The notes beneath the pieces were generated by a model. The model saw only the letters and a list, made by a program, of their open reading frames with translations, did no database searches and had not been told where the DNA came from. The translations under genes and the position numbers were made by a program. DNA of 64,000 nt, from contig JAKLKQ010000036.1 of NCBI GenBank assembly GCA_023150555.1, forward strand, positions 2,196 to 66,195, written 5' to 3'. Numbering within the stretch: the first letter of the stretch is position 1; every line of letters begins with the position of its first letter. Of this stretch, positions 1 to 64,000 are shown piece after piece. The DNA comes from Planctomycetota bacterium (GTDB lineage: Bacteria; Planctomycetota; SZUA-567; H5-PLA8).

Positions 1-114
1 GTCCTCGGTCGCCGCGTAGGGCTTGGGCTTCTCGTCTTCCGCTTGCACGCGCGGGCCCAACCAGGCCGAGGCCAGCAGCAGAGCTATCACGAACCGGAGC
101 TTGGAATGTGCCAT
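1..114 (-). CDS. 5' end of an exported protein running off the window (MAHSKLRFVIALLLASAWLGPRVQAEDEKPKPYAATED...)
   Basis: ATG at 114, open frame to position 1, Sec-type signal peptide ending VQA; not in the supplied ORF track. Confidence 0.7.
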   Translation of the reverse strand, partial: MAHSKLRFVIALLLASAWLGPRVQAEDEKPKPYAATED

Positions 115-288
115 GAATCGATGCCCTTTCGCCGGGGCGATGCTACGGTTCGCGGCGCGCGCTTTCAAGCCTTCCCAGCTCCTTTACCGGACGCCTCGAG
201 AATGGAGGCATTCGAGGAATCCGAAAACAAAACGGGCGGCCTGTGAGCAGGCCGCCCGCGTCGATCGCAGCGCAATCCGAGGCGTCCT

Positions 289-2091
289 TTAGAACTTCGC
301 ACGAATCTCGAAGCGCACGCCGCTGAGGTCCTCGATGTTGTCGCGGTGCGCGTACATCGCGTCCATGCGCAGGATCCACGACTTGTCGATGGGGATCTGG
401 TAGCGGAAACCGACGCCGAACTCGTCGCCTTTCTGCGCAAGCTTCGGATCGTTGTCCTCGGCCTGCCAGGTGCCGACGTAGCCGAGTTCCAGGATCACCT
501 GCTGGTCGAGATTGAAGAGGTATTGTGCGCCAACCGCCGCGCCGAAGGTGTTGTTGGCGGTGTCGTTGAGCTGCGGGTAGCCGGTCAGCGCGTCGGTCTC
601 GAACAGGATGCCGGTGTTGAACAGCAGGCCGCCGGTGGTGCGCGCCAGGGCCTGGGGCTTGTTGTAGCCGAAGAAGGCGTTGACGTAGGGCACCAGGACG
701 AGCGGCTTGTGCGAGATGAAGCTGTTCTCCAGCAGCACCACGAAGCCGTCGGCGGTGCGCTTCTGCTTCTCCTCGTCCTGCCCGAAGCTGCCGATCACGC
801 GGATGCTGTTGGAGACCATGTTGAAGTAGCGGCGCGTGAAGCTGACGGCCATGCTGTGGTGGCTGAGGTCCCCGGCCTTGCCCGTGCCCTGCACGTAGGC
901 GTAGCCGACTTCCCAGTAACCTTCCAAGGCGTCCATGAAAACATTGGCGCCGTAGATGTGCGAGCTGTGGTCGGCCTGCTTCTCGACGCCCGGCCCGGCG
1001 GGCTCGGTGATGCCGGCGTTGGTGACCTTGTCGAAGCCGGCGAAGAGCGTCACGTCCATGTTGCTGATGCCCCAGTGTTTGCTCTGCTGGGCATAGACGG
1101 GCGTGACCGCGAAGCCCCAGAAGGCGTCGTTGAGCCAGGTGCCGTTGTGGAAGATCAGGGGCACCAGGCCGCCCGCAATCGGGATGTCGAAGGGCGCGGC
1201 GCTGTTCTTGGCTCCGCCGACGATGCTCCCCAGATCGCCTTCGAAGTAACCGGTTTCGAAAACATCGTCGACGCTATCCGGCAACTGAAGATCGAACTCG
1301 TCGTCGGGCTCCTCGCCCGAGAACTTGAAGGTGGTGAAGTCATTCTGCCTGCGCAGCGGTTCGATGAATGCGTGGATGCGTTCCGTGCCGGTGATCTTGA
1401 GGTCGACGTCCAGGTTCAGGCGCGTGGCGGCCAGGCCCTGCTCCTTGGCGCCGTTGTCGTTGTACGCGACGGCGGTGCGCCAGTCGCCATAGACCATGAA
1501 GTGCGGGATCGTCGGGTTGGTGTCGCCGAAGAGGGTCCCCGGCTTGACCAGCGGCCCGCCGGCGAACAGGGGCCGGCCCAGCTCGATGGGCGGGCGCGTG
1601 GGCGGCACGGGCTTCTTGGCGCCGTAGATGTCCCACTGAGCCTGCGCGTCGTAGGGCTTGTTCTCGTAGGTCGGATCGCCGCGGAAGTGACCGTTGTCGT
1701 GCTGGACCAGGCTAGTTCCGGCGGGCGCCTGCGGCTCGTTTTCCTTGATCTCCGCGCTGGTTTCGCCCGGCACCGGAGGCGGGCCTTCGGCCGGCGCGTG
1801 ATCGCCTTCCTTGGGCTTGGGCTTGGCGCCCTCGTCCTTTTTGGCGTCCTTGGCATCGCCGTCGTCGGCCGCGGGAGCGCCAAGCGGCACGAAGGCGGTC
1901 GAAGTGGGCTTGGTTTCCTGAACCGCGGCGGGTTCGGCGGCCTGGTCCTTGTTGCCCTGGCCGGCCTTGGCGATCTGCGCCTTGAGGGCCTGGACCTCGG
2001 CGTCGGTGACGGTCTGCTCGGCGCAAGCGTCACCGGCCGCCAGCAGCGCGGCGGCACCCAGCAGGCAGAGAAGGGTTCGCGTGTTCATCAC
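289..2091 (-). CDS. Secreted protein, probable outer-membrane beta-barrel
   Basis: Signal peptide, low-complexity linker, amphipathic aromatic-rich strands, C-terminal GVRFEIRAKF ending in Phe; overlaps the cytochrome stop by 4 nt. Confidence 0.6.
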   Translation of the reverse strand: MMNTRTLLCLLGAAALLAAGDACAEQTVTDAEVQALKAQIAKAGQGNKDQAAEPAAVQETKPTSTAFVPLGAPAADDGDAKDAKKDEGAKPKPKEGDHAPAEGPPPVPGETSAEIKENEPQAPAGTSLVQHDNGHFRGDPTYENKPYDAQAQWDIYGAKKPVPPTRPPIELGRPLFAGGPLVKPGTLFGDTNPTIPHFMVYGDWRTAVAYNDNGAKEQGLAATRLNLDVDLKITGTERIHAFIEPLRRQNDFTTFKFSGEEPDDEFDLQLPDSVDDVFETGYFEGDLGSIVGGAKNSAAPFDIPIAGGLVPLIFHNGTWLNDAFWGFAVTPVYAQQSKHWGISNMDVTLFAGFDKVTNAGITEPAGPGVEKQADHSSHIYGANVFMDALEGYWEVGYAYVQGTGKAGDLSHHSMAVSFTRRYFNMVSNSIRVIGSFGQDEEKQKRTADGFVVLLENSFISHKPLVLVPYVNAFFGYNKPQALARTTGGLLFNTGILFETDALTGYPQLNDTANNTFGAAVGAQYLFNLDQQVILELGYVGTWQAEDNDPKLAQKGDEFGVGFRYQIPIDKSWILRMDAMYAHRDNIEDLSGVRFEIRAKF

Positions 2092-4118
2092 GGTTTCGCC
2101 TTGACCTCGAACTCGACGGTATAGGGATGGATATCAATCATCCACTCGTTCATGGCGCGTTCCATCTCGGACGTCGCTCCGCAGAACTTCATGAAGTAGA
2201 TGGGCTCGGCGCGGCTGCGCAGGCGCGCGGAGAGCCGGTACTTGCCGGGCTTCTTGAGCAGCTTTCCGGGGACTTCGTAGTCGGCGTTCTTCTTGGACAG
2301 GGGCGGGATGCTGCGCTGCTCCATGCGCGCGCCGAAGGGATGGTTCAGCACGCTGGTCGGCTGGGGCTGCGGGCGGACGAAGAAGAGCTGGTCGTTGTCG
2401 AGGTTCACCGGCAGGTACATCTCGCGGTCGGTGCCCTTGACGTTCTGGATCAGGAACTTCGTCTGCAGGTTGAACAGCTGCGCATCATGGGGCATCTTGT
2501 TGGCGCGCACGTCCAGCGAGTGCAGGTCGCACATGTCGCCGTGGCTATCGACATACCCCGACTCCCAGATGTTCTTGCCGTCCGGATCGGTCAGCGCCAC
2601 GTTGAGCCAGATCTCGGGCTGCGCGCCCAGCGAACCCGACGGCAGGTTGTGGCCCTTGTCGGTGTTGTGGACCTCGTAGGTGAACTTCAAATCCTTGCCT
2701 GCGGTCGGCGCGTCCTTCTTGAAGAGCGGCCCGACGAGCTTGCTGCCGTTTTCCATGACCTGGATGCGCAGGCGCCTGCGTTCTTCCATCTTCGCCAGGT
2801 TGGATTCGACGATCTCCCAGGCCTCGATGCGGTCGTCGACGCTGGACCATTCCTGCGGGAACTCGACCTTGGCCTCGCCGGCCTTGACCTTGGCCTCGAA
2901 GTCCTTGCTGCCCCACTTGTCGCGGTAATTGAAACGCATCCACGACTCGATCGAGAACTTCCCGGCGTCCTTATGGTGCGGGAAGATGCCCGGATGCGCG
3001 ATCGGATAGCCGGGGCCGTAGAAGCCGTGGTTGCTGTGCTTGGCGTCGGGCTTGATCTTCTGGTCGCCGATCACGGCGATGGGCCCGGTCGCGAACCCGT
3101 GCGCCACGCCCGGCGTGTGGCCCATGTGGCAGTCCTGGCAGCGAATGCCTTCGCGGCGTGCCGGCGAAGCGCGGTACTGGTCCCAGACCACCTCAAGCTT
3201 GATGCCCGGGCCCGGATCCAGCGCGACCTGGTGGCAGGAGACGCAGAAGTCCGACGTGCCGATGTACTCGAACTGGATGCCCTGCTTGTGGATGCGCACG
3301 CCCTTCTCGTTGGTGTCGGTGGCGACCTTGTACTTGTCCTTGTTCTTCACCACTTCGTCGACGCCGTCGCCGGGCTGGCCGCCGTAGACGGGCTGGAAGA
3401 TGTCGCCGCGGATGACGTACCGCGCGCCGTTGACCTTGCCGTACGGAATGTTGACGCGGTGGCAGGTGACACAGGTAACGCCTTCGCGGCTGACCTGCGC
3501 GCGCTTCCACAGCGGCGCCCAGCGCGGCTCACCCATGGCCGTGCCCACCGTGGCGTGGCACTGCACGCAGAAGTGACCGACGGTGCCCTGGGAGAAGTCG
3601 TTGATGGCCTGCTCAAACTTGTGGAACATCGGCGAGATGCTGGCGTAGGCGTGGGCCGAACTGCGCCACTCGTCGTAGATCTGCTGGTGGCAGTTGGCGC
3701 ACTCGGTGGCGCTGGGGAAGTTCGCCTTGGCGAAGATCTCCACGTGCGGGTCGACGCCGGGCTTCTTCTCGTCGTAGATGGCCTTGGACTCGCGCGCCTT
3801 CTTCAGCCGGCGCAGCAGGTCGGCGCCGCCCTCCAGCAGGTCTTCGCCTTCCTTGGCGCCCTCGTCCTTTCCTCCGTCGCCGGCGGGCTTCTCGCCGTCC
3901 TTAGGTGCATCCCCTGGGGCGGCTTCGGCAGGCGCAGGCTTCTTGGCGTCGAGCAGGTCGTCGTCGGCCGGCGCGGTCTTTTCATCTTCCTTCGGCTTGG
4001 GGGTTTCGCCTTCTTCTGCCGAAGCCGCACGGCCCAGCAGAAGCAGCAGCAAAACAGCCAAGCCCAAGACCATCGCGGGCGTAGTAATCGAAACTAGAGT
4101 TTCGCGCTTCACGGACAT
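2088..4118 (-). CDS. Multiheme (5 CxxCH) c-type cytochrome, c554/c-552-like
   Basis: CANCH, CVQCH, CVTCH, CVSCH, CQDCH; N-terminal signal; GHNLPSG motif; GGAGG is absent but ATG 4118 follows an AAGGGA purine run. Confidence 0.9.
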   Translation of the reverse strand: MSVKRETLVSITTPAMVLGLAVLLLLLLGRAASAEEGETPKPKEDEKTAPADDDLLDAKKPAPAEAAPGDAPKDGEKPAGDGGKDEGAKEGEDLLEGGADLLRRLKKARESKAIYDEKKPGVDPHVEIFAKANFPSATECANCHQQIYDEWRSSAHAYASISPMFHKFEQAINDFSQGTVGHFCVQCHATVGTAMGEPRWAPLWKRAQVSREGVTCVTCHRVNIPYGKVNGARYVIRGDIFQPVYGGQPGDGVDEVVKNKDKYKVATDTNEKGVRIHKQGIQFEYIGTSDFCVSCHQVALDPGPGIKLEVVWDQYRASPARREGIRCQDCHMGHTPGVAHGFATGPIAVIGDQKIKPDAKHSNHGFYGPGYPIAHPGIFPHHKDAGKFSIESWMRFNYRDKWGSKDFEAKVKAGEAKVEFPQEWSSVDDRIEAWEIVESNLAKMEERRRLRIQVMENGSKLVGPLFKKDAPTAGKDLKFTYEVHNTDKGHNLPSGSLGAQPEIWLNVALTDPDGKNIWESGYVDSHGDMCDLHSLDVRANKMPHDAQLFNLQTKFLIQNVKGTDREMYLPVNLDNDQLFFVRPQPQPTSVLNHPFGARMEQRSIPPLSKKNADYEVPGKLLKKPGKYRLSARLRSRAEPIYFMKFCGATSEMERAMNEWMIDIHPYTVEFEVKAKP

Positions 4119-4271
4119 GGAGGCGTCCCTTCCGTGTACCTAAATCCGAGAGAAAACCTTTTAAAGCGCGCCTATAGTAGTTGGGATTCCCAAAAGTGCA
4201 ACCCAGATTTCGCCCTCCTTCGGCCCTTGTGCGTGAATTGTAATTTGTTTCATTTCTTGTGGTTATAAGAA

Positions 4272-5111
4272 TCACCCACGCGTGGTTTGGTGCCTGTAGG
4301 CGCTGGGCGTCTGGCCTGCGAGCTGTTTGAATTGGCGGGAAAAGAAAAAAACATCCGAGTACCCCAGTGCTTCGGCGACCTGCGAAATGGTAAGTGCCGA
4401 CTCTGCTAGAAGTTGCCTCGCCCTGTCAATGCGCGCTCGGACCACATAGGCCTGCGGCCCCTGCCCCATCACCTTCTTAAAGATCCGCGCGAAGTGATCG
4501 GGCCCGTAGCCGGCTTCCTGGGCCAGGGATTCCACCGAGGGCACATCGTGCGGGTGCTCCTGGATGCGGCCCACGATCTGAAGGATCGCCTCGCGGTGCA
4601 TGCGCTCGGTGGGGCCTTCGGCCAGATGCGGGCGGCTGGCGTGCGCGTCGAGGTCGCTCAACAGGCCCGACAAGAGCCTGGAAGCAACGGCCTGCGCGTC
4701 GTGGCCGCCTTCGCGCTGGCGCGTGACGATGCGCTGGGTCACAGCATTGATGTAAGCGGTGTCGGGGAAATCGAGCACCTGCGGCGGCAGTGGCTCCTTA
4801 AAGGAGCGCAGGCGCTCGCGCCCGCCGCTCGCAACGAGCAGATCGAAGTGGATGTAGTTGACGCCCAGAGGGCGGCGCGGGTCGTGGGTCGCCTCGTAGG
4901 CGTGCCCAGGCCTCGCCCACAGGCAGAATCCCGGCCGCAGTTCGTACGCCGTGCCGTCGACGGACATTCGCCCGCGCCCGGCCCACACGAACCAGAGGTC
5001 GTGGTCCTTCATATTGGCCGACCAGCGTGCGCCGATTGCCCAGCCGGGCTCGGTGCGCACCCGGCCGCAGTTGGCGGCGCGCGCGCGGATCCGCTTCCAG
5101 TCCACGAACAT
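4272..5111 (-). CDS. AraC-family transcriptional regulator
   Basis: N-terminal cupin-like domain and C-terminal double HTH (LTISQVAEALGYSDVFFFSRQFKQLAGQTPSAYR); start set at ATG 5111 to avoid overlap with the divergent gene. Confidence 0.92.
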   Translation of the reverse strand: MFVDWKRIRARAANCGRVRTEPGWAIGARWSANMKDHDLWFVWAGRGRMSVDGTAYELRPGFCLWARPGHAYEATHDPRRPLGVNYIHFDLLVASGGRERLRSFKEPLPPQVLDFPDTAYINAVTQRIVTRQREGGHDAQAVASRLLSGLLSDLDAHASRPHLAEGPTERMHREAILQIVGRIQEHPHDVPSVESLAQEAGYGPDHFARIFKKVMGQGPQAYVVRARIDRARQLLAESALTISQVAEALGYSDVFFFSRQFKQLAGQTPSAYRHQTTRG

Positions 5112-5220
5112 GGCGGGAGCATATCGGATAGATACAAACTTTTCCAGGGTCGTTCCATGGTATCTGAGCGTATTTCCTCGTATGGTGGTCGCCTGAATGC
5201 AAACCCGGAGGCCCCGCGCC

Positions 5221-6117
5221 ATGACCGCCCCCGCCGTCCCCGCTGCACCGGCCAAGGCCGGCCTGAATACGATCCGCAGCGACTACAGCGACTCCACGGG
5301 CGAGCACGACCCGCGCCTGTACCAGCCGACGGCGCTGGCCGAGACGATCCCCAGCCTGGACTCGATCGGCCCCGCCGAATGCGAGCGCTTCGCCGAGCAG
5401 GGCTACCTGAGCATCGAGAAGGCCTTCGGCGACGGCGAGATCCGCGAAGCGCTCTTCGCCGTCAGCGACCTGATCGCCGGGAAGAATCCGACTTTCGAGG
5501 GCCGCATGGTCGAGAACAAGGCCAAGGCGCGGTTGGCCGAGATGAGCGAATCCGAACGCTACGACGCGATCCGCAAACTCAGCGGTTTCTGCAAGCACGA
5601 CGCGCGCCTGGATGCGCTGTGCAGGCATCCGAAGCTCCTGGCGGTCCTGCGCAAGCTGCAGGGCGGCGAGCCCGAATGCTTCCAGGACATGGCCCTGCTG
5701 AAACCGCCGCGCATTGGACGCGAGAAGCCCTGGCACCAGGACAACGCGTACTTCAAGTACGCGCCGGGCGCGACCGTGGTGGGCGTCTGGATCGCCCTCG
5801 ACGAAGCCGGCGTCGAGAACGGCTGCATGCACATCCTGCCCGGCGGGCACCGCGCCGGCCCGCGCATCCACTTCAAGCGCCGCGACTGGCAACTGTGCGA
5901 CACCGAGATGCTGGGCGTGCCCTGCACCGCCGTGCCGCTGCCGCCTGGCGGCTGCCTGCTCTTCAACGGGCTGCTGCCCCACGGCACGCCCACCAACCAC
6001 AGCGGCAAGCGCCGCCGCGCCCTGCAGTTCCACTTTGCGCCCGCCGGTGCACTGAAGATCAGCGACGAAGAACGCCTCGCCCTGTTCGGCAGCGAAGGCA
6101 AGGACGTGGAGTGCTAG
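5221..6117 (+). CDS. Phytanoyl-CoA dioxygenase (PhyH) family Fe(II)/2OG oxygenase
   Basis: PWHQD, WIALD, NGC and distal HGT...RR motifs; divergent from the AraC gene; start may be 5197. Confidence 0.88.
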   Translation: MTAPAVPAAPAKAGLNTIRSDYSDSTGEHDPRLYQPTALAETIPSLDSIGPAECERFAEQGYLSIEKAFGDGEIREALFAVSDLIAGKNPTFEGRMVENKAKARLAEMSESERYDAIRKLSGFCKHDARLDALCRHPKLLAVLRKLQGGEPECFQDMALLKPPRIGREKPWHQDNAYFKYAPGATVVGVWIALDEAGVENGCMHILPGGHRAGPRIHFKRRDWQLCDTEMLGVPCTAVPLPPGGCLLFNGLLPHGTPTNHSGKRRRALQFHFAPAGALKISDEERLALFGSEGKDVEC

Positions 6118-6280
6118 CAGCACGTTGAGAACGCGGGATGGTCACGTTGCGAGGGATTTTGAACGGAACGAGGCGCGAGAAGTGGAGGCGTATCAGGAAG
6201 ATACGCCAAGCGTAGCGCAACGAAGATCAAGGCCAAAAGCGTCGGCGAAAACCTCACAATCAAGTGTGTCCGGCCCCTTG
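6118..6280. repeat. Degenerate, internally deleted copy of the MITE at 48729-48989
   Basis: Begins after CTAG (the PhyH stop); shares cagc.cgttga.aa, cgttgcgagggatttt, aacgaggc.cg.gaag, a hairpin unit and tcacaatc.aag with the MITE; right TIR not recognisable. Confidence 0.7.
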
Positions 6281-6552
6281 GACCGTGCGCCGGCCGGCGC
6301 CGCGGCGGTTCGGTAAACTAGGCCTATCGTGACTGAAGATCCCGCGCGCGTGGCGCCCGGTTCCCGTTATACACACCAAGGCCATTCCTTCCGTGATCCG
6401 ACGCCAGCCGCGCCCTCCTCATTAGCAGACCCAGTACAGGTGCCCCTCCCGAAATCTCTCCACCGGGTTGAAGAACCTGGGGCATTGGACGTATATTAAT
6501 AAGGATAGGGAAACCGCTTCCTGTCCGTATTCGAACCGCGAGACCGCCGCGT

Positions 6553-6975
6553 ATGGGCATGCGAATCTCCGCAGACAATCCCGCAGCCAGACACCCCGCC
6601 GAAGACGACGGACAGCCGGAATACACTTTGCGTGAATTGGAGGACGGGACGCTCTGCTTTACGCTCACCGGCGCCATGTCCCTGGAGAAACTCACCGCCG
6701 CCGGCGCGGAGATCCTGGCGGAGTGCATGCGCCGCGGATGCCGCCGGGCGGTGGCCGATGCCCGCGCCATGACGGGCGACCTGGCGATCTTCGACTGGCA
6801 CCGCCTCGCCACTGCCTTCGAACACACCTGGACGCGCACGGTCAGCCTGGCGATCGTGGACAACGCCGAACGCCTGAAGCCCGACCGTTTTCTCGAAACC
6901 ACCGCGCGCAATCGCGGCATCGACGTCATGGTCTTCTCCGATCTCGATGCCGCGCTGGCCTGGCTCCAGGATTGA
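6553..6975 (+). CDS. Hypothetical protein, STAS/SpoIIAA-like fold
   Basis: FLETTARNRGIDVMVFSDLDAALAWL C-terminus typical of small SpoIIAA-like proteins. Confidence 0.6.
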   Translation: MGMRISADNPAARHPAEDDGQPEYTLRELEDGTLCFTLTGAMSLEKLTAAGAEILAECMRRGCRRAVADARAMTGDLAIFDWHRLATAFEHTWTRTVSLAIVDNAERLKPDRFLETTARNRGIDVMVFSDLDAALAWLQD

Positions 6976-7158
6976 TCCGCCGAATATAGCTCAATTGGGC
7001 CGGCGCCATAGGTGCAACAAATGACCCATGTGCGTCATAACTTGTGCAATATTGTTTATTTGCAGCGAATTTGCCGCTTCCTTGTTATCCCAAAGGTATA
7101 ATGAATCCGATAAGAGTATACTGAATCGACGTTCCCCCCAATTGTACAAGGCCCCTAG

Positions 7159-9444
7159 ATGACCGATTCCGACCGCGAGTCCGGCAAAGGCATCTCGACC
7201 CGGCGAGGGGCGCTTCGAGTCTACATCGTGGCTGTAGTTCTAGCTCTTACCCCCGTGGCCTTGCTCTGCTTTTACGGCTGGCGCATGGCCAGCGACGCGC
7301 TGGTCGATCTAGTGGCACAGAACAACCTGGCCGCCGCAACCACCACCAAGAAGATGATCGAGACCGAGTTCGCACTGCGCACAAAGCACCTTCAGAGTTT
7401 CGCGGAAGGTTCCCTCATGGTCAACGCGGTGCTGGCCCGCGACGAGGAGGCGGCGCGCGGGCGCCTCGAACTGCTGGTCTCGGGCTCGATTCGCGTGGAC
7501 CGCGCCTTCGTTACGGATCCGGACGGCCGCCTGTGGAGCGATTTCCCCAGGGCCCCCGAATCCCTGGGCAAGAACTTCGCGGACCGCGACTGGTTCAAGG
7601 GTATTTCAAGCAACTGGCAGCCCTACGTCTCGAACGTCTACCGGCGCAACGCCGAGGCCAATCCGCTCCTGGTTGCAATCGCCGCGCCGATATTTGATCC
7701 GAAGGACCACCGGGTGGCCGGCTGCCTGGTCACACAGATCCGCCTCGAGGGAATCGCCTCCATATTCCGCAGCGTGGAGGTCGGCAAAGGCGGCCACGTC
7801 CTGCTGCTGGATCACACCGGAGCGGTGATCACACATCCGAAGGTAGACCTGCAGGCCCGCCGCTACGACGAATACGCCGCGAGCAGTCCGGTTCTGAGCG
7901 CACAGCGCGGCGAGATCCGGAACCTCCAGTACACGGACCCCATCAGCAACGAGGAAATGCTCGCGGCCGCCCTGCCCTGCCACGTCGCGGGCAGCACCTG
8001 GACCGTCATTGCGCAGCAGCCAATCTCGGAAGCCATCCGTCCTGTGCGCCTGCTGGCCCTCGAGATCGGCGCGGCCGGCGCGTTCCTGGCGATCCTGGGC
8101 GTGGTCCTCTTCTCCGGACTGGCCAAGTACCACCGCCGTACCCAGCGCCTGGGCACCGAACTGGCCGCAGCCAACCGCGACCTGCTGGCCGAAATCGACA
8201 AGCACAGGCTGACCGCGGAAGAACTACGCAAGGCCAGTGACGAGTTGGAGGACCGGGTCGCGCAGCGCACCCAGGAACTGCAGGCCACCCGCGACCAGCT
8301 GATCCAGGCCCAGAAGATGGAAGCCATCGGGCGCCTCGCAGGCGGCGTGGCCCACGACTTCAACAACCTCCTCACCATCATCCTCGGCTACAGCGAACTG
8401 ATCCTGGCCGACTGGCCCAACTCGGATCCGAAACGCAAGCAACTCGACGAGATCCGGAAGGCCGGCGAGCGTGCCCGTGCACTGACCCGGCAACTGCTGG
8501 CCTTCAGCCGCAAACAGGTGCTGAATCCGGTGATCCTGGACTTCAACGCGCAGGTCAAGCACATGCACCAGATGCTTGCGCGGCTGATCGGCGAGGACGT
8601 CGAACTGGTTACGAACCTCGCACCGGACCTGGCGCGCGTGGTCTTCGATCCGACGCAGGTCGAGCAGATTCTGCTCAACCTCGCCGTCAACGCCCGCGAC
8701 GCCATGCCTCACGGCGGACGCCTGACCATCGAGACCGCCAACAAGTACCTCGAGGAGGACTACTGCCGCGTACACGAAGGCATTCAGCCCGGCGCCTACG
8801 TGGTCCTGACCGTCACCGATACCGGCGAGGGCATGTCCAAGGAAACCAGGCTCCACATTTTCGAGCCGTTCTTCACGACCAAGGAAAAGGGGCGCGGCAC
8901 GGGCCTGGGCCTGAGCACCGTCTACGGCATCGTGCAGCAGAGCGGCGGGCACATCTGGGTCTACAGCGAGCCCGGACAGGGCGCCACCTTTAAGATCTTC
9001 CTGCCCGCCACCGAGGCGCCCGCCGCAAAAGCCTCGCGCGCGGCCCTGCCGGCTGTGCGCCGCGGCAGCGCCACGATCCTCGTCGCCGAGGACGACCATG
9101 ACGTGCGCGCCCTGATCTGCACCGTCCTGAAAGGCAACGGATACCACGTGCTGGATGGCGGCGGCCCCGAAGGAACCCTGGCCCTCAGCCGCGGGTATGC
9201 CGACGCGATCCATCTGCTGCTGACCGACGTCGTAATGCCGCAAATGAGCGGGCGGCAACTGGCCGAGACGCTGAAGGCCGAACGCCCGGACCTGAAGGTG
9301 CTGTACATGTCCGGCTACACCGACAACGCCATCGTACATCGCGGCGTACTCGAACCCGGAACCGAGTTCATCGAAAAGCCCGTCCAACCCGATTCCCTGC
9401 TGCGCAAGGTCCAGGAAGTACTCGACAAGGATTCGCCCGCTTAA
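7159..9444 (+). CDS. Hybrid sensor histidine kinase (dCache sensor, HisKA, HATPase, receiver)
   Basis: Two TM segments around a Cache domain (FADRDWF, PYVS); AHDFNNLL H-box; NARDAM, DTGEG, PFFTTK, GTGLGL; receiver TDVVMP...KP. Confidence 0.95.
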
Positions 9445-9465
9445 GGCGCCGCCGGGCCAGAACGC

Positions 9466-9498
9466 AAAACGGGGCAGGCCGTTCAAGGGCCTGCCCCG
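9466..9498 (-). terminator. Rho-independent terminator between convergent genes
   Basis: 11-bp stem cggggcaggcc / ggcctgccccg with an AAAA run on the left (U-tract on the minus strand). Confidence 0.65.
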
Positions 9499-9528
9499 CT
9501 CCTTAGTAAGCGCAGTGGCTTCGCACGG

Positions 9529-10188
9529 CTAGACTTCGTAGCGCATGGCCTCGGCGGGTTCGATTTTGGCCGCCAAAAGCACCGGGATGACCGCGCTGAC
9601 CAGCGAGACGCCCAGCGAAACGGCCACGCTCATCCACAGCAGGTACCACGCGTCGCCGAATCCGAAGACGCGCCACAGGTCGCCGCCCAGCTGCGCGAAG
9701 AAGAGCACCACCGTTCCGAAGACGCCCAGCAAGCCGCCGATCAGCCCGCCCAGCGCACCCAACAGCAGCATCTCGAGCAGGAACAGTTCGACGATGTGCA
9801 GCCCGCGCGCGCCCAAGCACTTCAGCGTGCCGATCTCCTTGATGCGTTCGGTGACCGAGAGCAGCACGGCGTTGGTGATGCCGGTGACGGCGATCAGCAA
9901 CGCCACGGCGATCCACCAGCGCCGGAAGCTCGCCGCGCCCGCCGCCGCCTCGTCGACGGTACCGCTCTGCTTGGCGGCCAGGACCTCGAGGCCGCCCATG
10001 ATCCGTTCGGTGCCCAGCAGCACGGCCAGGAACGCGATCGCGAAAGAGATCCCCAGAATCACAACCAGCATGCGCCCGACGCGCAGCAGCAGGGACTGCA
10101 GGCTGAACGCCAGCGCCTCGCGCAGGGGCAGCTGCGAGCGGCCGATCGTCTCGGCGGGCTTGGCGGGCGTGGAAGGTGGGGCGCTCAC
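9529..10188 (-). CDS. Small FtsX-like ABC permease
   Basis: [17 protein letters not shown] and PAEAMRYE motifs; 4 TM helices, no large periplasmic domain. Confidence 0.85.
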
Positions 10189-10973
10189 AGGCGCTCCTTC
10201 ACGCCCTCGCCGTCGAGGACGATCTCGTCGGGGCGCTCGATGCGCTCGACCTTGCCGTCGCGGATCCAGACGATGCGGCGGCTGGCCTTGATGATCTTCA
10301 GGTCGTGGGTGTTGCAGAGCATGGTCACGCCGCGCGCGCGGTTCATCTCGATCATCATCTCGATGATGTGCAGCCCGGTCTTGAGGTCCAGGTTGCCGGT
10401 GGGCTCGTCGGCGAGCACGATGGTGGGATTGCTGACGAAGGCACGGGCGATGGCCACGCGCTGCTGCTGCCCGCCGCTGAGTTCGGTGGGCTTGTGCTTA
10501 GCGCGGTCGCCCAGGCCGACGAGCTTGAGCATCTCGTAGGCGCGGTCCTCGCGCTCCTCGCGTTCGATCCCGGCGAAGATCAGCGGCAGCATCACGTTCT
10601 GCAGCGCGCTCATGATCGGAACCAGATTGAAGGTCTGGAAGATGTAGCCGATCTTGCGGCAGCGCAGCCAGGCCAGTTCGCTGGCGTCGAGCTTGCTGAT
10701 GTCGGTGCGGTCGATGTAGACGGTGCCTTCGGTGGGCTTGGTCAGGCCGCCGACGATGTTGAACAACGTGGTCTTGCCGCTGCCCGACGGCCCCATGATC
10801 GAGACGTACTCGCCCTGCTCGATGGTCAGGTCGATGCCGTCGACGGCCTTCACCACCTCGCCGCCGAGGTAGAAGTACTTCTTCGCGCCTTCCACCGCCA
10901 CACTGGACGGCGCGGCCACGCCCGTGCGGGACGAGGACGACGACGATGCGCCGGGCGCCGGGGCCTGATCCAT
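10185..10973 (-). CDS. ABC transporter ATP-binding protein (LolD/MacB-type)
   Basis: [28 protein letters not shown]; start placed at ATG 10973. Confidence 0.92.
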
Positions 10974-11150
10974 GGGGCCCGTCTCCTCCGCTTGTCCGTG
11001 CTGCCGGTTTTCGGCGGCGCCGATGCTACGCGCTGCAGCCCGGCGGAGCAAATGCCCGGCAACGGGAAAAACCGCCCTTCCGGCGCTTTCATTTATCGGG
11101 CAAGTGTACATACTGGTCGGCGCCCGAAGCCCCCACGCGGAGACGTTGCC

Positions 11151-12452
11151 ATGAAAGTGCTGGTCGTCGGCGGCGGCGGACGCGAGCACGCCCTGTGCTG
11201 GAAACTCGCGCAGTCGCCCCGCGTCAAGAAACTCTACTGTGCGCCCGGCAACGCCGGCATCGCGCTCACCCGCGGCGCGGCCTGCGGCGCCGTCGAGTGC
11301 GTCGACATTACGCAGGAGAACCTAGACGGCCTGCGCCGCTTCTCGCGCCGCGAGCGCATCGACTTGACGGTCGTCGGCCCCGAGCAGCCCCTGTGCGCCG
11401 GGCTCGTCGACCAGTGGGAAGAGGAAGGCCTGCCCGTCTTCGGACCCACCAAACGCGGCGCCGAGATGGAAGGCAGCAAGGCCTTCACCAAGATGCTTCT
11501 GCGCAAGAACGGCATTCCCACCGCCGACTTCCAGATCTTCACCGACCCCGAGAAGGCCACCGGCTACTGCCTCGAACACGGCGGGCCGTTGGTCGTCAAG
11601 GCCGACGGCCTGGCCGCCGGCAAGGGCGTGATCATGGCCAAGACCGGCGCCGAGGCCGCTGCCGCCGCGCGCAGCTGCCTGCAGGAAGGCCGCTTCGGCA
11701 GCGCCGGCGCGAAGGTGGTGATCGAAGAGACGCTGCGCGGCGAGGAGGCCAGCATCCTGGCCTTCACCGACGGGCGCACGCTGGCCGTGCTGCCCAGCGC
11801 GCAGGACCACAAGCGCCTGGGCGACGGCGACAGCGGCCCCAACACCGGCGGCATGGGCGCCTACTCCCCCGCCCCCGTGATCAGCGAGCAGATGGAAGGC
11901 CGCGTCATCCGCGAGATCCTGGTCCCCACGCTGCACGCGCTGCGCCGCGAGGACCGTCCCTTCAAGGGCGTGCTGTACGCGGGGCTGATGATCACCGAGC
12001 ACGGTCCCAAGGTGCTGGAGTACAACGTTCGCTTCGGCGACCCCGAATGCCAGTGCGTGCTCCCGCGCCTGAAGAGCGACCTGGTGGACGTCTTCGAGAA
12101 GGTCATGAGCGAGAAACTCGAGGAGGACGGCGTGGACGTCCTGCCCGACCCGGCGGTCTGCGTGGTGATGGCCAGCGGCGGCTACCCCGAGGCCTACGCC
12201 AAGGGCAAGGTCATCTCGGGCTTCAACGCCGAAGGACAGGTCGATGTGGAAGGCGTCACCGTCTTCCATGCCGGCACCGCCGCCAATGCCGACGGCAAGG
12301 TGGTGACCTCGGGCGGCCGCGTGCTGGGCATCACGGCCACGGCGGCCAGCCTGCCCGAGGCCGTGAAGCGCGCCTATGCCGGTGTGGAGCGCCTCACCTT
12401 CGAAGGCGCGCAGTACCGCAAGGACATCGCCGCGCGGGCCCTGAAGCGGTAA
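11151..12452 (+). CDS. purD: Phosphoribosylamine-glycine ligase
   Basis: MKVLVVGGGGREHAL, KADGLAAGKGV, GPNTGGMGAYSP, RFGDPE. Confidence 0.97.
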   Translation: MKVLVVGGGGREHALCWKLAQSPRVKKLYCAPGNAGIALTRGAACGAVECVDITQENLDGLRRFSRRERIDLTVVGPEQPLCAGLVDQWEEEGLPVFGPTKRGAEMEGSKAFTKMLLRKNGIPTADFQIFTDPEKATGYCLEHGGPLVVKADGLAAGKGVIMAKTGAEAAAAARSCLQEGRFGSAGAKVVIEETLRGEEASILAFTDGRTLAVLPSAQDHKRLGDGDSGPNTGGMGAYSPAPVISEQMEGRVIREILVPTLHALRREDRPFKGVLYAGLMITEHGPKVLEYNVRFGDPECQCVLPRLKSDLVDVFEKVMSEKLEEDGVDVLPDPAVCVVMASGGYPEAYAKGKVISGFNAEGQVDVEGVTVFHAGTAANADGKVVTSGGRVLGITATAASLPEAVKRAYAGVERLTFEGAQYRKDIAARALKR

Positions 12453-12545
12453 CGCCCGCCCCAACCGACAGCACGATGGACGACCGGACTGCCCGGCAGG
12501 CACCGCGCGTCCTTCTGGAATTCAAGCAGGACGGATCGGAGAAGG

Positions 12546-13616
12546 ATGAATACCGAGGTCCTTAAACTCGACGGCTCCGAGCGCGACATGGGCAAGATCC
12601 GCCATGCCGCCAAGCTCCTGGGCGCAGGCGCCCTGGTCGCCTTCCCGACCGAGACCGTCTACGGCCTGGGCGCGGACGCCAACAACCCCGAGGCGCTCGC
12701 GCGCATGGCCGAGGCCAAGGGGCGGCCCAGCGGCAAGCCCTTCGCCCTGCTGGTGCCTTCTATAAAGGAGGCGGAGAAGACGGCCGGCGTCCTGCCCCGC
12801 CCCGCCAAGAAACTGATGCGCCTGTACTGGCCCGGTCCGTTGACGACCGTCGTCCCCCGGCGCGGCGGCGGCGCGGTGGGCCTGCGCCTGAGCGAGCACC
12901 CCGTGCCGCGGGCCCTATTGGCCCAATGCGGATTCCCGATCGCGGCGCCCAGCGCCAACCGCAGCGGCACCCGCGAGCCGCTCACGTCCGAGCAGGTCCT
13001 GCATGATCTGGGCGGGCGCATCTCGCTGATCCTCGACGGCGGACAGGCTTGGCACGGGACGCCCTCGACCGTTGTCCGCATCGACCCGCAGGGCATCCCG
13101 GCCGTACAGCGCGAAGGCGCGATCCCGCAGTCGGAGATCATGGAGGCCGTGCGCCCCACGATCCTCCTCGTCTGCACCGGCAACACTTGCCGCAGCCCAA
13201 TGGCCGAGGCGCTTTGCCGGCACGCGCTCAAGGAATCGGGCATGGACCAGCCCAACGAGCTGCCCTTCCAGGTACTCAGCGCAGGCACCAGTGCAACCGA
13301 AGGGCAGTCAGCCGATCCGATGGCCATTAAAGCCATGGTGGAACTGGGGATAGATCTGAGCAGCCACCGCACCCGCATGGTGGTCCCCTCCCTGCTTGAC
13401 CAGGCGGATTGGATATTCACCATGACAGCCGCGCACCGGGATAGTATCTTGAAGCTAATGCCGGAGTGCCGGGACCGCATTCGGCTGGTATCCGCAAGGG
13501 GCGACGAGATACCGGACCCGGTCACCAAGTCGTACGAGCACTACCTGCAGGTCCGCGACCGCATCGCGCAGTGCCTTCGGGACATCCTGCGCATCGTAAA
13601 GGGCAGCGTCAGTTGA
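12546..13616 (+). CDS. tsaC: Threonylcarbamoyl-AMP synthase (Sua5/TsaC) fused to a low-molecular-weight phosphatase
   Basis: FPTETVYGL, KGRP, WPGPLT, APSANRSG; C-terminal VCTGNTCRSPMAE and IPDP. Confidence 0.9.
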   Translation: MNTEVLKLDGSERDMGKIRHAAKLLGAGALVAFPTETVYGLGADANNPEALARMAEAKGRPSGKPFALLVPSIKEAEKTAGVLPRPAKKLMRLYWPGPLTTVVPRRGGGAVGLRLSEHPVPRALLAQCGFPIAAPSANRSGTREPLTSEQVLHDLGGRISLILDGGQAWHGTPSTVVRIDPQGIPAVQREGAIPQSEIMEAVRPTILLVCTGNTCRSPMAEALCRHALKESGMDQPNELPFQVLSAGTSATEGQSADPMAIKAMVELGIDLSSHRTRMVVPSLLDQADWIFTMTAAHRDSILKLMPECRDRIRLVSARGDEIPDPVTKSYEHYLQVRDRIAQCLRDILRIVKGSVS

Positions 13617-13688
13617 GGATAGCGGCGCGCGGATTCGTGAAATCGGATATATAAAGGGCCGGGGACTGCAAGCGGGAGGCGTTGCCGA

Positions 13689-14150
13689 GTGAAGCCCTTC
13701 AAGATCGTGATGGCCTCCGATCACGCCGGATTGCGCCTGAAGCGCCACCTGAAGGCCTTTCTCGAGGCCAAGGGCTGCACCGTCACCGACGTGGGCGCCC
13801 ATTCCGAGGAATCCTGCGACTACCCGGACTTCGCCGCCGAAGGCGCGCGCCGGCTGGCCGCCGGCGAGTTCGAACGCGGCATCTTCGTCTGCGGCTCGGG
13901 GATCGGCATCTCCATCGCCGCTAATAAGATTCCGGGCATCCGCGCGGCCACCTGCACGCTGGAGTATCTGGCTGAAATGACGCGGCGCCACAACGACGCC
14001 AACGTCCTGTGCCTGGGCGAGCGCGTGGTGGGCGAGGGCCTGGCCGAGGCGCTGGTGACGCGGTTCCTGGAGGCGGACTTCGAGGGCGGCAGGCACGCCC
14101 GCCGCGTGGGCAAGATCAGCGGCCTGGAGCAGTCGAAGGCGACCTGTTGA
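13689..14150 (+). CDS. rpiB: Ribose-5-phosphate isomerase B
   Basis: SDHAG, DYPD, CGSGIG, ANKIPGIRA, HNDANVL, FEGGRHARRV. Confidence 0.95.
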   Translation: MKPFKIVMASDHAGLRLKRHLKAFLEAKGCTVTDVGAHSEESCDYPDFAAEGARRLAAGEFERGIFVCGSGIGISIAANKIPGIRAATCTLEYLAEMTRRHNDANVLCLGERVVGEGLAEALVTRFLEADFEGGRHARRVGKISGLEQSKATC

Positions 14151-14201
14151 CGCAGGCGGGGCAAGGGCAACATCCGGTTCTGGAGGCATCGGTTGGGCGG
14201 C

Positions 14202-17200
14202 ATGGCTAAACCGGAAATCGGCAGCGTTCTGGGCGGTTGCGAGATCATCGAGGTGATCGGCCATGGCGGCATGGGGATCATCTACAAGGCTCGCCAGCGC
14301 TCCCTCGATCGCGTCGTCGCGCTGAAGGTCCTCTCCCCCAAACTCGCCGACGACATCAACTTCGTCGCGCGGTTCCAGCGCGAGGCCCGCGCGATCGCCC
14401 GCGTCAACCACAGCAATATTTTGGCTGTCTACGACGTCGGCAACGACAGCGACATCCACTACATGATCATGGAGCTCATCGAAGGCAAGAGCCTCGCCGA
14501 ACTCCAGGAAGAGACCAACGGGCCGCTGAAGGTCGAGGACTGCATCGACTTCGTGCGCCAGGCCGCGCAGGGCCTGGAAGCCGCGCAGTCGGTAGGCATC
14601 ACGCACCGGGACATCAAGCCCGAGAACCTGATGCTCACCAAGAAGAACGTCATCAAGGTCTCCGACTTCGGCCTCGCCAAGGAAGCCGACAGCGGCGCCA
14701 CCTCCACCGACGCCGTCATGGGCACGCCGGCCTTCATGAGCCCCGAGCAGTGCGACGGCAAGAAGGTCGACGGCCGCACCGACATCTACAGCCTCGGCGG
14801 CACCTTCTACAAGCTCCTCACCGGCCGCCTGCCCTTCGAAGCCGAAACGGCCATGTCGATGATGTACCGGCACAAGCACGAGGCGCTGATCCCGCCCAAG
14901 GAGATCGTGACCTCCATTCCGGGGCCCATCAGCGAGGTCGTCGTCAAGATGATGGCCAAGAAGCGCGAGCGGCGCTTCCAGACGATGACCGAGGTCATCG
15001 AGGCCATCGACCATGCCGTCAAGCAGGGCAACGTCGATCCGCTGCGCCCCGTCCTGCCCGCTTCCATGGCCCGTTCCGGCGGCGTGCCCCCCGGCGGCGA
15101 AGACATCAAGGTCGTGCTGCCCGAAGGCGCGGGCGGACCGCCACCGGCGATTCCGCGCGGCGTAACCGGCATCCTGCCGCGCAGCGGCAGCCCGCCGTCC
15201 CTGCGCGAAAGCGGCCGCATGGCCCCCCTGCGTCCCGGCGACCACGGCGACAGCGAACGCATGCTCACCCGCCCCGGCATTCCGGGCGGCGCCAGTTCCG
15301 CCCGCGGGCCGCAGCCGGCCATGGGCGGCACGCCGGGCGAAGACGGCTTTGGGCTGGCGGCGCGCGGCGACGAGTTGATCGGCCGCGGGGACCGTCTGGG
15401 CGGCCTTAAACTCTTCCGCCAGGCCCTGCAGGCGCACAACCTGGACGGCGTGACGCGCAAGCGCCTGGAGGACGAACTCCAGAACGAGATCGGCCTGCGG
15501 CGCCAGGCGGGCGAGGGTCTGCTCGAGCGCGGCATGCTGGTTGAAGCGGGGCGCGAGTTCCGGCTGCTGCTGGAGCTGGATCCCAAGGCCGAATCGATCC
15601 GCGTGAAGCTGAAGACCATCGACGAGAAGCTGGCCCACAAGCGCACGCTGGTGAACGACATCCGCACCCTCATCGCGGGGCTGAAGTTCGAGGAAGCCAT
15701 CGCGATGTGGGACAAGGCGCCGCCGGACCTGCGCGAGGAGGCGCTGGGCAAGCAGGTCGAACACCTGCGCAGCGTCACCGTCCCCAGCCTGAAGCTCTGC
15801 GACCAGGGCGACCTGTACAACGAGCAGGGTCGCGTCGAGGAAGCCGTCTCGGCCTTCCAGGACGCCCTGCGCATCGACGAGAACTGCGAGCGCGCGCGCC
15901 ACGGGCTCAGCGACGCCGAGCAGAAGCTGCACCGCATCGACACGATGCTGAAGGAAGGCTACGAACTCGCGCTGCGGCAGGAATACAAGGAAGCCATCGA
16001 CACCCTGCGCCCGATCCTGACGATGTACCCCAACCACCCGCGCGCGGTGAAGTCCATCGTCGACGCCTGCCAGGCCATCGCGCAGGACCGCCGGCAGAAC
16101 GGCGACCTGAAGAGCGCCCTGAAAGCCTACGCCCAGGCCCACGAGGTCGATCCGCAGAACCGCAGCATCGCCAAGCTCTACGACGAGATGACCGACCTCC
16201 ACGACAAGGAGGCCGCCCTGCTCGACCGCGCCGCGCAGGCCACCGCGCGCGGCAACCCGGGCGAGGCCATCAGCTACTGGCAGGACATCCTGCGCATCAA
16301 TCCGGCCAACACCGAAGCCGCGAAGGCGCTCATGCAGCTGAAGTCCCAGCGCGGCCGCCGCTCGGTGAAACTGGTCGTGGTGCTGGTCGTGCTCGCCGCC
16401 CTTGCCTGGGTCGGGTACCAGGGCGTCTCCGAGTTCCTGATCTACCACGAGGCCACCAGCCAGCGGGAAGCGAGAAACTACGACAAGGCCCTTGAGCTCC
16501 TGGAAGGACGGGTCTTCTACTTCTACAAGGAAGAGGTCCCTGAGCTTCAGCGCATCTGCAAGCGCGACGCCTACGAGCAGAAGGCCGACACTCTGTACGA
16601 AGCCGGCGGCGACGTAAAGGCCGTGCTCGAATACTACGACATGGCGATCCGGGCTTGCACGCCCGAAGAGGAGACCCTGAAGGCGCAGTACGAACTTAAA
16701 AAGGTGTTGGTCGAGGCCGGACACCAGATGGCCGAAGGCGAGAAGTCCATCACGGCCGAAGCGTGGGAAGAGGCGGTCAAGGCATTCTCCCTGGCCTATA
16801 ATATCGCCGACAAGCTGCGGAAAGTTCCCGAAGCGCAGAAACTCGCCGAGAAGGCAAACTATTCAAAGCTCTTCGGCAACTATTGCCTCGCCGCAACGAA
16901 AGCCGAAACCCAGGAAGAAGCGCTGAAGCACCTGCTGCCCGCCCAGGACCTGCGGCCCGACAACGAATGGGTTAAAAAGCAGTTGGAAAAACGGGGCTAC
17001 GATCCCAACAAATTCAAGAACGCACTCGGGGAAGCCGTCTCGCTGCTGGATAAGCCCTACGATCCCGAGAACGCGAAGAAGGCCGTCGAGCTGATCAAGA
17101 AAGCGCAGGGATCCGGCCTCAACAACGAACGCGCCATAACCCTCCTGAACTTCGCCCTGGACGCGGAGTTCTGCGCCGAGAACGGCATGGTCCTGGTCAA

Positions 17201-17738
17201 CCACTACGACCCCAAGAACGAAGCCATGAAGTGGACCAACCGCGAGCGCAGACTCGCCTTCTGCGTGGACCGTTTCGAGTACGTCGAGAAGGACGCCAAG
17301 CTGCCGAAGGTCAACGTTTCCTGGGTCGAGGCGCGCCAGATCTGCCTCGACGCCGGTAAAGACCTCTGCTCCTTTGCCCACTGGCAGGAAGCCTGCAAGG
17401 CCAAGTCCCTGGGAGCCATCTACCCCTTCGGCGAGGAAGCCAAGGGCGACGAGTGCAACTGGCAGAGCGAAGGGCCCGAAGCCCCGGGTTCGCGCCCCAA
17501 GTGCGTGAACACCATCGGCGCCTACGACATGAGCGGAAACGTGGCCGAATGGACCAGGCCCAACGATATGCCCGATGGCGAGAAGGCCCCCGCACAGGCC
17601 AACATCGGCGGCGGGCATTTCAAATCAGGGCCCAAGGACGCTACCTGCTGGAGCGATGTCACCGCTTCGGCCGCCGGCAAGAAGCCCGAGATCGGATTCC
17701 GCTGCTGCAAGATCCTGCCGGGCTTGCCCAAGCAATAG
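14202..17738 (+). CDS. Membrane Ser/Thr protein kinase with TPR repeats and a C-terminal FGE-sulfatase-like domain
   Basis: GHGGMG, VALK, HRDIKPEN, DFG, SPEQ; TPR helices; one TM (LVVVLVVLAALAWV); DMSGNVAEW and IGFRCC. Confidence 0.9.
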   Translation: MAKPEIGSVLGGCEIIEVIGHGGMGIIYKARQRSLDRVVALKVLSPKLADDINFVARFQREARAIARVNHSNILAVYDVGNDSDIHYMIMELIEGKSLAELQEETNGPLKVEDCIDFVRQAAQGLEAAQSVGITHRDIKPENLMLTKKNVIKVSDFGLAKEADSGATSTDAVMGTPAFMSPEQCDGKKVDGRTDIYSLGGTFYKLLTGRLPFEAETAMSMMYRHKHEALIPPKEIVTSIPGPISEVVVKMMAKKRERRFQTMTEVIEAIDHAVKQGNVDPLRPVLPASMARSGGVPPGGEDIKVVLPEGAGGPPPAIPRGVTGILPRSGSPPSLRESGRMAPLRPGDHGDSERMLTRPGIPGGASSARGPQPAMGGTPGEDGFGLAARGDELIGRGDRLGGLKLFRQALQAHNLDGVTRKRLEDELQNEIGLRRQAGEGLLERGMLVEAGREFRLLLELDPKAESIRVKLKTIDEKLAHKRTLVNDIRTLIAGLKFEEAIAMWDKAPPDLREEALGKQVEHLRSVTVPSLKLCDQGDLYNEQGRVEEAVSAFQDALRIDENCERARHGLSDAEQKLHRIDTMLKEGYELALRQEYKEAIDTLRPILTMYPNHPRAVKSIVDACQAIAQDRRQNGDLKSALKAYAQAHEVDPQNRSIAKLYDEMTDLHDKEAALLDRAAQATARGNPGEAISYWQDILRINPANTEAAKALMQLKSQRGRRSVKLVVVLVVLAALAWVGYQGVSEFLIYHEATSQREARNYDKALELLEGRVFYFYKEEVPELQRICKRDAYEQKADTLYEAGGDVKAVLEYYDMAIRACTPEEETLKAQYELKKVLVEAGHQMAEGEKSITAEAWEEAVKAFSLAYNIADKLRKVPEAQKLAEKANYSKLFGNYCLAATKAETQEEALKHLLPAQDLRPDNEWVKKQLEKRGYDPNKFKNALGEAVSLLDKPYDPENAKKAVELIKKAQGSGLNNERAITLLNFALDAEFCAENGMVLVNHYDPKNEAMKWTNRERRLAFCVDRFEYVEKDAKLPKVNVSWVEARQICLDAGKDLCSFAHWQEACKAKSLGAIYPFGEEAKGDECNWQSEGPEAPGSRPKCVNTIGAYDMSGNVAEWTRPNDMPDGEKAPAQANIGGGHFKSGPKDATCWSDVTASAAGKKPEIGFRCCKILPGLPKQ

Positions 17739-17758
17739 TCGCAATCGCGGGGTAGCGC

Positions 17759-18502
17759 ATGGCAACCAACCAGGCCAGGCAACTCGGGCAACTTGGCCTG
17801 TTGCTCTGCGTGATGCTGCTCTTGTCCTTCGGCGTCTATCTCTGGACCTACGAGTACAAGACCTCCACCGGCCAGGCCATCGAGACGGTGCAGGGCGTTA
17901 CCGGCACCGTCCCCCCCAATCCGCGCATCAGCACCACGCTGTGGGCAAACCAGGCCACCTTTGACCCGGCCGGGAAAGGCAGCGCCAAGAACCCCCTGCA
18001 GATCCACATCGTGCTGAGGAACCACGGCAACGAGGCCGTGCCGGTGCTCGACGCGCCGCTCACCACCGTCCTCTACGACGTCCAAGTCACCGGGCCCAAC
18101 GGCCGGCGCTTGGTGCAGAAGCCTGCGGACACGCGCCGTCCAGCACCGGCCGTCGTTCCGCCCGGCGGTTCCGCGCCTGCCACGCCGCGCGTGTACCGCA
18201 TCGTCGAACTGGTCCCCGGCCACGAACTGCACGTGCCCATCCCGCTGCTGGACCTCTTCGACTGTTCAACGCCCGGCCTGTACAAGATCGCCGTGCAGTA
18301 CCGCCCCGCCGCCCTGCGCAACCAGGCTGGCGACGATCTGGCGGACGGCACGTTCTACGCCGGGATGCAGAACACCGAGACCCTGAACCTCTACATCGGC
18401 CCGGTCAAACCCGCCGACAAGGCCCTGGTGCCCGCAAAAACCGAGGCCGTCGCCACTCCGAGCGTGACGGAACCCAGCATCGACGTGCCACAGGGCGAAT
18501 GA
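17759..18502 (+). CDS. Hypothetical membrane-anchored protein
   Basis: N-terminal TM helix then a beta-rich domain; coding-like codon use; 20 nt after the kinase. Confidence 0.65.
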   Translation: MATNQARQLGQLGLLLCVMLLLSFGVYLWTYEYKTSTGQAIETVQGVTGTVPPNPRISTTLWANQATFDPAGKGSAKNPLQIHIVLRNHGNEAVPVLDAPLTTVLYDVQVTGPNGRRLVQKPADTRRPAPAVVPPGGSAPATPRVYRIVELVPGHELHVPIPLLDLFDCSTPGLYKIAVQYRPAALRNQAGDDLADGTFYAGMQNTETLNLYIGPVKPADKALVPAKTEAVATPSVTEPSIDVPQGE

Positions 18503-18528
18503 AAGGCACCCATGAAATTGATGCGCTA

Positions 18529-19779
18529 TCAGTGCGAGCCGGACGCAGCGCCGCGAATCATGTACGCCTGAAGGATTCCCGATTCGTCCGAATTGAAGAA
18601 CGCGAGGGTCCCGTCCGGCGACAGGAAGGGATGTATATGCGCTTCCTTCTTCCAGGATGACCGCGGCAGAGCCAGACACGTCCATTCCGACAGGGCTTCC
18701 TCGCCCGCTTTCCCCAGCGAAGCGGTGAAGACGCGGCCGCCTTGGTCGCTGCGTCCGGAATCCGTGACCAGCCGGCGGCCCGCAATGTCCGTCGCGAAGT
18801 GCCAGAAACAGGGTTTCTGAACCGTCCTGCTCAGGTGGTTGCGGATGCCGGCGGGCGTTGCCAAGCCTGCATGGCCCGAGACCGCCACGGCTCGGCTTTC
18901 GATCAACTGCTCCACTTTCGGCTCCCGCGTGCAGGTGCTCGTGATGGCCCACTCCGACGTGCCCCGCCAGCATTGGTGCCCCTGGCAGAATTCGTTTCCG
19001 TCGCGGCCCCAGGGCATCGACCGGAACTGCGTGCCGTCGTCCCGGAGTACATGGATATCCGCGCCCGCGCCGCCGGTCAGCGTGACGATGACCCCCGCCC
19101 GGTCGCAGGCGTTCCCATGGTTCTCCTGCACAAGGATATCCTGCATGGCCTCGGGGTCTTTCGACCGGCAGTACTGCGGGTGGATGTTGCACCACGAGGG
19201 TCCTGCCAGGATCACCTCGCACGAAAGCGTTTCGAGATCGAAGACGAGCAGCCCGTGGTCGCCGCCCTCGTTCTGTCCGTCGCCCAGGTAGCAGGCCAGC
19301 GCGATCTTCTTGCCGTCCGAGCGGATCGTCGAAAGCGGGTAGATGCGGCTTGGCCGGCAGGCTGCGTTTCGCGGAGGTCCGTCCAGTACCAGCAGGGTCT
19401 GCCGGTCGGACCCGTCCATGCGCACGCGATTCAACAGCAACCGGCCCGCGTTGGGCGCCGTCTGGTCGACGAAGTAATAGAGGTAGCGGCCGTCGGGCGA
19501 AACCGAAGGCGCCGTGGCACCCGTTTCGTCCGTGATGGGCCGCAGGGCGCAGCGGTCGTCCAGGTCGCAGACCAGATACCGGTGGCGGGGATCGTCCTTG
19601 TCCGAACCGTGCGCCGTTGCGGATTCATGCAACACGAAGCGCTTGGAATCGGGCGTGAAGATCTGCGCCTCCATATACACGTGCGAACTTGGCAGATCGC
19701 CGGACGTCAGCTGAATCACCTCGACGCCTTTCGGCGCATCGGGCGAACGCAGGTCGGGTCGTACGATCGGCTGAATCAT
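18529..19779 (-). CDS. Oligogalacturonate lyase-like / TolB-like beta-propeller protein
   Basis: HVYME..FTPDSKRF, HPQY, HQCW, WHFA, HIHPFLSPDG..FNSD; GGAGG upstream of ATG 19779. Confidence 0.7.
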   Translation of the reverse strand: MIQPIVRPDLRSPDAPKGVEVIQLTSGDLPSSHVYMEAQIFTPDSKRFVLHESATAHGSDKDDPRHRYLVCDLDDRCALRPITDETGATAPSVSPDGRYLYYFVDQTAPNAGRLLLNRVRMDGSDRQTLLVLDGPPRNAACRPSRIYPLSTIRSDGKKIALACYLGDGQNEGGDHGLLVFDLETLSCEVILAGPSWCNIHPQYCRSKDPEAMQDILVQENHGNACDRAGVIVTLTGGAGADIHVLRDDGTQFRSMPWGRDGNEFCQGHQCWRGTSEWAITSTCTREPKVEQLIESRAVAVSGHAGLATPAGIRNHLSRTVQKPCFWHFATDIAGRRLVTDSGRSDQGGRVFTASLGKAGEEALSEWTCLALPRSSWKKEAHIHPFLSPDGTLAFFNSDESGILQAYMIRGAASGSH

Positions 19780-20022
19780 GGGGCCCTCCTCCACACCGCT
19801 ACCTGCCTTCTTGGGCTTCTGCCTGCCTCGCCGTTCGCCTTTATTCGGGCGGGAGGGCCATTGCAAAGGCCTTCGCGGTCCCAGGAGCGGCGGCCGCCGC
19901 CACCGGCAAGGCCGAAATGCAGGTAAAAGGATGCGCGCCCGCCGCCCCTGCGCTTGACGGAATGCACCGGTCTGTTAGGGATAGTTCTTCCGGCGAGCTG
20001 CCGCCCCGAATTCTGCCGCATT

Positions 20023-20098
20023 GCCAGGGTAGCTCAGTTGGTAGAGCACCGCACTGAAAATGCGGGTGTCGCCAGTTCAACTCTGGCCCCTGGCACCA
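20023..20098 (+). tRNA. tRNA-Phe (GAA)
   Basis: 76-nt cloverleaf: GCCAGGG acceptor, AGCTCAGTTGGTAGAGC D-arm, CTGAAAA anticodon loop, GTTCAA T-loop, encoded CCA. Confidence 0.97.
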
Positions 20099-20124
20099 TC
20101 TTCAAACCCAGTTCAGCGGAGCGC

Positions 20125-20148
20125 GCTTCCGGCCCACGGGCCGGAAGC
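20125..20148. terminator. Hairpin between the tRNA and the convergent gene
   Basis: gcttccggccc / gggccggaagc inverted repeat; no clear U-tract. Confidence 0.4.
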
Positions 20149-20186
20149 CCTCCGCGAACGGGCTTTCCGGTTGTCGTTGTTAAACG

Positions 20187-21398
20187 TCAGGGCTTGAACT
20201 CGAACTTCTCCTTGGCGCCCTGCCACCAGATCTTCCACGTCTTGTAGTCGTACTCGCCGCTGTCGAAGTTCGTGCCCGTCACGTACTTGAGCGCCGTCAG
20301 CGCGGGGTAAAGCTCCGTCTCGTCGCGCTTGCCCAAGTGCGAAGGCTCGTCGACGCTCAGGCCCATCGGGTCGTCGGTGCCCAGGCCCGCGGCGGGCTTG
20401 CGCAGCGGGTTCTTGGGATCCTTCGCGTTGCCGCCGGCCAGTTCGAACGAGACCGCCGCCAGCAGGCGCTCCACCGCCTCCTTGTCGCCGTAGCGCATGA
20501 TCGCGATGCAGGCCAGCCGGCGCGTCGTCGCCCACGGCCGGCTGGGCGAGATCGCCACATCGACGAGCTTGCGCAGCGCGACGGGTTCCTCCAGCTTCGG
20601 CAGCGCCTTCGCGGCGGCCTCGCGCACGCGCACGTCCGGGTCCGTGAAACAGGACTCCAGCAGGCCCTGCATGGCGCGGCGGTCGCCGGCGCGGCCCAGG
20701 ATCTCCGCGGCGCGCGTGCGGACCGCGCCGTCTTTCACTTCGCCGCTGTCGGGCAGGCCCGGCGCGCGCATCACGCGCACGAAGAGATCCGGCTTCTCGG
20801 CGGCCAGCGCCACAAGCGCCTTCGCTTCGGCGTTGTCCTCGAAGGCCGAACCCGGCGAGAGCTCCAGCTTGGCCAGGCGTTTGGCCAGTTCCTGAGCCTC
20901 CTTGCGCAGCGTCGCAGCGTCCGGCTTCGGTTGAGCGGTTGCCTGGCCTTCTGCGGCGGGACTGGGTTCGGCCTGCGCGATCCAGCGTCCGGCGCCGTCC
21001 TGCACGTAGCCCAAGGCCTTGCCGGCGCCTTCGTGGAAGGGGTCGGCCTCCAGCGCGAGGTTGAACTCGTAGCGCGCCTCGTCTTCGAGCTTGTCCTTGC
21101 GCGCCGCCAGGCCCAGGGCGTAGTGGCCCGCGGCGTCGTCCAGGCGCAGCCGAGCCGTCTTGGCGAGGTAGGCGTTCATCACGGCGCTGTGCGCCTGGCG
21201 GCCCACGACGTCGGCCTTGAGAACGCGCAGCACGCGACCGTCGCGCGTGGTGATCACCAGCACGTCGCCCTCTTCGGCGGCCACACCGACAACCTCGCGG
21301 TTGTCCTTGAGGATGAAGGTGTCCGCGCGCACGAGGCTCGCCGGCAAGGCAACCCCAGCCGCGGCAAGCACTAATACGATTCGAAGGGCGCCCTTCAT
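20187..21398 (-). CDS. Secreted HEAT-repeat protein
   Basis: Signal peptide ending VRA; HEAT repeats (VRTRAAEILG, DPDVRVREAAAKAL). Confidence 0.75.
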   Translation of the reverse strand: MKGALRIVLVLAAAGVALPASLVRADTFILKDNREVVGVAAEEGDVLVITTRDGRVLRVLKADVVGRQAHSAVMNAYLAKTARLRLDDAAGHYALGLAARKDKLEDEARYEFNLALEADPFHEGAGKALGYVQDGAGRWIAQAEPSPAAEGQATAQPKPDAATLRKEAQELAKRLAKLELSPGSAFEDNAEAKALVALAAEKPDLFVRVMRAPGLPDSGEVKDGAVRTRAAEILGRAGDRRAMQGLLESCFTDPDVRVREAAAKALPKLEEPVALRKLVDVAISPSRPWATTRRLACIAIMRYGDKEAVERLLAAVSFELAGGNAKDPKNPLRKPAAGLGTDDPMGLSVDEPSHLGKRDETELYPALTALKYVTGTNFDSGEYDYKTWKIWWQGAKEKFEFKP

Positions 21399-21565
21399 GA
21401 TGCAGACCAATCTCCGTCCCCGCAGACCAACTCGGCCGCTTCATATTTTAGACGCATCCGGCCTCTCTGCGTAAGCCTATTAATTGGCCCGGATAATGAG
21501 CTTCCGCAAGGGTGATATCTTCTTACATCTCAATGGGTTGGGCAGGATTTTCCGCACACAGCCGA

Positions 21566-21594
21566 TTGACACCCTTTTGTTCCCCTCCTACCAT
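21566..21594 (+). promoter_or_regulatory. Sigma70-type promoter
   Basis: TTGACA-17 nt-TACCAT, 61 nt upstream of ATG 21656. Confidence 0.65.
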
Positions 21595-21655
21595 CGCTGT
21601 TTCAGGCAGCCCCGAGGGCGTTCGGGGCGCCCCGCGGAGCCTCGCAGGACCCACG

Positions 21656-23221
21656 ATGGCCGAAAGCAACGAACCCCAAGCCCCCGCCGCCGAGGCGGCG
21701 CACGAAAGCGCCGCGCGCATCGAAGTCACGGTCACGGGCATCCACGAGAAAGCCCACATCCTGGTGGTCGACAGCGAGGTCGCCTTCCTGCGCCTGGTCG
21801 AGATGGCGCTCAAGCGCCGCGGCCACGACGTCAGCGCCGTGCCGGGCCCCAAGCAGGCGCAAGAGATCGTCTCCGCACAGCCCGTCGACCTGATGGTCAG
21901 CGAACTGCACTTTCCCGAAGGCGGCGGCTACGGCCTGCTCGAACGGCTTCGCGCCGACAACGCCACCAAGCGCCTGCCCGTGATCATCCTCACCAAAGAC
22001 CGCAAGGCGCGCAGCCGCGTCCGCGCGCTGGAGATCGGCGCCGACGACGTGCTCCACAAACCCCTGCTGCTCGACGAACTCTTCGTGCGCGTCGAGAGCC
22101 TGATCCGCAAGACCCGCGACCTCTTCAAGGCCGCACATTCGGTGAAGGGCGACTTGGCCGGCAAACTCGGCTCGCTGCCCGTCCCGGAACTGTTTCCCCT
22201 GCTCGAGAAGAACCGCATGACCGGCCTGCTGCGCTTGGGCGAGGGCGGACAGGAGCTGGCCTGCGTCTGGTGGCGGGACGGCGTGGCCGTCGCGGCCAGC
22301 TTCGGCCCGCTGCAGGGCGACGACGCCGTCTACGCGCTCTTTCCGCTGCGCACGGGGAACTTCGAGTTCCGCACCGGCGCGCAGTACGAGGGTGCGCCGA
22401 ACATCGAGAACAACGTCACCACGCTGCTGCTGGAAGGCATGCGGCGCATGGACGAGACCGTCACCTTTCAGCTCATCGGCGGGCGCCCGCTTCCCGGCCC
22501 GCGCGGCGCTCACATCGAGTGGTTCGAGGACATCGCGGCGCAGGCTGCGTCCGCCGGCAACGGCCACGAGTCCGTGCCCCACGCGCGCCCCGGCCCGCTG
22601 GCCGTGAAGGAGATGCTCGGCGCGTTCGAACGCCGCTTCCGCGCGGCGGTGACGACGGGCTTCGAGTTCTCGGACCTGCGCGAGCTGCGCAAGCGCTTCG
22701 CCCAGTCCCCCAGCCTGACGCTGAACGTTACGCGCCTGGCGCTTCTGTGCGATCTGGAGGATGGGTTGCAGTTGCTGACGGCCCTGCTGGGCCCGCCCTC
22801 GGCGAAGCAGCTCCAGCGCGGCCTGCGCAGCGGCGTGGAACTCTTCCCCTCCGCGCAGGTGGAACTCGACGCGCAGCACACGCTCCAGGTGCTGGTCGCG
22901 CCGCTGAAGGAGGTCGACGTGCTGGCCGGCGCCCTGCAGGCCCTGGACGCCGTCTACGTCGCGCCGCCCGGCGGGCGCTGGCTGCCGCCCGAACTGCGCG
23001 ACGACGTATTGCACCTGCTCAAGCGCACCAAGCCCTTCGTCTGCCAGCCCGTCGGCGACGGCACCGTCGTGCAGGGCCTGACCGGCCTGCTGCGCGACGC
23101 CGGGCTGGAGACCGACGTGATGCCGGTGGCCGAACGCATGGCCGCGACGCGCATCGAGCTCGCCCGCGTGGTGCACCGCCTGCTGCGCGGCATCGCCCCG
23201 GGCGAGGGCGGCGCCGCGTGA
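21656..23221 (+). CDS. Atypical response regulator: receiver + DUF4388 (PatA-N)-like domain + unknown C-terminal domain
   Basis: ILVVDSE, LPVIILT, GADDVLHKP; GDLAGKL..ELF..LE.NRMTGLL..LLLEGMRRMDE. Confidence 0.8.
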   Translation: MAESNEPQAPAAEAAHESAARIEVTVTGIHEKAHILVVDSEVAFLRLVEMALKRRGHDVSAVPGPKQAQEIVSAQPVDLMVSELHFPEGGGYGLLERLRADNATKRLPVIILTKDRKARSRVRALEIGADDVLHKPLLLDELFVRVESLIRKTRDLFKAAHSVKGDLAGKLGSLPVPELFPLLEKNRMTGLLRLGEGGQELACVWWRDGVAVAASFGPLQGDDAVYALFPLRTGNFEFRTGAQYEGAPNIENNVTTLLLEGMRRMDETVTFQLIGGRPLPGPRGAHIEWFEDIAAQAASAGNGHESVPHARPGPLAVKEMLGAFERRFRAAVTTGFEFSDLRELRKRFAQSPSLTLNVTRLALLCDLEDGLQLLTALLGPPSAKQLQRGLRSGVELFPSAQVELDAQHTLQVLVAPLKEVDVLAGALQALDAVYVAPPGGRWLPPELRDDVLHLLKRTKPFVCQPVGDGTVVQGLTGLLRDAGLETDVMPVAERMAATRIELARVVHRLLRGIAPGEGGAA

Positions 23222-23991
23222 TTCGCAGCGCGCTGGTGGGCGGCGGGATTTTCCTGCTCGCCGCGCTCTTCTGGGCCATCCACGATCCGGTCTGCGCGTT
23301 CTTCGAAGTCGCCAGTCTCTCCTCCCCCGAACTAGATCCGCGGTTCGTCGAGTCCTCGCTCCTGGAGCGCCGGCGCGGCGCCGTGTGGGCCCTGCACAAG
23401 GCCCAGGGCAGTTGGAACGCCGCCACGCGCTTGCGCAGCGCCCGCCTGCTGGCGCTCCTGGGCGACGACTATTACGACGGCGTGCTGCTGGAGGCCCTGG
23501 CGCAGGAGGAGGATGCGGATTCCGCCGCGCTGGCCGAGCGCCTGCTGCTGTCGGTCTGGGACCGCCGCAACGGCCCGGCCGACAACGAGATGGCCGCGCG
23601 CATGCGCGAGGCCGAGTACACCCACGCGGAGATCCCCGTGTCCGAGCGCGAGCTGGACATCCAGCTGCAGCTGCACCCGCTCTGGGCCGGCGGCTACGTG
23701 GCCCGCGCGCGCCTGCAGCTGCGCAACGCCAACCTGGGCGGCGCGCGCGCCGACGCGCTGAACGCGCTGCGCTTCGAGCCCTACGACTTCGAGGCCATCG
23801 TGCTGCTGGGGCGCTGCTACCTGTACCTCGACGAACCCGAGAGCGCCCTGGAATGCTTCGAGCAAGCCCTGGCGCTCAACCCACGCCTGAAGCACGAACT
23901 GAGCGAGGAGCTGAAGACCGCGCGCGAGGAATCCAACGCGGCCCGCGAACGCCGCCAGATCGAACGCTACCGCAGCCTGCCCGCCGGCTAG
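23218..23991 (+). CDS. Membrane-anchored HEAT/TPR protein
   Basis: GTGA overlap with the upstream gene; N-terminal TM; TPR (ALECFEQALALNP). Confidence 0.75.
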   Translation: MIRSALVGGGIFLLAALFWAIHDPVCAFFEVASLSSPELDPRFVESSLLERRRGAVWALHKAQGSWNAATRLRSARLLALLGDDYYDGVLLEALAQEEDADSAALAERLLLSVWDRRNGPADNEMAARMREAEYTHAEIPVSERELDIQLQLHPLWAGGYVARARLQLRNANLGGARADALNALRFEPYDFEAIVLLGRCYLYLDEPESALECFEQALALNPRLKHELSEELKTAREESNAARERRQIERYRSLPAG

Positions 23992-24017
23992 CAGGTAAAT
24001 CCGCAAGCGAAGGCATG

Positions 24018-24048
24018 AAAAAAGCGCGGGGAGCACCCGCGCTTCTTG
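24018..24048. terminator. Probable bidirectional terminator
   Basis: aagcgcggg / cccgcgctt stem flanked by an A-run and TTCTT, between convergent genes. Confidence 0.55.
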
Positions 24049-24073
24049 CGTTTCAGGAAGGTTTGGGAGCGGA

Positions 24074-24634
24074 TCAGCTCTTGCCCATCGCAGCCTGGCG
24101 TTCGGCTTCGCGCTTGTTGGCGGCGCGGTCGACGAACTCTTTCAGGATCTTGCGGTCGTTCACCGAGGCGTTGATGAACTTCACGCCCAGTTCGGGCTCG
24201 CCGGCGTCGGTGCTGTCGGTCAGGCGCACCACCTGGCATTCGCCGACCAGGTTTGCCAGTTCGGGAAGGTCGCCGAAACGCACCTTGAGCGTAAAGTTGC
24301 GCAGGGGCAGGACGTTCTTGTTCAGGCGGATGTTGGTCAGCAGCGCGCCGCCGACGCCGATGTTGCGCGCGGTGGCATCGCCGTGGTCGAAGACCTCGCC
24401 GCTGTCCAGGATCACCTCGATCTTGGCCGGGGCGTTGATCTCGGTGCGGCCGTATTCGCGCTTGAAGGGGCGCCGGATCGTCGTGAAGTCGTAGCCCATC
24501 TTCTCGGCGGTCTTGAAGACGAGGTCGCGGGTGCCCTCGCTGGCCGAGTATTTCGGGTCCCGATTGAGGATCTTGGTTACCGTGGTGCGCGAGAGACCCA
24601 GGGCATCGGCGATCGCTTGCTGGCTAACCCCCAT
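24074..24634 (-). CDS. HTH (LacI-like) - PilZ domain transcriptional regulator
   Basis: SQQAIADALGLSRTTVTKILN...TRDLVFKTAEKMGY; RxxxR (REYGR), NIGVGG, CQVVR, LGVKF; GGAGG RBS upstream of ATG 24634. Confidence 0.75.
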   Translation of the reverse strand: MGVSQQAIADALGLSRTTVTKILNRDPKYSASEGTRDLVFKTAEKMGYDFTTIRRPFKREYGRTEINAPAKIEVILDSGEVFDHGDATARNIGVGGALLTNIRLNKNVLPLRNFTLKVRFGDLPELANLVGECQVVRLTDSTDAGEPELGVKFINASVNDRKILKEFVDRAANKREAERQAAMGKS

Positions 24635-24691
24635 GTGCAATTCCTCCCTCCCAGGAAGCGATGCGCATTGTGCCCAAGTCGCACCGCTCAG

Positions 24692-24741
24692 TGTGCATAT
24701 TCAGAATGCACAGAGTGTACTAAGTCCGCAAACCGTGTCAA
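24692..24741 (-). promoter_or_regulatory. Sigma70 promoter with overlapping palindromic operator
   Basis: Minus strand TTGACA (24741-24736)-16 nt-TACACT (24719-24714); TGTGCAT-N7-ATGCACA at 24692-24712. Confidence 0.55.
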
Positions 24742-25011
24742 TACTTGGTTTTGAATCAACGGGGCGGGCTTTGAAAGGGTCACGTTCGGTTCTTAATCGA
24801 GCCCTGGCATGACCTTGTGTGAACAAGGGGCGCCCCAATGTGCAGCACGATTTCACTTCGTGCAAAATTCTTGGCTGCCGGGGCCTGGCGATCCAGATTG
24901 GCCGAAAAGGAAGGCGGCCCGGGCTTCTTGCGAAACCCGGGCCGGGCTCGAGGGTGGAAGCGGCGCCCACGGGGGTAAGCGCCGTTCCGTTTGAGAGGCG
25001 GTTTCAGGTCC

Positions 25012-26250
25012 TCACGGCATCCAGGAAGAGCTCACCGGGGCTGCATCGGCCGTGTCGGTGCTCTCCCCTTCGCTGCTGCTGCGCTCATGCGTCGCGCGCG
25101 AGCCGGCGGTGACGCGCGGCTGCGGCGTGATGATCTCGACGGCGTTCTCGCTTTCGCTGCCGCCCCGGGCGCTCGCGGAGGCTGGCATGTTTCCACGCAC
25201 GCGCAACTTCTGGCCGATCTGCAACCGGCCGGGGCTGGGCAGGCGGTCGCGGTTCCATTCGTACAGGTCGTTCCAGCGGTTGCCATCGTTGAAGAGCTTG
25301 CGGGCGATGCGTTCCAGCGTGTCTCCGCTCTGCACGACGTACTCGCCGTCGGTCGCCGCGGCAGGCGCAGGCTCGCTGGCCCCAGGCGTGGGCTGCGTCA
25401 CCGTGCCCCCCGTCGAAGCCGGAGCCGCCGCCGCTGCGGACGCAGGCACCGCGGGAATCGTCAGGACCATGCCTTCGCGCATCGTGCGCGGGTCGGCGAA
25501 GAGATGCTTGTTGGCCTCGGCCAGCAGCTTCACGCCCGTCTGCACACGCCCGGGGTAGTACTTGGCGGAGATGCCGCTGAGCGTATCGCCGGACTGCACG
25601 GTGTAGCTCTGTGCGGCGTTCGGCTGCGGAACGGGCACGGGCTCGACGGCGGTGCGGACGCGCGACCAGTCGAACGTACCGGGCCTCGGCTGCGCCTGGG
25701 CCGCGTTCGCGTTCGCCTGAGCGATCTGGTTCTCGCGGAAGATCGACTGCATGCCGCCCGGCTGCGAGCTCGCGCCGTTCAGCGGCTGGCCGGTGGTCAT
25801 GGTGCGGCCGGGCTGGTTCTGCGCGGCTACGCCGCCGGCGTTGGGATTCCCGCTCCAGCGCGAGCCGTTGTTCACCGCGCCGGCCACGCCGGGCGGCGTC
25901 TGGGGCTGCTGCTGGATGGGCGGCGCGGACTCATCGTTGAAGCCGCCCGCGTAAGCCAGGTCCTGGCCGGCAGGCGCCGGCGCGGCCGGGGCTCCGGGGG
26001 CCGGCGGCGGTTCGGGCGCCTGGGCCTGGTCCTTCTTCTTGCCGTTGCCTTCGTAGATGATGCTGACGACCACCACCATCAGCAGGAGGAGCGTGAGCAG
26101 GCCCCACTTGAACTCGCGGAAGATACGCGCGGCGCCGTTGGTCATCGTACGGCTGGTGCCGTGCGCGCTGTAACTCGCCGCCCCCGTAGCGCTGACGTTG
26201 CGCTCGAAGGCTGATGGCGAGGCCATGTTGCTGCCGGGATCGTCGTGCAC
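25012..26250 (-). CDS. Membrane-anchored protein with two LysM domains
   Basis: YTVQSGDTLSGISAKYY and YVVQSGDTLERIARKL; N-terminal TM; Pro/Ala/Gln linker; start uncertain (26145-26250). Confidence 0.85.
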   Translation of the reverse strand: MHDDPGSNMASPSAFERNVSATGAASYSAHGTSRTMTNGAARIFREFKWGLLTLLLLMVVVVSIIYEGNGKKKDQAQAPEPPPAPGAPAAPAPAGQDLAYAGGFNDESAPPIQQQPQTPPGVAGAVNNGSRWSGNPNAGGVAAQNQPGRTMTTGQPLNGASSQPGGMQSIFRENQIAQANANAAQAQPRPGTFDWSRVRTAVEPVPVPQPNAAQSYTVQSGDTLSGISAKYYPGRVQTGVKLLAEANKHLFADPRTMREGMVLTIPAVPASAAAAAPASTGGTVTQPTPGASEPAPAAATDGEYVVQSGDTLERIARKLFNDGNRWNDLYEWNRDRLPSPGRLQIGQKLRVRGNMPASASARGGSESENAVEIITPQPRVTAGSRATHERSSSEGESTDTADAAPVSSSWMP

Positions 26251-26408
26251 GGCGATTCCCCCCCAGGGAAAGCGTCTGCGGATAGAAAAAGCGCCTGCCC
26301 GATAGGGCGGCGGTCTTTCTCATTATCGAACAAGTGCAGGACGGGCTTGAGGCAAATCGGCGCGCCGCACGATAACCCGGCGCGCAGTCTGATGGGCAAT
26401 TAAAGGAG

Positions 26409-27947
26409 TCAGATGCCCAAATTGAAGACGAAGAAGATGCTCCAGACCACGGTCAAGACCGGTATGATCAGGAATGGTATCGAGTATCTAATAATGTACC
26501 CGAAGAAACTGGGCATCTTCACGCCGCTGGTCTCGGCAATGGCCTTGACCATGAAGTTCGGAGCGTTGCCGATGTAGGTGTTCGCGCCGAAGAAGACCGA
26601 GCCCAGGCTGATCGCCAGCAGGATGTCCTTGGCGGCATACCCGGTCGTGCCGACATGTTCCAAATTGAGCCACTCGTGCGTCTGGCCGCCAATGTTCTCA
26701 AGTCCCATCTGCAAACCAGCCAAGCCGTGTGCCGCCTGGAGGAAGTTCAGGTAGGTCGGCGCGTTATCCAGGAACGAACTGAGTGCGCCCGACGCCCAGT
26801 AGAACTTGGTGGGCGAATTCACCCCCAGCGACGCGGCGTTGTTGCCCAGATAGTCGAGCGCCGGGACCATCGTCGCGAAGAGGCCCACAAAGATCAGCCC
26901 AACCTCCTTGATCGGCCCGAAGCTGAACTCGTTGGCCTTCAGGTTCTTTGGATTAGCTAGTTTGTAGGCTGCGACCGCAGCGAAGATCTGAAGGAACGCA
27001 CCGGCGCCGTGGAAGTGAACGTGAGCCACATCTTCCAGGATCTGGTCGAAGAAGACGCCGAGCAGCACCACGGCCAGCCAGCCGAAGTTGGCCCAGCCGC
27101 TGAGTTTGATCTGGTTCTTCTCGGGGGGTGGCAGGGGCTCGCCGGCTTCCTCGCGTTCCTGCTTGAACTTCTTGAGCGCCTTCGTGTCCATCACGAAGAA
27201 GACCGTGAGCAGAACGAGGTTGGCCAGCGCCCAGGCTTCAACGCAGTGAATCAGGGTCCATTCAAAAGGCACGCCCTGCAGATAGCCCAGGAACAGCGGC
27301 GGGTCGCCGATGGGCGTCAGGCAGCCGCCGCAGTTGGCCACCAGGAAGATGAACAGCACCACGTGAAAGGCCTGAATGCGTTCCTTATTGACCTTGATGT
27401 AGGCGCGGATCAGCAGCGCCGCGGCGCCCGTCGTGCCTATGATGTTCGCGATCACCGCGCCCGTGGCCAGGATCGCCACGTTCAGCTTCGGCGAGCTGGC
27501 GCCCTTGATCTCGATGTGGATCCCGCCGGTGACAATGTAAAGGCTGCCTACCAGCGCGATGAATTGAAAGTACTCCATCCCCACGTGCTGCATGCGATGC
27601 AGGCCGTACCCTTCGTGTCCTTCGAGCGTCTTGAATCCGGAAAGGCCGAAGATGTAGTAGCTGATCATGATCCCGCCCAGGAAGAAGGCGAAATCGGGGA
27701 AGTGGTGTTCCCAGAAGTGCAGGTTGATGAACGGCATCAGGGCGATCGAAAGCAGCAGGGCGGCGAATGGTATCGAGAGCATCGCGCCCACATTGGGCGG
27801 GCCTTTCTCCAGCGCTAGCGGTGGCGTTACCGCCATCGACAGGACAATGCCCACCGCCAGTCCCGCCAGCAAGGTCAAGGCCCAGCACTTGGGTCCGTGA
27901 AAGCCCTTGGATCCGTGGTGTTCGCTCAAAGGAGACCTCCCCCGCAC
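26409..27947 (-). CDS. Putative sodium:proton antiporter (ion-transporter superfamily)
   Basis: ANIIGTTGA, LTPIGDPPLFLG, LSSFLDNAPTY, GANTYIGNAPNFMV; many TM helices; start uncertain. Confidence 0.85.
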   Translation of the reverse strand: MRGRSPLSEHHGSKGFHGPKCWALTLLAGLAVGIVLSMAVTPPLALEKGPPNVGAMLSIPFAALLLSIALMPFINLHFWEHHFPDFAFFLGGIMISYYIFGLSGFKTLEGHEGYGLHRMQHVGMEYFQFIALVGSLYIVTGGIHIEIKGASSPKLNVAILATGAVIANIIGTTGAAALLIRAYIKVNKERIQAFHVVLFIFLVANCGGCLTPIGDPPLFLGYLQGVPFEWTLIHCVEAWALANLVLLTVFFVMDTKALKKFKQEREEAGEPLPPPEKNQIKLSGWANFGWLAVVLLGVFFDQILEDVAHVHFHGAGAFLQIFAAVAAYKLANPKNLKANEFSFGPIKEVGLIFVGLFATMVPALDYLGNNAASLGVNSPTKFYWASGALSSFLDNAPTYLNFLQAAHGLAGLQMGLENIGGQTHEWLNLEHVGTTGYAAKDILLAISLGSVFFGANTYIGNAPNFMVKAIAETSGVKMPSFFGYIIRYSIPFLIIPVLTVVWSIFFVFNLGI

Positions 27948-28103
27948 GATCCGGCTTTGGTATCCGGTTCGCAGGCGGTGCAGCGGGTTATGATTACAAA
28001 ACGAAGGCGGCTCCCTTTTATTACATCAATTCCGTCTCCGCCAGAAGAAACCGGCGCTGCGGCTCCTTGACGAACGCCCCCCTTGCCGCGAGAACCTTCC
28101 CGT

Positions 28104-28859
28104 ATGGAACCCAAGAAGCTCGAAGCCCTGCTAAAGAGCGTCAGCGCCGGCACCTGCAGCGTCCAGGAAGCCGCCGCCGCGCTCTCCGAGTTGCCCTACG
28201 CGGACCTCGGTTTCGCGAAGGTCGACCACCACCGCGCCCTGCGCTGCGGCTTCGCCGAGGTCGTCTTCGGCGCGGGCAAGAGCGTCGCGGAGACCGTCGC
28301 CATCGTCGAACGCGCTCGCCGGCACGCGCCCGTCGTACTCGCCACGCGCGTGAACGACGCACAGGCCAAGGCTTTGTCGAAGAAGTTCAAAAGTGCTGTC
28401 CACAACGCCCGCGCGCGAACCGTGCGCGTCGGCACGCCCGAAGCGATGCCCGGCACCGGCTTCGCGGCCCTCGTCAGCGCCGGCACCAGCGACGGGCCCG
28501 TCGCCGAGGAAGCCCACGAGACGCTGCTGGCCTTCGGCGCGCGCGTGCGCACCTGCTACGACGCCGGCGTGGCAGGCATCCACCGCCTGCTCAAGAACCT
28601 GCCCGAACTGCGCGAAGCCAGCGTCGTGATCGCCGTCGCCGGCATGGAAGGCGCGCTGCCCAGCGTCGCCGTGCCCACCCGCGTCGGTTACGGCGCCAGC
28701 TACAACGGACTCGCCGCGCTGCTGGGGATGCTGAACACCTGCGCCAGCGGCGTCACCGTCGTGAACATCGACAACGGCTTCGGCGCGGCCGCCGCCGCGC
28801 TGCGCATCCTGCGCCAGATCGAGGAAGACCGCGCGAAGAAGCACGCCAAGAAGCGATAG
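28104..28859 (+). CDS. larB: Nickel-pincer cofactor biosynthesis protein LarB (with an apparent short internal deletion)
   Basis: AKVDHHRALRCGFAEVV, SAGTSD, DAGVAGIHRL, AGMEGALPSV, VVNIDNGFGA. Confidence 0.88.
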   Translation: MEPKKLEALLKSVSAGTCSVQEAAAALSELPYADLGFAKVDHHRALRCGFAEVVFGAGKSVAETVAIVERARRHAPVVLATRVNDAQAKALSKKFKSAVHNARARTVRVGTPEAMPGTGFAALVSAGTSDGPVAEEAHETLLAFGARVRTCYDAGVAGIHRLLKNLPELREASVVIAVAGMEGALPSVAVPTRVGYGASYNGLAALLGMLNTCASGVTVVNIDNGFGAAAAALRILRQIEEDRAKKHAKKR

Positions 28860-28935
28860 ATGCAAATGCCGCAGCAATTGCTACACTGTTTTCTGCTTCG
28901 CTAAACGAAAACTCAAACCTTAAGGAGCCGAACCC

Positions 28936-29583
28936 GTGTCCGCCAAAGAGACCATGAATCGCATCGGAGCGTGCGGCGCCGTGCTGGTGGTGCGCTGCGA
29001 GAGCGCCGAGGAAGCCGTCGAAGGCATCCGCGCCGTCGTCGAGGGCGGGCTCAAAGCCGTCGAAGTCACCTTCACGGTGCCCGGCGCGCCGTCGGTGATC
29101 CGCAAGGTCGCTCGCGCCTTCGGCGACCAGGTGCTGCTGGGCGCGGGGACGGTCACCGAGCCGCAGCAGGCCGAAGAAGCCATCGACGCCGGCGCCACGT
29201 ACCTCGTCGCGCCCAACACCGATCCGAAGGTCATCGGCGCGGCCAAGCGCCTGGGCGTGCCGATCCTGCCCGGCGGCTTCACGCCCACCGAAGTGCTCAA
29301 CGCGTGGAACCTCGGCGCCGACGCGGTGAAGATCTTCCCGGCCTCGCTGGGCGGCCCGTCGTACCTGAAGGCGCTCAAGGCCCCGCTGCCGCACGTGCTG
29401 ATGGTGCCGACCGGCGGCGTGGACGCGAAGACGGTGGGCGAATTCTTCAAGGCGGGCGCCTTCGCCGTCGGCGCGGGCGGATCGCTCTTCGACCTGAAGC
29501 TCCTCCGCGCGAAGGAATTCGGCAAGATGACGGAGATCGCCAAGACCTTCGTCGCGGCCATGAACGCCGCGCGCAACGGATAA
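28936..29583 (+). CDS. eda: KDPG/KHG aldolase
   Basis: VEVT, GAGTV, TPTE, KIFPA, PTGGV; AAGGAG RBS before GTG. Confidence 0.92.
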   Translation: MSAKETMNRIGACGAVLVVRCESAEEAVEGIRAVVEGGLKAVEVTFTVPGAPSVIRKVARAFGDQVLLGAGTVTEPQQAEEAIDAGATYLVAPNTDPKVIGAAKRLGVPILPGGFTPTEVLNAWNLGADAVKIFPASLGGPSYLKALKAPLPHVLMVPTGGVDAKTVGEFFKAGAFAVGAGGSLFDLKLLRAKEFGKMTEIAKTFVAAMNAARNG

Positions 29584-29585
29584 CG

Positions 29586-29728
29586 AATTCACCCCAGAGG
29601 ACACAGAGGAAAAGCTTTTGGGGACCCTATAGTTGGATGTCGCTTGGTTCGTTTGCAGCCGGATCCTGTCAGGCATCCACGAATGAAGAAAATAGAAGGT
29701 CAGTTCTCTGTGGTCTCTGCGGTTAATT
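29586..29728. repeat. REP-like inverted repeat pair enclosing about 97 nt
   Basis: aattcaccccagaggacacagag (29586-29608) versus reverse complement of 29706-29728, aattaaccgcagagaccacagag; 19/23 match. Confidence 0.6.
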
Positions 29729-29745
29729 TTTTGACAGGAGTCCGC

Positions 29746-30624
29746 GTGCTCAAGCCCCCGCCCCTGCCGAAGCGTTCCAAAAGCGCCCACAAGGGCGACT
29801 GCGGGCGCGTGCTCGTCGTGGGCGGCTGCCGCGGCATGTCCGGCGCACCGTGCCTGGCCGCGCGCGGCGCGCTGCGCGGCGGCGCGGGGCTCGTGAAGGT
29901 CGTCGTCCCCGACGTAATCTGGGACGTCGTCGCGATCAAGCTCGACGAATGCCTCACGCTGGGCCTGCCCGATACGCAAAGCGGCTGCTTCGCCAAAGGC
30001 GCCAAGCAGGCGCTGCTCGACGCCGCCGATTGGGCCGACGCGGTGGTGCTGGGGCCGGGCGTCTCGCAGCATGCGCAGGCCGCGGCGTTGCTGCGCGATA
30101 CGCTGCCGCGCATCGCCGCGCCGGTGGTGCTCGACGCCGACGGACTGAACGCCTTCGCGGGCAAGGGCAAGGCCCTCGCGCGCGCGCAGGCCGTGCGGCG
30201 CTGGCATCCGCTGGTGCTGACGCCGCACCCCGGCGAAGCGGCGCGACTGCTGGGATCCACCATCGAGAAGGTGCAGGCCGATCGCAAGGCCGCCGCGCTG
30301 GGCCTCGTGAGACTCGCCGGTCCCGGCACCGTCGCGGTGCTGAAGGGCGAAGGCACGCTCGTCACCGACGGCTCGCAAGTTTACGTGAATATGACCGGCA
30401 ACCCCGGCATGGCCAGCGGCGGAACGGGCGACGTGCTGAGCGGCCTCGTCGCGGCGCTGACCGGGCAAGGCCTGAGCGCCTTCGATGCGGCGTGCCTGGG
30501 CGTGTACCTGCACGGCCTGGCCGGCGACCGCGCCGCCAAGCGCCTGGGCGTCTGGTCGCTCACCGCGAGCGACCTGCTGGACGAACTCCCCGGCGCGTTC
30601 CTGCAGCACGCGCACGGGCGTTGA
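29746..30624 (+). CDS. nnrD: ADP-dependent NAD(P)H-hydrate dehydratase
   Basis: HKGDCG, GAGLV, GPG, DADGLN, LTPHPGEA, LKG, GGTGDVLSG; AGGAG before GTG 29746. Confidence 0.93.
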   Translation: MLKPPPLPKRSKSAHKGDCGRVLVVGGCRGMSGAPCLAARGALRGGAGLVKVVVPDVIWDVVAIKLDECLTLGLPDTQSGCFAKGAKQALLDAADWADAVVLGPGVSQHAQAAALLRDTLPRIAAPVVLDADGLNAFAGKGKALARAQAVRRWHPLVLTPHPGEAARLLGSTIEKVQADRKAAALGLVRLAGPGTVAVLKGEGTLVTDGSQVYVNMTGNPGMASGGTGDVLSGLVAALTGQGLSAFDAACLGVYLHGLAGDRAAKRLGVWSLTASDLLDELPGAFLQHAHGR

Positions 30625-30627
30625 ACG

Positions 30628-31359
30628 ATGCGAGACGCGAATCTTGGTTTCGCGAAGGGGTTCTGGTGGCTGGTCTTCGCCTGCGGCGCGGGCGGCATGC
30701 TGCTCTTCGTCTTTTTCCTCTTATCCGGTCCATTGGTCCCACACGACTACCTCTATTTCGTCTGGCCTGGCGCCGCTCTCGCCATGGGCTTCACCGCCGC
30801 GATCAACCTGCACGGCTGTTACGTCCGCGAACCGGCACGGGCGCAAGGCGCCTCGCAGTTCATGCTCTCCGATCTCCTGGCAGCCTCACTCCTGACCGGA
30901 ACGGTCCTGACGATATGCTTTGGCGCGCTCGAGCGGGAAATCTTTCTGGTGTACGGAATTTCCGGCTCGCTCGCGAGCGGCGTCGCCTGTGTCGCGTCCC
31001 TGGCCGCGGCAGCTCGAAAGGGCTTCAACGGGTCGAAGCGCAGGCACCTCTATGCGGCCGGGTACTTCGTCCGGACGTTCGGGTTTCTGGCGACGGGCGG
31101 CTTGGTCTTCATGCTGTTGATGCTGCTTCTGACCGGCAACAATCCGCTCAAACTCGTCTTGCAGTTATTCGACGTGAAGCGGACCGGCATCACCGGCCCG
31201 GACTGGCTGGCGTGGCCTTACCGCCTCGGACTTCCATGCCTGATTCTGGGCACGGTCAGTTGCCGCGCGCTGGAACGCGGCCTGCCGAAGAAACTCCCGC
31301 CGCCCGAAAAGGATCGCGTGACCTCATCCCCTCCCGATGGTACAAATGGAGGGGCCTGA
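30628..31359 (+). CDS. Hypothetical multi-pass membrane protein
   Basis: About 6 hydrophobic segments; 3 nt after nnrD. Confidence 0.65.
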   Translation: MRDANLGFAKGFWWLVFACGAGGMLLFVFFLLSGPLVPHDYLYFVWPGAALAMGFTAAINLHGCYVREPARAQGASQFMLSDLLAASLLTGTVLTICFGALEREIFLVYGISGSLASGVACVASLAAAARKGFNGSKRRHLYAAGYFVRTFGFLATGGLVFMLLMLLLTGNNPLKLVLQLFDVKRTGITGPDWLAWPYRLGLPCLILGTVSCRALERGLPKKLPPPEKDRVTSSPPDGTNGGA

Positions 31360-31384
31360 CGTTCGCCACGCAAGGAGATCCACT

Positions 31385-32650
31385 ATGTTCACGCTGCGCC
31401 TGAGTCTCTTGATCCCCGCCTTGGCCTGCTGCGCCGCCGCGCTGCACGCCGAAGACGCCCTGCCCGCCAACAAGGACAAGCCCGCGCGCGGCATGGAAAC
31501 CGGCGGCTGGTCGCTGGAGCCCTGGGGCAACCCGGGCACCGCCGACAAACTCAAGGACGGCGACCGCGCCGTGCTGAAGCTGCTCTACACCAAGGGCGAG
31601 AAGGACAAGACGGCCTTCAAGCACTTCACCGGCACCAGCGCCGACCCCAAGGGCAAGCTGCGCATGTGGGTCTACGCGCCCGACGAGAAGGCGCCGTCGG
31701 TCGCCGTCGCGCTCTCGACGTCGCCGGCATACGTCTGGTTCGAGTCGCGCGCGTTCAAGCTCAAGCAGGGCTGGAACAAGATCGAGGTGCCGCTGGAGAA
31801 GTCGCACTGGAAGTCGGAGAAGACCGGCTGGACGTACGCCACCGGCGTCGAGCACCTCGACCAGATCCGCGGCGTCGACGTGCTGGTCTTCAACGGCCAG
31901 GCCGAGGGCCACCTGCTGCTCGAAGGCCTTGCGCTCGACCCCGACGAGACCGCGCGCAAGGTCGGCGAGCTGATCAAGGAACTCTACAGCGAGGAATCCG
32001 AAAAGCGCACCGCCGCCGAGAAGGCGCTGGTCGAGATCGGGCGCCCGGCCATCGAGGCGCTCTTCCAGGTGCGCGCGTCCAACCCGCCCAGTTCCGTCCT
32101 GCTGCGCGCCGGATGGGCCATCAAGCAGATCGAGGCCAAGGAAGAGGCGCCGCCCGCCGACCCGCAGGTGCGCGAGCAGGTCGAGAAGCAGAAGGAGGAG
32201 ATCTTCTTCGACGAGGCCAAAGCGCGCGTCGACTTCGCCTTCTCGGCGCTGAAGAACGAGCAGGCCCGGATCCTGAAGGCGCTGACCGACGCCGAGGAGG
32301 CGCTCAAGCGCGGCCGCGACGAAGCCGCGCAGCTGAAGAACACCGAAGAGGCCGACCAGAAGGCCTTCCTCGCGAAGCTCGACGACCTCGAACGCCTCGC
32401 CAAGGAAGTCTCCGCCGCGATGGAGGGCGCCAAGCCCAAGACGGGGGAAAAGAAGGAAGAGAAGACGGCCGAGAAGAAGGAGGCGCTGAAGCCCGCCGAG
32501 CGCCAGGATGTCCCCGCCAAGACGGAGAAGGCCGAGAAGTCCGCCAAGAACGAGCAGCCCGAAAAGACGGAGGCCGCGCAGACCCGCTCCACCGAACCCA
32601 AAGACACCATGACGGAGCCGATGAAGAAGGAAGGCAGCGAAAAGGAATAA
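31385..32650 (+). CDS. Secreted protein: carbohydrate-binding-like beta domain, HEAT repeat, charged coiled-coil tail
   Basis: AAGGAG RBS; signal peptide; [11 protein letters not shown]; [19 protein letters not shown]; K/E-rich tail. Confidence 0.65.
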
Positions 32651-32748
32651 TCGCCGCTCCGCTTTCCTTCCGCAGCACCTCGATTACAATACTCGCGGTT
32701 TGGGACCCGGCTTACACTGGGTCCGTTTTCATTTGGACGGGAACCGAC

Positions 32749-34419
<1,671 letters not shown>

Positions 34420-34527
34420 AATATAGAGGCGTTGAAGGCGCCTCCCATCCGCGCGTCGAAGCTTTTACACCTTTCCTACAGGTGCACGGCTGGACATCGC
34501 CTCCTTTATATGGGTGAATGGCAGAGC

Positions 34528-35511
34528 ATGACGACGCGCCCGACGCTCCACGCCCTGCTGCCGCTGCTTTTGCTGCTGCTCGCCGGCTGCGGCGACGGCA
34601 GCCAGAAGCCGCTCGCCACGCAGGCCGCGCCGCCCGCGGCCAAGGCCGAAACGCCGCCGCCTGCTCCGGCGCCCAAGGCCGCACCCGCGCCACAGCCCGC
34701 GCCCGACCCCAAGCTCACGCAGCCGGCGACCGGCGCGAAGGCCGCGCCGATGCCGATGCCCGAAACGATCTCGCTGCTGACCCTGAACCTCTGCGTCGAT
34801 CCGGTCAACGTGCCGGAACGCATCCCCGCACTGCGCAAGCTGCTCGCCGAGCACCACGCCGACATCATCGCGCTGCAGGAAGTCGCGACGCCGTTCGCCG
34901 AGGCGCTGGCGCGCGAGAAGTGGGCCAAGGGCGTCTACGACGTCACGCGCATGTACGACAAGCCGACCAGCGTGCGCGGCCTGTACCTCATGTCGCGCTT
35001 TCCCATCAAGAAGATGGACTTCAAGGTCCTGCCGAGCATGCAGGAACGCGGTGCGTTGGTCGCGTACCTGGACGTGCGCGGACGCACGTTCGCCGTCGGC
35101 ACAGTGCACCTGGAGAGTTTTCTGGAGGACGGCCCGCGCCGCGCCGTGCAACTGGACCAGACCTTCCCGATGCTGGACGAAGCCGAGGATGGCGTGCTGC
35201 TGGGCGACTTCAACTTCGGCGAGGGCGAGCCCGAAAGCGAGCACCTCGACAAACGCTTTGCGGATGTCTGGCGCGCACTGAAGCCCGACGATCCGGGCTT
35301 CACCTGGGATCCGGTCAAGAGCCCCTTCGCCAAGCGCCAGTCGCTGCCCAAGGAAGGCCAGCGCCGCATCGACCGCATCCTGGTGCGCAGCGAACGCTGG
35401 ACGCCGAAGTCCATCGAGCTCCTCGGCGACCAACCGATCGACGCCGAACACCCCGACCTCTTTCCTTCCGACCACTTCGCGCTGCGCGCGGAACTGGAGT
35501 GGAAGGAGTGA
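34528..35511 (+). CDS. Endonuclease/exonuclease/phosphatase family lipoprotein
   Basis: Lipobox LLAGC; IALQEV, HLES, GDFN, RIDRI, SDHF. Confidence 0.85.
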   Translation: MTTRPTLHALLPLLLLLLAGCGDGSQKPLATQAAPPAAKAETPPPAPAPKAAPAPQPAPDPKLTQPATGAKAAPMPMPETISLLTLNLCVDPVNVPERIPALRKLLAEHHADIIALQEVATPFAEALAREKWAKGVYDVTRMYDKPTSVRGLYLMSRFPIKKMDFKVLPSMQERGALVAYLDVRGRTFAVGTVHLESFLEDGPRRAVQLDQTFPMLDEAEDGVLLGDFNFGEGEPESEHLDKRFADVWRALKPDDPGFTWDPVKSPFAKRQSLPKEGQRRIDRILVRSERWTPKSIELLGDQPIDAEHPDLFPSDHFALRAELEWKE

Positions 35512-35556
35512 CCTTCGCCGCTTGATCCCGCGCGGCCGCGCGGTAAGACGGCGCCC

Positions 35557-36456
35557 ATGGAACGCATCGAATACGCCGGATGGCCGAACTGCGTGCGCCT
35601 TTCCAATGGCGCCGTCGAGTTCGTCGTCACCGCAGACGTCGGCCCGCGCGTGATCCGCTTCGGCTTCGCCGGCGGCGCGAACGAGTTTCACGAGGTTCCC
35701 GGCGAACGCGGCAAGACCGGCGGCACCGCGTGGCGCCCCTACGGCGGCCACCGCCTGTGGCACGCGCCCGAGAACGACCCGCGCACCTATTACCCCGACA
35801 ACGATCCCGTCGAGGTCCAGGACCACGGCGCGTTCGCGCGCTTCGTCCAGCGAACGGAAGCATCGACCGGCATCGCCAAGGAACTCGATATCGCGCTGGA
35901 GCCGAAGCGCGCCCGCGCGCGCGTGACGCACCGCCTTATCAACCGCAACGCGTGGTCTGTCACGCTCGCGCCGTGGGCCATCAGCGTACTCGCTCCCGGC
36001 GGCGTGGCGATTCTGCCGCTGCCGCCGCGCGGCGAACACCCGCGCGACCTGCTGCCGACGAGTTCGCTGACGCTGTGGGCCTACACGGAGATGAACGACC
36101 CGCGCTGGACGTGGGGCCGCCGCTTTGCGCTGCTGCGCCACGACGCCAAGGCGAAGATCCCGCAGAAGGCCGGCGTGATGACCCATGAAGGTTGGGCGGC
36201 CTACGCGCGCGGCGGCAATCTTTTCCTCAAACGCTTTGCGTCAGACCCGTCCCGCACGTACCCCGACTTCGGCTGCACTGTGGAGAGCTTCACCAACGCG
36301 GAGATGCTCGAACTCGAGACGCTCGGCGCGCTCGAACCGATCGAACCCGGCGCTTGCGCGGAGCACATCGAGACGTGGGAGCTGCACGCGAACGTCCCGG
36401 TGCCGAAGTCCGACGCGGACGTCGAACGCGACGTCCTGCCGCGGGTCAACGATTGA
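35557..36456 (+). CDS. Conserved hypothetical protein, galactose-mutarotase-like beta-sandwich
   Basis: DVGPRVI, YGGHRLWHAPE, YPDFGC, LELETL motifs. Confidence 0.7.
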   Translation: MERIEYAGWPNCVRLSNGAVEFVVTADVGPRVIRFGFAGGANEFHEVPGERGKTGGTAWRPYGGHRLWHAPENDPRTYYPDNDPVEVQDHGAFARFVQRTEASTGIAKELDIALEPKRARARVTHRLINRNAWSVTLAPWAISVLAPGGVAILPLPPRGEHPRDLLPTSSLTLWAYTEMNDPRWTWGRRFALLRHDAKAKIPQKAGVMTHEGWAAYARGGNLFLKRFASDPSRTYPDFGCTVESFTNAEMLELETLGALEPIEPGACAEHIETWELHANVPVPKSDADVERDVLPRVND

Positions 36457-36998
36457 GCACTCCAGCCTTGGCTGTTGACCGTTAAAGTCATGCTTTTCGC
36501 CACACAGGGGCGGGTTAACAACCCGCGCCACGTGCTTGTGCGTTCCGCAGTAAGCGCACCATCGTTCGGCACTGCTGGACAAGCGGCACCGTGGCGCCCA
36601 ACAGGCCTCGCATTGTTTTTCGGTTTTGCAGATTTCTCGCCGCACCCCTTCTTCTCCGGATGCCGGAGTCCGGAATCCGGGGTCCCTCTTTAATACGCTT
36701 TACGTAATTACACTTTGAGCAACGTAACACATCCACGATGTGCAATGTAACACCCGCCGTTCACATAAACCCTATTTGCACCCCGCGCAGCACCTCGCGC
36801 AAAAACGTCATAAGTCCAATAATTCCGTAAAGCGCACCATGTTAAATATGCGATTAATTCGATACAGTATGTCATTTTGACAAATGCACCCGCATTCACG
36901 CATCGTGCTGCACATGATGGAGAAAGAAATCTTGCAAATCCGCGGATTTTCTTCCCGGAACGCGCGCGGAGGATTTCACTTCGTGCAGCGGCGCTGGC

Positions 36999-37961
36999 CT
37001 ACTTCGTGACGATCTTGCCGGTCTCGACGGCCTCCAGATCGCTGCCCTTGACCTTCTTCAGCCAGCGCAGTTCGTCGTCGTTCCACTTCGGATTCGGCGC
37101 GCCGGAGATGAACCAGTCGCCGCCATTGTCGGCCAGGATCATGCCGTAAGTCTTGAGGCACCTCAGGATCGCCTGCGCGGACTTGGGCGCCTTCGAGTCG
37201 TCGAAGCCGGCCTTCAGCCGCACGCGCAGGCCCATGGGCGGCAGCTTGGGATCGCTGCTGCGGCTGGCGAAGTGCGTCGCCGGCGCGATGTAGCCGCGCT
37301 GCGTCTTGCGCACGGTGAAGCGCAGCGCGTGGCGGATCTCGCCGGCCTCGACGGCTTCGTCGTAACGCGCCAGGCCCGGGAAGACGGGCAAGCCCGCGGC
37401 GTCGGCGCTGGTCCAGCCGGCGGGGCGCAGCTTGTTGCTGGAAAGGTCGAAGATGGCGCCGCTGCCGGCCTTCCAGCCGTCGGCGGTCTTGTGCGCGGCG
37501 AAGAGTTCGTAGAGCTTGTTATTCTTGGGATCGAGCACCAGGATGTGGCGGTCGCCGTCGGACTTCTCGCCGCCTTCGATCGGCGCGTCGGGCGGTATGG
37601 GGTACGGGCCGGGATCGCTCTCGTCGGCATACTCGAACGAGACCTTCACCTTCGGCTGGTTCGGCGGGACGACGCAGAACGGGATGCCGTTGGGCGCGCC
37701 GTTGTACTCGGTGCCGAAGTCCGGATGCAGCGTCTTGTCGGCCCCGATGGAGGCGATGTAGTCGGCCGAGTGCGCGTGCACGGGCAGCTTGTCGACGGGC
37801 TGGTTCCAGGGATTGTCGGCGGGGAAGATGGCGACGTCGCCGTGCGGCGTCTTCAGCACGGGGCCCGTTTCCTTCGCGGCCTTATCGTTCTTCGCGGGCG
37901 AGCCGGCGTAGAGCGGATTGGTGGCGACGGCGATCGTCACGACGAGGGCGATGCGATACAT
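36999..37961 (-). CDS. Conserved secreted hypothetical protein
   Basis: GAGGAGG RBS; signal peptide; FPADNPWN, ESDPGPYPIP, GDRH, WTSADAAGLP, YGMILADNG. Confidence 0.75.
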   Translation of the reverse strand: MYRIALVVTIAVATNPLYAGSPAKNDKAAKETGPVLKTPHGDVAIFPADNPWNQPVDKLPVHAHSADYIASIGADKTLHPDFGTEYNGAPNGIPFCVVPPNQPKVKVSFEYADESDPGPYPIPPDAPIEGGEKSDGDRHILVLDPKNNKLYELFAAHKTADGWKAGSGAIFDLSSNKLRPAGWTSADAAGLPVFPGLARYDEAVEAGEIRHALRFTVRKTQRGYIAPATHFASRSSDPKLPPMGLRVRLKAGFDDSKAPKSAQAILRCLKTYGMILADNGGDWFISGAPNPKWNDDELRWLKKVKGSDLEAVETGKIVTK

Positions 37962-37990
37962 GCGGGCCTCCTCTTGATTGAGCGGACGCG

Positions 37991-38905
37991 TCACGCGCCG
38001 AAGTATTCTTTCCGTTTGCGCTTGAGGAACTCGACCGAGCGGCGCATCTCGTCCATGCCGTTCATGCCGTCCTCGATGCTGATCCAGCCGCCGAAGTTCA
38101 CCTCTTTCAGCCGCGTGAAAATGGCGTCGAAGTCGTTCATCCCCTCGCCCGTCACGCCGTGCTTCAGCAGCGAGCTGTAGCCGGTCGCACCGATGTCCTT
38201 CATCAGCTGCTCGGCGGTGGCGCCGGGCGCGAGGTAGCGGTCGCTGGCGTGCATCGTCACAACGCGCGCCTTGACGCGGTCGAGCAACTCGACGGGGTCC
38301 TCGCCGCAGACGACGCAGTTGCTGGGGTCGAACTGCACGCCGAAGTTCGGCGCCTCGATCTTGCCGACGATCTCGCAGAAGACGTCCATGTGTTGCGCGA
38401 ACTCGGGGTGCGTCCAGTAGCCGTCCTTGTAGTGGTTCTCCATCGCCAGCGTCACGCCGCGCTTCTCGGCGTGCGGCAGGCAGGCCTCGATGCATTCCAC
38501 CACCCAGCGCACGCCGTCGGCGCGCGAGACCTCTGGACGGCGCTGCCCGCTGAGCGTGCGGCAGAAGCCGCCGCCCAGGTCGGCGGTCAGGTCGATGCGC
38601 TGTTTCTGTTTTTCCACCTCGCGCGCGCGAAAGGCCGGATCGGGATGCGTGAAATCGGGGCTGAAACAGAGCATGCTAAAGGCCTGGCCCGTCTTCTTGA
38701 TCGCGCTGCGGACCTCGGCGATGTACTTCGCCTCAAAGGATTTCAGGAAGCCGTCGTAGAGCTCGCAGCCGTCGGCGCCCAGCTCGGCCGATTGCGCGAT
38801 CCACTCCAGCAGCGGCTTGCGGCCCGCGACGATGTCCTCCAGCCAGCACTTGGGGAAGGTGCTGATGCGCGGGACGGCCTTGGCGGCGGGCTGCTTCGCA
38901 GGCAC
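37991..38905 (-). CDS. Sugar-phosphate isomerase/epimerase (xylose-isomerase-like TIM barrel)
   Basis: MENH, FDPSN, MHASD, WISIED metal-binding pattern; start uncertain. Confidence 0.85.
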   Translation of the reverse strand: MPAKQPAAKAVPRISTFPKCWLEDIVAGRKPLLEWIAQSAELGADGCELYDGFLKSFEAKYIAEVRSAIKKTGQAFSMLCFSPDFTHPDPAFRAREVEKQKQRIDLTADLGGGFCRTLSGQRRPEVSRADGVRWVVECIEACLPHAEKRGVTLAMENHYKDGYWTHPEFAQHMDVFCEIVGKIEAPNFGVQFDPSNCVVCGEDPVELLDRVKARVVTMHASDRYLAPGATAEQLMKDIGATGYSSLLKHGVTGEGMNDFDAIFTRLKEVNFGGWISIEDGMNGMDEMRRSVEFLKRKRKEYFGA

Positions 38906-39050
38906 GGTGGGGTTCTCCAATCGGCAGCACAAGGCTAGCAGCGCGCCCCGGCTTCGCCAAGAGCAGGCCGGGGTGCCGCCTATAACTCATTGAAACAAAA
39001 GGAGTTGATCGTAAAGGACGCAATGGGGGTCGCGGGGCCGGGCTTTGAAC

Positions 39051-39078
39051 TTGACACATGTGCGTTTCCCTCTATAAA
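39051..39078 (+). promoter_or_regulatory. Sigma70 promoter of the rpmF-fab operon
   Basis: TTGACA-16 nt-TATAAA. Confidence 0.65.
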
Positions 39079-39190
39079 GCTCTGCTGGTCCTAGCGTTAA
39101 CATCGGGCGGCCCGGGTTGGGCCGCCGATTTTTGTTCAAGGGGCTTAGGTCGCTGACCAAGCGACCGGCCGATAGCGGAAGACTGAAGCC

Positions 39191-39397
39191 ATGGCAAACC
39201 CGAAGCGCCGGCACTCCCACGCCCGAACCCGATTGCGCCGAAGCCACGACCATCTAAAGAACCCCTCGGTCGGTACCTGTTCGAAGTGCGGCTCTCCCAA
39301 GCGTGCCCACCAGATCTGCGGCTACTGCGGCTACTACGCGGGCGCCGAGATCATCAAGATGGAGCCCGAGGAGACCGAGGAACAGGCCAAGGCCTGA
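39191..39397 (+). CDS. rpmF: 50S ribosomal protein L32 (Zn-ribbon type)
   Basis: MANPKRRHSHARTRLRRSH, CSKC and CGYCGYY. Confidence 0.96.
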   Translation: MANPKRRHSHARTRLRRSHDHLKNPSVGTCSKCGSPKRAHQICGYCGYYAGAEIIKMEPEETEEQAKA

Positions 39398-39501
39398 ACG
39401 CCTCGCCGCCGAGCCAAGCCCGTTAGCCGCGCGTCCCGCCATGGGCGGGCCGTCCATGCGCGTGCCGAGCGGGCTCGTACTGCACCGAAGGATGGCAAAC
39501 C

Positions 39502-40506
39502 ATGGCCAGCGATACCTCCGCCGCCATTCTGGGAACGGGCTCGTACGTGCCCGAACGCCGCCTCACCAACGCAGATCTCGAGAAGACGCTTAATACCTCC
39601 GACGAGTGGATCACCACGCGCACGGGGATCAAGGAACGCCGCATCGCCGCTGACGGCGAAGTCACCAGCGACATGTGCCTGAAGGCCGCGCAACTTGCGC
39701 TGAAAGACGCCGGCCTGACGCCCGAAGCCCTCGACCTCATCATCATCGCCACCCTCACGCCTGACCAGCCTATGCCTTCCACCGGCTGCATCCTGCAGCA
39801 GAAGCTGGGCCTGGGCGAGAAGGGCGTTCCGGGCTTCGACCTCAACGCCGCCTGCAGCGGTTACCTGTACGCGCTCAGCTGCGCGAAGGCCCACATCGAG
39901 TCCGGCATGGCCAAGACCGTGCTGGTGGTGGGTGCCGAGGCGCTGTCGCGCATCGTCGACTACCAGGACCGCGGCACCTGCATTCTCTTCGGCGACGGCG
40001 CCGGCGCGGCCGTGGTGGGCCTGCCCCGCGAAGGCCGGCCCGCGCACCGAATCAAGTCCGTCCACTTGTGGGCCGACGGGCGCGGCGGCGAGCAGCTGAT
40101 CATTCCCGCCGGCGGCGCCAGGCAGCCGGCCAGCCACGCGTCGGTCGACGAGCGCCTCCACTACGTGCGCGTCAACGGACGCGAGGTCTTCCGCTTCGGC
40201 GTTACCAAGATGGTCGAGATGATCCAGCGCCAGATGGCCGAGCACGACCTCAAGGCCGAGGACATCGGGCTGATCGTGCCGCACCAGGCCAATATCCGCA
40301 TCCTCGACTCGGCGACCGAGCGGCTGGGCCTTCCGCCGGAACTCTTCTTCACGAACCTGGAGCAGTACGGCAACACGTCGGGGGCGTCCGTGCCGCTGGC
40401 GCTGGACGAGGCCGCCCGCCAGGGCCGCATTCCCCAAGGCAAGGCCGTCCTCCTGCTCGGTTTCGGCGCCGGGCTGACCTGGGCGTCGGCGCTTCTAGAG
40501 TGGTGA
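39502..40506 (+). CDS. fabH: 3-oxoacyl-ACP synthase III
   Basis: AACSG, LFGDGAGA, PHQAN, YGNTS. Confidence 0.95.
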   Translation: MASDTSAAILGTGSYVPERRLTNADLEKTLNTSDEWITTRTGIKERRIAADGEVTSDMCLKAAQLALKDAGLTPEALDLIIIATLTPDQPMPSTGCILQQKLGLGEKGVPGFDLNAACSGYLYALSCAKAHIESGMAKTVLVVGAEALSRIVDYQDRGTCILFGDGAGAAVVGLPREGRPAHRIKSVHLWADGRGGEQLIIPAGGARQPASHASVDERLHYVRVNGREVFRFGVTKMVEMIQRQMAEHDLKAEDIGLIVPHQANIRILDSATERLGLPPELFFTNLEQYGNTSGASVPLALDEAARQGRIPQGKAVLLLGFGAGLTWASALLEW

Positions 40507-40508
40507 GC

Positions 40509-41450
40509 ATGCCGGATCTTCCCGTTCTCGTCTTTCCGGGCCAGGGCGCGCAGGCCGTGGGCATGGGCAGCGACCTAGCCGAGGCCGTTCCCGAGGTCGC
40601 CGCGCTGTTCAAGCGCGCCGACGAGGTACTCGGCTTCGACCTGACCCGCACGATCTTCGAAGGCCCCGAAGAGGCCCTGCTCGACACCGCCGTCCAGCAG
40701 CCGGCTCTGGTGCTGGTCAGCCTCGCCGCCGCCAAAGCCCTGGAAGTGCGCCGCGGCAAGCCGCTGGAAGCCGCCGCAGCCGCGGGCTTGAGCCTGGGCG
40801 AGTACGCCGCCCTGGCCGCCGTCGGCGCGCTGGCCTTCGATGACGCGCTTAAGCTGGTGCGCCGCCGCGGGCAACTGATGAAGGAAGCCAGCGACAAGGT
40901 CCCCAGCGGCATGGCAGTAGTGCTGAAGCTCGAGGCCGACAAGATCGCCGCCGCCTGCGCGCAGGCGGCCAAGGAAACCGGCGGGGTCGTCTCGCCGTGC
41001 AACTTCAACGGCGGCGGGCAGATCGTGATCGGCGGCGCGCACGAAGCGCTGGACCGCGCGATGGCCCTGTGCAAGGAAGCCGGCGCCAAGCGCTGCATGA
41101 AGCTGCCCGTGCACGGCGCCTTTCATACCGAGATCATGCGGCCGGCCGCCGAAGGCTTGAAGGAGGCGCTGGCCAAGACGCCCATCCAGGCCGCCCGCGC
41201 GCCGGTATATGCGAACGTCAGCGCCAAGCCGGTCCGCGAGCCGGGCGAGATCCGCGCGGCCCTGGAGGCCCAGCTGACCAGCCCGGTGTTATGGGAGCAG
41301 ACGGTCCTGAACCTTTCCGCGGCGGGCCACACGCGCTACCTGGAACTGGGCGCGGGCAAGACCGTCAGCAACATGATCTTAAAAATCGATGGTAACGCGC
41401 AGACCAGCGCGGTTGGAAGTGTGGCGGACCTCGACGCGGTGGGGGCCTGA
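40509..41450 (+). CDS. fabD: Malonyl-CoA:ACP transacylase
   Basis: FPGQGAQ, GLSLGEY, GAFH. Confidence 0.94.
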   Translation: MPDLPVLVFPGQGAQAVGMGSDLAEAVPEVAALFKRADEVLGFDLTRTIFEGPEEALLDTAVQQPALVLVSLAAAKALEVRRGKPLEAAAAAGLSLGEYAALAAVGALAFDDALKLVRRRGQLMKEASDKVPSGMAVVLKLEADKIAAACAQAAKETGGVVSPCNFNGGGQIVIGGAHEALDRAMALCKEAGAKRCMKLPVHGAFHTEIMRPAAEGLKEALAKTPIQAARAPVYANVSAKPVREPGEIRAALEAQLTSPVLWEQTVLNLSAAGHTRYLELGAGKTVSNMILKIDGNAQTSAVGSVADLDAVGA

Positions 41451-41453
41451 GCC

Positions 41454-41714
41454 ATGCGCAAGATCATCGGCATCGTGCTGATCCTGGCGGCCGGCGGCCT
41501 GGGGTACCTTGCCTACAACGAGTACCGCGAGCACAACAAGGTCGCCTTCGCGCTCGAGGAAGGCATGAAGGACTGGAACGACTCGATGAAGGATACGCCC
41601 TTCACGGTCAACGCGAAGGTCAAGAAGGAAGTGCCAAACAATACGATCTTCGCCGGAGCCGGCGCGGTGTTGTGCCTGCTGGCCGGCGCAGGTCTGGTCG
41701 TCACGGGGAAGTAA
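41454..41714 (+). CDS. Small two-TM membrane protein
   Basis: Hydrophobic N- and C-termini; fills the fabD-fabG gap exactly. Confidence 0.7.
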   Translation: MRKIIGIVLILAAGGLGYLAYNEYREHNKVAFALEEGMKDWNDSMKDTPFTVNAKVKKEVPNNTIFAGAGAVLCLLAGAGLVVTGK

Positions 41715-41726
41715 CGGGGTAACGAG

Positions 41727-42467
41727 ATGACGTTCGACGGCAAGGTGGTTCTGGTCACGGGCGGCGCGCGGGGCATCGGGCGCGCGATCGCGCAGCGCTT
41801 CCACGACCTGGGCGCGCAGGTGGCGATCTTCGGCCGCAACGTCGAGGCCGCGCAGGCCTTCGCGCAAGAGCTTTCGAAGAGCGGCGCGCCTGCAAAGGCT
41901 TACGGCTGCGACGTTTCCAGCGCCGATGCCTGTAACGCGGCCGTCGAAGAAGTATTGAAGGATTTCCAGAAGATCGACGTCCTGGTGAACAATGCCGGCA
42001 TCACGCAGGACGGCCTCTTCGTGCGCATGAAAGACGAGGCTTGGCAACAGGTTCTGGAAACGAACCTGGGTGGGGCCTTCCGCATCATGCGCGCCTGCGC
42101 GCGTTCGATGCTCAAGGCGCGCAGCGGGGCCATCGTCAACGTGGCCTCCGTTGTGGGCTTGATCGGCAACGCCGGGCAGGCAAACTACTGCGCCGCCAAG
42201 GCGGGCCTGGTGGGACTGACCAAAGCCGCCGCGCGGGAGTTCGGCGCGCGGGGCGTGCGGGTGAACGCCGTCGCGCCGGGGCTGATCGAGACGGACATGA
42301 CGGCCTCGATGACCGGCGACCAGAAGCAGGCCCTGACCGGCAACCTGCCGCTGGCCCGTGCAGGCAAGCCGGAAGACGTCGCTGGGGCCGTCTGCTTCCT
42401 GGCCAGCGACGATGCGGCGTATGTCACCGGGCAGGTCCTGAGTGTCTGCGGCGGGATGGTCATGTAG
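41727..42467 (+). CDS. fabG: 3-oxoacyl-ACP reductase
   Basis: TGGARGIG, NNAG, GNAGQANYCAAK. Confidence 0.95.
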   Translation: MTFDGKVVLVTGGARGIGRAIAQRFHDLGAQVAIFGRNVEAAQAFAQELSKSGAPAKAYGCDVSSADACNAAVEEVLKDFQKIDVLVNNAGITQDGLFVRMKDEAWQQVLETNLGGAFRIMRACARSMLKARSGAIVNVASVVGLIGNAGQANYCAAKAGLVGLTKAAAREFGARGVRVNAVAPGLIETDMTASMTGDQKQALTGNLPLARAGKPEDVAGAVCFLASDDAAYVTGQVLSVCGGMVM

Positions 42468-42614
42468 ACGCCGGGGCGAAAATCGGGATAATCCGTGTTG
42501 CTGAAAAGCCGTGTCGAAGGGATAGGAAGTACAGGAAGTTGGCGATAGAGAGGAGCCGCGCCGCCCCAAGGGGTATGGCCGGCCAGGGAAGCCCCAGGGA
42601 GGCAGCGTACGAGC

Positions 42615-42866
42615 ATGAGCAACCAAGAGACGGCCAAGAAGGTGATGGCGATCGTTTGCAAGCAGCTGGAAGTGCCCGAGGAGAAGGTCACGCCGGAGAC
42701 GAAGTTCGCCGAAGACCTCGGCGCCGACAGCCTCGACACCGCCGAGCTGGTGATGGAGATCGAGGACGAGTTCGACATCAACATCTCCGACGACGCCGAA
42801 GGCAAGATCAAGTCGGTCGGCGATCTGGTGAACTACATAGAGGACGAGATCAAGAAGAAGGCTTGA
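42615..42866 (+). CDS. acpP: Acyl carrier protein
   Basis: DLGADSLD phosphopantetheine site; GGAGG RBS. Confidence 0.96.
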   Translation: MSNQETAKKVMAIVCKQLEVPEEKVTPETKFAEDLGADSLDTAELVMEIEDEFDINISDDAEGKIKSVGDLVNYIEDEIKKKA

Positions 42867-42894
42867 TCCGGGCAATCGGAGAAGGAATAGATCC

Positions 42895-44145
42895 ATGTCG
42901 ACGCAACGGCGCCGCGTGGTCGTGACCGGGTTGGGTGCGGTCACGCCTATTGGCCTGGGCATGAAGCCCACCTGGGAAGCGCTCCTCGCCGGCAAGAACG
43001 GCGTGGGCCCGATCACGCACTTCGACCACAGCCAGCACGAGGTCCATTTCGCGTGCGAGCTGAAGGGCTTTGACCCAGAGAAGTACGTCGACAAACGCGA
43101 AGCCCGGCGCATGGATCCCTTCGCCCAGTACGGCGTCGCCGCCGCGAAGGAAGCCCTCGAGGACAGCAAGCTCGACCTGACGAAGGAGGACACCGCCCGC
43201 ATCGGCTGCGTTTTCGGCACCGGCATGGGCGGCATGGTCGAGTTCGAGGAGCAGAAGGAACGCCTGATGACCAAGGGCCCGGGGCGGGTCAGCCCGTTCA
43301 TGGTGCCCAAGATGATGCCCAACGGCGCCGCCGCCCATGTCTCGATCCAGTTCGGGCTGCGCGGCCCCAACTTCTGCGTCGTCACCGCCTGCGCGGCAGG
43401 CGGCAACAGCCTGGGCAGCGCCCTGCGCCTGATCCAGTACGGCGAAGCCGACATGATGGTCGCCGGCGGCGCCGAGGCCGTGGTCACGCCGCTGACCATG
43501 GCGGGCTTCGCCAACATGGGCGCGCTCTCCAAGCGCAACGACGAACCCCAGATCGCCAGCCGCCCGTTCGACAAGGAACGCGACGGCTTCGTGATGGGCG
43601 AAGGCGCCGGCGCGCTGGTGCTCGAAGAACTCGAGCATGCCCTCAAGCGCGACGCGCGCATCTACGCCGAGTTCGTGGGCTACGGCCTCAGCGCCGATGC
43701 CCACCACATCACCGCGCCCTGCGCCGACGGCAACGGCGGCATCCGCGCCATCGAAGGCGCGCTGAAGGACGCCGGCCTGAAGCCCAGCGACATCGACTAC
43801 GTCAACGCGCACGGCACCAGCACGCCGTTCAACGACAAGAGCGAGACCGAGGCGATCAAGAAGGTCATGGGCGAGCACGCCTACAAGATCCCCGTCAACA
43901 GCTCAAAGTCGATGACCGGCCACCTGATCGGCGCGGCGGGGGCCTTCGAGGCTGCCGTCACTGTAATGTCGATCTACGAGGACAAGGTCCACCCCACGAT
44001 CAACCTGACCGTGCCCGATCCGGAGTGCGACCTCGATTACGTCAAGGAAGGCGCTCGCGAGCACAAAGTCCGCGTCGGCCTCTCCAATTCGCTCGGCTTC
44101 GGCGGTCACAACGCCGTGGTCATCTTCGCCAAGCCCAAGCTGTAG
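42895..44145 (+). CDS. fabF: 3-oxoacyl-ACP synthase II
   Basis: RRVVVTGLG, TACAAG, NAHGTST, KSMTGHL, GFGGHN. Confidence 0.96.
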   Translation: MSTQRRRVVVTGLGAVTPIGLGMKPTWEALLAGKNGVGPITHFDHSQHEVHFACELKGFDPEKYVDKREARRMDPFAQYGVAAAKEALEDSKLDLTKEDTARIGCVFGTGMGGMVEFEEQKERLMTKGPGRVSPFMVPKMMPNGAAAHVSIQFGLRGPNFCVVTACAAGGNSLGSALRLIQYGEADMMVAGGAEAVVTPLTMAGFANMGALSKRNDEPQIASRPFDKERDGFVMGEGAGALVLEELEHALKRDARIYAEFVGYGLSADAHHITAPCADGNGGIRAIEGALKDAGLKPSDIDYVNAHGTSTPFNDKSETEAIKKVMGEHAYKIPVNSSKSMTGHLIGAAGAFEAAVTVMSIYEDKVHPTINLTVPDPECDLDYVKEGAREHKVRVGLSNSLGFGGHNAVVIFAKPKL

Positions 44146-44166
44146 GGCCTTTCCGGGAGTTCCGCC

Positions 44167-45198
44167 ATGGCCGATCTCGTCGCCGACCTCGGGCGCAAGG
44201 TGCTCGACGAGGGCCACAAGCTGACCCGCGAGGAAGCCCTGGCGCTGTGCGCGCCCGGCATCGACGTCTACGACCTGATGTACTGGGCCAACAAGATCCG
44301 TAAGAAGTACCGCGGCGACGAAGTGAAGGCCTGCAGCATCGTCTCCGTCAAGACCGGCGCGTGCAGCGAGGACTGCAGCTTCTGCGCGCAGTCGTCCAAG
44401 TGGAAGACCAACAGCCCCGTCCACGACTACCTGCCGCCCGAGGACATCAAGAAAGCCGCGCGCGCCGCCAAGAAGAGCGGCAGTTTCGCGCTGGGCCTGG
44501 TCGCGCAGGGGTACGGCCCCGGCGAAGGCGACCTGGATCAGGTCATCGAGTACATGGACGCGATCGGCGAGGTCGGCGGCGTCGAGAAGCACGTCAACGT
44601 CGGCATCATGAAGGAGGAGCAGATCGAGCGCCTGAAGGACCACGGCATGGTCTGCTGCGGCCACAACCTCGAGACCAGCCGCCGCTTCTTCCCCAAGATC
44701 TGTTCCACCCACACCTACGACCAGCGCATCGAGACCCTGAAGGCACTCAACCGCCAGGGCGTGAAGATCTGCAGCGGAGGGCTGTTCGGCATGGGCGAAG
44801 ACTGGGCCGACCGCGTCGACCTGGCCATCGACCTGCGCGATTACGGCGCCGCCAACATCCCCATGAACTTCCTCAACCGCATCGACGGCACGCCGCTGGA
44901 GAACCTCACGGCCATGCCGCCCCTCGAGATCCTGCGCACCGTCGCGCTGTACCGGTTCGTGCTCTTCGACCGCGACCTGGGCGTCTACGGCGGCCGCGAG
45001 ATCAACCTCCGCGACCTGCAGGCGATGATCTTCTTCGCCGGCGCCAACGCCCTGATGGTCGGCAACTACCTCACCACCGCCGGCCGCCCCGTCGAGGTCG
45101 ACCGCCAGATGGTCGCCGACCTCAAGCTTCACTTCGCCCCGCCCCGCCAGCTCGAGAAGCTGCCCGATGCGCCCGAGGCCGCCGCGGCGAGGCCCTGA
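44167..45198 (+). CDS. bioB: Biotin synthase (radical SAM), atypical auxiliary-cluster motifs
   Basis: CSEDCSFCAQS, HNLET, CSGG, PMNFL..IDGTP, GGRE, GNYLTT; neighbours bioF. Confidence 0.85.
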   Translation: MADLVADLGRKVLDEGHKLTREEALALCAPGIDVYDLMYWANKIRKKYRGDEVKACSIVSVKTGACSEDCSFCAQSSKWKTNSPVHDYLPPEDIKKAARAAKKSGSFALGLVAQGYGPGEGDLDQVIEYMDAIGEVGGVEKHVNVGIMKEEQIERLKDHGMVCCGHNLETSRRFFPKICSTHTYDQRIETLKALNRQGVKICSGGLFGMGEDWADRVDLAIDLRDYGAANIPMNFLNRIDGTPLENLTAMPPLEILRTVALYRFVLFDRDLGVYGGREINLRDLQAMIFFAGANALMVGNYLTTAGRPVEVDRQMVADLKLHFAPPRQLEKLPDAPEAAAARP

Positions 45199-45224
45199 TC
45201 CACAATCTCCGAGGCGTACGATCC

Positions 45225-45980
45225 ATGCGCCCGACGCCGACGATCCTCCTGCTCACGCTTTCGGCGCTCTGTACCTGCGCCCGCGCCGCCGATGGTCCCA
45301 CAAGCACGCCCTTCGATCGCAGCAAGCACCCCTGGGCCCGCTTCGGCGAAGGCACCTGGGTCACCGGCAAGCTCACGTCGACCATTGGCGACCAGGTCAC
45401 CTCGCTCTACCGCACCGTGAAGGTCACGAAGGTCACCGAGAAGACCTGCACCATCTGCATCTACGAAGGCCCTTCGGCCGACGGCGACAAACTCAACGAG
45501 GTTACCTTCGCGCTGGTCAAGCCCGAGGCGCTGCTGGTGCCGATGCCCGACGACGGCGAACCGACGGTACCCAAGGCCGTCGGCACCGAGACCATCAAGG
45601 TCGGCAGCATGAAGCACGAATGCACGCTCTGGGAACTCCCCGCAGGCCGCGAGTGGTACGTCACGCAGTACGCCGTGGACGCCAAGGGCCAGATCGTGCG
45701 CAAGGCCAGCGGCGTGAAGAAGAACGGCAAGCTCCTGCAGCCCAAGGTCGACCAGTTGACCGCCACCGACGAGCAGGTCGAATGGAGCGGCAAGGTCTAC
45801 TCGTGCCGCGTCATGGAGTGCATCAAGGACGAAGAGGGCGAGAAGCGCAAGGTCTTCGAATGCAGCGACGTCCCCGGCGGCATCCTGAAGAACGAGGAGA
45901 CCACCGTCAACGGGGAGGAAGTGAACCAGATCGAAGAACGCTCCATCTCCTGGCAAATCGTCGAGCCTAAGAAGGAATGA
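45225..45980 (+). CDS. Secreted hypothetical beta-rich protein
   Basis: Signal peptide (ARA); HPWARFGEGTWV; GAGG RBS. Confidence 0.7.
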   Translation: MRPTPTILLLTLSALCTCARAADGPTSTPFDRSKHPWARFGEGTWVTGKLTSTIGDQVTSLYRTVKVTKVTEKTCTICIYEGPSADGDKLNEVTFALVKPEALLVPMPDDGEPTVPKAVGTETIKVGSMKHECTLWELPAGREWYVTQYAVDAKGQIVRKASGVKKNGKLLQPKVDQLTATDEQVEWSGKVYSCRVMECIKDEEGEKRKVFECSDVPGGILKNEETTVNGEEVNQIEERSISWQIVEPKKE

Positions 45981-46690
45981 ACGAGCCCGCCGCCCTGGTC
46001 CTCGGCGCCTCCGGCACGCTCGGCAGCGCCGTCGCGCAGGCACTGGACGCACGCGGCTGGCGCCTGGGCCTGCACGCCTTTCGCCACCCCGAACGCTGCG
46101 CGCCCGGCGAAGGCGGCAAGGTCTACGAGGCCGATTTCCGCGACGCCGCGCAGATCGCCGCGCTGGCCAAGGCCTTCGTCCAGGACTTCGGCCGCATCGA
46201 CGCGCTGGTCTGGGCCGCCGGCATCGTTCACGACGCGCCGGTGATGACGCTCGACGAGGCCAAGCTGCGCGAAGTCCTGAGCGTCAACCTCGACGCCCCC
46301 TTCCACCTTCTCAAGGCCTGCTCGCGGCAGTTCATCAAGCAGCGCGCCGGCGCCGTCGTGCTGGTCTCCTCGCACGCGGGCCTCAGCGGGCGCGCCGGCG
46401 GCGCCGCCTACGCCATGGCGCAGTCGGGCCTGCTGGCCTTCATGAAATCCCTGGCGCGCGAATGGGGTCCATCGGGCGTGCGCGTCAACGCCGTCGTGCC
46501 GCCGTTCGTCGAACAGAGCGCCATGGGCCAGGCCGCGACGCCGGCTTTTGTCGAGTCCGTGCGCCGCAAGAACGTGCTGAAGAGCGACGCCAACCCCGCA
46601 TCTGCCGTAGGGACGTTCGTCGCCGAACTGCTCGCCAACGGCACCGCCTCGGGCCAGGTATTCACGCTCGACGCGCGCATCGCGGGATGA
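45977..46690 (+). CDS. FabG-like SDR oxidoreductase with altered catalytic motif
   Basis: GASGTLG, GRIDALVWAAG, VSS, YAMAQ in place of YxxxK, VRVNAV. Confidence 0.8.
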   Translation: MNEPAALVLGASGTLGSAVAQALDARGWRLGLHAFRHPERCAPGEGGKVYEADFRDAAQIAALAKAFVQDFGRIDALVWAAGIVHDAPVMTLDEAKLREVLSVNLDAPFHLLKACSRQFIKQRAGAVVLVSSHAGLSGRAGGAAYAMAQSGLLAFMKSLAREWGPSGVRVNAVVPPFVEQSAMGQAATPAFVESVRRKNVLKSDANPASAVGTFVAELLANGTASGQVFTLDARIAG

Positions 46691-46721
46691 TCCGCTCGCA
46701 CCCTTGGAGTATGCTGCGCCC

Positions 46722-47900
46722 ATGACTTCCTGGGCCCGACGCTTCGACGACCGACTTGCCGGCTGGCGCGACGAAGGCCTGGCGCGCCGCCTGCGCCGGG
46801 CAGAAGGCCGCGGCGTGCATCTGCGCGTCGACGGGCGCGCGGTCGTCAGCTTCGCCTCCAACGACTACTTGGGCCTCAGCCAGCACCCCGCGGTGCTGGC
46901 CGCCGCCAAGGCCGCCGTCGACCGCGAAGGCGCCGGCGCCACCGCCAGCCGCCTGATCTGCGGCAGCCGGCCCGTACACGAGGACCTCGAGGCCGCGCTG
47001 GCCGACTTCAAGCGCGCCGAGGCGGCCCTGGTCTTCGCCAGCGGCTACCATGCCGCGCTGGCTTCCATCGGCGCGATCCTTTCCGGCATCGAAGACGCCG
47101 TGGTGATGCTCGACCGCCTCTGCCACGCGAGCCTCCTCGACGCGGCGCGATTGACCGGCGCGCGCATGCGCACCTTCAAGCACAACGACCCCGGCGACCT
47201 CAAGCGCTTGCTCGCCGCCGAAGCCGCCGAGACGAAGGAAACGACGTCCGCCGCGCGGCCGGTGTTGATCGTCGTCGAGTCGCTTTACTCGATGGATGGC
47301 GACCTCGCGCCGCTGGGACCGCTCTACGCGCTGGCCCAGGAGTTCGGCGCGCTGTTGCTGGTCGACGAGGCCCACGCCACGGGCGTGCTGGGCGAAGGCG
47401 GGCGCGGCGCGCTGGCCGACGTCTTCGCCGGGGCCCTGCCGCCGGACGTTGTGAGCCTGGGGACGCTCAGCAAAGCCCTGGGCAGCCAAGGCGGCTTCGT
47501 GTGCGCTGCGCGCGCGGTCACCGAGACGATCGTGCACGCCGGGCGCGCGTTCCTCTTCTCGACCGGCCTGGCCCCGGGATCAGCCGCCGCCGCACGGGAG
47601 GCCCTGGCGCGCATCGACGACGGCGACCGCCGCCGCCGGCTGCTAAGGCGCTGCAACGAGGTCCGTACTGCGCTGCGCATGAAAGGCCTGGAAGTGGGCG
47701 GCGGTCCGGGGCCGATCCTGCCGATACCCGTAGGCGAGGAAAAGGAGGCCGCAGCGAAGGCCGAGCGCCTGCTGGCGTCCGGTTTCTGGGTCCCGGCAGT
47801 ACGCTATCCGACGGTCAAGCGCGGGCAAGCGAGGCTGCGCCTTTCGCTGTCGGCCGAGCATACCGACGCCGACGTAAAGGCTTTGCTCGAAGCGCTTTAA
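46722..47900 (+). CDS. bioF: 8-amino-7-oxononanoate synthase
   Basis: FASNDYLGL, HASL, YSMDGD, DEAHATG, GTLSKALG, RYPTV. Confidence 0.92.
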   Translation: MTSWARRFDDRLAGWRDEGLARRLRRAEGRGVHLRVDGRAVVSFASNDYLGLSQHPAVLAAAKAAVDREGAGATASRLICGSRPVHEDLEAALADFKRAEAALVFASGYHAALASIGAILSGIEDAVVMLDRLCHASLLDAARLTGARMRTFKHNDPGDLKRLLAAEAAETKETTSAARPVLIVVESLYSMDGDLAPLGPLYALAQEFGALLLVDEAHATGVLGEGGRGALADVFAGALPPDVVSLGTLSKALGSQGGFVCAARAVTETIVHAGRAFLFSTGLAPGSAAAAREALARIDDGDRRRRLLRRCNEVRTALRMKGLEVGGGPGPILPIPVGEEKEAAAKAERLLASGFWVPAVRYPTVKRGQARLRLSLSAEHTDADVKALLEAL

Positions 47901-47954
47901 ATTCGCACTGGGGGCCGTTTCCGAGTTGTCGGCAAGGGCGGCCAAGGCTACACT

Positions 47955-48728
47955 ATGCGAGCCATGGATTTAGCGAGACACGTCCGCTTCGCCCTGCCGG
48001 CGCTGGGCCTCGTGCTGCTTTGCACGGGCTGCGAGCGCCCCAACTGGCGCAAGCCTCCCGAACCGGTGGGCGAGCACGTCGCCATGCCGGCGTCGGATAC
48101 CTCCAAGCTCTCCGAAAGCCAGTACCTGATGCGCAAGGCCACCGTCGGCTCGCGCGCCGAACGATTGGAAGCACTGGACGTGATTGAACGCGCCGGAAAC
48201 AAGGACGAGATGCTGCCGTTTCTGCTCAAGCGCCTCGAGAAGGAAGACGACCGCTTCCTCCGCATCAAGGTCATGCACGTGCTGGCTTCGCTGCAGGACG
48301 TGCGCGCCGTCGATCCCCTGCGCGACATCGCGCGCTGGGACAACACCCGCGTGGGCATGGAAGCCGTTAAGTGCCTGTACGAACTCGGCGACGACAACTT
48401 CGTCCCCAAGCTGATCCGGATCATGCGCAACCGCGACGAGTTCCGGGAGCTCAGCGGCCTGGCCTGGCGCAGCCTGAAGTCAATCTACCAGGTCGACCTG
48501 CCGGCCAACAGCCGCGTCTGGAACAACTACTACCGCAGCCACCGCCTAACGCCCTACCAGAGCATGCGCTGGTACGAAGCCCTGCTGCCGCCCAAGCCCC
48601 CCGTCGTCGAAGGCACGCACCAGGTCGTCCCCCACCCGCGCGGCGCGCCGCAACTGCCGCAGGAAGAGACGCGCGTCCGCCGCCGCCTGCTGACCTTCTA
48701 CGAGTTCTGGAAGCCCGACGAGCCCTAG
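47955..48728 (+). CDS. HEAT-repeat lipoprotein
   Basis: Lipobox-like LCTGC; HEAT repeats; start 47955 or 47964. Confidence 0.75.
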   Translation: MRAMDLARHVRFALPALGLVLLCTGCERPNWRKPPEPVGEHVAMPASDTSKLSESQYLMRKATVGSRAERLEALDVIERAGNKDEMLPFLLKRLEKEDDRFLRIKVMHVLASLQDVRAVDPLRDIARWDNTRVGMEAVKCLYELGDDNFVPKLIRIMRNRDEFRELSGLAWRSLKSIYQVDLPANSRVWNNYYRSHRLTPYQSMRWYEALLPPKPPVVEGTHQVVPHPRGAPQLPQEETRVRRRLLTFYEFWKPDEP

Positions 48729-48989
48729 CAGCCCGTTGAAAAAGGGGCCAGGCCGCGTTGCGAGGGATTTTCGAACTGAACGAGGCCCGCGAAGCGGAGC
48801 CGTAGCTGGAAACTACGGCGACGAAGTTCAGGACGAAAAGACCCGCAACCCACTGGGCAGCCTTTTCTTGCGATCCGGCCCTGCGTTGCGCTTCGCTGCG
48901 GCGTACCTCCTAGGTACGCCTCGACTCCGCGCGCCTTGGTCCGAATCACAATCCAAGGCTGCGCGGCCGGGCCCTTTTTCAACGGGCTG
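48729..48989. mobile_element. 261-bp non-autonomous miniature inverted-repeat element (MITE) with CTAG flanks
   Basis: Perfect 18-bp TIR cagcccgttgaaaaaggg; CTAG at 48725-48728 and 48990-48993; no transposase ORF. Confidence 0.85.
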
Positions 48990-49165
48990 CTAGGCGCAGA
49001 GGCGGTGTTCAAGTGGCAATTCACACGTAGTTCATTTTCCCGTTATCTTTTGGTTCTTTTCTCAGCCTTTCTCAGCCAAAGTACAGTCGCACGTCCCGCG
49101 GCAGCGGTGTACAAAGTGAATAATTGATCTGCTTTTGCCATCTGAATAACGAGGAGATCCCGCCC

Positions 49166-52063
49166 ATGCCACGCCTAATCCTGCCCAGAGCCCGGCTCCT
49201 GACGCTCGCCGCCTTGTGCGCCGCTTGGCTGCTGCCGAGCGGGGCGCGCGCGGGGGAGGCTGTCTGCAAGGTCGTCGCGGACAACTCCATCGCCAGCTTC
49301 GACGGCAACCCCGACGAGCGCACCGAGAACGTCGGCAACGCCAAGGAGTTGAAGATCAAGGGCATCGAGAACCAACCCATCCTCACCTTTGATCTCTCGC
49401 CCGTACCCAAAGACGCGTCCATTACCACGGCCGTACTGAGCGTGAAGCTGACCGGGCCCGAGTACGCCATCAACCAGATCGGCTACTCCACTGTGCCCAC
49501 CGAGTGGGACGAAGGCACCGGTGCGGCACCCGACGTGAAGGAGCACGCCTTCTGCTGCCACCGCTGGCCGGCCGGCGGTAAGACCTGGGCCGGCCCCGGC
49601 AGCGACATCCTCAACGTGATCCACGGCGTCGGCGGCAACGTCAACGGGTGGGTCCTGGCCAAGAAGGTGGGCGAACGCTACGAGATCGAACTGCCCGGGC
49701 GCGTCTTCGAGGCCATCCGCGCCGACCAGCCCGGCGGACTGCTGCTGATGGACGAGTCAGGACGCTGGGCCGGCAAGCGAAGCAACATATACTTCTATTC
49801 GCGCGAGGCCGGCACCGACGGCCCGGTGCTGACCGTCACCTGGAGCGACAAGAAAGACGCCGCGAAGCCTTCCACGCCGGGCCTGGCCACGGCCGAGGCC
49901 GACCTCGACGACGGAGGCGTGCTGCTCGAGATGGCCTGCGGCGGAGACGACGATGCCAAGGGCATGGCGCTGGGCTTCGACATCCGCATGCATAAAGGTG
50001 GCGCGCTCGACGCCGCCGGCTGGGAGAAGGCACAGGCGCTGCCGCGCTACCGCATCCCTCGCCCCAAGGCTTCCGGCGAGAAGCTCCGCCTGTGGGTGCA
50101 GGACCTGGAGCCCGGCGCCGAGTACGGCTTCGGCATCGTGGCCTACGACGAGGCTGGCAACCGCTCCGCGCCCGCTTTCGTGAAGGCCAAGGCCAGCGGG
50201 CCGACCGCGCCGGACCTGAAGGCCGCGCCGCTGCCTATCGCCACCGGCGGGCCTCGCAAGATCGGCGGCGCGCTGCAGCTGTGGGCGGCCGACGAACTGA
50301 CCAAGATCGATCCCGTCAGCGGCAAGACGCTGGGCGGCGAAGGCTACGCCGATACCAAGGCGGCCGAAGGCAGCGCCGTCTGGAACGGCAAGGACGGCAC
50401 GGTCGTCGTGGAAGGCGCGCGCAACGAGGCCGTCAGCTTCCGCCTGGCGGTGCAGACGGCCGGCGATGCCGGCGTCAACGGCATCACCCTCACGCCCGGC
50501 GACTTCAAGAGTGACGGCGGCGCGATCGAGGCCCGGCACGTTCGGCTGCTGCGCGAGTGGTACCTAAAGAGCGAACAGAACTGGTACGGCGAGGCTTTGC
50601 CGGTCCTGAACGAAAAGGACGGCGGGAAGTTCGACGTGCCCGCTAAGGACAACGTCGTGCCCGGCCAGACGGTGCAGACGATCTTCGTCGAGATCCAGAT
50701 CCCGAAGGACGCCAAGCCTGGCCTGTACCAGGGCGCGCTGGCCGTCGCCGCAGGCGACGCGAAGGGCGAACTGCCCGTCGCGCTGAACGTCCACGAGGCC
50801 GTGCTGCCCGATGAACTGACCTACGTGATCGAACTCAATGCGTACGGCCAGGGCAACAAGGACGACTTCTACGCCATCCACCGCCTCGCACACCGCTTCC
50901 GCCTGGGCTACAACACCCTGGGGTACGGCCACAGCGGCGGCACCTCGCTGCCGTTCATTCCCAAGATCAACGGCGAAGGCGCCGAGTCCACCATCGCCGA
51001 CTGGTCGGCGTGGGACGACTGGATGGGCCCGCTGCTGGACGGCTCGGCCTTCAAGGACCTGCCGCGCGGCGCGGTGCCGATCCCACACTTCTACCTGCCC
51101 TTCTTCGAGAACTACCCGGCCTCGGTGCACACCGAGTACCTGGGCGGCAAGATTCACGCCGCGCGCCCCAAGATGTCGAAAGAAGACTGGCCCTTCTTCA
51201 TGTGCCAGAACGACGTCTTCGTCGCCGACGGGTTCAGCGATAAATGGAAGGCCGCGGCAAGGAAAATCGCCAGCGAGTACGTGAGGCACTTTGAGGAGAA
51301 GGCCTGGACACGCACGCAGTTCCAGATCTTCGCCAACAACAAGGTCTTCAAGGGCGGCGACAAGGCCACGGCGTTGTGGTGTCTCGACGAACCCAGCTTC
51401 GGGCGCGACTTTCACGCCATCGCGTTCCTGTACCGCAGCTTTCAGGAGCCGTTCAAGGGTTCCAAGCTGCGCTGGACCACGCGCGGCGATATCTCCCGGC
51501 CCGAGTGGCAGGGCGACCGGCTGGACGGCGCCTGCGAGACCGTCGTCGTCAGCGGCGCGTTCTACGGCAACCAGGATATCATTCAGCGCCGGCGCGTGGA
51601 GCAGGGCGACAAGTACTGGCTCTACGGCGGCGGCGGCAGTTTGGGCGCCGACAAGGATCTCGCGCAGCTCGATGCCTACTACGTGAAGTCCTGGTCCCTG
51701 GGTACCGACGGCGGCCTGGCCTATTGGACCAGCTTCCACGGCAATCAGTGGGACGAGAACGATCCGCTGGCCATCGTCGTCGGCCCCAAGAACGGATACT
51801 CCACCCGCGCCACCGCCACCGGACGCCTGGCCGCGCAGCGCCGCGCACAGCAGGACGCCGAGTTGCTCAACCTTCTCAGCGCGAAGAAGGGCTGGTCACG
51901 CCGCCAGGTCGCGCGCGCCGTGGCCAAGGCTATCAACCTCGAGGCCGACTCCACCAGCAAGGGCGCGGACGATCCCGGCGACATCCGTTTCCGTGCCATC
52001 GACGCCGCCAAGCTCGCCCAGGTGCGCGCCGCCGTCTACCGCCTGCTCGACCAGAAGGACTGA
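49166..52063 (+). CDS. Large secreted modular protein, probable glycoside-hydrolase-like (DNRLRE-like + FN3 + GH123/DUF4091-like)
   Basis: GAGGAG RBS; signal peptide; FDLSPVP..ASITTAVL; LEPGAEY...AYDEAGNRS; GARNEAVSF, IPKDAKPGLYQG, LDEP, RRAQQDAE. Confidence 0.6.
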   Translation: MPRLILPRARLLTLAALCAAWLLPSGARAGEAVCKVVADNSIASFDGNPDERTENVGNAKELKIKGIENQPILTFDLSPVPKDASITTAVLSVKLTGPEYAINQIGYSTVPTEWDEGTGAAPDVKEHAFCCHRWPAGGKTWAGPGSDILNVIHGVGGNVNGWVLAKKVGERYEIELPGRVFEAIRADQPGGLLLMDESGRWAGKRSNIYFYSREAGTDGPVLTVTWSDKKDAAKPSTPGLATAEADLDDGGVLLEMACGGDDDAKGMALGFDIRMHKGGALDAAGWEKAQALPRYRIPRPKASGEKLRLWVQDLEPGAEYGFGIVAYDEAGNRSAPAFVKAKASGPTAPDLKAAPLPIATGGPRKIGGALQLWAADELTKIDPVSGKTLGGEGYADTKAAEGSAVWNGKDGTVVVEGARNEAVSFRLAVQTAGDAGVNGITLTPGDFKSDGGAIEARHVRLLREWYLKSEQNWYGEALPVLNEKDGGKFDVPAKDNVVPGQTVQTIFVEIQIPKDAKPGLYQGALAVAAGDAKGELPVALNVHEAVLPDELTYVIELNAYGQGNKDDFYAIHRLAHRFRLGYNTLGYGHSGGTSLPFIPKINGEGAESTIADWSAWDDWMGPLLDGSAFKDLPRGAVPIPHFYLPFFENYPASVHTEYLGGKIHAARPKMSKEDWPFFMCQNDVFVADGFSDKWKAAARKIASEYVRHFEEKAWTRTQFQIFANNKVFKGGDKATALWCLDEPSFGRDFHAIAFLYRSFQEPFKGSKLRWTTRGDISRPEWQGDRLDGACETVVVSGAFYGNQDIIQRRRVEQGDKYWLYGGGGSLGADKDLAQLDAYYVKSWSLGTDGGLAYWTSFHGNQWDENDPLAIVVGPKNGYSTRATATGRLAAQRRAQQDAELLNLLSAKKGWSRRQVARAVAKAINLEADSTSKGADDPGDIRFRAIDAAKLAQVRAAVYRLLDQKD

Positions 52064-52106
52064 TCGGGACATCCAGCCGGACATCTCTTTGCAGAGGAAA
52101 CTCACG

Positions 52107-53789
52107 ATGCGCTGGTCGCTTGATCTGAAGTCACCGCACTTGGTCGCCGGTTCCCACGGCCTTGGCCTGCCGGCGGAGAAACTCGAGGCCGTCGCCCCCA
52201 CGCTCGCGCTGGGCCCCGACACCGCCGGACGCACTGCCAAGGTCTGGATCGCCAGCGACGGCGTGCGCGCCGAAGTTGCGGTGACGGCCTGCGGCGTCGC
52301 CGGCGCTTCGCCGCGGCCCGACTTTCCCGAGTGGTACTTCCGCAACCACATCGTCGTGACCTTCAACCCCACCCACGACCACGGTACGCGCTGGATGTAC
52401 AGCGTGGACGATTCAGGCAAGGCCGAAGGCGGCTCGGTCTACACCGCACCCGGCGAGGAATCCGGCGAAGGCCCCAGCAAGACCAACGAAAAGCCGCCCG
52501 CGGCCCATGGCGAATTCCGCGCGCTTCAGGAGCACGCCTACTTCGCGCGGCTGACCCTGCCCGCCGAGGCGCTGGGCACCTCGCCCGAAGTCCCCGCGGG
52601 GCTGATGCTGAAGGTCGGATTCCACGAGGAGGTCATCGTCACCCCGCTGCAGTGGCCGCAGCCGGTGCGCTGGTCCAACGACATGCCCCTGACCTTCGGC
52701 GACGTGTACACGAAGGCCCCGGTGGTCGCCGTCGAGCGCGTCGAGTTTCCCGAGCCCGCGTGGGGAGGCGCGCCCAGCAGCGTCGTGCTGCATCTGCGCC
52801 GCGCGAAGAACGCGCCCGCTTCGGGCACCGTGCACGTCGAAGTAAACCTGCCGACCGACAGCGAGACCCGCCAGCCCGACGCGACCTGGAAGGGCGACGG
52901 AGAGACGCTGGCCGTGCGCGTGCCGGTGGTCTTCCCGCACCGCGGCAAGTGGGCCAACGGTTTTCACGACATCGCGCGCCTGCGCCTGGCGCTGCACGAT
53001 TCCGAAGAGAGACGCCAGTGGGCCGGCGAGTTTCCCTTCGGATTCGACGCCGGAGTGATCGTTCGCGAACGCTACGGGCGCCAGGGCAAGCCGCTCGCGC
53101 CGCGCCCGGACAAGAGCGACCCCGACTTCGTGAACAAGATCCGCGCCTACCTACTGTCCCGCCTGCCCGACTACCGCCCGCGCACCACGCGCGAGGGCGC
53201 GCCGTCCGACTTCTACCTCGAGGACCGCGACGGGTTGGCCCACCTGGATCTCTCGGCTGCCGACGCGCTCGACCAGGTTGCCGCGCTTTTGGCCGAACGC
53301 TTCGGCGACTGGCAGGACGCGCTGTGCGGCGCAGCGCTGTGGATGTACCACCCGCGCGTGACGCGCCATTCGGGCACCTGGTCCAGCGTCTCGGGCAAAT
53401 GCGAGGTGCGTTCGATCCCGCGCATGGGCGGATGCTTCTGCGGCGACACCACGCGCCTGGGCGCGAGCCTGGCCGAACGCATCGGGAAGAAGATGAACGT
53501 GGAACTGAAAGGTCTCTCGATGGGCCTGCGCGGGCACCTGACCACACTGGTCCGCACGCCTATCGGGCGGGTGGTCATCGACGGCATGCACGGCATGTTC
53601 TACCACGCGCTGGACAACACGCGGCTGGCGACGCTGGAGGAGCTGCGCGAGCAGCGCGAGGTCTCCGAGCGCATGTGGTACTACCCGAAGGCAGGCGGCC
53701 ACCACTTCTTCTACAAGAACTACGCTCAAGTAATCCGCCCGTGGGTGGATGGCCCCCTGGAGTGGCCCTCCGGGGAGTCGGAAACCTAG
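52107..53789 (+). CDS. Hypothetical protein with a putative transglutaminase-like C-terminal domain
   Basis: GAGGA RBS; GGCFCGD...GHL...VIDG spacing resembles a Cys-His-Asp triad. Confidence 0.6.
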   Translation: MRWSLDLKSPHLVAGSHGLGLPAEKLEAVAPTLALGPDTAGRTAKVWIASDGVRAEVAVTACGVAGASPRPDFPEWYFRNHIVVTFNPTHDHGTRWMYSVDDSGKAEGGSVYTAPGEESGEGPSKTNEKPPAAHGEFRALQEHAYFARLTLPAEALGTSPEVPAGLMLKVGFHEEVIVTPLQWPQPVRWSNDMPLTFGDVYTKAPVVAVERVEFPEPAWGGAPSSVVLHLRRAKNAPASGTVHVEVNLPTDSETRQPDATWKGDGETLAVRVPVVFPHRGKWANGFHDIARLRLALHDSEERRQWAGEFPFGFDAGVIVRERYGRQGKPLAPRPDKSDPDFVNKIRAYLLSRLPDYRPRTTREGAPSDFYLEDRDGLAHLDLSAADALDQVAALLAERFGDWQDALCGAALWMYHPRVTRHSGTWSSVSGKCEVRSIPRMGGCFCGDTTRLGASLAERIGKKMNVELKGLSMGLRGHLTTLVRTPIGRVVIDGMHGMFYHALDNTRLATLEELREQREVSERMWYYPKAGGHHFFYKNYAQVIRPWVDGPLEWPSGESET

Positions 53790-53844
53790 GCCCGGAAGCA
53801 AGTTACACGATCAGTGCGGGATTCCATAAGGGGCGCGGTCCGCC

Positions 53845-53873
53845 TTGACAGCATCCTCGTTGGTAAGTACCTT
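53845..53873 (+). promoter_or_regulatory. Sigma70 promoter
   Basis: TTGACA-17 nt-TACCTT; favours a start at 53931 or 53946 rather than 53814. Confidence 0.55.
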
Positions 53874-53930
53874 GGCAGCGCTTCCAACGCGACTTTTTCA
53901 ACCTCCCGACGTTTGGATCCGGGGCGGCGC

Positions 53931-56900
53931 ATGTCATTGACCCGCATGAACTTGAGCGCTGCATTCTGCACCGCCTGGCTGCTCCTGCCGGCGCTTGCCC
54001 TGCATGCGGCAAATGCACCCAAGCCGATCGGCGATAAGGAATGGCAGGATGGTCAGCTGTCGCCCGAAAAGATCCGCGAGCACGTCGAGCAACTCAGCAA
54101 ACTGACTTCCCGCGTCGCCGGGTACCCCGGCGCCGAACAGGCACGCGACTACATCGTGAAATGCCTTGGCGGGATGGGCTACGCCGACGGTACCCAGGAC
54201 CGCGACGAACCGGCCGAAAACGATCTTTTCAACCGCGTCGGTTCGCACCGATTCTGGGGCCTGACGCCGGTCGATAAGGGCAACGGGCGCCTCAAGTTCA
54301 CCAGCACACCGCTCTCCGACCTCCCCGCCACCCTGCCCGTCTATGCCGTCTGGCCCAACGGGGGCGCGGTCACCTCCACGGGGCCCCAGGGATTGACCGG
54401 TCCCCTGCTGTACGGCCACACGGGCAAGCCCGAAGACTTTGATGGGATGAAAGTAAGCGGCGCCATCGTGATGCTTGACCTGACCGCCCAGACCGACTGG
54501 ACCATCGCGGCGGGACTTGGCGCGCAGGCGGTGCTGCTGGTCGAACCCGCCGACGTGCGGCGTCCGGACATGGAAAACCTGTACCTGAACACGCCGGTCG
54601 AGTTCCCGCGCCTGTGGCTGCGCCGCGAGCACGGTGAAAACCTCAAGCGCGCGCTGGAAGCCAACACGCAGGCCGGGCAGCCCGCGCCGGAGGTGAATGT
54701 CTACGCGCGCATGACCTGGGAAAACAACATTTGGGAGAACCTGTACCTGCTCGTTCCGGGCAAAGACGGCCCCGGCAAGGACACGGTGATCCTGTCCGCG
54801 TATTACGACTCCAACTCCATCGTGCCGGCCTTGGCACCAGGGGCCGAACAGGCTCTCTCGTGCGCGACGCTGCTGGAGGTGGCGCGTTCGTTCAAGGCGC
54901 ATCCGCCGGAGCGCGACACGCTGCTGCTGTTCTGCGCCGGGCACTTCCAGGGCCTGAAGGGCGAACGGGAATTCTTCGCCGAGATCGAGAAACTGCCCAA
55001 GGCCGACAGCGACCAGAAACTTTATACGCTCCGCACTAAGCGCCTGATCCTACAAGACATGGCGCGCCGGTTCGCGGAAGGCGGTGAGCAAGCGCTGGCC
55101 TCGGAGGACAGCCGGGCGCGGCTGCTGGCCATGTCTGAAGAGTCGGTCAAGGAGGTGGATGCCGACGCCGACGCCAAGGCCGCAGCCTACAGCGTGGCAG
55201 AGGCCCAAAACCAGCACAAGTACTCCTGGGCAGGAATTACCTTCGGCATCCTGCTGGTCTTCTTCGGCATTTATGCTCTGCTGCGCATCCAACGCGGGCG
55301 CACGGCCATCGCGACCGTCTCCTTCTCGCTGGGCGCCATCGTGCTGCTCATGCTGGTGGGCCTGCCCATGGCCAAACAGCACCTGCGCAGCGCCGAGAAG
55401 ATCGCCGACGGCCCCCGGCGCCTGGAAGACATGCTCAACCTGATCAAGGAAGAAGTCGCCACGCAAGAGACCGCCATCGAGCGCAAGATTCGAGAAAAAC
55501 GCGGAATCCTTTTTCACAAGGACGATGACACCGCGGAAGCCGCTGCGGACGCTGGCGACGTGAAGGCGCTCGAAGAGCAGTTGCAGCAACTTCGAGACCG
55601 GCGCCTGGCCTACGAACACGCCGGCCGCCTGCTGTACATCAATTCGGCCTCCGGGCATGGCCAGCGACCGCCCGAAGACCCGCACGAACTGTGGGCGCTT
55701 ATCGCACCCGCCCTTAAGACCGCGCAGGCGCGCATCCGCAAGGAACTGGACTGGGCGGTAGCCGAGACCGACCGTCGCGAACGCAACCGTCCCTTTAAGG
55801 CGCTGATCGATGCACGGCTGCCGTCAGCAGAGAAGGCCACCGAGCGGAAGGATGACGAGAACCGTCCCAAGATCGTCTTCCTGACCCTGGATCTTTCCGC
55901 CGGCAGCCCGGCCCTTGGCGCCTTCTATTCCGGCGCGATGTACAACAAGACCATCGACGGCCCCTACAGCAATTTCGGCAAGCAGGTCTCCCAGCCGATC
56001 GCGGAGGCCGTGGAACGCAGGATGGGTGTCGAGGAACTGGGCACCCTGATCGCCAACACCATGAAGTACGGCAAGGACACCGACTACGGCGAGCGCCACA
56101 GCCGGCTTTGGTACACCTACCTGCCCACCGAACTCGCTTTGGCTGCCGAAGTCGGCGTGCAGGCGACGATCCGATCCCTCACCTTCGCCACTACCTACGA
56201 TCACCGCATGGTCTGGGACACGCCGCAGGACGACGGCGCCCCCGAACGCCTCAACTGGGCCAACGTCCGCATCCAGGCACAGATGGCGGGGCCCCTGCTG
56301 CGGCGCTACATTGGCGCCGAAAAACTTCTCGAGTCCAACCGCTTCTCCAACATCAAGAACACCGGCTTATGCCAAGTCACCTTCCACGCCGTGCGCCGGG
56401 GCGGCACGCGCAGCCTGTTCCCCAACGTACCCGTGGACCAGGCGGTCTTCTTCAAGATCAACGAACGCCGCAACGCCGCCGGCGTGCGCCTGCCGCTATC
56501 CGAAATGACCAATCCGCTGGGTAACGTGGTCATGAACGGCCTCGTCGAAGATTACCGCGTCAATATCGAGACCACCGCCTGCGATCCCGACACCGGCGAG
56601 ATCGTCGCGGCCCTGAACAAAGCCAAGCAGCGCATCGACGTCAACAACAGCTTCAGCTTCATCGGCAAGCGCATGGTCTACGAGACCGTGGAACTCTGCC
56701 GCGTCCAGGGCCTGGCCATTCTGGACGTGCTCGATCCCGGCCGCCTAGTTGTCCTGAAGAAGGTCAATCTTCTGGCCGCGCAGACCGAATCGCGCCCCCT
56801 GGAGTTCGGCAGCAGCCACCCGTACGACAGCGAACCGCACCGCGTGGTCTTCGCCGAGCCCAATTCGCGCATCAAGTGCCTCTTCAGCGAAGGCCAGTTC

Positions 56901-59846
56901 GGCGTGCGCCTGGCGCTGCTGGGCGTGCCCAGGTCGACCTTGAAGAAGCTCCTGGATCCGGCACAGGCCGGCGCTGTGGAGAAGAGTGAAGCGCGCGGGC
57001 CCGGCGTTAAACTCGGCACGCGCAAGGTCGTCGACTGGCTGCCGCTGCGCACCGCCACCGACCTGTGGAGCATCAGTGCGCAGCGACTGCTCGAGATGCA
57101 AAAGCACTCCATCGGCAACGCCAAACTCTACAACCCCGCCTACCCCGGGCCCTACTCGTCCGGAACCGTCACCGTCCAGAACGGCGATGCGACGGTGCGG
57201 GGCCAAGGCACCGCGTGGGACGAAGGCGTCGTCAACCTGCCGTTCAAGGTCCTGGGCGTACCGGGGGCCTACCGCGTCGAAGAACTGAAGGCCGATGGCA
57301 GCCTGCGCCTGGACCGCGGCTACGAAGGCCTCTCCGTGGCCGGCGCGAAGTTCGTCCTAAGCAGCGAAGAACCCGGCCTGCACAACCTCGCGCGGCAACG
57401 CCTGGAGGAAGCCCTGGCGGCGCGGGCGGCCGGCCGCGTAAGCGAGTCCTGGCGCAAGGGCATGGAAGCATGGAGCATCGAGTCGCGAGCCTTCCCTGGG
57501 GTGCTGGGCACCGCGAACGATTCGGTGATGGGCGTCGTCTTTTACCTGTTCCTGCTGTTGCCGTTCTGCTTCTTCCTCGAGCGGCTGATCCTTGCCTGCA
57601 AGAAGATCGAGCGCCAGATCGCGGCCTTCTTCGCGATGTTCACGTCGGTCTTCGCGCTGCTGTGGTTCGTGCACCCGGCCTTCAATCTGGTGGCCGCGCC
57701 GCCGATCATCCTGCTGGCCTTCATCATCATGACGCTGGCGGGCATCGTCATCGCCATCGTGTACGGAAAGTTCAACAGCGAAATGCACCTGATGCAGGCC
57801 GGCATGCAGGGCGTGCAGTCGGCGGACGTGAACCGCGCCAGCGCCGCCGTCGTCGCGGTGTCCCTGGGCATCAGCCAGATGCGGCGGCGCAAGTTCCGCA
57901 CCTTCCTCACGGCCCTCACCGTCGTCCTGCTGACCTTCACCGCGCTCAGCTTCACCAGCCTGGTGCCCAGCCTGGGGACCGCGAGCATCGACCTCTCGCC
58001 CGGCAACGAGAAGGACGCCCCCTACCAGGGCATCCTGCTGCGGCAGCTGAACTGGGACCCGATGCGCACCGAGGCGTACGACCAGTTCGAACGCGTGTTG
58101 GCCGCCGACGGCATCCGCTGCGCGCCGCGCTTCTGGTTTAACAAGTGGCCCACGCAGGACGAAAAGTCCCGCGGCCAGACACCGCGCGACCGCTACTTCG
58201 ACCTTGTGCCCGAGGACCGCGCCGGCGACCCGCTGGCCGACGCGAAGCGCGTGGTCTCGCTCCAAAGCCTGCTTGGCCTTTCGCCGCAAGAACGCCAGAT
58301 CTTTCGGACCGCGGGCAAGGATCCCATCCAGGACGCGATGGTGGCCGGCGAATGGCTCGCGGACGGCGAACGCGATGTCTGCCTGCTGCCACTGGAAGTC
58401 GTCGAAGCGCTGCAACTCGGCAAGCCCGAGGACGAGGCTTGGCGCCCCGACCACGCCATCGGCAAGCGCCTGCGGCTAGGCAGCTACACCGTCACGCTGA
58501 AAGGCATCTTCAACGCCGAGAAATTCGCCGAGATCACGGACCTCGACGGCGAACAGCTCACGCCCGTCGACTACACCAGCAGCGAATCTTCCCGCGGCGC
58601 GCAGGAGACGTCCGCCGGCGCCGCCGGCGTCGAGAACCTCAGCCCCACCACCCTGCAAAGCAACATCCACGTGATGGCCGCGCAGACGGTGATCGTGCCC
58701 TGGCAGATGGCCGCGCTCCTGGGCGGGGAACTGCGCGCGGTGGCCGCGCGCGTCGATGACCCCGCGCACCTGTCCTTCACCATCGACCGCCTGCTGAAGC
58801 TGCTCGAGAAGAATGTCTTCGTGGGCCAGGACGGCCGCCGCCGCATCTACGCGTCGACCGGAAAGACCAGCCTCGCCGGACTGGAGAACCTGATCGTACC
58901 TCTGCTGATCTCGGTATTGATCATCCTCAATACGATGATCGGCGCCGTCTACGAGCGCGAACGCGAGATCACCATCTTCAGCGCGCTGGGCCTGTCGCCC
59001 TCTCACATCTCGGCGCTGTTCCTGGCCGAGGCCTTCGTCTACGCGACGCTGGGCGCGCTACTGGGCTACCTGTTGGGCCAGGGCGTGGCGAAGTTCATCC
59101 AGGTCTGGGGCGAGCAGCTAGGCATCGGCGGCCTGTACCTCAACTACTCCTCCAGTTCGGCGGTCTTCGTCACCGCCATCGTGATGCTTTCGGTACTCGC
59201 ATCCACCATCTACCCGGCCATCCGCGCCGCGCGGGCCGCCTCGCCGTCCGAAGAGCGCAGCTGGTCGGTGCCCGCACCGGTGGGCAATGAGATCTCGCTG
59301 GAGCTGCCCTTCAGCTTTCAGCGCGACCTGGTCCCGGGCGTGGCACTGTTCCTGCACGAATTCTTCGACAACCACGCGGAGTCGACGGTCGGCAAGTTCA
59401 CCGCGCGCGAGGTGACGCTCGAGGCCTTCCACACCGACCAAGGCCAGGGCGTCTGCCTCTTCTTCCTCTCGTGGCTGTCGCCCTACGACCTGGGCGTATC
59501 GCAGGAGGCGCAGCTGTACATCGTGCCGACGGACCAGGGCCTGTACATCTCCGAGGCCTCGTTCTTCCGCATATCCGGGCACCTGGACGCCTGGCAACGC
59601 GTGAACTTGCCGTTTCTCAACGCGCTGCGCAAGCATCTGCTGATTTGGCGCACATATTCTCCCGAGCAGCGGCACGAGTACTCGCTGCGCGGGTACCTGC
59701 AGTTCCAGGAGGCCTTCGAGGCGGTCGGCTGGCCGCCGCCGGAGGGCCTCGAACCCGGCGAGCCCGACCCGGACCTGGTTCCTTCGCACGGGCCGAACGA
59801 GGGCCCCGCGGGACCGGCGACGGTGGTCGTGACCTCAACGGCATGA
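53931..59846 (+). CDS. Giant membrane protein: PA/M28-peptidase-like ectodomain + FtsX-like permease
   Basis: Signal peptide; SRVAGYPGAEQA, ILSAYYDS, APGAEQ, GHFQGL; TM bundles; NTMIGAVYEREREITIFSALGLSP FtsX motif. Confidence 0.8.
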   Translation: MSLTRMNLSAAFCTAWLLLPALALHAANAPKPIGDKEWQDGQLSPEKIREHVEQLSKLTSRVAGYPGAEQARDYIVKCLGGMGYADGTQDRDEPAENDLFNRVGSHRFWGLTPVDKGNGRLKFTSTPLSDLPATLPVYAVWPNGGAVTSTGPQGLTGPLLYGHTGKPEDFDGMKVSGAIVMLDLTAQTDWTIAAGLGAQAVLLVEPADVRRPDMENLYLNTPVEFPRLWLRREHGENLKRALEANTQAGQPAPEVNVYARMTWENNIWENLYLLVPGKDGPGKDTVILSAYYDSNSIVPALAPGAEQALSCATLLEVARSFKAHPPERDTLLLFCAGHFQGLKGEREFFAEIEKLPKADSDQKLYTLRTKRLILQDMARRFAEGGEQALASEDSRARLLAMSEESVKEVDADADAKAAAYSVAEAQNQHKYSWAGITFGILLVFFGIYALLRIQRGRTAIATVSFSLGAIVLLMLVGLPMAKQHLRSAEKIADGPRRLEDMLNLIKEEVATQETAIERKIREKRGILFHKDDDTAEAAADAGDVKALEEQLQQLRDRRLAYEHAGRLLYINSASGHGQRPPEDPHELWALIAPALKTAQARIRKELDWAVAETDRRERNRPFKALIDARLPSAEKATERKDDENRPKIVFLTLDLSAGSPALGAFYSGAMYNKTIDGPYSNFGKQVSQPIAEAVERRMGVEELGTLIANTMKYGKDTDYGERHSRLWYTYLPTELALAAEVGVQATIRSLTFATTYDHRMVWDTPQDDGAPERLNWANVRIQAQMAGPLLRRYIGAEKLLESNRFSNIKNTGLCQVTFHAVRRGGTRSLFPNVPVDQAVFFKINERRNAAGVRLPLSEMTNPLGNVVMNGLVEDYRVNIETTACDPDTGEIVAALNKAKQRIDVNNSFSFIGKRMVYETVELCRVQGLAILDVLDPGRLVVLKKVNLLAAQTESRPLEFGSSHPYDSEPHRVVFAEPNSRIKCLFSEGQFGVRLALLGVPRSTLKKLLDPAQAGAVEKSEARGPGVKLGTRKVVDWLPLRTATDLWSISAQRLLEMQKHSIGNAKLYNPAYPGPYSSGTVTVQNGDATVRGQGTAWDEGVVNLPFKVLGVPGAYRVEELKADGSLRLDRGYEGLSVAGAKFVLSSEEPGLHNLARQRLEEALAARAAGRVSESWRKGMEAWSIESRAFPGVLGTANDSVMGVVFYLFLLLPFCFFLERLILACKKIERQIAAFFAMFTSVFALLWFVHPAFNLVAAPPIILLAFIIMTLAGIVIAIVYGKFNSEMHLMQAGMQGVQSADVNRASAAVVAVSLGISQMRRRKFRTFLTALTVVLLTFTALSFTSLVPSLGTASIDLSPGNEKDAPYQGILLRQLNWDPMRTEAYDQFERVLAADGIRCAPRFWFNKWPTQDEKSRGQTPRDRYFDLVPEDRAGDPLADAKRVVSLQSLLGLSPQERQIFRTAGKDPIQDAMVAGEWLADGERDVCLLPLEVVEALQLGKPEDEAWRPDHAIGKRLRLGSYTVTLKGIFNAEKFAEITDLDGEQLTPVDYTSSESSRGAQETSAGAAGVENLSPTTLQSNIHVMAAQTVIVPWQMAALLGGELRAVAARVDDPAHLSFTIDRLLKLLEKNVFVGQDGRRRIYASTGKTSLAGLENLIVPLLISVLIILNTMIGAVYEREREITIFSALGLSPSHISALFLAEAFVYATLGALLGYLLGQGVAKFIQVWGEQLGIGGLYLNYSSSSAVFVTAIVMLSVLASTIYPAIRAARAASPSEERSWSVPAPVGNEISLELPFSFQRDLVPGVALFLHEFFDNHAESTVGKFTAREVTLEAFHTDQGQGVCLFFLSWLSPYDLGVSQEAQLYIVPTDQGLYISEASFFRISGHLDAWQRVNLPFLNALRKHLLIWRTYSPEQRHEYSLRGYLQFQEAFEAVGWPPPEGLEPGEPDPDLVPSHGPNEGPAGPATVVVTSTA

Positions 59847-59899
59847 GGGCGTTCGTAAACGGGCGGTAAGCGGTTCAGGAAAATCGGACAGGCGGAAAC

Positions 59900-61900
59900 A
59901 TGGCACGCGCAGCCGTCGACAAGGAACTCGAAGAATACCGGCGGATCATGACGCCCCCCGAGCAGTTCGAGGAGGGCTTCTCGTACCGCACGGTGCTGGG
60001 CGCGATCTTCCTCGGGTTCGTGATGATGCCGGCGTCGATGTACATGGGGCTGGTAGTCGGCCCGGCGCACATCGGCGACGCCGCGCGCTGGGTGACGGTG
60101 ATCTTGTTCCTGGAAATAGCCAAACGCAGCCGCGTCTCGCTCAAGCAGCAGGAACTGTACGTCCTCTACTACATGGCCGGTATGGCGCTGTATTCGCCCT
60201 TTGAGGGCCTGCTCTTCCGCCAGTACCTCGTCGTGTCGCCGGCAGCCACCGACCTGAACCTGATCGAACACTTCTCGCAGCCGGATATGGGTTGGGTCGC
60301 GCCCTCGAAGCAGTACATCGACGACCACGGCCGCAATTTCTTCTGCGGCGGCTGGGTCACCCCCATACTCGTCATCGGCCTGGCCACCGTCCTGCACCGC
60401 ATCGACCACTTCGGCCTCGGCTACTTCCTCTATCGCCTGACCAGCGACGTCGAGCGCCTGCCCTTCCCGCTCGCGCCCGTCGGCGCTGCCGGCGCGGTGG
60501 CGCTGGCCGAGAGCACCCAGGAGAAGCAGACCTGGCGCTGGCGCACCTTCTCCATCGGTACGATGCTGGGCCTGGCCTACGGCACGATCTACAACGCGGT
60601 GCCCGCCGTCACCGGAGCGCTGTTCGGGAAGTCGATCCAGATCGTCCCCATTCCGTTCATCGAACTCACCGACAAGACGCGCGACATCCTGCCGGCCGTC
60701 GCGACAGGCCTGACCGTCGATCTGGGGCTGATCATCCTCGGGTTCGTGCTGCCGTTCTGGAGCGTCGTGGGCGGAATCGTGGCCGTGATCGGCACGATGG
60801 TGCTCAATCCGTTCCTCTTCGAGACAGGTGTCCTGCGCACCTGGACCCACTCGATGAAAACACCCGAAACCCAGGTGGCCAATTATTTCGATTTCTACCT
60901 GAGCTGGAACATCGGAATGGCGCTGGCCATCGCGGTGATCGGCTTCTGGGGCATCGGGCGCGGGCTGATCGCGCTGCGAAAGAAAAAGCAGGAAGGCGAG
61001 GACACGTTGGACTTCTCGAAACTCTGGACGAAGAACGTCAAGCGCGGCGACATCTCGATCTGGATCAGCCTGTTCATCTACCTCTTCTCGACCTGCGCCT
61101 ACATCGCCTTCTGCGCCTGGCTGGTCCCGGGCTTCCCGGTGATCTTCTTCCTCTTTTACGGATTCATCTTCACGCCGCTGGTCAGCTACGCGACGGCGCG
61201 CCTGGAAGGCCTGGCGGGACAGGTGCTCAACATCCCGTTCGTCCGCGAGGCCGGTTTCATCCTGGCCAGCCGCTGGGGGAACTACCAGGGCCTGGGCATC
61301 TGGTTCGCACCCATCCCGATCCACAACTACGGCGTGCAGACGGTCGGCTTCCGCCAAGTCGAACTCACCGGCACCAACTTGCGCAGCATCATCAAGACCG
61401 AGTTCACCGTATTGCCCGTGATCCTTATCGCGAGCGTGCTCTTCAGCCAGTTCATCTGGGGGTTGGCGGCAATCCCCTCGGAGGCCTACCCCTACGCAAA
61501 CCTGCTGTGGGACATGCGTGCCCGCCAGGAGCTGCTGCTGTTCAGCTCCACGACCGGCGGCGAATCCCAATTCTACGACGCCATCAACTCGGCCTACATC
61601 GCTACCGGCTTCGGCGTGGGCATGGTAATCTACATCGTTCTGGCGATCTTCAGCCTGCCCACCCTGTTCATATACGGCGTGGTACGCGGCTTCGGCCATG
61701 CCAATCCGCACGGGCTGATCTTCGAGATGTTCGGGGCGATGCTCGGCCGCTTTTACTTCGAACGCCGCTTCGGGCGCGACAAGTGGCGCCAATACGCGCC
61801 GGTCCTCATGGCAGGCTACTTCTGCGGTGTGGGGCTGATCAGCGCGGCAAGCATCGCCGTCAGCATGATCTCGAAATCCGTCTCGCAACTCATGTATTGA
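59900..61900 (+). CDS. OPT-superfamily-like peptide transporter
   Basis: Many TM helices; EEGFSYRTVLGAIF, QQELY, ERLPFPLAPVGA. Confidence 0.7.
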   Translation: MARAAVDKELEEYRRIMTPPEQFEEGFSYRTVLGAIFLGFVMMPASMYMGLVVGPAHIGDAARWVTVILFLEIAKRSRVSLKQQELYVLYYMAGMALYSPFEGLLFRQYLVVSPAATDLNLIEHFSQPDMGWVAPSKQYIDDHGRNFFCGGWVTPILVIGLATVLHRIDHFGLGYFLYRLTSDVERLPFPLAPVGAAGAVALAESTQEKQTWRWRTFSIGTMLGLAYGTIYNAVPAVTGALFGKSIQIVPIPFIELTDKTRDILPAVATGLTVDLGLIILGFVLPFWSVVGGIVAVIGTMVLNPFLFETGVLRTWTHSMKTPETQVANYFDFYLSWNIGMALAIAVIGFWGIGRGLIALRKKKQEGEDTLDFSKLWTKNVKRGDISIWISLFIYLFSTCAYIAFCAWLVPGFPVIFFLFYGFIFTPLVSYATARLEGLAGQVLNIPFVREAGFILASRWGNYQGLGIWFAPIPIHNYGVQTVGFRQVELTGTNLRSIIKTEFTVLPVILIASVLFSQFIWGLAAIPSEAYPYANLLWDMRARQELLLFSSTTGGESQFYDAINSAYIATGFGVGMVIYIVLAIFSLPTLFIYGVVRGFGHANPHGLIFEMFGAMLGRFYFERRFGRDKWRQYAPVLMAGYFCGVGLISAASIAVSMISKSVSQLMY

Positions 61901-61973
61901 GCATGCCGCGTCGCCTTGCGTCCCGCTCCGCGGCGGTTATCGTGGGGCACGGAGGGAGCAAGGGAGCGCGCCG

Positions 61974-62732
61974 ATGAGCGACCAGCCGTACTTCGACGTC
62001 GAATCCAAGAGCCGCAGCCTGGAATCCGCCACGCCCCAGGAGATCATGGCCTGGGCGCTGGAGTTCTTCGGGACCAGCGGCAAGCTCTGCATGCTCACCT
62101 CCTTCCAGCTCGGCGGCATGGCGCTGCTGGACATCCTCGGCAAGCTCGAGAAGGACGTTCCCCAGGACAAGCGGTTGCCGGTGCTGTTCATCGACACCGG
62201 GTTCCACTTTCCCGAGACCCTTGCTTTCCGGGACGAGGTCGTAGCGCGCTACGGCCTGAACCTGCGCAACCTCACGCCCATTGTCGACCGCGAACTCTTC
62301 AAGGCCATTTACGGCGACGACCAGCTCTACTACCGCAATCCGCAGGAATGCTGCCGCGTCAACAAGGTCGCTCCGCGCGAGATGGCCCTGAAAGGCTTCA
62401 ACGCGGAGATCTCGGCGCTGCGCCGGGACTCGTCGCCCGAACGCGCCAACATCCAGATCCTTTCGCGGCGCACGGACGGTTCGTTCCAGATTCATCCACT
62501 GGCCAACTGGACGCGCGCGCAGGCCATGCAGTACCTGAAGGACAACGACGTCCCGATCCACCCCCTGCACGCCAAGGGGTACAAGACCATCGGGTGCTTT
62601 CCCACCTGCTGCACGATCCCCGTGGGCGAGCACGCCCCCGAACGCGCCGGCCGCTGGACGGGTACGGGCAAGACCGAGTGCGGCTTGCATCTGGTGGGAC
62701 AGAAGCAGGATACCAACGACTTCGCGATCTAA
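61974..62732 (+). CDS. cysH: APS/PAPS reductase (Fe-S-containing APS-reductase type)
   Basis: DTGFHFPET, CCRVNKV, GYKTIGC..CC, RAGRW, ECGLH. Confidence 0.92.
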   Translation: MSDQPYFDVESKSRSLESATPQEIMAWALEFFGTSGKLCMLTSFQLGGMALLDILGKLEKDVPQDKRLPVLFIDTGFHFPETLAFRDEVVARYGLNLRNLTPIVDRELFKAIYGDDQLYYRNPQECCRVNKVAPREMALKGFNAEISALRRDSSPERANIQILSRRTDGSFQIHPLANWTRAQAMQYLKDNDVPIHPLHAKGYKTIGCFPTCCTIPVGEHAPERAGRWTGTGKTECGLHLVGQKQDTNDFAI

Positions 62733-62814
62733 CCTTCAGGCAGAATAAATGACCACGGCCGGCCGGAAGAATCCGGCCGGCGGGAGTCTGCGAGAAGATG
62801 GCGAAAAAAGGGGG

Positions 62815-62985
62815 TCAGAGACCGCGGACGATGCTGCGCAGCTGTTCGCGCAGCGCTTCGCGAATCATCCGGTCCAGCACCCGCTTCTGTTCTGGGGTGA
62901 AGATTGGCTTCCGCCCGCGTTTGGACTTGCCGCCGGCGGCGGCCTTTCCAGCTTTGCGGCCACGGCGTTTGCGTCCACGGGGCAT
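62815..62985 (-). CDS. 56-aa highly basic protein
   Basis: GAGGAG RBS 7 nt before ATG 62985; MPRGRKRRGRKAGKAAAGGKSKRGRKPIFTPEQKRVLDRMIREALREQLRSIVRGL. Confidence 0.7.
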   Translation of the reverse strand: MPRGRKRRGRKAGKAAAGGKSKRGRKPIFTPEQKRVLDRMIREALREQLRSIVRGL

Positions 62986-63217
62986 CTTCGATTCTCCTCG
63001 GCTCAGGGTTGCAGTCGGACTGTCCCTTCTACTGCAATTAGACCCCTTGTAAAGGTAAGAATTTCGCACGGCTGCCGTAGGCATTAGAGCGGAAGAAGAC
63101 GCGGGTTTCGGGCAATGGACAAGGCGTCTCTGGCATTCACAGGTCCGCCAAAGGCGAAATTAAAGGCGATTCGAGACAGCGCTTTTTGTTTTGATTCAGA
63201 CGCCAGAAAGGAAATCC

Positions 63218-63562
63218 ATGAGCGACTGCGTCTTCTGCCAGATCGGAAGCCGCGAACTGCCGGCCATGGTCGTGTATGAAGACCGGGAATTTCTGGCGTT
63301 TCGGGATATTAATCCGCAGGCGCCCGTGCACATCCTGGTCGTCCCCAAGCGTCACTGCAATTCGATCCTCGATTTCCAGGACGGCGACGACGGACTGCTC
63401 GGACGGATGGTCCTGGCCGCCCAGCGCATCGCGCGGCAGGAACACTTGGCCCGCCGCGGCTTCCGCCTGGTCCTGAACTCCGGCTCCGACGGCGGGCAGG
63501 CGGTCGGCCACGTGCACTTGCACCTGCTAGGCGGGCGCACGCTGAAGTGGCCGCCGGGCTAA
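63218..63562 (+). CDS. hinT: Histidine triad nucleotide-binding protein
   Basis: DCVFCQI, FRDINPQAPVH, GGQAV.HVHLHLLGGR..WPPG. Confidence 0.93.
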   Translation: MSDCVFCQIGSRELPAMVVYEDREFLAFRDINPQAPVHILVVPKRHCNSILDFQDGDDGLLGRMVLAAQRIARQEHLARRGFRLVLNSGSDGGQAVGHVHLHLLGGRTLKWPPG

Positions 63563-63574
63563 CATTTCCGCGCC

Positions 63575-64000
63575 CTAGAGCTTCAATTCTTCCTTGTTCA
63601 TCATGATGGTGCGGCCGCCCTGCACCGTGGCCGACATGCGCCCGTGGACGCCGAATGGGCCGACGCCCTTGAGCTGGATCAAGTGGACGCGCTTGCCGTT
63701 CGCCGCATCGAAGACCTTCAGCTCGAAGTCCTGCCGGTCGCCGACCAACGCCACCAGCTGCTTGCCGTACACGTGCGGCATCAGACTAACCGCCGGCTTG
63801 CCATGGTAGCCCTCTTCCTTCTGGCTGAAGAGCAGTTTTCCGGACTGGCACTCGCGCCCCACTACGAAGAACCCCTGCCCCGGATGCACGCATAGCCCGT
63901 ACACCTTTTCACCGTCGCAGACGACCGAATGCATGGGTTGCGGGGACTTGGCGTCCTTGGGATCCGTCTGCCACAGCACCTCGCCCGTCTCCGCCGAGAG
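63575..64000 (-). CDS. C-terminus of a PQQ-like beta-propeller protein (starts beyond the window)
   Basis: Repeats SAETGEVLW, CQSGKLLF, DAANGKRV. Confidence 0.7.
   Translation of the reverse strand, partial: LSAETGEVLWQTDPKDAKSPQPMHSVVCDGEKVYGLCVHPGQGFFVVGRECQSGKLLFSQKEEGYHGKPAVSLMPHVYGKQLVALVGDRQDFELKVFDAANGKRVHLIQLKGVGPFGVHGRMSATVQGGRTIMMNKEELKL

Follow-up and report, generated by a model that had tools for sequence, protein, structure and literature searches.

The locus at positions 53931–61900 of the window (the whole 64,000-nt stretch analysed here, i.e., positions 2,196 to 66,195 of contig JAKLKQ010000036.1, GCA_023150555.1, from a Planctomycetota bacterium) raises the question of what a giant, peptidase-like membrane protein might do beside a transporter-like neighbour. 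The giant (53931..59846, plus strand, as are all of its features given below) has 1,971 aa and was assigned from Pfam, profile search, GC3 (0.86) and homologues, with 308 at E <= 0.001 from 7,999 candidates scored. An alternative GTG start at 53814 gives a 2,010-aa open frame (53814-59846). From the ATG at 53931, the N-terminus reads MSLTRMNLSAAFCTAWLLLPALALHAANA and resembles a signal peptide at residues 1–28 (53931..54014; direct sequence reading and hydropathy), beyond which hydropathy indicates nine TM segments. The TGA ends at 59846 and the ATG of the next gene (59900..61900, plus strand, GC3 0.89) lies at 59900, so that 53 nt separate the two. The first-pass annotation had described a multidomain chain of ~1,970 aa with a 666-aa neighbour 53 nt downstream, and the Pfam, profile and model results confirm this arrangement. 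The analysis supports reading the giant as a type VII (MacB/FtsX) module that bears a pseudo-M28/PA ectodomain.

The head of the giant includes a PA domain and the first half of an M28-like domain (54015..55100; profile match to 2ek8 and YwaD, ligand columns). The domain is interrupted by a lineage-specific insertion (55101..55850; alignment A1, hydropathy) comprising a charged, helix-rich stretch and a TM hairpin (residues 433–478, 55227-55364). In the 23-sequence alignment A1, the hairpin insertion is present only in the giant (P0003) and its closest relatives, P0006 and P0009. The second half (55851..56300; alignment and profile), with the motifs LTLDLS, TTYDHR and VWDTPQD, corresponds to a weak second stretch of the profile alignment to HTPND of 2ek8. 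Pfam Peptidase_M28 matches the giant partially (E value 7.8e-6; 26.2 bits, cut-off 21.3). The family profile A1 retrieves PA-domain M28 aminopeptidases first, 2ek8 (E value 1.8e-21) and YwaD (E value 5.5e-19), followed by MacB, AAP, nicalin (E value 1.4e-7), transferrin receptor (E value 2.7e-7) and nicastrin (E value 0.005).

Degenerate zinc motifs had been suggested previously, and these were located as AYYDS (residues 290–294, 54798-54812), APGAEQ (residues 302–307, read from the translation) and GHFQG (residues 337–341, 54939-54953). A separate, unrelated copy of PGAEQ occurs at residues 66–70. In AAP numbering, the giant has Tyr for His97, His for Glu151 and Phe for Glu152, and its Asp117 stretch lacks one residue relative to AAP. 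Among 112 aligned giants, the His97 position is occupied by His in 3, Tyr in 67 and Phe in 39, and Glu152 is retained in none; among 92 aligned giants, the His256 position is never His, being Asp in 65 and Gly in 27. Of the five canonical metal ligands, the family as a whole consequently lacks three, His97, Glu152 and His256. The family has conserved residues of its own, at the Asp99 position (110/112), the His at the Glu151 position (105/112) and, in the second half, Asp757 (92/92) and Arg759 (91/92). Judged from the ligand columns, the M28-like head lacks the canonical zinc ligands, i.e., it is a pseudo-peptidase, although the His/Asp/Arg constellation could represent an altered catalytic or metal site instead of a passive receptor. 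Inserts were found in 3 of the 120 giant homologues listed, as LysM in the PA domain of one Poribacteria homologue and as discoidin domains in two others, and their presence may point to contact with glycans or the cell wall.

The M28-like domain is followed by a conserved periplasmic middle region and helical stalk (56301..57500; alignment A1), which has no match in Pfam or the Atlas and contains a ~75-aa insertion (about residues 1073–1146) found in A1 only in the giant and its closest relatives. A family-specific bundle of three TM helices (57501..57806; hydropathy, invariant columns, model) carries invariant PF..ERL and HPAF motifs; the helices span 2–31, 37–58 and 68–103 in the numbering of an AF2 model of residues 1190–1971 (pLDDT 79.2). 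The type VII ABC permease module (57834..59240; Pfam FtsX E value 1.2e-14, VIA-align) consists of an elbow helix, FtsX TM1, a MacB-like periplasmic core (57966-58880; VIA-align) and FtsX TM2–4. In the model, the loop between TM1 and TM2 aligns with the MacB periplasmic domain 3ftj (Z 13.8, rmsd 3.3, 180 aligned), and the TM module matches HrtB, YtrF, MacB, FtsX, LolC and YbbP with Z of about 12–15.5, the best VIA-align scores being those of HrtB (15.5), YtrF (14.7) and MacB (14.1). After TM4, the model has a compact alpha/beta domain, conserved and cytoplasmic (59289..59723; model, invariant columns), with the motifs WLxPYDLGVSQ and LRKxxLIWRT; it falls into no assigned family, and its fold matches are weak (KA1, AMPK C-terminal, Aha1 and START-like; Z 7–7.8). 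The giant contributes one FtsX-fold permease half with a MacB-like periplasmic core, ahead of which the periplasmic sequence extends over ~1,150 residues, with the PA/M28-like domain at its head.

The 666-aa neighbour has no match in Pfam or NCBIfam, and belongs to a family, termed here OPT-B, of which Pfam detects one of 15 members. It was assigned by hhalign, structure model and Foldseek. Aligned with the PF03169-positive paralogue of the same genome, it gives an hhalign probability of 100% (E value 9e-49, 612 columns). Its model (pLDDT 79.1, pTM 0.81) superposes on barley Yellow Stripe 1 (HvYS1, 7wsr_A) with Z 21.3 over 547 of 600 residues, the next match having Z 6.0; Foldseek returned only two matches at E <= 0.001 (E value 9e-11, TM 0.60–0.67). 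The earlier suggestion of an OPT-like protein is borne out by these results, and the predicted structure shows a full-length OPT transporter homologue with the OPT/Yellow-Stripe carrier fold. The fold is shared nearly over its full length with OPT/YSL transporters (PF03169; barley YS1, 7wsr/7wst), but identity to YS1 is only about 11–12%, and the protein stays below the Pfam threshold. Known OPT/YSL carriers are described as acting alone, whereas this gene is encoded with an ABC machine. The members characterized so far are proton-coupled importers, as stated in the available part of PMC9691689.

The pairing is conserved. An OPT-like gene lies beside the giant in 43 of the 62 loci whose downstream sequence extends for 2.5 kb or more: it follows on the same strand at no more than 2.5 kb in 41 (no more than 800 nt in 40 of these), overlaps the end of the giant in one and lies upstream in one. 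A further 17 loci have less than 2.5 kb downstream, and in ten of these an OPT-like gene can be seen to begin. All seven rows of the clade of the window giant have the gene. The 19 loci lacking an adjacent OPT-like gene group as paralogue clades, and giants can therefore exist without one next door. From the OPT side, 30 metagenome loci offered 9 kb or more of upstream sequence; a same-strand giant is found there in 29, and the system-specific ATPase and the mini-FtsX in 26 each. Adjacency was found in Planctomycetota, Armatimonadota, Latescibacterota, Omnitrophota, Poribacteria, Desantisbacteria and Nitrospirota, as well as in a Vermiphilus sp. MAG and diverse metagenome contigs; across phyla the surrounding gene order varies while the giant–OPT core is constant. 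The neighbourhood analysis proposed at first pass was thus positive for three of the four gene kinds named there, OPT, ATPase and mini-FtsX genes, all of which recur beside giants in many phyla; besides these, a small PqqD-like (RRE-type) protein recurs. The giant and the OPT-like protein very probably belong to a conserved ABC–OPT system. No published description was found in the literature searched, in agreement with the initial statement that no characterized example was known.

The candidate motor subunit in the window is an ABC ATPase of the system-specific clade (10185..11189, minus strand; Pfam ABC_tran E value 1.4e-36), which probably starts further downstream than its first start codon. 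It retains intact Walker A, signature, Walker B and H-loop motifs and is 50–64% identical to cluster-linked ATPases, with at least 50% in 29 of 79 loci. Its gene overlaps by 4 nt that of a 'mini' FtsX (9529..10188, minus strand; 219 aa; Pfam FtsX E value 6.5e-16), a candidate second permease half that has four TM helices but lacks a periplasmic domain, and that gives full-length matches of 30–41% to cluster-linked mini-FtsX genes. The dedicated ATPase clade (SH-aLRT 99; 61 of 70 tree rows) contains all 58 cluster-linked ATPases, the window ATPase and two from contig C111, while the nine other ABC ATPases of the genome fall outside it. The C111 enzymes are 69–71% and 64–67% identical to cluster-linked ATPases, as against 60–61% for the window ATPase. 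Because the C111 ATPases are closer relatives, and an FtsX gene also occurs on contig C141, the true ATPase/FtsX partners are uncertain. The nearby ATPase implied at first pass does exist in the window, but it lies, with the mini-FtsX, 43 kb from the giant–OPT pair, and the two C111 ATPases of the same clade leave its assignment as partner uncertain. Other contigs of the genome carry a DUF6785 paralogue, a PqqD fusion (C99) and a second giant–OPT system on contig C96, where an OPT gene likewise comes after a divergent giant.

In an operon-mate survey of 159 loci, the only recurring families were a 245–412-aa family without assigned function (23 loci), PqqD-like (RRE-type) proteins (15 loci), a secreted 200–237-aa protein and TPR proteins. 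The four PqqD-like proteins scanned match PF05402 (E value 1e-8 to 1e-12), and on C99 PqqD and the 245–412-aa family are fused in one protein. PqqD-like adaptors are familiar mainly from pathways of peptide maturation; therefore, an endogenous peptide is as well indicated as a nutrient. No recurring family in the survey matches a known modifying enzyme, and it yielded no conserved precursor-peptide gene, small ORFs not being conserved. Likewise, the surveyed operons contained no conserved peptidoglycan hydrolase, LolA-like or adaptor gene and no membrane-fusion or outer-membrane-channel (TolC-like) gene.

According to the available part of PMC12646458, type VII ABC systems work by mechanotransmission on periplasmic partners. 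The best explanation of the pair is that it forms the core of a conserved membrane system built on such a MacB/LolCDE/FtsEX-type mechanotransducer. Tentatively, and at somewhat under an even chance, we favor a reading in which a peptide-like substrate, once caught by the pseudo-peptidase head, is handed over to the OPT carrier for uptake. The giant and the mini-FtsX would form an asymmetric, LolC/LolE-like permease pair on an ATPase dimer, and ATP binding and hydrolysis would move the periplasmic head. By analogy, the pseudo-peptidase pocket would act as a receptor and bind a peptide-like ligand, the likeliest candidates being an oligopeptide and an envelope fragment that bears a peptide. The ligand would then be handed to the adjoining proton-coupled OPT-fold carrier and so reach the cytoplasm, where the PqqD-like peptide-binding adaptors could take it over. 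Such an ATP-driven handover from receptor to secondary carrier fits all observations; the substrate, the direction of transport and a giant–OPT contact are what we infer. To our knowledge, none of the type VII ABC systems described so far imports or cooperates with a secondary carrier.

Parts of this arrangement have counterparts elsewhere. LolCDE shares the FtsX-fold permease whose TM1 and TM2 flank a periplasmic domain (LolC 7arh_C, Z 12.2) and the two dissimilar permease halves plus separate ATPase expected here. However, the giant half, at 1,971 aa, here adds a pseudo-peptidase head, a cytoplasmic end domain and three further TM helices, whereas its mini-FtsX counterpart lacks a periplasmic domain altogether; the surveyed operons contain no LolA-like partner, and the genetic tie is to an OPT-fold protein. 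The MacB-like core (3ftj_A, Z 13.8; whole MacB 5nik_J, Z 14.1; profile match to 5lil, E value 1.7e-12) contrasts with a separate ATPase, the lack of adaptor or TolC-like genes in the surveyed operons and a permease that we infer to be heteromeric, MacB being homodimeric. FtsEX-EnvC and FtsEX-PcsB likewise use an ATP-driven FtsX module to control a periplasmic domain with no substrate crossing the membrane (FtsX structures, Z 11–13.6 with the C-part model), but no coiled-coil activator or amidase partner is present here, the head differs, and a core division role is a poor fit because the OPT-like partner is patchy (23 of 151 sampled genomes of the phylum). In YbbAP-TesA, as the available part of PMC12646458 describes it, a type VII ABC permease (YbbP 9ge6_A, Z 11.9 with the C-part model) acts with a periplasmic hydrolase-fold unit that receives the presented substrate; here that unit is fused in cis, is M28 rather than TesA and lacks catalytic metal ligands, and an OPT-fold carrier is added. 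Nicastrin, nicalin and transferrin receptor also carry, attached to a membrane complex, a PA/M28-type ectodomain whose zinc ligands have been lost, although the closest sequence relatives of the head are active bacterial PA-aminopeptidases (2ek8, YwaD) and the domain is here fused to an ABC permease. A functional analogue is found in TRAP and TTT, where an extracytoplasmic receptor delivers substrate to a secondary carrier. Their receptors are passive, soluble, of unrelated fold and not homologous to the giant, whereas the putative receptor here would be ATP-driven and membrane-integral.

Several other explanations have to be weighed against uptake through the OPT carrier. In envelope housekeeping, the FtsX pair would act as LolCDE or YbbAP-TesA do, pulling out or shifting a molecule anchored in the membrane or wall (e.g., lipopeptides, lipoprotein remnants or stem peptides of peptidoglycan), with the head holding the peptide part and the OPT-fold protein recycling the fragment. 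All characterized type VII systems covered by the available part of PMC12646458 target envelope components from the periplasmic side, and the LysM and discoidin inserts, a SPOR-domain gene downstream of the ATPase in locus L027, and polysaccharide-deacetylase-like and GT28-like genes in five and four loci of the survey point the same way. These accessory hints are rare, however, being confined to three of the 120 proteins listed and a handful of the 159 loci, and peptidoglycan hydrolase, LolA-like and adaptor genes are not conserved in the operons; we regard this role as unlikely. The PqqD-like mates, the 245–412-aa family and their fusion on C99 would also suit export or maturation of an endogenous peptide, in which the RRE adaptor presents a ribosomal peptide, the OPT-fold protein exports it, and head and FtsX process or expel it. 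MacB-type systems do expel substrates from the periplasm. Yet the missing precursor-peptide gene, modifying-enzyme family and membrane-fusion or outer-membrane-channel genes of the survey, together with a head lacking the catalytic set and the importer activity of characterized OPT/YSL members (available part of PMC9691689), make this quite doubtful.

The head might, alternatively, be a re-tooled enzyme that binds a different metal or none, with a site formed by the His at the Glu151 position and conserved Asp, Glu and Tyr residues, and that trims captured polypeptides to oligopeptides for OPT import, a variant compatible with the best explanation. The substitutes (this His, Asp757 and Arg759) are conserved themselves, and the top AAP entry of the profile, 2anp, is a mutant with His at position 151 that reportedly retains some activity. 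We nonetheless consider it very unlikely, given the near-complete loss of His97 and the complete loss of Glu152 and His256, and the fact that the profile also matches the non-catalytic nicalin, transferrin receptor and nicastrin. That the two genes are neighbours by descent alone and function independently could be argued from the 19 giant loci without an adjacent OPT-like gene and the single OPT-side locus without a giant, but is highly improbable: the core is constant across many phyla despite shifting gene order, the pair is still 53 nt apart in a genome where all other parts are scattered, and the divergent second giant on C96 also has an OPT gene after it. The giant and its OPT-like partner are thus best explained as the core of a widespread and, as far as the literature searched shows, undescribed bacterial membrane machine.

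At the window's GC content of about 65%, real genes can be recognised by their third-position GC. The frame at 53814–59846 (+) is open over 2,010 amino acids, and the ATG at 53931 yields a product of 1,971 amino acids with a signal-peptide-like start (the giant; residue numbers are counted from this ATG). Its TGA stop codon is followed after 53 nt by the 666-aa OPT-like gene (59900–61900, +). Both genes have a GC3 of 0.86–0.89, versus 0.62 for an overlapping antisense ORF. The first-pass annotation had described one chain of about 1,970 amino acids, with a PA/M28-like head, an FtsX motif and a MacB-like loop, trailed 53 nt downstream by an OPT-like gene; the ORFs and GC3 bear out the gene structure, while Pfam, the family profile and the model matches bear out the architecture. 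The layout was derived from hydropathy, an alignment of 23 family members (A1), and an AF2 model of residues 1190–1971 (pLDDT 79.2). A signal peptide (residues 1–28) precedes a PA and M28-like domain (residues 29–390 and about 641–790) that is split by an insertion with a TM hairpin (433–478), which in A1 is found only in the giant and its closest relatives. Up to about residue 1190, there follow a periplasmic region that is conserved and a helical stalk; for residues 780–1190 the Atlas search gave no usable match. Next come three TM helices peculiar to the family, in which PF..ERL and HPAF motifs are invariant, and then an elbow helix together with FtsX TM1. Between TM1 and FtsX TM2–4 lies a periplasmic core of some 300 residues, and the chain closes with a conserved alpha/beta domain (cytoplasmic, about 145 residues) and a disordered tail. 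The resulting topology is self-consistent, in that both large extramembrane parts ahead of the last TM helices are periplasmic.

Near the C-terminus, the giant contains the Pfam FtsX domain (PF02687; E value 1.2e-14, 54.8 bits versus a cut-off of 25.5), and the NCBIfam matches to LolC, FtsX and ADOP are all sub-threshold. Using VIA-align, the model of this part matches HrtB (Z 15.5), YtrF (Z 14.7) and MacB (Z 14.1), as well as FtsX, LolC/E, YbbP and BceB (Z 10–13.6). Model residues 167–450 align with the periplasmic domain of MacB (PDB: 3ftj_A; Z 13.8, rmsd 3.3, 180 residues aligned), and also with the corresponding domains of YknZ, LolE and LolC. In precomputed annotation, PF12704 is assigned to many members of the giant family. 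As modelled, the giant has the features of a type VII ABC permease, i.e., an FtsX four-helix module with a MacB-type core between TM1 and TM2. The end domain matches KA1, AMPK C-terminal, Aha1 and START-like folds at only Z 7–7.8, which is too weak to assign a family.

The N-terminal 790 residues alone had no match among PDB sequences, and the A1 profile was required to place the head. The profile matches the PA-domain aminopeptidases 2ek8 (E value 1.8e-21) and YwaD (E value 5.5e-19), next reaches entries for the Aeromonas aminopeptidase (AAP) and, more weakly, nicalin, the transferrin receptor and nicastrin (non-catalytic). Pfam Peptidase_M28 (PF04389) matches the giant itself with 26.2 bits (E value 7.8e-6; cut-off 21.3), a partial match to profile positions 5–79 of 193. 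We take the zinc ligands of AAP to be His97, Asp117, Glu152, Asp179 and His256, and the general base to be Glu151. Read off the alignment to 2anp, the giant has Tyr291 at the His97 position, His338 at Glu151, Phe339 at Glu152, Asp654 at Asp179, and Asp763 at His256 (HTPxD). Asp99 is kept as Asp293, and the stretch around Asp117 is one residue shorter (PGAE-Q), so that either Glu306 or Gln307 falls at this position. The same columns were counted over every giant recovered from the loci (112 rows, 92 for the His256, Asp757 and Arg759 columns). The His97 position holds His in 3 of 112 rows, Tyr in 67 and Phe in 39; Glu is found at the Glu152 position in 0/112 and His at the His256 position in 0/92. 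Asp is present at the Asp99 position in 110/112 rows and His at the Glu151 position in 105/112, and Asp757 and Arg759 are kept in 92/92 and 91/92, respectively. By these counts, the degenerate M28 motifs, first noticed in this one protein, are a trait of the giant family. The head is an M28 relative lacking the canonical M28 metal site, and the family's own conserved polar constellation would fit a binding pocket or, less probably, a re-tooled site. In A1, a Poribacteria homologue of 2,376 amino acids (P0101) has LysM repeats inserted in the PA domain, and discoidin (F5/8 type C) domains occur in the homologues P0033 and P0069. These inserts hint at contacts of the head with glycans or the cell wall.

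The 666-aa neighbour has no Pfam or NCBIfam match, PF03169 (OPT) included, and neither the protein nor its profile (A2) matches any PDB sequence. PF03169 is detected in one of 15 aligned family members (E value 2.7e-5) and is precomputed on one of 120 among the homologues listed. The homologues number more than 3,400, and some sources label them 'peptide transporter' or 'OPT family'. Metagenome relatives that were fetched are 52–56% identical to the window protein, and homologues listed at this level include Halodesulfovibrio and Desulfobulbaceae records; Desulfatibacillum, like Halodesulfovibrio a cultured sulfate reducer, is also among the OPT-like homologues. The identity of the protein as OPT-like, proposed from the sequence, is borne out by two results. 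A divergent paralogue on contig C96 of the same genome passes PF03169 (62.5 bits), and A2 aligns to it by hhalign over 612 columns (probability 100%, E value 9e-49; tblastn, E value 1e-36). Moreover, the AF2 model (pLDDT 79.1, pTM 0.81) matches barley Yellow Stripe 1 (HvYS1; PDB: 7wsr_A) with Z 21.3 over 547 of 600 residues, the next match having Z 6.0; Foldseek gave E value 9e-11, probability 1.00 and TM 0.60–0.67 for HvYS1. On the strength of the full-length homology and the modelled fold, the protein is therefore placed in the OPT superfamily, outside the present Pfam model. An assignment to DUF6785/DUF6784 was rejected, with no PF20581 or PF20580 match and a non-significant hhalign alignment to a DUF6785 protein; the Atlas feature search returned DUF6785 clusters at 0.89–0.90, which serve as a lead only. 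In some Planctomycetota (G031, G120, G139 and G097), several hundred nt interrupt the OPT-like match at around profile position 545, all within one open frame of 722–1,087 amino acids, suggesting a large inserted domain.

When one genome per species was scanned for the giant, 575 relatives were found, and 79 loci were kept. These lie in Planctomycetota, Armatimonadota, Latescibacterota, Omnitrophota, Poribacteria, Desantisbacteria, Nitrospirota, WS1, Fervidibacterota, Gemmatimonadota and a Vermiphilus sp. MAG, and relatives of the system span at least 10 phylum-level groups. In 62 loci, 2.5 kb or more of sequence is available beyond the end of the giant. The OPT-like gene follows in the same orientation, no further than 2.5 kb away, in 41 of these (within 800 nt in 40), overlaps the end of the giant in one, lies upstream in one, and is absent in 19. 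Its start is visible in 10 of the 17 loci with a shorter flank. In a tree of 77 giant C-parts (of the 79 loci, 76 yielded an uninterrupted piece), loci that lack an OPT neighbour group together, requiring 5 label changes versus a shuffled mean of 16.5 (0/500 shuffles as low). They belong mainly to two paralogue clades, one from Armatimonadota and the other Latescibacterota-like; in the clade of the window giant, the OPT-like gene is present in 7/7 rows. The reciprocal sample comprised 80 metagenome loci fetched by the OPT-like profile, 30 of them with at least 9 kb upstream. The giant lies upstream on the same strand in 29/30; an ATPase sharing 50% identity or more with that of the window is present in 26/30, and a mini-FtsX (a small FtsX of four TM helices without periplasmic domain) in 26/30. 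From the side of the giant, the ATPase is within the operon in 15 of 30 wide loci. Of the gene kinds that the first-pass annotation proposed to look for, OPT, ATPase and mini-FtsX genes recur beside giants across many phyla; on the giant side, an OPT-like gene adjoins the giant in 43/62 loci. In the OPT-side loci, the usual 2.2-kb gap between the giant and the OPT-like gene is occupied by DUF6785/DUF6784, which scores 470 bits in L084. The gene order, in typical cases, is mini-FtsX, ATPase, giant, DUF6785, OPT-like in L084 and L109; giant, OPT-like, mini-FtsX, ATPase in L036; and mini-FtsX, ATPase, giant, OPT-like in L049. No fused giant-OPT or OPT-FtsX protein was found on seeking longer OPT-like homologues, which is weak evidence. 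Complex prediction of the OPT-like protein with giant residues 1190–1345, i.e., the three extra TM helices, the elbow and FtsX TM1 (columns 1–156 of alignment A3), scored 0.34, 0.25 and 0.19 (mark, 0.32; controls unfolded), which counts neither towards nor against binding.

In the window's own genome (6.6 Mb, 183 contigs), the parts are scattered. An ABC ATPase with intact motifs (10185–11189, −) and a 219-aa mini-FtsX without periplasmic domain (9529–10188, −) lie together as a two-gene unit, 43 kb ahead of the giant; on our reading of the translation, the gene from which this unit diverges is purD-like. In a quick tree, the window ATPase is on a long branch inside the clade with all 58 cluster-linked ATPases (SH-aLRT 99, 61 of 70 rows), and nine other ABC ATPases of this genome fall outside this system-specific clade. 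Two tandem ABC ATPases of the clade are encoded on contig C111 (6356–8091, +) and group with the metagenome type; they share 69–71% and 64–67% identity with the cluster-linked enzymes, versus 60–61% for the window ATPase. A TPR protein, a zinc-ribbon/SQHop-cyclase-like protein and an S26 signal peptidase precede the C111 genes, and GNAT genes follow them. Contig C141 encodes a 467-aa FtsX. The window ATPase and mini-FtsX were not accepted as firm partners of the giant, as the tree and the identities do not separate the candidates. On contig C96 (6007–15694, −) there is a second, divergent system, 26–36% identical to the window pair, in the order DUF6785/DUF6784 (809 aa), giant with MacB_PCD and FtsX, Pfam-positive OPT (659 aa) and NHL/DUF5107 (1,313 aa). 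A solitary DUF6785/DUF6784 gene (391.6 bits) is located beside histidine biosynthesis genes on contig C99 (5478–7997, +). The window holds a dispersed planctomycete version of the system, with lineage-specific insertions in the giant, and the giant-OPT adjacency is the one link kept by this lineage.

Several other families recur as operon mates: an uncharacterised family of 245–412 amino acids (23 loci), PqqD-like proteins, which occur in 15 loci (four were scanned, and match PF05402 with E values of 1e-8 to 1e-12), a secreted protein of 200–237 amino acids in 15, and small TPR proteins in eight. On contig C99 (3000–4586, −), a natural 528-aa fusion joins the 245–412-aa family with a PqqD domain, and provides Rosetta-stone support for joint action of the two. 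A conserved precursor peptide was sought among the small ORFs of the operon mates, and none was conserved apart from a protein of 65–77 amino acids with two TM helices. The latter lies just upstream of the giant in L025, L036, L044 and L079; the window lacks a counterpart.

Two large genes (49124–53789, +) immediately precede the giant, one for a 979-aa protein that weakly matches DNRLRE and GH123_N, the other for a 598-aa protein of no family. As candidate parts of the system both were rejected: a homologue of the 598-aa gene occurs in 0/79 giant loci, and the 979-aa gene has weak matches (27–28% over about 170–180 aa) in 2/79, at a different position. Being absent or weakly matched, they probably lie outside the system. 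A scan of 48700–63200 for promoters and terminators was at chance level (1 promoter-like site versus 1.5 expected; 12 terminator-like versus 11.2). Contigs from four metatranscriptome-labelled runs (two samples) include short exact pieces of the giant and the 979-aa gene, for which DNA carry-over is possible; pieces of the OPT gene occur only in the two runs flagged 'probably DNA', and no listed piece bridges the giant-OPT junction. These pieces are given no weight as evidence. Elsewhere, the window encodes a multihaem cytochrome-like protein of 676 amino acids (matching c554, c3 and MtrC types) and then a 600-aa protein of no family (289–4118, both −). A Ser/Thr protein kinase of 1,181 amino acids (14193–17738, +) contains TPR repeats and, at its C-terminus, an FGE-sulfatase (formylglycine-generating enzyme-like) domain. 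At 42895–47900 (+), ahead of a HEAT-repeat protein, there are matches to beta-ketoacyl synthase, radical SAM plus BATS, short-chain dehydrogenase and class I/II aminotransferase, which we read as FabF, biotin synthase, an SDR and a BioF-like enzyme of a putative fatty-acid/biotin block.

The locus is predicted to be of the type VII ABC kind, coupled genetically to an OPT-fold carrier. The giant and the OPT-like protein are very probably part of a conserved ABC-OPT system. By analogy, the job of this system may quite possibly be the capture and uptake of a peptide-like substrate, although we propose this tentatively. The mechanism draws on published accounts of type VII ABC systems (PMC12646458) and OPT/YSL carriers (PMC9691689). 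The giant and a mini-FtsX would combine as unlike permease halves on an ATPase dimer, the periplasmic head would be moved by ATP turnover, the pseudo-peptidase pocket would bind the peptide-like ligand, and the OPT-fold carrier would bring it in. It is possible, if doubtful, that this amounts to a hybrid primary/secondary transport machine, in which an ATP-driven mechanotransducer with a pseudo-peptidase receptor docks onto and loads or gates the carrier; ATP would then pay for capture and release outside, the proton gradient for translocation, and RRE-like adaptors would take the peptide inside. To our knowledge, no transporter class combining an ABC mechanotransducer with a docked secondary carrier has been described.

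Other explanations have to be set against peptide uptake. The LysM and discoidin inserts, found in 3 of 120 among the homologues listed, and a few cell-wall-related operon neighbours hint at a machine for envelope extraction and recycling, a role that we consider unlikely. Somewhat less likely still, the system would export or mature an endogenous peptide by way of the RRE-like adaptor (the PqqD-like mates); this is weakened by the absence of conserved precursor genes and of recognisable modification-enzyme genes from the operon mates. That the head is an active enzyme with a re-tooled site seems improbable, and would in any case be compatible with capture and uptake. That the giant and the OPT-like gene are mere neighbours we regard as highly improbable.

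The type VII ABC systems that are understood are only a handful, i.e., MacAB-TolC, LolCDE, FtsEX, YbbAP-TesA, HrtBA and BceAB, and each of them showed a new use of mechanotransmission. In full-text literature searches (FtsX, M28, OPT, DUF6785/DUF6784, type VII ABC), with subscription-only papers outside their coverage, no paper describing such an FtsX/M28/OPT system was found. The present one would extend this set by a type VII system with a pseudo-enzyme head of its own and a tie to a secondary-carrier fold, and would give a first functional context to a large, highly conserved OPT-like family as well as to DUF6785/DUF6784. If peptide uptake is true, it would bear on the feeding of uncultivated bacteria of sludge, sediment and sponges.
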